DNA of 23,693 nt from Protoeuglena noctilucae. Lineage: Eukaryota. The position numbers and the translations under genes are program-made. The notes beneath the pieces were generated by a model. It saw nothing but the letters and a program-made list of their open reading frames with translations. It was not told where the DNA came from and ran no database searches. The stretch spans positions 1,674,001 through 1,697,693 of the forward strand of contig OY253670.1 in the NCBI GenBank assembly GCA_958009085.1, given 5' to 3'. Shown piece by piece: positions 1-23,693 of this stretch (its first letter is position 1; each line of letters opens with the position of its first letter).

Positions 1-718
1 CACCGCGATCGGCACCTTGACGAAGGAGCTGCCGGCCGCGGCGGCCGCCCCCGCCACGAACGCCACGGCCCAGGCGGGGGCGGAGGAGAAGGCACGGCTG
101 AGGGCGTTGTGCGCCGCGCCGTAACAGGCGAAGTAGGCCCCGATGGCGATCCCCGCGCCGGACGCCGCCCCCACCACCCCAGAGTAGAGGGACGCCACGC
201 GGGGGAGGGCGCGGCCCAGGGCGTCGCGCACACCTGCCCCGGCCAGGGGCGGGGTGACGAGCTGCGGGACCTTGGAGGAGCCGGCGCTGGAGCCGGACTG
301 CATGCGGACCTTGATGGTGTCGATGGGGTGGATGGTCGACTGGGACGCCGCCCGCGCCAGGGCACCCGCCAGCACATCCGACGCGGGCTTCTCCCCGCTG
401 CGTGGAGGGGGCAGGGGGCGGTGAGCGGGGCGGGGCTGGGGCGGACCCACCCGGTGCGGCGTCAGCTGACGGGGCATCGTGCGCTCACCTGGCCGGCGAC
501 GGGGTGCCCGCCTTGGCGTCCGCGGCAGCCGTGGCGGTCATCGCCGCGAGCGCCGCCCCTCTTCGCCGCCTGCGCCCCCCCGGCAGGACGCTGCGCCGGG
601 CGCGGTCCAGGTGGCTGGCGAGGGCCGAGAGGGGGCCCGGGCTGGCCTCACAACTGCCGCCCCGGGAGGCGAGGGGCGTGAGCGCTCCCCCGGCGTCGGA
701 AGCGGCAGTCCTCCCCAT
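1..718 (-). CDS. Mitochondrial carrier family (SLC25) transporter, SAM-carrier-like; 3' end runs off the window start
   Basis: Exons 718-489 and 397-<1, with GT-AG intron 488-398 (phase 2). Exon 2 reads DVLAGALARAASQSTIHPIDTIKVRMQ...LYSGVVGAASGAGIAIGAYFACY...FVAGAAAAAGSSFVKVPIAV, containing the Px[DE]xx[KR]x[KR] signature. The N-terminal extension is Ala/Ser/Arg-rich, like a transit peptide. The 5' end is uncertain: a CTGAC...CAG acceptor at 735-733 suggests another upstream exon. Confidence 0.88.
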
Positions 719-1165
719 GCAGCACTCGATTTCTGAGCGGGACAGGAGGCGGCGGCGGCGTCAGGACGGGCGGCGCGAGGGCATGGCAGGTGCGGCTGTG
801 CTTGTGCAGGGGCCCCCGGCGGTCTGCGGGCCCCCGGGACGGCCCGGGGCAGCGAGAGCTCGAAACCGGCTACGACCATGAGATCTAGGGAGCAGCGAGC
901 AGGGCGGGGCCCTCAAAGCCGCCGGATTCGCGGCCTGCCAACGAGCCCCCTGGACAGCCCCCGCGCGGCCGAGTCGCTGAAAAAAGCGCCTCCCCCGATC
1001 GTCCAGCGCTCAAAATATAACGCCTGCACTCCGCGCAGTGGCGCGATTCCGAGAAAGCGCACCGCGCGGATACCGCGGCGAAATTGAGGGGACGCGATGG
1101 AAACGCGCGAGCCCTCGCCCCCTGCACCCAGCACCGTGTGCGCTGCGCAAGACCGGTCTCTCAAA

Positions 1166-1183
1166 GCGACGTGGCCACGTCGC
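1166..1183. promoter_or_regulatory. Perfect 18-bp palindrome with two inverted ACGT-core (GACGTGGC) elements
   Basis: gcgacgtggccacgtcgc equals its own reverse complement and lies about 450 bp upstream of the carrier ATG. The palindrome is certain; a regulatory role is inference. Confidence 0.4.
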
Positions 1184-2100
1184 GACGGTCGGAAAGGGGG
1201 GATCGCCGCGTGGGGGGACGCCTTCAACGGGCGACCGGTCCCCGGGCGCACAAACGCGATCGCCCGGCGCGCACTCGCTAGACGAACGTCCCAAGGCCTG
1301 AATGCAGCGCGGGCGATGACGCATCACGCTCACCCTGCGGAAAAGTCGCTCAATTCGCTGGGCCCCACAAGTGTGCGAAAGACAGGAGAATGCGCAACTG
1401 CAAGGACAAAGCTGGTTCGTGTAACTGATGGACAGCCAGTCGTGGTTTGTCACTGAGGTCGTTCAAGAAGTTCGGGCAGGCCTTAAAACCCTACCCAGCA
1501 GTGGGAGGGTCCCGGCCAACGAGCAAGGCTGCAAAACGCTGGTGTGGTGACTGCGGGACCGGGTCCGGCAGCAGCTCCAGCAGATCATGTGTTCAAACGT
1601 CGGGTCCGCAACAAACACGAGTGCGGGCCAAGACGCGAAGCCAGCGGGCGCCCAAGGGTGTCGTGGTCTGGAACAGCAAATGTCTCGCGCCAGCAATGCT
1701 GGCTAAACTCTCCAGCGCCGGGCAACGCGTGCCCGGCAGCGGTGGCGGGGGCGGCGGACATGAGAGGGAAGTGGGGACAGTGCGAGCCCGGCAGTTGCTG
1801 TGCCGGGCTCCCGCGCAACATGGGCGTACTCGGAATGCATCGACGGGCCACCGCGCGCCCGGCTGCCCATCCCGGGTGCGGTCGCTGCGGTGACGGGGGG
1901 ATGCGAACGGAGAGGGGTGGGGAAGGATCCTGTCACTTGTAAGCGCCCACGGGGAGGTCGGCGGCAGAGGGAGGGAAGGCGGGGTTGCGCCAGGGCGGGG
2001 CGCGGGCGACGTCCCTGCGAGCGACAAATGACGGACAGACGTCAGCACCCGCCACGCTGCCCCAGCCCCGCCTGCCCGGCACCCGCCCGCGTCCCCGCCC

Positions 2101-4160
2101 TCACTTGCGCCCGCTCGTCCCCTCCTCGCTCTCCTCGCTGTGCGCCTCGTGCACCGTGCCCGGCCGGCTGCTGTCGGCCTCCTGCGTCTCCTCGCTGGCC
2201 ATGGCGCGGCTGCCCACGCTCAGGCCGCTGGGGGACACGCGGGAGAGGGGGCGGACGCGGGAGGACCCGGGAAGGGGGCCCGTGAAGAGGGGGAGCGCCC
2301 CCGGCGACGGCAGCAGCGCTGGCAGCCCCGCGCCCGGCTGAACCGCGCTCGGCCCCGTCTGCGTGCCCACCGTGGCGGTCGAGGCGCGCCAGGGGCCGGT
2401 GCCGGGCAGCGCCGACGCCCACGGCGGGCTCGGCGCCTCCGCGGGCCCCGCCTGCACCCCCTGGGACCGCGGCCGCGGGGCGGGCGTCGACCGTGTGGCC
2501 AGGCTGCGGCGGCTGGGGGCCACCTCCGTCTGCGGGCAACGGGGGAGAGGGCACTGAGCGCGGGGGCAGCGGCGCGCGCGTCGGCAGCTCGAGAAACCCC
2601 GGCCACCCTCGGTGACCCCGGCATGCGCGTCCCCCGCCCCCCCACCTGCGCCACCCCCGTGCACTGGGGCGACCCGCACTGTCCGCAGCGGTGCTTGGCC
2701 CCCGCGGCCCCGGGCACGGCGATGGACCCCCTGGCGATGCGCTCGACGGTGCCGAACCGCAGCCAGCGCGTGCCGCACGCGTTGCACAGCACGGGCTTGC
2801 AGGGGGGGCCCCGGCGCCACTGGGGGCTCTCGCGCGTCCCGCAGTGCGCGCAGGGGCCCAGCAGCTCCTGCCGCCACCGCCGCCGCCGCTTGGGCGTCCC
2901 CGGGTCCCCCGTCGCTGCCGGCTCCAGCCCCATGGTGGCGTCGTCGTCCGCCTGCCCCGCCTCGTCGTCGTGGCTAGAGATCTCCACGGCGTCCAGCAGC
3001 AGGAGCAGGCCCGAGGTGCGGTCGCGGTCGAAGTCCCCGGAGCGCCCGGACGACGCGTGCCCCGCCTTCACGTGCCCCTCCGAGTTGCGCTTCAGCCGTG
3101 CCAGTCCCGCGTCGGCCGAGTGGCGCACCAGGCGGCCCTCGCCGCGCAGGGGCTGGCCGGGGCCGCTCCCCGCCCCCGGCGCCGCCTCCAGCGCGCTCCC
3201 CCGCCCCCCCGGCACCGTCCCCGTCTCGCTCGACCGCCCCTCGGACCCCTCCCCCTTGGGGCGCCGAGGCCCAGACTCCTGCGCCGAAGGGGGGCGCCCG
3301 CCCACCAGCCCGCTCTGCCGCAGCATCGCGCTCATGCCGCGCGCCGACGCCCGCTGCGGCCGCAACCCCGCCCCCCGCGGCTCCCCGTCCGCCCCCGACC
3401 CCTGTCGCGTGCGGCGCGGGGGCAGCCCCCCCGGGCAGCCCCCGCCGGCCTGCAGCACCTCGCGGAGGTCCTCGAGGTTGCGCGCGGCCGAGGCCCGGCG
3501 CGGGTTGGCGGCCAGCACCAGGTCGAGGGGCGGGCGCCGGGCGGGGGCCCACAGGAGCAGCGTGGACCGCCCCGGCTCCCCCAGCAGCGACAGCCAGGCG
3601 GGGAGGGCCTGCGCGTGGTCGGGGCGGTCCACGAGGCGCAGCAGCCCCAGCGGCACGCCGGCCGCGTCCTCGATGACCGAGGGGTCCGACGCGCACGCCC
3701 CCGCCAGCGCGGCCCGGGTGCCCTGGGGCAGCGACGCCAGCCACGACAGGGCGCCGGGGCCGAGGAAGGCCGAGGCGGGCGCGGGGGTGAAGGGCTCACC
3801 CGAGGGGACGTAGCCAGGCACGGCGCCCACCGTGGCCAGCACGGCGTGGGCCAGCGAGAAGCGGTCCTGGGGTCTGCGGGGGTGGGTGGGGGGAGGGCCG
3901 GGTCGGAAGGGAGCGGGGAGCGGGCTGCGGTGCACGCATATCGACGGCAGACGCGGCGGGGGGGCGGCCCCGCGCTCGCACCCGAGTCCCTCCAAAGCCG
4001 CGGCGAGGCCGGCGTGGTCGACAGGTAGTGCCCGAGGCGGGTCGAAGACGAGGCCCATCTCCGCCTCAAGCGCGTCAAGGGCTTCCTGGGGATCCATCAC
4101 GCCGCCGCGCCCAGCGCTGGGGCCGGCCGCGGGGCCGGGCGGAGGGCCCGGGTCGCCCAT
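2101..4160 (-). CDS. GATA-type zinc-finger transcription factor (~611 aa)
   Basis: [27 protein letters not shown] at 2852-2775 is a C-X2-C-X18-C-X2-C finger. Model: exons 4160-3982, 3873-2646, 2529-2101, all GT-AG and frame-consistent. A possible extra last exon lies at 2014-1933. The start codon and first intron are less certain. Confidence 0.85.
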
Positions 4161-5081
4161 CTGTCTCACCCGTGGCCCCTCCAGCAGGCGCTAGGAACTG
4201 CGGTGCCGGTCGTCCGCTCTATGGATCTGACAGGTCCGCGTCTTCTCCACCGTCTCTACCCCGCTGAATGTCGCCCCGTCCGGGGACGCGCGCATGACCG
4301 GAGGCTGCGCTTGGCTTGCCAAGTCGCTTCTGCGGGGACGAGGAGGCGTGTGCGCGCGTGCGCGAGCGGAGCACCGAAAGCGGGGCTGTGGAGGGCGCAG
4401 ATGCGTCAGGCGGGACCCCCTCCGCCTCCGCGGCCTCGGTGCGATCCGCGAGTCCGCCCATTATGCAAGCACCCGAGGGCGGGGGCGACAAGGGGTGCGA
4501 CACGGGGCAGCCCTGCTACAACCAATCCTCTAACGTGCGAGTTGTGAGCCCCGGGGCCCCGAGGGGCGAGGCCGCGGGGCAAGGGCAGAACGCACAGGTT
4601 TACACGATATAGGCCACCCGAGGCTCCTTGACGAACGAAACTCTCTCAATATATACACGTTTGGTTGACAGACACGACCGCTGCCCGGGAGACGGCGTCC
4701 AGGGCAGGCAGATCGCGGAGTTCGGGACGCGGCTCCCACGACTCGCCAGGTCACCTGGATGCTGGAGTCTGACGATCGTAGATGTGAGATGTGGCCCGCA
4801 CGCAGGACCCTTTTCGCCCGCGTGCCGGGCCGCGTCCTGAAACGCTTTGTCTGATGGCGATTGAACTCCCCCGAAGCTGGACTGCGAGTCCCGGACAGCG
4901 GACTCACGCCTCGGAGATCTGTGTGGCAGGGGAAGGCTGCGGCTGACCGCTGGGTCAGCACGTTGGCGCGATTTTCGCAGGAGAGGAGCGCCGCAGTGGG
5001 GGATTCCAGTTCCACGACGGGAGCACGGGAGCCATGCCATTGCACGTTCACAGCGCGAGTGAACACGCATCGCTGCCATTA

Positions 5082-7938
5082 ATGCAGCCGCGATGCGGCA
5101 CGCGGCATCTCTGCGGCCCGCAGCGGTCGCTGCCCTCTCTGCCCCGCCCTTGGCTGGCCCGCGGCACGCTCATCCGGTCTCCGCGACAAGGATCCCTTCC
5201 AATACGGGCCTGGTGGAGAAAAGACGCTCCCGCTCCGGGCGCGGATGGCCCGGACGACACGGCGGTGCGTGCCAGCGTGCTCGGCTCGGCACGCTCTGCC
5301 CTGCCCACCCCAGGAGTCCCACCCAAGCCGCCGTGCGCCCCGACCGCAGGCCCTGATGGACACCGGGGTGGACGCTGCGTCCCAATTCGACGTGCGCCGC
5401 GCGATCCTCCTGGGCCAGTGCGCCTTTGAGGCGTACGGGGAGCCGCGGGGGTCGCGGCTGGCGGACGTGGCCGTGGACGGCACGTGGGTCACGTACGCGG
5501 ACAAGGGATTCGTGGGCGAGGCCTTCTCGGGCGTCCTGGAGGTGCAGGCCGTGGGCAGCGAGGGCACGCCCCAAGGGGCCGACGCACGCCTGCAGGTCTT
5601 CTGCCGGGCGGGGTTCGCGGAGGCCAGGGGCAAAGCAGCGGTGAGGAGGCGGGGACAGACATGCGAGGAGTCACGGGTGGCCTATCCTCGGCCCAACCAG
5701 TGCCCCTGTGCTCCCTCCAGGGCAGCGGTGTGGACTGGTCGGGTGCGAGGGCGCGGGTGTTCCTGCCCCGGGGGGAGTCGCGGGTGCGGGTGCGCGTGGT
5801 CGGCGGCGGCGGTGGGCCCCTCTCCCCGGAGACCCTCGTGGGCGACGCGTACCTCGACATCGCCGAGCTCAGGTGGGAGAGGAGCGGCAGGTTACACGAA
5901 TCACATGCACTCATGGCGCGTGTCGCAGGTGCTTACCCGCCCCCTCCTCGTCTCTTCCAGGGACCGCATGGACAAGGTGGGCCCCTTCGCCGTCCTCCAG
6001 CTCCCCTCCGAGCACACCGCCATGCTGCGGGGTCCCAAGGGGCCGGCCGGCACGGTCCGCCTGCAGCTGCGGCTGTATCCCTTCGACCCCACCGTCACCT
6101 GGGACCCACCGAAGCCCATCGCGGAGGCGAGGCGCACCACGCGTGGCACTGTGTGGGTGTATGGCACCGTGCGGCATGCGATGACCAGCCGCTGGTGCTC
6201 TCTGCTCATTGGTCGCAGTTGCTGCGTCGCCTGCCGTTCGGTGAGAAGCAGGAGGAGGGCCCCATGGAGTCCGGGTGGCAGGCGCTGGCGGCGGCCGTGA
6301 GGGACGGCTTCCTGGTGCCGGCAGAGTACGTGCCCGTGGCATTCGTGGAGAACGAGCAGTCGGGTGAGGGAGAGGGGTGGGTGTGGGTGTATGTACGTGG
6401 GTGGGTATAATCGTGACCTCTGTTAAACACGAGCAATCGGTTCAACTGAGGGATGGATTTGTTCTAATTTCCCTACCGCCACCCCCACCCCCACCCCCAC
6501 CCCCTCTTGCAGACACGCAGGTGTGGGTGTACCGCGACCGCCCGCTCAAGGAGGTCGTGGTGTCCTTCCGTGGCACAGAGCAGGTCAAGTGGAAGGACCT
6601 GCTCACCGACCTCAACCTCATGCCCGTCGGACTGGAGCCCGAGGGAGCGGCAGCTAGGCAAGCGACTGCTGGCGTGCCACCTCCCCTGTGCTGCGTGACT
6701 CCACCACCCTCGCCTCCCTCTCTCCTCACACCCACACCCATTCCCTCTCCTCCTCTCAGCACCCCCACCCCCTTAGACCTCCTCTCCTCCGCCGCCTCTG
6801 CCGCCGCGGGTCTCCTCAGCAACAGCCCCAAGGCGCCGACGTCCAGTGAGGAAGCGCCGCTGATGGTGCACCGGGGCTTCCTCGAGGCCTACGACTCGGT
6901 CAAAGTGCGCGTGGGGCAGCTGGTCGACGCCCTGGTGGGGGACGGGAAGGACTGGAAGGTCCTCGTTACCGGTGAGGGGCGCTGCTGTGTTGCAAACATG
7001 AACATCGCAGTCAGTCACGGATGACCTTCCCATGCCTCGGTCACACTCACCCCCTCCTCTCTCCCTTCTCCCCAGGCCACTCCCTGGGCGGTGCCCTGGC
7101 CACCCTGGCTGCCTACGACCTGGCCACGCGCACCGCGGCGGATGACCGCCCACGACTCCACGTGGAGATGTACAACTTCGGGTCACCCCGCGTGGGCAAT
7201 GCAAGGTTCGCGGCAGAGTTCAACCGAGCCGTGCCCACGGCATTCCGAGGCGAGGGGCTAGGGCACTGCGGCTCGCGGCAGGGCATGCGCCGTGCGACTC
7301 GCTCCCTCACTTCCAAGCATGGACCTCATGTGACGAGGTCGTGTAGCATGCATGGCGACGGCATGAGACAGGCTCTTCCAACCCCCCGCAGTGACCAACA
7401 GCCGCGACATCATCTGCACGGTGCCCAAGCTGCTGGGGTACGCGCACGTGGGGACGGAGGTACGGCTGTCGGGGGACGGGTCCCTCAGGCGAGTCATGAA
7501 GTGGGAATGGGACATGGTCTGTGCAAGTGGGTGCGCGTGGTGAGTGACACCAGCATCGCCATGCGCCGCGCCCGCAGCATCGGTGGCCGCACGGTGTTGG
7601 ACGGGGAGGAGACGGCGCAGTTGGCGGAGAAGCTGACGGAGGAGTTTCTGGGCCGGGGAAACGAGGTGTCGAAGGGGCAGGTGAGGGGTGGCATGGCATG
7701 CTGGTGGATGACTGAGTGGATGGTTGGTCGGTGTTGGCGCAGACACAGACACAGGACCATTAGATGTCCCTCGCTTTCTCAGCTGGAGCGCATCGTGGAG
7801 GAGGAGATGGCCATTCTGCGCAACCTGGCCGACGGCAGCGCGCTGAGCGAGCACATGGAGGACTGCTACCTCAACGCCCTGCAGCTGGCCGTCACGGGGG
7901 GGGTGGTGCCTGGGCAGGAGCAGAAGGGGCGGGGGTGA
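5082..7938 (+). CDS. Class-3 lipase with transit-peptide-like leader and C2-like region; resembles plant HIL1/At4g13550 (~607 aa)
   Basis: Exons 5082-5264, 5350-5640, 5721-5872, 5961-6126, 6219-6363, 6513-6657, 6760-6971, 7076-7249, 7392-7488, 7578-7680, 7783-7938 (1824 nt, in frame). Motifs: VVSFRGTEQVKWKDLLTD, VHRGFLEAYDSV, VTGHSLGGALATL (catalytic Ser), NFGSPRVGN, RVTNSRDIICTVP (Asp), EHMEDCY (His). Four donors are GC. Confidence 0.92.
6478..6503. repeat. Intronic (CCACCC)n microsatellite
   Basis: About four tandem CCACCC units just upstream of the acceptor at 6512. Confidence 0.7.
7250..7391 (+). other. GC-AG intron in the lipase gene
   Basis: GAG|GCGAGG...CCGCAG|TG. Removal restores the conserved FR-V-TNSRDII motif without insertion. 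Confidence 0.85.
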
Positions 7939-8082
7939 GGGTGAAGTGTACTGTGCGGGCGCAGAGAGTGCGTTTGAATGGATGCGCGAGGGAGGGTCGA
8001 GGACCAGAGGCGCTGCGCCCGAAATGCTGCGTGCGCGCTGCGGCTGGTGCCTATCTCAAACAGGCGTGGGTTGCGCGTCGCG

Positions 8083-9539
8083 TCAGGGGGTGGGGACGCC
8101 CGCCGTCGGGGCCTCCTGCCCCGGGGCGAGGAGCGTGACCTGGGTACAGAGCATAGCAGGGACGGTGTCGCATGGTGCAGTGCGATGTGCATGCCCGGTG
8201 AGCCACCCGTGCCACTTGCATGCCGCGCCTCGCCTGGTCATCGAGGATGTGACGGACTTGCGCGAAGCTGGTGGCGAAGAAGTGCGGCTCGGACTCAGTG
8301 CCCCTCAGGCAGTCCCGCTGCTGGGGTGCCGCGAATGCGCCGTACGAGTCGAGGAGCACCGTCAGGGCACCGGCCCTGCGGCCGAAGGGGACGTCGTCGC
8401 GGGCACTGTCCCCGACCATGAGCACCTCCGAGGGGGGGATGCCCTGGGGGTGGGGAGATGGGCAGGGTCGAGTGGACTGATGGATGTGTCGTGGGGTGGG
8501 GAGAGGGACAGGGATGTCAACCATGCTGCAGAGTGCAACAAGGGTGTTTTCGAGACCATCCATTGCGCACCCATGCGTCGCAACAGGCCAGCAGGGCGTC
8601 CGGGTGGGGCTTCACGCGGTGCCCAGAGTCACGGGAGATGGCGGGGGCGAAGGGGCTGCGGGAGGGGCAGAGAGATACGAGAGAGTGGCAGATCGCGGCC
8701 AATCGCACCCATGGCCCGCTGCTGCCTCGTAGTGAACGTCACTACTCCCATCGTGCTCACGGGAGTGGGAAGTGGTGTCGGTGGAAGTAGTCGAGGTTCT
8801 CTTGCGCATTCTGGGTGACCACGGCCCTGGGGATGCCCCGGCGGTCGAGGTCCGCGCACTGCAAGGGACGCGGCATGTAGCAGCGTTGGTGAGGCCAGAC
8901 AGGGACCCCCAGCTCAGATGACACGCTCGACCCCGCCACACCCTCACCAGCTCCAGCACGCCCTCCGTCACTCGCAGCTTGACCAGCGCCTCCCGCTCCA
9001 TCTCCCGAATCACCGCGCGCGCCGCCGACTGGCGCTCCGGGTCCCACGCAGCAATCGTCTCCAGGATGTGCGCGCCCTGCGATGGGCGTGGCGGCCGTGT
9101 GGGTGTGAGCGTTTGCGGGCAGGCGAGGGGCCACCTGCGGCTCATCAAGGCGAAAATGGGCAGACAGGGCCCTCACCGGTGCAAGGCCTATCCGCCTCCG
9201 CATCTCCGCGAAGTCGAAGACCGGCGCCGTGAGCGTCCCATCTGCGGCAAGTGGATGTGCGTGTCGTCCGATGGGAGCCGCCGGCCGGCTGCATGCGGAA
9301 GCTTCCATTACGATCGCCAGGCTATCGGAGCGCGACTCACCCATATCCCATACGATGCCGCGCACGATGGGGTGCCCGGATACGCCCGTGCCAAATGGCG
9401 CCCCTGCGGCGCGGCTCTCCTCCAACCAAGGGGAGTGGGAAGCCGTCGACAACATGATTTGCTTATCGCTCGGTCGACGAAGCCATCGAAGCGCTGCCGC
9501 CAGCCGGTCAGGCCTCTGGAATGCTCGCATCCATCGCAT
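8083..9539 (-). CDS. HAD-superfamily hydrolase (At2g33255/YOR131C-like, ~280 aa)
   Basis: Exons 9539-9341, 9241-9177, 9076-8948, 8858-8761, 8655-8571, 8443-8234, 8139-8083 (843 nt). Spliced motifs: IVWDMDGTLT (I), VVTQN (II), KPHPD (III), MVGDSARDD (IV). The last intron has a GC donor. The start could also be 9530. Confidence 0.9.
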
Positions 9540-9847
9540 CCATGCACTCGCTGCCCCGTCGCGCGGCGGGGTGACCCGATGAAAGGGGTTGGGTTTGCTA
9601 TGAATGCGACATAGCAGACTGAGCTGTCCGGGACGCAGCAGCGCTGGCAAATCGTTTCTCAGCGCCGGCAGCCGCACCGGTGCCAGTCCTGGCTTGCACC
9701 GACAGACTCCGTGACCCGATTGACTCATGGGAACTGCCGAGCCATGTCGTGGAACATGAAAGAGTATCGTGGGCTGGCGGCAAGTGAAGCTGGGCGGTCG
9801 GTTCAACGGCTGCAGCGTCTACCCATCCGCCATGCCCCCCTGCGCTC

Positions 9848-10547
9848 TTAGGCCGTGACCTGCTCGCGCAGACGCCTGATGGTCGACCGCACTGTCACTG
9901 CGAGACACAGAGGCACGGCAGGGAATGCTCAGCAAAGGCACTGCCAATCATTTCGTCGCGGTGGCAGCCGCACCCCTGCTTCTCCTTGCGCTAAGAGGAC
10001 AGCAGCGTCGTGCGCCCGATCCCCACCACCCGTGGTATCGTCCGCGCTAGCAGCCGCACTAACCCCCCGCGCTGACAGCCGCCCAAGCCCCGCCCGTCAC
10101 CTGATGCCGCCGTGTTGTACACGTACGCCCCGCCCGCCTTGGACTTGTTGCAGTGCTTGCAGCCCCAGATGCCGACGGCGACGCGCTGCGGGCAACGCAT
10201 CGACTCTCGTGCGCATGAGGCCACGGCATGAACACAGAGGCAGGACACGCTTGCCGGCTGTCCCCTTCTCATGCCAAGTGCGACCCCGCCCCGTCCATTG
10301 CTCCCCTCATGGCTACCAGCCTTGCCACCACCGACCGTGCGTCATGCCGACCGCCCACACACGCACCCGCCCCGGAAGCACCACCGCCAGGGGCGCCGCT
10401 CACCTTCATGGCGTACTTGCCGCAGAACTCGCACAGGTACTTGGAGTGCTGCGACACCTCCATCTTCTTGATGACCTTACGGATGGAGGCACCGTAACGG
10501 GTGCCGTACTTGCCGACGATCCCGACCTTCTTGGTGCGCTTGGACAT
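9848..10547 (-). CDS. RPL37A: 60S ribosomal protein eL43 (L37a), 92 aa
   Basis: Exons 10547-10404, 10185-10101, 9897-9848 give [24 protein letters not shown]...[22 protein letters not shown]...[27 protein letters not shown], with the C4 zinc ribbon and canonical length. Confidence 0.98.
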
Positions 10548-11772
10548 CCTGTGGAAGTAGGGCGAGCAGGAGAGTTGAGAAAGCCGGCGCGAGGCAGCAA
10601 CGCGACTGGGTGGAGGGAAGGATTAGCCCGAACGACCGAGGGGACGCAAGCGCCGGGCGAGGGGCAGCAGGCGCGGCGACGGGTGCCCCGTGCAGCCGGT
10701 CCCCAGCCTCTCGTGGGCGCCGCCGGCATCCGCCCTGCCCCGCGCCGTCCATGCCACCCAACGCATCCATGCAGCACAGCGGCGGAGGGCGGGACGCTCC
10801 AGGGGGCGGTGAAACGCGGGCCAGCAGCCGGGGAGAACTCGCGGGCGACCCGCGGAGCAGCCCGCTCTCCGGAAATACCGACCGACCCATCAAAGGAAAG
10901 GTACAAGCGGCACGACAGCGGAGAGCGCGCAGTCGCTCTGCAGCGGCTCGAGGTGGCTGCCACCGCGACGCCACGACGCGCGCGCGACGCCCCGGCGCAA
11001 GAGCAAGCACCGGTCGCGCTTCGAAAGCGAACCGGGCACGCTGCGCCGGCCAGGGCCCCGAGGAGAGCCCCAGGAGGCGACCAAACCGAGTTGCGCCCCG
11101 GCCAGGCCCCGGCTGCTGGAGCTGAGATGACGCGCGGCTGACATAGGAAAAAGGATGCAAAGGTGACGCCGGCAAAGACCAGGAGGCCCTCGGAACCCAC
11201 CTCCTCTGCGCCCACGCTCGCCGACGCCGGGATTCGGCCTGTGAGAACCAAGCGGAGGGTCCGAGATGCGAGAAAGGGAGAGGAGGGGGCGCGCGGGGAG
11301 GCCATCCGTGCGACCCAGCGTTTTCTGGCAAGACGCATTTTCTGACATGTGAAGGTGGACGCACCGAGACAGGTTTTGAGGGTCGGGGATGGCGTAAATG
11401 ATGATATAATGCGCACGTGCACCACCGCATTTAACTAGAGAGGCTGCTAGGAAGGCGTCCCATCTCCGCTGACTCTGCAGCGTTGCTGGAAGCCTAGTGT
11501 TTGTCTCCGAAACGTTGAGGCTGGGGAGGCTTGGGGCGTGCTCCCCCCGCACCCCCTCGACACATTTGGCACTGCGCGCCGCGAGCGTGGCCAAATCAGG
11601 GCGAGGGGGTGAGTGAGTATGGGTGCGCCCTCTCCAGGCCATAACTTGCATTGCCGTTGTCACGCTGGTAGGCTGGCAGCGTCATCCCGGCCATCCTAGC
11701 GACGTCCCCGATGGCGCACATTTCCAGCCTCGCGCGTCGCTGCCCACGCAGTCGTTGGGGGTGTGAGCAGCC

Positions 11773-12687
11773 ATGGATGCTGCCGCGATCGAGTCCTTGT
11801 CGAAGCTTTTTGATGTAGGAGAGAAGGCGGTGGAAAAAGGTGAACGCCTACGCACTGGTGCTTGTGTGTGTTTCCCGACTGTCCTTGCTGCTCGCACCGC
11901 CTTCACACATCCGCCCGTCGCAGATGTGCAAGTGTCGGGAGCGTCGCGGGGTTTGAACCCAGGTGGCATCGGGGGCATCATTCCAGGGGTCAAGGTCAAG
12001 GCACCGCGACGAGACCCCAAGGTGCCATGTGACGCAGAGACCCTGCCCTCACCGCTGGTGTCGTGTGCGCAGGCATCGAGTGCCACGCCCCCGCTCCTTA
12101 GCTGCCCCGCAGGCCATCTGGGACGACGACGAGGTCCCGGAGGTGGTGGTGGACGAGGTGGACGACGGGAGGGAGCGTCCGGCGCATGAGTTCTACGTCA
12201 AGCAGGCCGTGGGGACGCAGGACGTCTTCTTAGGCCTCAGCCTTAAGGTGGGGCGCGAGGTCATCGCTGGGGGGGCAGCGCAGTCTCAGCGTCACCTGGT
12301 GCTTGTGAGGCCATCTGTGCCTGGTGCCTCGCAGGACCCCTCGTCCATGTCATGCGAGACGCTGGTGGTGGAGGTGTCCCTCCCGGGCACCGCGTCCGCC
12401 CAGGAGATCGACCTGGACGTGCAGGAGAACTACCTGCGCGTGGCGACGGCGCGGTACAAGCTGGGCACCTTCCTGCCTCAGAGGTGAGGGCAGGAACACA
12501 AATGGCGGCTGAAGTGGCGCTGGGCGAGTGTCCTGGCGACGCGGCCCTCCTCACCGGGTCGCTCTGCGTGCCGCTCAGGGTGCGCAAGGACAAGGGGAAG
12601 GCCGAGTGGATCAAGGACAAGGGCGTCCTGAAGCTGGAGCTGCCCTTCATCAGCGACATGCTGGAGATGATGGGAGGGGGGAGCTAG
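11773..12687 (+). CDS. DNAAF6: Axonemal dynein assembly factor DNAAF6/PIH1D3 (Twister), ~185 aa
   Basis: Exons 11773-11839, 11924-12021, 12113-12247, 12335-12483, 12579-12687 (all GT-AG, 558 nt). Motifs: DPKAIWDDDEV...DDGRERP...KQAVGTQDVFLG..KDPSSMSCETLVVEVSLPG, and CS-domain end GKAEWIKDKGVLKLELP. Confidence 0.88.
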
Positions 12688-13051
12688 CTGTCGGGTTGAG
12701 AGCTCGGAGATGCGGGGTTCCCCCGCTCCACGCCTCCACCCGCATCTGTCGTGCAGCCTCAGGTCGCGCCCGACTCCCTCGGGAGTGCCCTGCCTGCGTC
12801 ATGATCTGGCAGCTGTTGCTGCTTGAGGAAACTAAACTCCTTGATGCTGCCGTGTACGACATCAGTCGTTCACGCCGCCTCCGCTTCGCTCTGTGCCGAG
12901 ACTGAGTGTGTTTTCTATCAGCCGCGATTTTCATCTGAAGTTCTGCAGCTTTTGGACTCCAACTTTGTTTCATCGGCTGGTCAGAACGATCGCGCACTCT
13001 CTTGACGTAGGCATCTGATGCGCTGCGCGTGGCTCTGACGGGATCAGCGCG

Positions 13052-15524
13052 ATGGCGGGGACCGAAAGCGATGTGGAGAGCGAGGGGCCCGATGCCGTGG
13101 GCCCGGCCTCCGTTGACGCGGGAACGCAGCCGGGTGCATGGTTCTACCTCCACCCTGGCACTCAGCAGACATACGGCCCATATACCGTGGCCAGTGAGGA
13201 GCGCGCTCCGTGCCTGGTCTAGCAACGACCATCGCCGCGTCCGGTGCGCACGATCCGCGCTGCGAGGTCCATCCGCGCAACGTAACGCTATTGTACATCA
13301 TGCAGGCCTGGTCGAGCTGGCGCGGTCCGGCTTCCTCGTGCCGTCGCTGCCCTTTGCCCATGCGGGAGGGCAGGAGTGGGCCGCCCTGAGCGACGTGGCG
13401 GAGCTGAGGGGCGTGTATGAAGCGATACCGGAGGAGATGGCGAAGGTGCGTTCACGGGAGGCGCGTGGGACTTGGTTGGCAGCCTGTACTGGGCAATCCA
13501 ATTCATGCAGTGCCCCGCGCTTCTCGGGCAGGTCGCCGGACAGCCCGCGGCCGCGGACTCGGCGCCGGGCGCCTCCCAAGCCACCGCAAGACAGCCATCA
13601 AGCCAAGGCGCCGACGGCCGGGACGCGGATGCGCCTGGGCCAGCGGGTGCCCCCGACCGCTTACAGGCGCACCTGGCCAAGCGGCAGCGAGCGACGGTGG
13701 GGCAGAGGGCCGAGACCGTGAGCCACGCGGACCTGGACATGCTGCGCTTCCAGACGGAGGTGGCAGGCGAGATGTCATGGTAGTCACTGCATACACTGTG
13801 CCTTCCATGGCCGTGCTGGGGGGTCAGGGCGTGTGTCGCACAGCGCTGCCCGCAGGGCTGATGGGCCGGCCCCCGCCCACGGCTGCTGCGGCTGCCCCCG
13901 CGCCCGTGCCTGGCCCTCCTGAGGAGCGTGAGTTCGTGGATGACGATGGGACGCGGTACGTGTGGGACGAGCGGGAGGGGCGGTACGTGCCAGCACCCGC
14001 GGGGCCCGTCCCCACCTACTCGGTCGACGACATGGTGTTCCAAGCAGAGGGGACGCCGGCGGACCCGGTGACACCTGCAGGGGGACCAGCACCCACTGTG
14101 TGCCAGCACGCGCATGTGGTGGCACTGTGCTGGCTGTCATGGCGCGTGCCAATGAGCCCCTGACCACCCCCGCAGCCGACCAAGGACCCTCCCCCCGCGG
14201 ACCCACCCGGCAAGCCCCCCCAGGCCCACACCACCACGTGCGTCTACATCCAGGGCCTGCCCGATGACGTGACGGAGGAGGAGGTGGCAGAGGTGTTCTC
14301 CAAATGCGGCATCATCCGGGAGGATGAGAACCGCGTCAAGAAGATTAAGGCGAGGCGACGGGGAAGGGATGCTGAGGGATGCGGGGCGGGGTCGCCGGCA
14401 ACATCAGCATGGCGCTGTTCCCGACGCAGATTTACCGCAACAAGCAGACGGGACGGCCCAAGGGGGACGCCCTCGTGACCTTCCTCAAGCGCCCCTCCGT
14501 GGACCTGGCGCTTCAGATCCTGGACGGCGCGCCCTTCCGCCCGGATGGGCTGCCCATCAAGGCGAGTGAGGGTGGTGGGGAGGGGCGGGGCAGGGGCGGG
14601 CTGCCCATTATGGCGAGTGACTTAGGGTGGTGGGGAGGGGCGGGGCAGGGGCAGTCACCGCGTCTGCCTGTATGGCATTGCTTATCGTGCATTCAACCTC
14701 GTCTGCAGGTGATGGAGGCGCAGTTCGACGACAAGGCGCAGGGGGGAAACGACCGGGGCGCGGAGCAGGGCGGAAAGGCCAAGGGGAAGGTGGGCGGGAC
14801 TGCGGGTGCGGGAGATGGGCGACAGCGCTGGTTGTGCAGGTGTTGACCGCTGTCCGTCCCCTCGCTCGCAGCCCGGCGTGTCCCGGGGCTCCAAGCGCCG
14901 GCGCACCCCTGCGCAGGAGCAGCTGCTGCACTGGGCGGGGGACGACGAGATGCAGCGCCCGCAGGAGGTGGTGGTGGTGCTGGAGGGGGTGTTTGACCCC
15001 CAGGACATGGCGGTGGGGACGAGGGAGAAGAAGGAGGCGCTGCTGGCGGCGCTGATGAAGGACATGGCGCGGTTCGGGAGGGTCGACAAAGTCAGGTGCG
15101 ACGGTGGGGAGAGACTGCGATGTTGTTGTCTCGCCATCAAGCTCTCCGTCCGTCGACCCACCCCGCGTGTCCCCTTCTTCTCCCTCCCAGGGTCTTCCCC
15201 CAGCACCCCCAGGGCGTGTGCACGGTCAAGTTCATCGACGGCGACTGCGCCACGGCCGCGGTGGAGGGCATGGACGGGGGCGTCTACCGGGGACGCACCC
15301 TGCGTGCGTTCAAGTGGGACGGAAAGCGCAAGTTCGCTGCGGAGAAGGTGCAGGAGACGGAGGAGGACGAGGCGAGGCGACTGGAGGCCTTCTCGCGGGA
15401 GCTGGAGGGGGAGGAGGGAGGGGCGGAGGCGGGGGCAGGGACGCGGGGGGCTGACGCGGGCGCAGAGGCACAGGGCGCTGCCTGGGGTGACGACGAGGAC
15501 GACGACGAGGGCTGGCACCACTAG
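13052..15524 (+). CDS. HTATSF1: U2 snRNP-associated splicing factor Tat-SF1/CUS2 (plant ELF9-like): GYF_2-like domain, RRM and UHM-type RRM, ~557 aa
   Basis: Exons 13052-13193, 13306-13445, 13532-13766, 13856-14067, 14176-14349, 14430-14561, 14709-14789, 14872-15095, 15191-15524 (1674 nt). Motifs: WFYL...YGPYT...EWAALSDVAEL, EFVDDDGTRYVWD, VYIQGLPDDVTEEEVAEVFSKCGIIRED, KIKIY...KGDALVTFLKRPSVDLALQILDG, HPQGVCTVKF...WDG...EARRLEAF. Three donors are GC. Confidence 0.92.
14350..14429 (+). other. GC-AG intron in the Tat-SF1 RRM
   Basis: AAG|GCGAGG...ACGCAG|ATT restores KIK-IY. No usable in-phase GT donor exists in the interval. Confidence 0.88.
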
Positions 15525-15626
15525 TCACCGCGAATTGCAGAAACATGCGGGGCGGCGAGGCCATGGCTCCTTCAACCCCGGCCGGGGCGCCTGTGTGCGG
15601 ATCCTAGTGCATCATACGCGCGACGC

Positions 15627-16152
15627 CTAGCTGGGCGGGAAGAGCTGCGAGTTGATGACGATGCCGGCCAGGCCGATGAGCACGAGGTCCTTAACAGCGG
15701 TGGCCACGATCATGCCCGTCGGGCGCTGCGGGAGAGGCAGGAATCGGCCGCCCCTCGCCGCGCCGCGGACCCGGCTCCGGCCCGCCCAGCACGCGGGCGT
15801 CTTCTTAGGACCACAATGCTTCACGCGCGCTGCCCCCACCTTCTCGTCCGCGTTCATGTCGGGCTTGAGCTCAGGGTACAGGTCCGTCCACCGGCGAGAG
15901 TACTTGCGTGCGACAAACTCCCTCACGTCCCCCGCAGCCTTGGCCTCCACGTTAGACGCTGCGGGAGAAGCACATCGCTGGTTGCCGAAGGTCGCTCGCA
16001 GGGCCACGAGGACGCAGGGAGGCGACAAGGGAGCAGGACGAGGCTCCGCTCGCTGCGCACGCTTGCTGCCGGGGCAGGTCGGTCCTGTGCTCACCGAAGC
16101 CGCGGCAGGCGCCGAGGCCGCGCGCGGCGGCCCTCGCCGCGTTCCCAAACAT
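15627..16152 (-). CDS. Small unidentified protein (91 aa) with mitochondrial-type presequence and C-terminal hydrophobic helix
   Basis: Exons 16152-16095, 15958-15840, 15725-15627, with GT-AG introns in matching phases. Product: MFGNAARAAARGLGACRGFASNVEAKAAGDVREFVARKYSRRWTDLYPELKPDMNADEKRPTGMIVATAVKDLVLIGLAGIVINSQLFPPS. Third codon positions are strongly G/C. Confidence 0.75.
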
Positions 16153-16694
16153 CGCCCCCGCTCCCGCTCCACTCCCCGCTCTGCGTGGGCGCTCAGGCGC
16201 GCTGATGACCACGCTACGTGCCCATGCTCATCACAAGCGTCTTCCACGCGCGCATCAGGGCAACCGCGCGCCCTTCCCTGCCTCACCGGGCCCAGACTGT
16301 GAAACTCGCTGCCGATCTCGGCTCTTGGCCCCCCTCGCTCTCTGACAACCCCCTGACGCACAAAACTGGACGGGCGAGCTGCCCGATGGACGCCATCGGC
16401 GCGCGCCGCGGAACACGGACGTCTGGCGCGCCACTGGCACTTCAAGTCGGCTCTAAATGCTCCCCGCGGCATCCAAGTCCGCGTGTTTTTCATCCATGAT
16501 CCTGTGGCGCGATCGCTGCGCCCGCAGAGGCACGCTCCTGCACGCAGTGGCCATCGCGTTCCGCCACGCCCCGTGCTCGCCGCCTTCCAGTGTTCCCGTC
16601 GAGCCCTGCGAGTCTGGCGTCCCCGAGACTCTGAGCTGAGTCCCGTTTTCGGGCCTGAGGCCGCGGCCGGTGGGCCGCGAGGGCGGGAGAGGCC

Positions 16695-17977
16695 ATGGAC
16701 CCGGCCGAGGAGCAGGCGATGGAGATCGAGGCGCTGCAGGCCATCCTGATGGACGACCTGCACGTGTACGAAGGGAGGGTGCCGGACGTAAGGGCCACCT
16801 GCCGGGGCCGGGCACTCTAGGCCGGATATTGCATTGCGAAAGCAGACGAGGCACGCCCGAGCCGCCCCTCGCTTGCAGGGCTGGCCCGCCGACGCCCAAA
16901 TCTACTCGATCATCCTGTCGCCGCTCGAGGACGGCAGCGTGGGTGAGCAGCGCCCGCTGCCACTTGCCAGACGCCCGGCCCCGCAACCCTGCGTCACTGC
17001 AGCCACGCCACCACCTTTTGTCCCCTGCAGAGCGCGACAAGGCCCCGGCCCTGCTTCAGTTCCTGTTTGCGCACACCCCCGGCTACCCCGCCGAGCCTCC
17101 CCTGGTGCGCCTTCGCAGCGAAAAGGGCCTGAGTGACGCGCGGGTGGCGTCTGCTTCTGCCGTGGTGGACCGCGTGGTGGGGGAGCACCTGGGGACGCCG
17201 ATGGTGTATGACCTGATCACGGCGGCGAGGGAGTGGCTGATGGAGGCAGCGGGGCAGGCGAGCGGGGAGCGGGAGCGGACAGGAGGGTGTGACGTGGGTG
17301 GTGTGCGTGCGTAATGAGTGCAGTGGGGTGCCCATGGCTGCAGGCGACGCAGGAGGCGGAGGACGAGATGGACCACGTCAAGGCACGGAAGAGGGAGGAG
17401 AGGGAACTGAGGGACAGGGAGGCGCAGGTGGGGGGAGGGGAGGGGGCAGGTGTGGGAGTGGGGCAGCGATGGCGCATGTGTGTGTCGCCCACCCCTGTGG
17501 TCATCCCGTGCCTGTCCCCGCAGCGCGCCAAAGGCACCGCGGTGACCCCCGCGTCGTTTGCGGAGTGGAAGGAGCGCTTCGACGCCGAGGCTGCCCTCCA
17601 GCAGGCCAAGCTCATGGACGTGCGTGCGCACGAGGAGCGGATGAAGAGGCCCACGGGGCGGCAGTGGTTCGAGGCGGGGAAGCACGCGGCAGACGAGGAG
17701 CCGCTGGGTGAGAGGGTGTGGGTTGCTGTGGTGGGGATGGTGACTGTGTGTGTCTGCATGCTCATGTGATGGTGATGGTCGCGTGTGTTTGTGCTCGGCA
17801 GGGGAGGGGGACGAGGACGGCATGGACGGCATCGGGGAGGGCGGGGACAGCGACGAGGACGACGACGAGGGATTCCTGGCCGCGTATGGCAGGGGAGGGG
17901 AGGGGAGCGACGGGGATGTGTTTGACGATGATGATGACGATGAGGACGATGAGGACTACGTCGAGGGGGAGGACTGA
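16695..17977 (+). CDS. RWDD1: RWD-domain protein RWDD1/Gir2 (DFRP2, DRG GTPase partner), ~275 aa
   Basis: Exons 16695-16787, 16879-16942, 17031-17257, 17344-17427, 17524-17707, 17802-17977 (828 nt). Motifs: EEQAMEIEALQAI, YPAEPP, LGTPMVYDLI, GTAVTPASFAEWKERF, PTGRQWFE, and an acidic tail. One donor (17258) is GC. Confidence 0.9.
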
Positions 17978-18138
17978 TCAAGGGCGGGGGAACCTGATAT
18001 GGCGTGTGTTTCATGTACACATCACGCGTGCGTTGAAACGCAATGCGAGAGAAAGAAACGCTTATGCGACACAGCAAACGTGGGCAACACCAGCAGCATC
18101 CCCAGGCGCATCCCTGGCCAGGCATCTCCCCGCCTCCA

Positions 18139-21100
18139 TCACCGCCCGTATGCCGGCCCCGGTGCGATGGCCATGAGTCCCCCCTGGTCGCCGCCTCCCC
18201 CCACGGGCCCCCCGCTCGCCTGCAGCGGGGCGTGGCACAGGGGGCAGGCCACGTGGCCCAGCACGTACTCGCTCAGGGAACTGCGGGATGAAGACGGCAG
18301 GAGAGTGTCAGCCATGCGGGCAGGCACATGGGGAAAGCCCCCACACAGTGCCTGCTTGAACAGTGCAGTGCCTTCCCACACAATGCCTGTCCCTCGCCTG
18401 TGCCCGCAGGTGCGGCACTTGACGGCCGACCGCGTGCCCAGGAGGTGCCCCGAGGACACGCACACCCCGCTGCGGATCTCCGCCGCACGCAGACGCTCGG
18501 CCTCGTCCGTGGGGTCGCGGGGCTGCAAGGGGCGACGAGTGGATCACAGTCGCATACACGCACACGTGGAGTGCCCAGGCTCGTAGATGCTCTCATCTGC
18601 GCCTCACCTGGTGCTGCGTGAAGATGGCGAAGGCAAGCTCCGTGAGTGCCTCTGCCTCGGCCCCCTTCCCCCCCCCCATGAGCTGCAGCCGCGTGAATGC
18701 CCGCGAGCACTCCCCCATGTACCCCGCGTAGAAGGACGTCAGGGCCAGCACCGAGTGCACCTCGCGCGCACCCAGCGCGGACTCGAACTTGACAAGGTGG
18801 ATGGCTGCGCGCATGCCGCCCTCGAAGTCGCCCTCGTAGATGCCGCGCAGGGCCATGAGCCAGAAGTGCCACGCCAGGGCGCCGTCCCAGGCGCTGCCCA
18901 CCTCCCGCACCGCCATCTGGGGGGGGACAGAGATGCACGTTGTTACTCAACGGCGCACCCTGCACCTCCACCCCACCTCCGCACACCCATCGGCCATCCC
19001 GGCTGCTCCCACCCCTACTCCTCACCCCGGATGCGTCTGCCTTCATCAGCACCTCATCAGCACCCTCATCCACTCCTCACCTCGGATGCGTCTGCCTTCA
19101 TCAGCCCCGCCAGCGTCTGCTGCGTGGCGTTCCCCCCCCTCGCCCCAGCTCCCACCATTGTCTGCCCCGCCCGCGTCGCCAGCCGCGTGGCGCGCGACGT
19201 CACCCCCGCCGCCGCCCCCCCCACCTCCGCCGCCAGCGACCGCCGCTTGAAGGCCTCCACCTCCAGCGCCGCCAGCACGTGCAGCTTCTTCATGCGCAGG
19301 GGGGGCGCCCCCCTCTCCCCCGCCTCCCTCGCCACCTCCAGCAGCAGCTTGGCCGCCTCCAGGTGCTCTAAAGCACGTCGGTACAGGTCCACGGCGCGGA
19401 AGGTCTGCTGCCGGGCGCGCAGCTGGCTGGCGTGGCGCACCAGCACCTGCGCCGCCTGGCCGTAGTCGTGCTCCTGGGCCAGGTCGACGGCGATGTCCCA
19501 CTCGTGCAGCGCGATGCAGCAGTCGATGGCGCGCTTGACCTGCCCCGCCTTGAGGAAGGCCGTCACGGCCGCGTCGCACACGCCCGCTGCCGCGAGCTTG
19601 TCGCCCAGGGCTGGGGGGAGGGGGAGGGGGGGATGGGGGTTGGCTGTCACCTGAAACGGAAGGGGGTGGGGGAGTGGTGGAGAGGGGTGAGCGGTGGGTG
19701 GACTGGGGGGAAGGGGTGAAGGAGGGAGTGGCGCAGAGGGGTGATGGGCGAGGAAGTGTACGATAGAGGTGGATGCTAGAGTGAGAGTTGGATGCCTGCA
19801 CGCGATGCCACCGACGCGTGACTCACTGAGCAGGAGCGGGTCCCCCTCGGTGAGTGCGTCGATGAGGCTCTCCAGTCCCTTTAAGTCGTCCAGGCGGTGG
19901 AAGCACTCCAGCGACTGTGCGGAGTTCTTGGCCATGACGAAGTAGCGCACCGCCTGCCGCCACGCGCCCCTCTCGGCGTAGTGCTCGCCCAGTCCGTTGA
20001 AGGCGCGGGTGCGGAGGGCGTCGTCGCCGAATCCACTGTCGAGGAACTTGGCCACGTGGAACCAGTCGCCCAGGCGCACGCGGAGATCCAATGCCAGGTC
20101 CACGCGGTCCATCTCCACTAAAAGGGCCTGAGAGAGAGAGAGAGAGAGAAGGGGATCGTGCACTGCCACTCGCAGCTCAGCACAGCCACGCCCCAGGCAA
20201 ACGCGGTGACGAAAGCCCGCCCTTACATGTGACGCCAGTGCCTGCCAGTGACTGCACCCACACCTCTGCCACAGTGCATGTACAACCACAGTGCTCCACT
20301 CACCTCCGCCTCGTCGAATCTCTCCAAGAAGGCCAGCGCCTCGGCCCTCTGCTTCCACGCCTCCCCCAGGCCCCGCAGCCGCTTCACCAGCTGGATGCCG
20401 TGCCAGTCGCGGCCCTGAACGGTCGACGCAGAGAAGCAGGCGTCACAGACAGGCATGCGGTGTCACAGAAAGGCACGCGTTACAAAGAGAGAGAGAGACG
20501 CCATTGGTAGAACAGCATGGCATCAGCCACTCCCCTGCTCTCCCCACCTGCACGAATGCGCGGTCTGCCAGGTCCAGGTCGAGTCTCTCCAGGGCCGTCT
20601 CCGCCACCACGCGCCACAGCCGGGGGTGCCCCGCCTTGCGCATGAACTCGAGCAGGTCGTCGCGGGTGCCCTGGGCCAGCAGCGACCGCGCCTGCTGCAG
20701 GGGACGCGTCTCCACACGCTGCACCCACGCGGGCTGCGGGTCGGCGCCTTCCCCGGAGCAGAGGCGGTCCACGTCCACCACCGTCACTGCGAGGGGGCGA
20801 TGATGCATGTAAGTACTCTTAAGCACGCCAGCGCAGACCAGACCCTCGCATGCGCCACCACCCACGCAACCATGCAAGTGCTGATCGATCACCCCCGCCC
20901 CTCCCTTCTCACCCGTGAGTCCCTCGAATCGTGCGATGTACGACGAGCACGGCACGGGCTCCTCCGCCTCCCCGTCCCGCATCACCACCAGCCGCGCCTT
21001 CTCCATCACCGCCTGGGGGTGGGGTGAATGAGACAGGGTCAGTCCGACACCGTGGCATGGGTCCATGCATGCGTGCATGCCAAGCACACACAGAGAGAGA

Positions 21101-23227
21101 CAAAGAGTCATGGCATGCATGACACATGCCACCATGGCACACGGCAGCAGCCCAGCACTCACGAGGCTCAGGGGGTCGTCCTCGGCCCATGCCACGTCCC
21201 ACACGTCCCTGCGCTCCACCCCCAGGTCCGTGGCTGCGCACCCCGCCACGCCCAGCTCCAGCCGCTGCACGCACAGCGCCCCGTGGTCCAGCACCGCCGC
21301 CAGCCGCGTGCCGTCGCAGTTGGCCGCCAGCCGCGCGGGGGACGCGGGCAGGGCCAGGCGCCCCAGCAGCCGCATGTCCGACAGCTGGTACACGGCCACG
21401 CCCCCCGAGGCCCTGCCCACGAAGAGGTGCGTCGCGGACAGGGCCACGCACGTGGCGGGGTCGGCCGTGCCGGCGGGGGTGAAGCGGTCCAGGGCCCAGT
21501 TGTCGCTGGTGCTGCCGGCGTCGACGGAGAAGATCCACTCCGAGCGGCGGGAGGGGGCGGGGGGGGCGCCGGGCCTCGCGGCGGGCGGCAGCCGCCACAC
21601 GAACACAGCGTCGTGGCTGGCGGCGGCGAAGAAGGCCTCGGTCATGGCGGCGGCGCGGAGGTCGACGGAGAGGGCGTGCTCGGCGAGGGGGGTGCCGATG
21701 CTGTCGCACAGGGACGCCACGCTGCCCCCCGCCTCCCCCCGCGACACCAGCACCGCCGCCGCCCCCGCCGCCCGCAGCAGCGACAGCCGCGGGGCGGGCT
21801 TCACCACGGCGTCGCCCGACCGCGGGTCCCAGAAGACCACCTGCGCGGGGCCGCGGTCGGGGCGCGCGGCGAAGGCCACGGTGCCGTCCGCCAGCGCCCC
21901 CCACCGGTGGTCGGGCCTCACGGTGGCGAAGTAGACGAAGGCGTCGACAGCGGCTGCCAGCCTGAGCCCCGTGCCCTCCCATGAGACGCTGGAGAGGGAG
22001 GATCCGGGGAGCTTGAGGCTGCGGAGGTGGGTGCCGTCGTGGGAGAAGAACTCAACCACTAGCGCTCCCCCTTCAAGGGACGCGGGGGACATGCCCTGGG
22101 GGACATGGGGGGAGGACATGGGTGTGGAACAGGACATGAGTATGGGATGCAGACATGCTTTGTAGGAGAGCAAAGGAGTGGCAGTGGATGCCATGCCCCC
22201 CTCTCTCTCTCACCGGCGCCTTGAGCCCCCCCGCCACGAGGAGGACGTCGCCCGTGGGGGACCACCTCAGGTGCTGCAGGCGCAGACCCGTGTCGAGCTC
22301 GATGGGGCTGGGGTCGCGGTGGCCGCTCATCAGCTGCACGTGCCCCGTGCTGATGCCCACGGCCAGGCACGCGCACCCCTCCTCGGGGTAACCGCGGGTG
22401 CCCGCGTACCACTCCACCGCCACGATGCGCGCATTGGGGCGGCCCTGCGAGGACAGGGGGAGTGGGCCACGGCAGTCGTTGTCAGGTCACACCCAGCTTC
22501 TCCATGCACGGCACGCCACCTTGCATCCGCATCCCCGCCCCCTCTCCCTCACCTGCAGCACTGCGAGAGGGACCTGCTGGATGGCGTTCCCGCTGGCGTC
22601 GTACAAATGGCACTCGGTCTCGGTGCAGAAGAGGATGAGTCGGCTGTCCGGGGACCACTCCACCAGCGCCAGGTTGGGCAGGGCTCAGGTCCTTGCCCCA
22701 CAGGCGCTTGCCGTCCACGGACCCCACGATCACGGCGGCGTCCGCGTACGCGATGCAGATCTTGAGGCCGTCCGCCGACCACCGCATGTCCCGCACCGTC
22801 GACTTGTTGCGGTTGTTGATCATCTCCTCGTACCACTGCCCGTCGTGGAACATCCACACAATGATCATGCCGGACTCATCTGAAGACGTGAGCTTCTGGT
22901 ACTGGTCGTTCCAGCGCACCACGCGCACCCCCTCCTGGTGGCCCGCCAGGCTCTGGTTCATCGTCAGGTTGACGCCCGCGCTCCCGGGGTCGATCTTCAG
23001 CACCTTCAGGAGGCCCTTGTCGCCGCCGAGGGCCACGAAACCCTCCGTCATGCTCCAGGCGATGCACCTGCGCGGCATACGGAGACGGGGGTCCCGGCGG
23101 GGCGCGGCGGGCCTCAGCATGGCAATGAGCGCTCGGGTTGCAGGGCCCTCCACGGCCCCGGCGCGCGGGCTTGCCTGGGCATGATGCCGTCGGGGATGGC
23201 GATCTTCTTCGAAAGGTACGCGTTCAT
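18139..23227 (-). CDS. IFT121: Intraflagellar transport complex A subunit IFT121/WDR35 (~1195 aa once a 1-nt frameshift near 22682 is corrected)
   Basis: Exons 23227-23175, 23067-22553, 22444-22214, 22095-21163, 21012-20913, 20786-20548, 20414-20304, 20127-19827, 19610-19081, 18916-18608, 18522-18398, 18280-18139. Diagnostic segments: [43 protein letters not shown]...[32 protein letters not shown], and a C-terminal CPLCH zinc site. Confidence 0.95.
18281..18397 (-). other. GC-AG intron in the IFT121 C-terminal zinc site
   Basis: CAG|GCGAGG...CCGCAG|T. Removal gives CRTC-X14-CPLC. The intron is 117 nt and stop-free, so the call rests on motif spacing. Confidence 0.8.
19017..19105. repeat. 34-bp direct repeat (33/34 identical) duplicating an IFT121 exon end and splice donor
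   Basis: 19017-19050 actcctcaccccggatgcgtctgccttcatcagc versus 19072-19105 actcctcacctcggatgcgtctgccttcatcagc. Confidence 0.9.
20130..20149. repeat. Intronic (GA)n microsatellite acting as the minus-strand pyrimidine tract
   Basis: GA dinucleotide run adjacent to the acceptor at 20130-20128. Confidence 0.75.
23068..23174 (-). other. GC-AG first intron of IFT121
   Basis: CAG|GCAAGC...GCGCAG|G gives [23 protein letters not shown], colinear with the WDR35 N-terminus. Confidence 0.85.
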
Positions 23228-23693
23228 CCTGGGAGGCTCAACTCAGCGGGGGGACGCCCCTAGAACGGTCTGCGTGCAGAAGGGCATGTGTCGGGCCTGC
23301 CGAGGGGCGCGGCCGGATCTGTCAGGAGAGACGCTCGCCGCCGAGACGCGTGATGCGATCACCGACAACAGCGACGGCGCGGGGCCCGGTAAATCGGCAG
23401 AGAGCGCAATTCACCTGCGCCCGTCGATGGCCGGGGCGTGGCGCGCCCTTGCGGCAGACCCCGGGGGAATCACGGCTCGACAATGGCACGCCTTCGTTCT
23501 GGATGCAGAGGTCACGGACAGATGACCCGGGGACGCCGGCGCTGCGCCCCCTCAGCCTCCGGCAAGGGTTTGAACACTCGTCGCGTGCCACAGGCCCCGT
23601 CCCATGCGCGCCTGACTCGCGCTCGCGGCAGCGTGACGGGCTGGGCTCCTCCTTGTCACCGTGGACCCCGGTGACAGGTTAGAGATGCTCTCT

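Follow-up and report, generated by a model that had tools for sequence, protein, structure and literature searches.

GC-AG introns with full-consensus donor flanks make up about one fifth of the introns in a GC-rich 23.7-kb window

GC-AG introns are a subtype of the major intron class and are rare in model eukaryotes, where they represent 0.37-0.86% of U2-type introns. According to the survey by Sheth et al. (2006, PMC1557818), they combine GC donors and AG acceptors with stronger U1-complementary flanks, an established compensation that involves no separate mechanism. The G+C content of splice sites is also reported to correlate with that of the genome (PMC7072748). The closest described cases with a high GC-AG share come from algae. 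The marine haptophyte Emiliania huxleyi, with a G+C content of 65%, uses mostly GC donors (56-65% in curated sets) and also has GA donors. It retains AG acceptors, and gene models built under GT-AG rules were wrong; genomic GC content is the cause that the authors give for its GC donors (Feldmesser et al. 2014, PMC4028052). Among pelagophytes, predicted GC-AG introns reach about 14-17% in Aureococcus anophagefferens and about 14% in Pelagomonas calceolata, whose genomes are 63-70% GC, and 0.32% in their low-GC relative Aureoumbra, GC content again being held responsible by the authors; these genomes are described as having less than one intron per gene (bioRxiv 10.1101/2024.10.30.620910). An earlier note on the DNA studied here had given about 1% GC-AG introns in plants and animals and high fractions in some algae, which agrees with what these sources report (PMC6310983, PMC1557818, PMC4028052).

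Emiliania huxleyi and pelagophytes are thus published examples of a high GC-AG share, and the window analysed here, a stretch of 23.7 kb, adds another case. Its G+C content is 63-81% per 1 kb and about 68% across most of the region, exceeding about 60% as in Emiliania huxleyi and the two GC-rich pelagophytes, and intron interiors have 66% G+C. Ten genes were modelled with 53 introns, 42 GT-AG and 11 GC-AG, giving a GC-AG fraction of 20.8% (95% CI 10.8-34.1%) that refers to one window, the genome-wide rate being a separate quantity. All 11 GC-AG introns start with GC and end with AG in the DNA, the acceptor is AG in 53/53 introns, and no donor type other than GT or GC is found among the 53. The observation that about one fifth of the introns in the window are GC-AG is therefore confirmed. 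It had been proposed from the letters alone, as 11 AG/GCRAG strings (the slash marks the exon border) among about 52 introns in five unrelated genes; every string was found at its position and on its strand, our own count differs by a single intron, and Pfam gives five different, unrelated protein types (Lipase_3, HAD hydrolase, RRM protein, RWD protein, IFT121/WDR35). The window differs from model eukaryotes in its share (11/53 against 0.37-0.86%, PMC1557818) and in having G at +3 nearly always in both donor classes. It differs from Emiliania huxleyi, where GC donors predominate and GA donors occur (PMC4028052), by a GC share of about 21% with only GT and GC donors in 53 introns, and by best named protein matches that are green algae and not haptophytes. 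Its 53 introns in 10 genes also set it apart from the intron-poor pelagophytes.

The GC-AG introns are excised from RNA. The RNA evidence consists of contigs from metatranscriptome runs, all belonging to one study with at most three samples, and 15 of 54 spliced joints are listed; contigs lose rare variants, so that minor use of GT donors or intron retention may escape notice. Absence from mature RNA is direct for 6/11 GC-AG introns, is given for 3/11 by the total length skipped in one RNA contig, and for the remaining 2/11 is deduced from ortholog spacing. At all six direct junctions, those of donors 6127, 6658, 7250 and 7489 (cDNA-derived protein P0001) and of 8233 on the minus strand and 17258 (RNA joints), GC..AG is the sole canonical-like cut. 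P0001 is the 623-aa ORF of a 1899-nt Logan contig, 100% identical to window exons, and its mapping defines a class-3 lipase gene (5034..7938, plus strand; Pfam Lipase_3, E=1e-28) with 10 introns in 623 codons, four of which are GC-AG: intron 4 (6127..6218, 92 nt, GAG/GCGAGG), across which the protein reads ...PIAE/LLRRL..., intron 6 (6658..6759, 102 nt, TAG/GCAAGC), intron 8 (7250..7391, 142 nt, GAG/GCGAGG), across which it reads ...AFR/VTNSRD..., and intron 9 (7489..7577, 89 nt, CAG/GCGAGT). The neighbouring HAD-like hydrolase gene (7973..9539, minus strand; Pfam Hydrolase_like) has an open reading frame and six introns with six RNA joints. The last of these introns (8140..8233, 94 nt, CAG/GCGAGG with the donor at 8233) is GC-AG and is removed by the joint 8138>8233, present in X9, X10 and X12, where GC..AG is the only canonical-like one of 6 equivalent cuts. 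The same holds for one of the five introns of the RWD-domain gene (16695..17980, plus strand; open model, three RNA joints, Pfam RWD), in which GC-AG intron 3 (17258..17343, 86 nt, CAG/GCGAGC) is removed by the joint 17253>17340, also present in X9, X10 and X12, GC..AG again being the only canonical-like one of 9 equivalent cuts.

GC donors follow a strict flank rule, as the earlier note had claimed when it described their AG/GCRAG string as invariant and the GT donors as tolerant of weaker flanks. The full consensus AG/GYRAG is present in 11/11 GC donors and in 8/42 GT donors (Fisher p=1e-6), and over seven flank positions the mean number of consensus matches is 4.91 for GC and 3.69 for GT donors (Mann-Whitney p=4e-5). 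Considered from the side of the flanks, C occupies +2 in 11/19 full-consensus donors and in 0/34 weaker ones. The five donors for which no joint is listed had been picked by a reader seeking motifs, which may have inflated the rule; in the subset of introns fixed by RNA alone it persists, with the full consensus in 6/6 GC and 2/20 GT donors (p=1.2e-4). The U12-type GCATCC(T) box, as defined in PMC1557818, occurs in 0/11 GC donors, all of which read GCGAG or GCAAG. Moreover, the share of C among full-consensus donors (0.58) is close to C/(C+T) in intron interiors (0.612; binomial p=0.82, a comparison that involves only 19 donors). In the available part of the pelagophyte account (bioRxiv 10.1101/2024.10.30.620910), neither this flank rule nor an agreement with the neutral pyrimidine ratio appears.

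We read these as ordinary U2-type introns with a GC donor in a nuclear genome of about 68% G+C, their high share being due to GC pressure together with flank compensation, and we give this reading a probability of roughly 0.8. A C at +2 would weaken pairing to the U1 snRNA 5' end by one base pair, and it would be permitted only when A at -2, G at -1, R at +3, A at +4 and G at +5 all conform to the consensus. With flanks this strong, T and C at +2 would be nearly neutral with respect to each other, so that GC-biased mutation or fixation would place C there as often as at other intronic pyrimidine sites, filling +2 at the intronic background rate; in weaker donors T would remain obligatory. The observed 0.58 beside 0.61 agrees with the outcome expected if GC pressure acts on a +2 that is nearly neutral, and to this extent the earlier proposal, that GC pressure acts where flanks are strong, stands with the counts of C in strong and weak donors. 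We infer, in addition, a role of U1 pairing, a T-to-C direction of change and no need for special machinery. The window can be seen as a small-sample view of base-composition pressure and U1-pairing compensation jointly setting the GC-AG share and, if the pattern holds genome-wide, the occurrence of GC only in full-consensus donors at the neutral pyrimidine ratio would be a testable quantitative rule.

A stronger form of this idea is tentative, and we consider it possible rather than probable: the spliceosome of the lineage might be indifferent to U or C at +2 when -2, -1, +3, +4 and +5 are consensus, +2 then drifting to the neutral pyrimidine ratio. If this were true, the GC-AG share would equal the fraction of full-consensus donors multiplied by the neutral C/(C+T), such a rule could be used to forecast how frequent GC-AG introns are in GC-rich eukaryotes, and the window would represent the first intron-dense, green-alga-like genome with about one fifth of its introns GC-AG.

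An adapted 5' splice-site machinery, which the earlier note had raised as a possibility and in which changes of the U1 snRNA 5' end, U1-C, the U6 ACAGA box or Prp8 make C at +2 acceptable and drive the share beyond mutation pressure, appears improbable to us. The near-neutral share of C in strong donors does suggest that it carries little or no cost, and G at +3 in 41/42 GT donors would fit a donor consensus moved as a whole toward GC; however, full flanks are still required, no weaker donor having GC, just as with the standard machinery (PMC1557818). An Rfam scan of the window found no snRNA.

The remaining five donors are 13767, 14350, 14562, 18397(-) and 23174(-). That some of them are modelling errors, with a nearby GT donor used or the intron at 18397 retained, is very unlikely, although none of the five has a joint of its own among the 15 of 54 listed and in-frame GT options exist at 14335 and 23153; in fact, a direct check was possible for six GC donors, and each of them proved correct. 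Three of the five belong to the RRM protein gene (13052..15524, plus strand), which has eight introns, a 557-aa open model and Pfam RRM_1 on three pieces, and which we take to be HTATSF1-like. P0241 spans its last intron. From 13194 to 15187, contig record 23 of X9 lacks 799 nt of the DNA, exactly the combined length of the eight introns in the model. By itself this total underdetermines the intron set, since about 2e14 GT-only paths with an open frame also sum to 799; ortholog spacing supplies a second line of indirect evidence. GC-AG intron 3 (13767..13855, 89 nt, CAG/GCGAGA) is the sole canonical 89-nt cut within +/-40 nt when the other seven introns are fixed; its excision takes out an in-frame TAG, and its junction lies, with exact spacing, inside a motif common to 7/19 orthologs. 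The GT donor at 13760, named as a rival in the earlier note, would with an unchanged acceptor bring the skipped total to 806 nt, unlike the 799 observed. An unspliced X11 contig agrees with the window at every letter from 13445 to 13845 (0 differences), which means that this library too has the C at +2 of this intron. For GC-AG intron 5 (14350..14429, 80 nt, AAG/GCGAGG) the in-frame GT donor 14335, with the same acceptor, would give 814 nt and would delete five residues that 19/19 orthologs keep. At GC-AG intron 6 (14562..14708, 147 nt, AAG/GCGAGT) the junction IK/VMEAQF is free of indels in the 19-ortholog alignment. The 14350 and 14562 donors, which the earlier note had favoured on motif spacing, are thus in agreement with both the orthologs and the 799-nt skip. 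Within intron 6, moreover, the exon end and donor are repeated in tandem as a copy of 55 nt.

The other two donors lie in the IFT121/WDR35 gene (18137..23227, minus strand; Pfam WDR35/TULP4 N-terminal and TPR_IFT121), with 11 introns and a model of 1195 aa that is open after dropping base 22681, a base that the RNA contigs drop likewise. Motif spacing had been the earlier argument here as well, and 12/12 IFT121/WDR35 orthologs fit both GC models. The last intron (18281..18397, 117 nt, CAG/GCGAGG at 18397) is in frame and stop-free; its retention would add 39 residues absent from 12/12 orthologs, and under the GC model the CxxCxH-x11-CPLCH spacing is exact. For the first intron (23068..23174, 107 nt, CAG/GCAAGC at 23174) use of the GT at 23153 as donor would insert seven residues absent from 12/12 orthologs, whereas in tblastn ortholog residues 1-18 and those from 18 onward fall on either side of the intron, and an RNA piece ends at 23066, adjoining its acceptor.

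That the window is a local outlier in a genome with a GC-AG share of a few percent is highly implausible: the sample is of 10 genes and 4/11 GC donors share the lipase gene, but GC donors span 17 kb and are found in 5/10 genes and on both strands, the 95% interval has its lower limit at 10.8%, and 11/53 would have a probability of 4e-11 at a rate of 1.2%.

Gene finders restricted to GT would break or shift about one fifth of the introns and would touch half of the genes in the window, as the earlier note had warned and as is reported for Emiliania huxleyi gene models (PMC4028052); annotation of the source organism, or of its metagenome bins, needs GC donors enabled. For specialists the surprise will be mild, because abundant GC-AG introns are already published for other GC-rich algae. 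Concerning the source, the best named matches of the full-length IFT121 model are the green algae Pedinophyceae sp. YPF-701 (45%) and Tetraselmis sp. GSL018 (42.6%), as against about 39% for fishes, in a match list with few named protists, and this likeness hints at a marine alga closest to green algae rather than a haptophyte or pelagophyte. At the level of the motif, AGGCRAG has 17 copies on the two strands together, compared with 8.66 +/- 2.52 in 100 dinucleotide shuffles, 0/100 of which reach 17. Within gene spans the sense strand has 13 copies, 11 of which are the donors, and the two unused copies, at 15372 and 18219, are both located in last exons.

About one in five introns in the window begins with GC in place of GT. 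The 53 introns modelled divide into 42 GT-AG and 11 GC-AG (acceptor AG in all 53), a GC-AG share of 20.8% (95% CI 10.8-34.1%), and GC donors occur in five of the ten genes; at a rate of 1.2% the chance of 11 such introns in 53 is 4e-11. The earlier note had described a high share of GC donors with the constant flanks AG/GCRAG (slash, start of the intron), and all 11 strings were found where it had placed them; this observation is correct. The two strands together carry 17 copies of the motif; 100 dinucleotide shuffles give 8.66 +/- 2.52, and none of them reaches 17. Thirteen copies lie within genes on the sense strand, 11 of them being the proposed donors; the remaining two, at 15372 and 18219, are in last exons, and P0241, a cDNA-derived 140-aa fragment of the RRM gene from the same organism, reads across the 15372 copy.

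The window is eukaryotic nuclear DNA with a G+C content of about 68% overall (63-81% per kb), tightly packed genes and short introns. All ten gene models yield open reading frames, and Pfam assigns them as follows: a mitochondrial-carrier gene (1-545, minus strand), a GATA zinc-finger gene (2103-4160, minus), a class-3 lipase (5034-7938, plus), a HAD-like hydrolase (7973-9539, minus), ribosomal protein L37ae (about 9791-11215, minus), a PIH1-CS protein (11773-12692, plus), an RRM protein (13052-15524, plus), a small protein with no family match (about 15592-16330, minus), an RWD protein (16695-17980, plus) and IFT121/WDR35 (18137-23227, minus). We take the RRM protein to be HTATSF1-like. An Rfam scan of the window gave no family at threshold. 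The best matches of the full-length IFT121 model are green algae (Pedinophyceae sp. YPF-701, 45%; Tetraselmis sp. GSL018, 42.6%), compared with about 39% for fishes, which points weakly to the green lineage.

Direct evidence on the junctions is provided by cDNA-derived proteins and by four metatranscriptome runs, X9-X12, which come from one study with at most three samples and in which 34-48% of the words sampled from the region are present. RNA contigs were placed on 3694-23693, bins without cover being left out as evidence, and gave 54 joints, where a contig skips genomic letters. For each of the 15 joints listed a single placement is canonical-like, GT-AG in 13 cases and GC-AG in two. Joint 8138>8233 (X9, X10, X12) admits six equivalent cuts, the only canonical-like one being a minus-strand GC..AG intron, 8233..8140; joint 17253>17340 (X9, X10, X12) admits nine, with GC..AG 17258..17343 as the only canonical-like cut. 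For the lipase, a protein search found P0001, the 623-aa open reading frame of a 1899-nt Logan contig with 100% identity to the query exon. P0001 maps exactly to 11 window exons, and enumeration of all cuts compatible with it gives six GT-AG and four GC-AG introns, the latter with donors at 6127, 6658, 7250 and 7489. Six of the 11 GC donors are confirmed directly in this way, and the 26 junctions established from joints in RNA or from cDNA-derived proteins comprise 20 GT and six GC (chance at a 1.2% rate, 6e-7). A further GT junction, 19826..19611, is given by adjoining pieces of X10 record 4.

Nearby GT donors had been named beforehand as the rivals that would speak against GC splicing. Those at 6151 and 7292 are ruled out as main forms by the mapping of P0001, and the one at 17294 by joint 17253>17340. 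Editing of C to U at +2, by which GU would be restored in the RNA, is weakly opposed by two unspliced X11 contigs, one across 13767 and one across 18397, in which the donor sites read as in the genome; both may be DNA carry-over.

In the RRM gene the joints at donors 13767, 14350 and 14562 are outside the 15 of 54 listed. A single contig, X9 record 23, spans the gene: 12577-13193 corresponds to its positions 666-1282 and 15188-15674 to 2478-2964, so that 1195 record letters cover 1994 genomic letters and leave out 799 nt. The introns of the model, eight in number (112, 86, 89, 108, 80, 147, 82 and 95 nt), add up to 799, and a shift of one donor to 13760 or 14335 with the acceptor kept would give 806 or 814 nt. 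This total was rejected as proof that GC donors are forced, because about 2e14 frame-keeping GT-only paths also sum to 799 nt (2e21 with GT and GC); since it is not unique, it tests only the named alternatives. Homology independently supports each of the three probable donors. Use of the in-frame GT donor 14335 would remove five residues that 19 of 19 aligned orthologs retain, and the junction at 14562 (IK/VMEAQF) is free of indels in the same alignment. The 13767 junction falls within an F-x2-E-[VI]-x2-[LI] motif that recurs, with exact spacing, in seven of these 19 orthologs. With the remaining seven introns set as modelled, the sole canonical 89-nt cut within 40 nt on each side is 13767-13855, and excision of this stretch takes out an in-frame TAG after the exon. 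The last GT intron is confirmed by P0241, the sole same-organism match in a representative protein search. A search with the last RRM exon restricted to longer proteins gave no matches, nor did an exact 40-mer of the gene against metagenome contigs.

The two probable IFT121/WDR35 donors, 23174 and 18397 (both minus), rest on homology, no RNA joint among those listed falling on them. A protein search with an IFT121 exon returned 804 orthologs, none from the same organism. The seven residues that GT donor 23153 would add are absent from 12 of 12 aligned orthologs, as are the 39 that retention of the 18397 intron would add, and the C-terminal CxxCxH-x11-CPLCH spacing is exact under the GC model. 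By tblastn, ortholog residues 1-18 align as far as 23174, and the match resumes with residue 18 from 23069; an RNA piece ends at 23066, adjoining the acceptor of the 23174 intron.

The GC donors differ from the GT donors in their flanks. The full consensus AG/GYRAG (-2 A, -1 G, +3 R, +4 A, +5 G) is present in 11 of 11 GC donors versus 8 of 42 GT donors (Fisher p=1e-6), just 21 of the 42 having AG at -2/-1. The RNA-fixed subset, which is independent of the motif search that first yielded the GC donors, gives the same picture (6 of 6 GC versus 2 of 20 GT, p=1.2e-4). Put the other way, GC is found in 11 of 19 full-consensus donors and in 0 of 34 others, and 11/19 (0.58) is not different from the C/(C+T) ratio of intron interiors, 0.612 (binomial p=0.82). 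The U12-type start GCATCC is found in none of the 11 GC donors. The entire donor consensus is shifted towards G+C: G stands at +3 in 41 of 42 GT and 9 of 11 GC donors, giving GTGAG and GCGAG instead of GTAAG.

These figures suggest that in strong donors position +2 is nearly neutral, and they support the first half of the interpretation first put forward, that GC pressure acts where flanks are strong; the part played by U1 and the polarity of the change at +2 are what we infer. The simplest reading is the textbook account of GC-AG splicing (PMC1557818). In strong donors the genome's GC bias would place C at +2 at the background rate, and in weak donors T would be retained. An adapted splicing machinery, also proposed, may exist but is not needed to explain the data. 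Frequency is what is special about the GC-AG introns here.

GC-AG introns average 1.2% in 121 plant genomes (PMC6310983) and make up 0.37-0.86% of U2-type introns in five model species (PMC1557818). For Emiliania huxleyi (65% GC), GC donors are 56-65% in curated sets, and gene models based on GT are described as wrong (PMC4028052). Aureococcus and Pelagomonas (63-70% GC) have a predicted GC-AG share of about 14-17%, with 0.32% in a low-GC relative, and the authors ascribe this to GC content (bioRxiv 10.1101/2024.10.30.620910); genome GC is said to correlate generally with splice-site GC (PMC7072748). Among the titles and abstract openings retrieved from non-subscription literature, in part without GC-AG as a required term, none describes a green alga with a high GC-AG share. 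Seven metagenome loci are related to P0001, with identity of at most 52% except for 70% across 30 residues, and two GC-rich relatives among them, L003 and L007, have no readable donor at the point of divergence. The value of the result is mainly practical, for gene annotation, with a modest conceptual gain from the flank rule and from the agreement with the neutral ratio.

Several other features were observed. Tandem duplications of about 55 nt that include an exon end and its 5' splice site are present in 2 of the 53 introns, RRM intron 6 (14547-14652) and IFT121 intron 9 (19005-19108), with TRF period 55, 2.0 copies and 89% matches (direct-repeat spacing 55, 86% identity); by the models the upstream copy would be the donor used in both, and a loose end of X12 at 18918 agrees with this for IFT121 intron 9. 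The last IFT121 intron (18281-18397, minus; GC-AG, 117 nt) is in frame and stop-free, and the retained form would insert 39 residues within the C-terminal CxxC...CPLCH motif. At 22681 (minus) one window base is missing from the X9 and X12 contigs; with it the IFT121 frame is broken, and without it a 1195-aa reading frame is open and aligns to orthologs, the extra base being an error of the assembly or the mark of a frameshift allele. A base is missing at 19911 in X12 alone, and 19882 has G for T in X9, X10 and X12. X9 record 23 runs unbroken over 12577-13193, from the last PIH1-CS exon through a 360-nt spacer into the first RRM exon, by abutting or overlapping transcripts or by read-through. 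The first L37ae intron (10549-11200, minus) measures 652 nt, far more than any other of the 53. It has no Rfam family match and contains RNA contigs (X9 record 22, 10723-11161; X11 record 8, 10521-11187), which could stem from intron retention, from DNA carry-over or from an RNA that is not annotated. A run of T in an X11 contig immediately before 9791 fits a poly(A) site for the L37ae mRNA, which is read from the minus strand.
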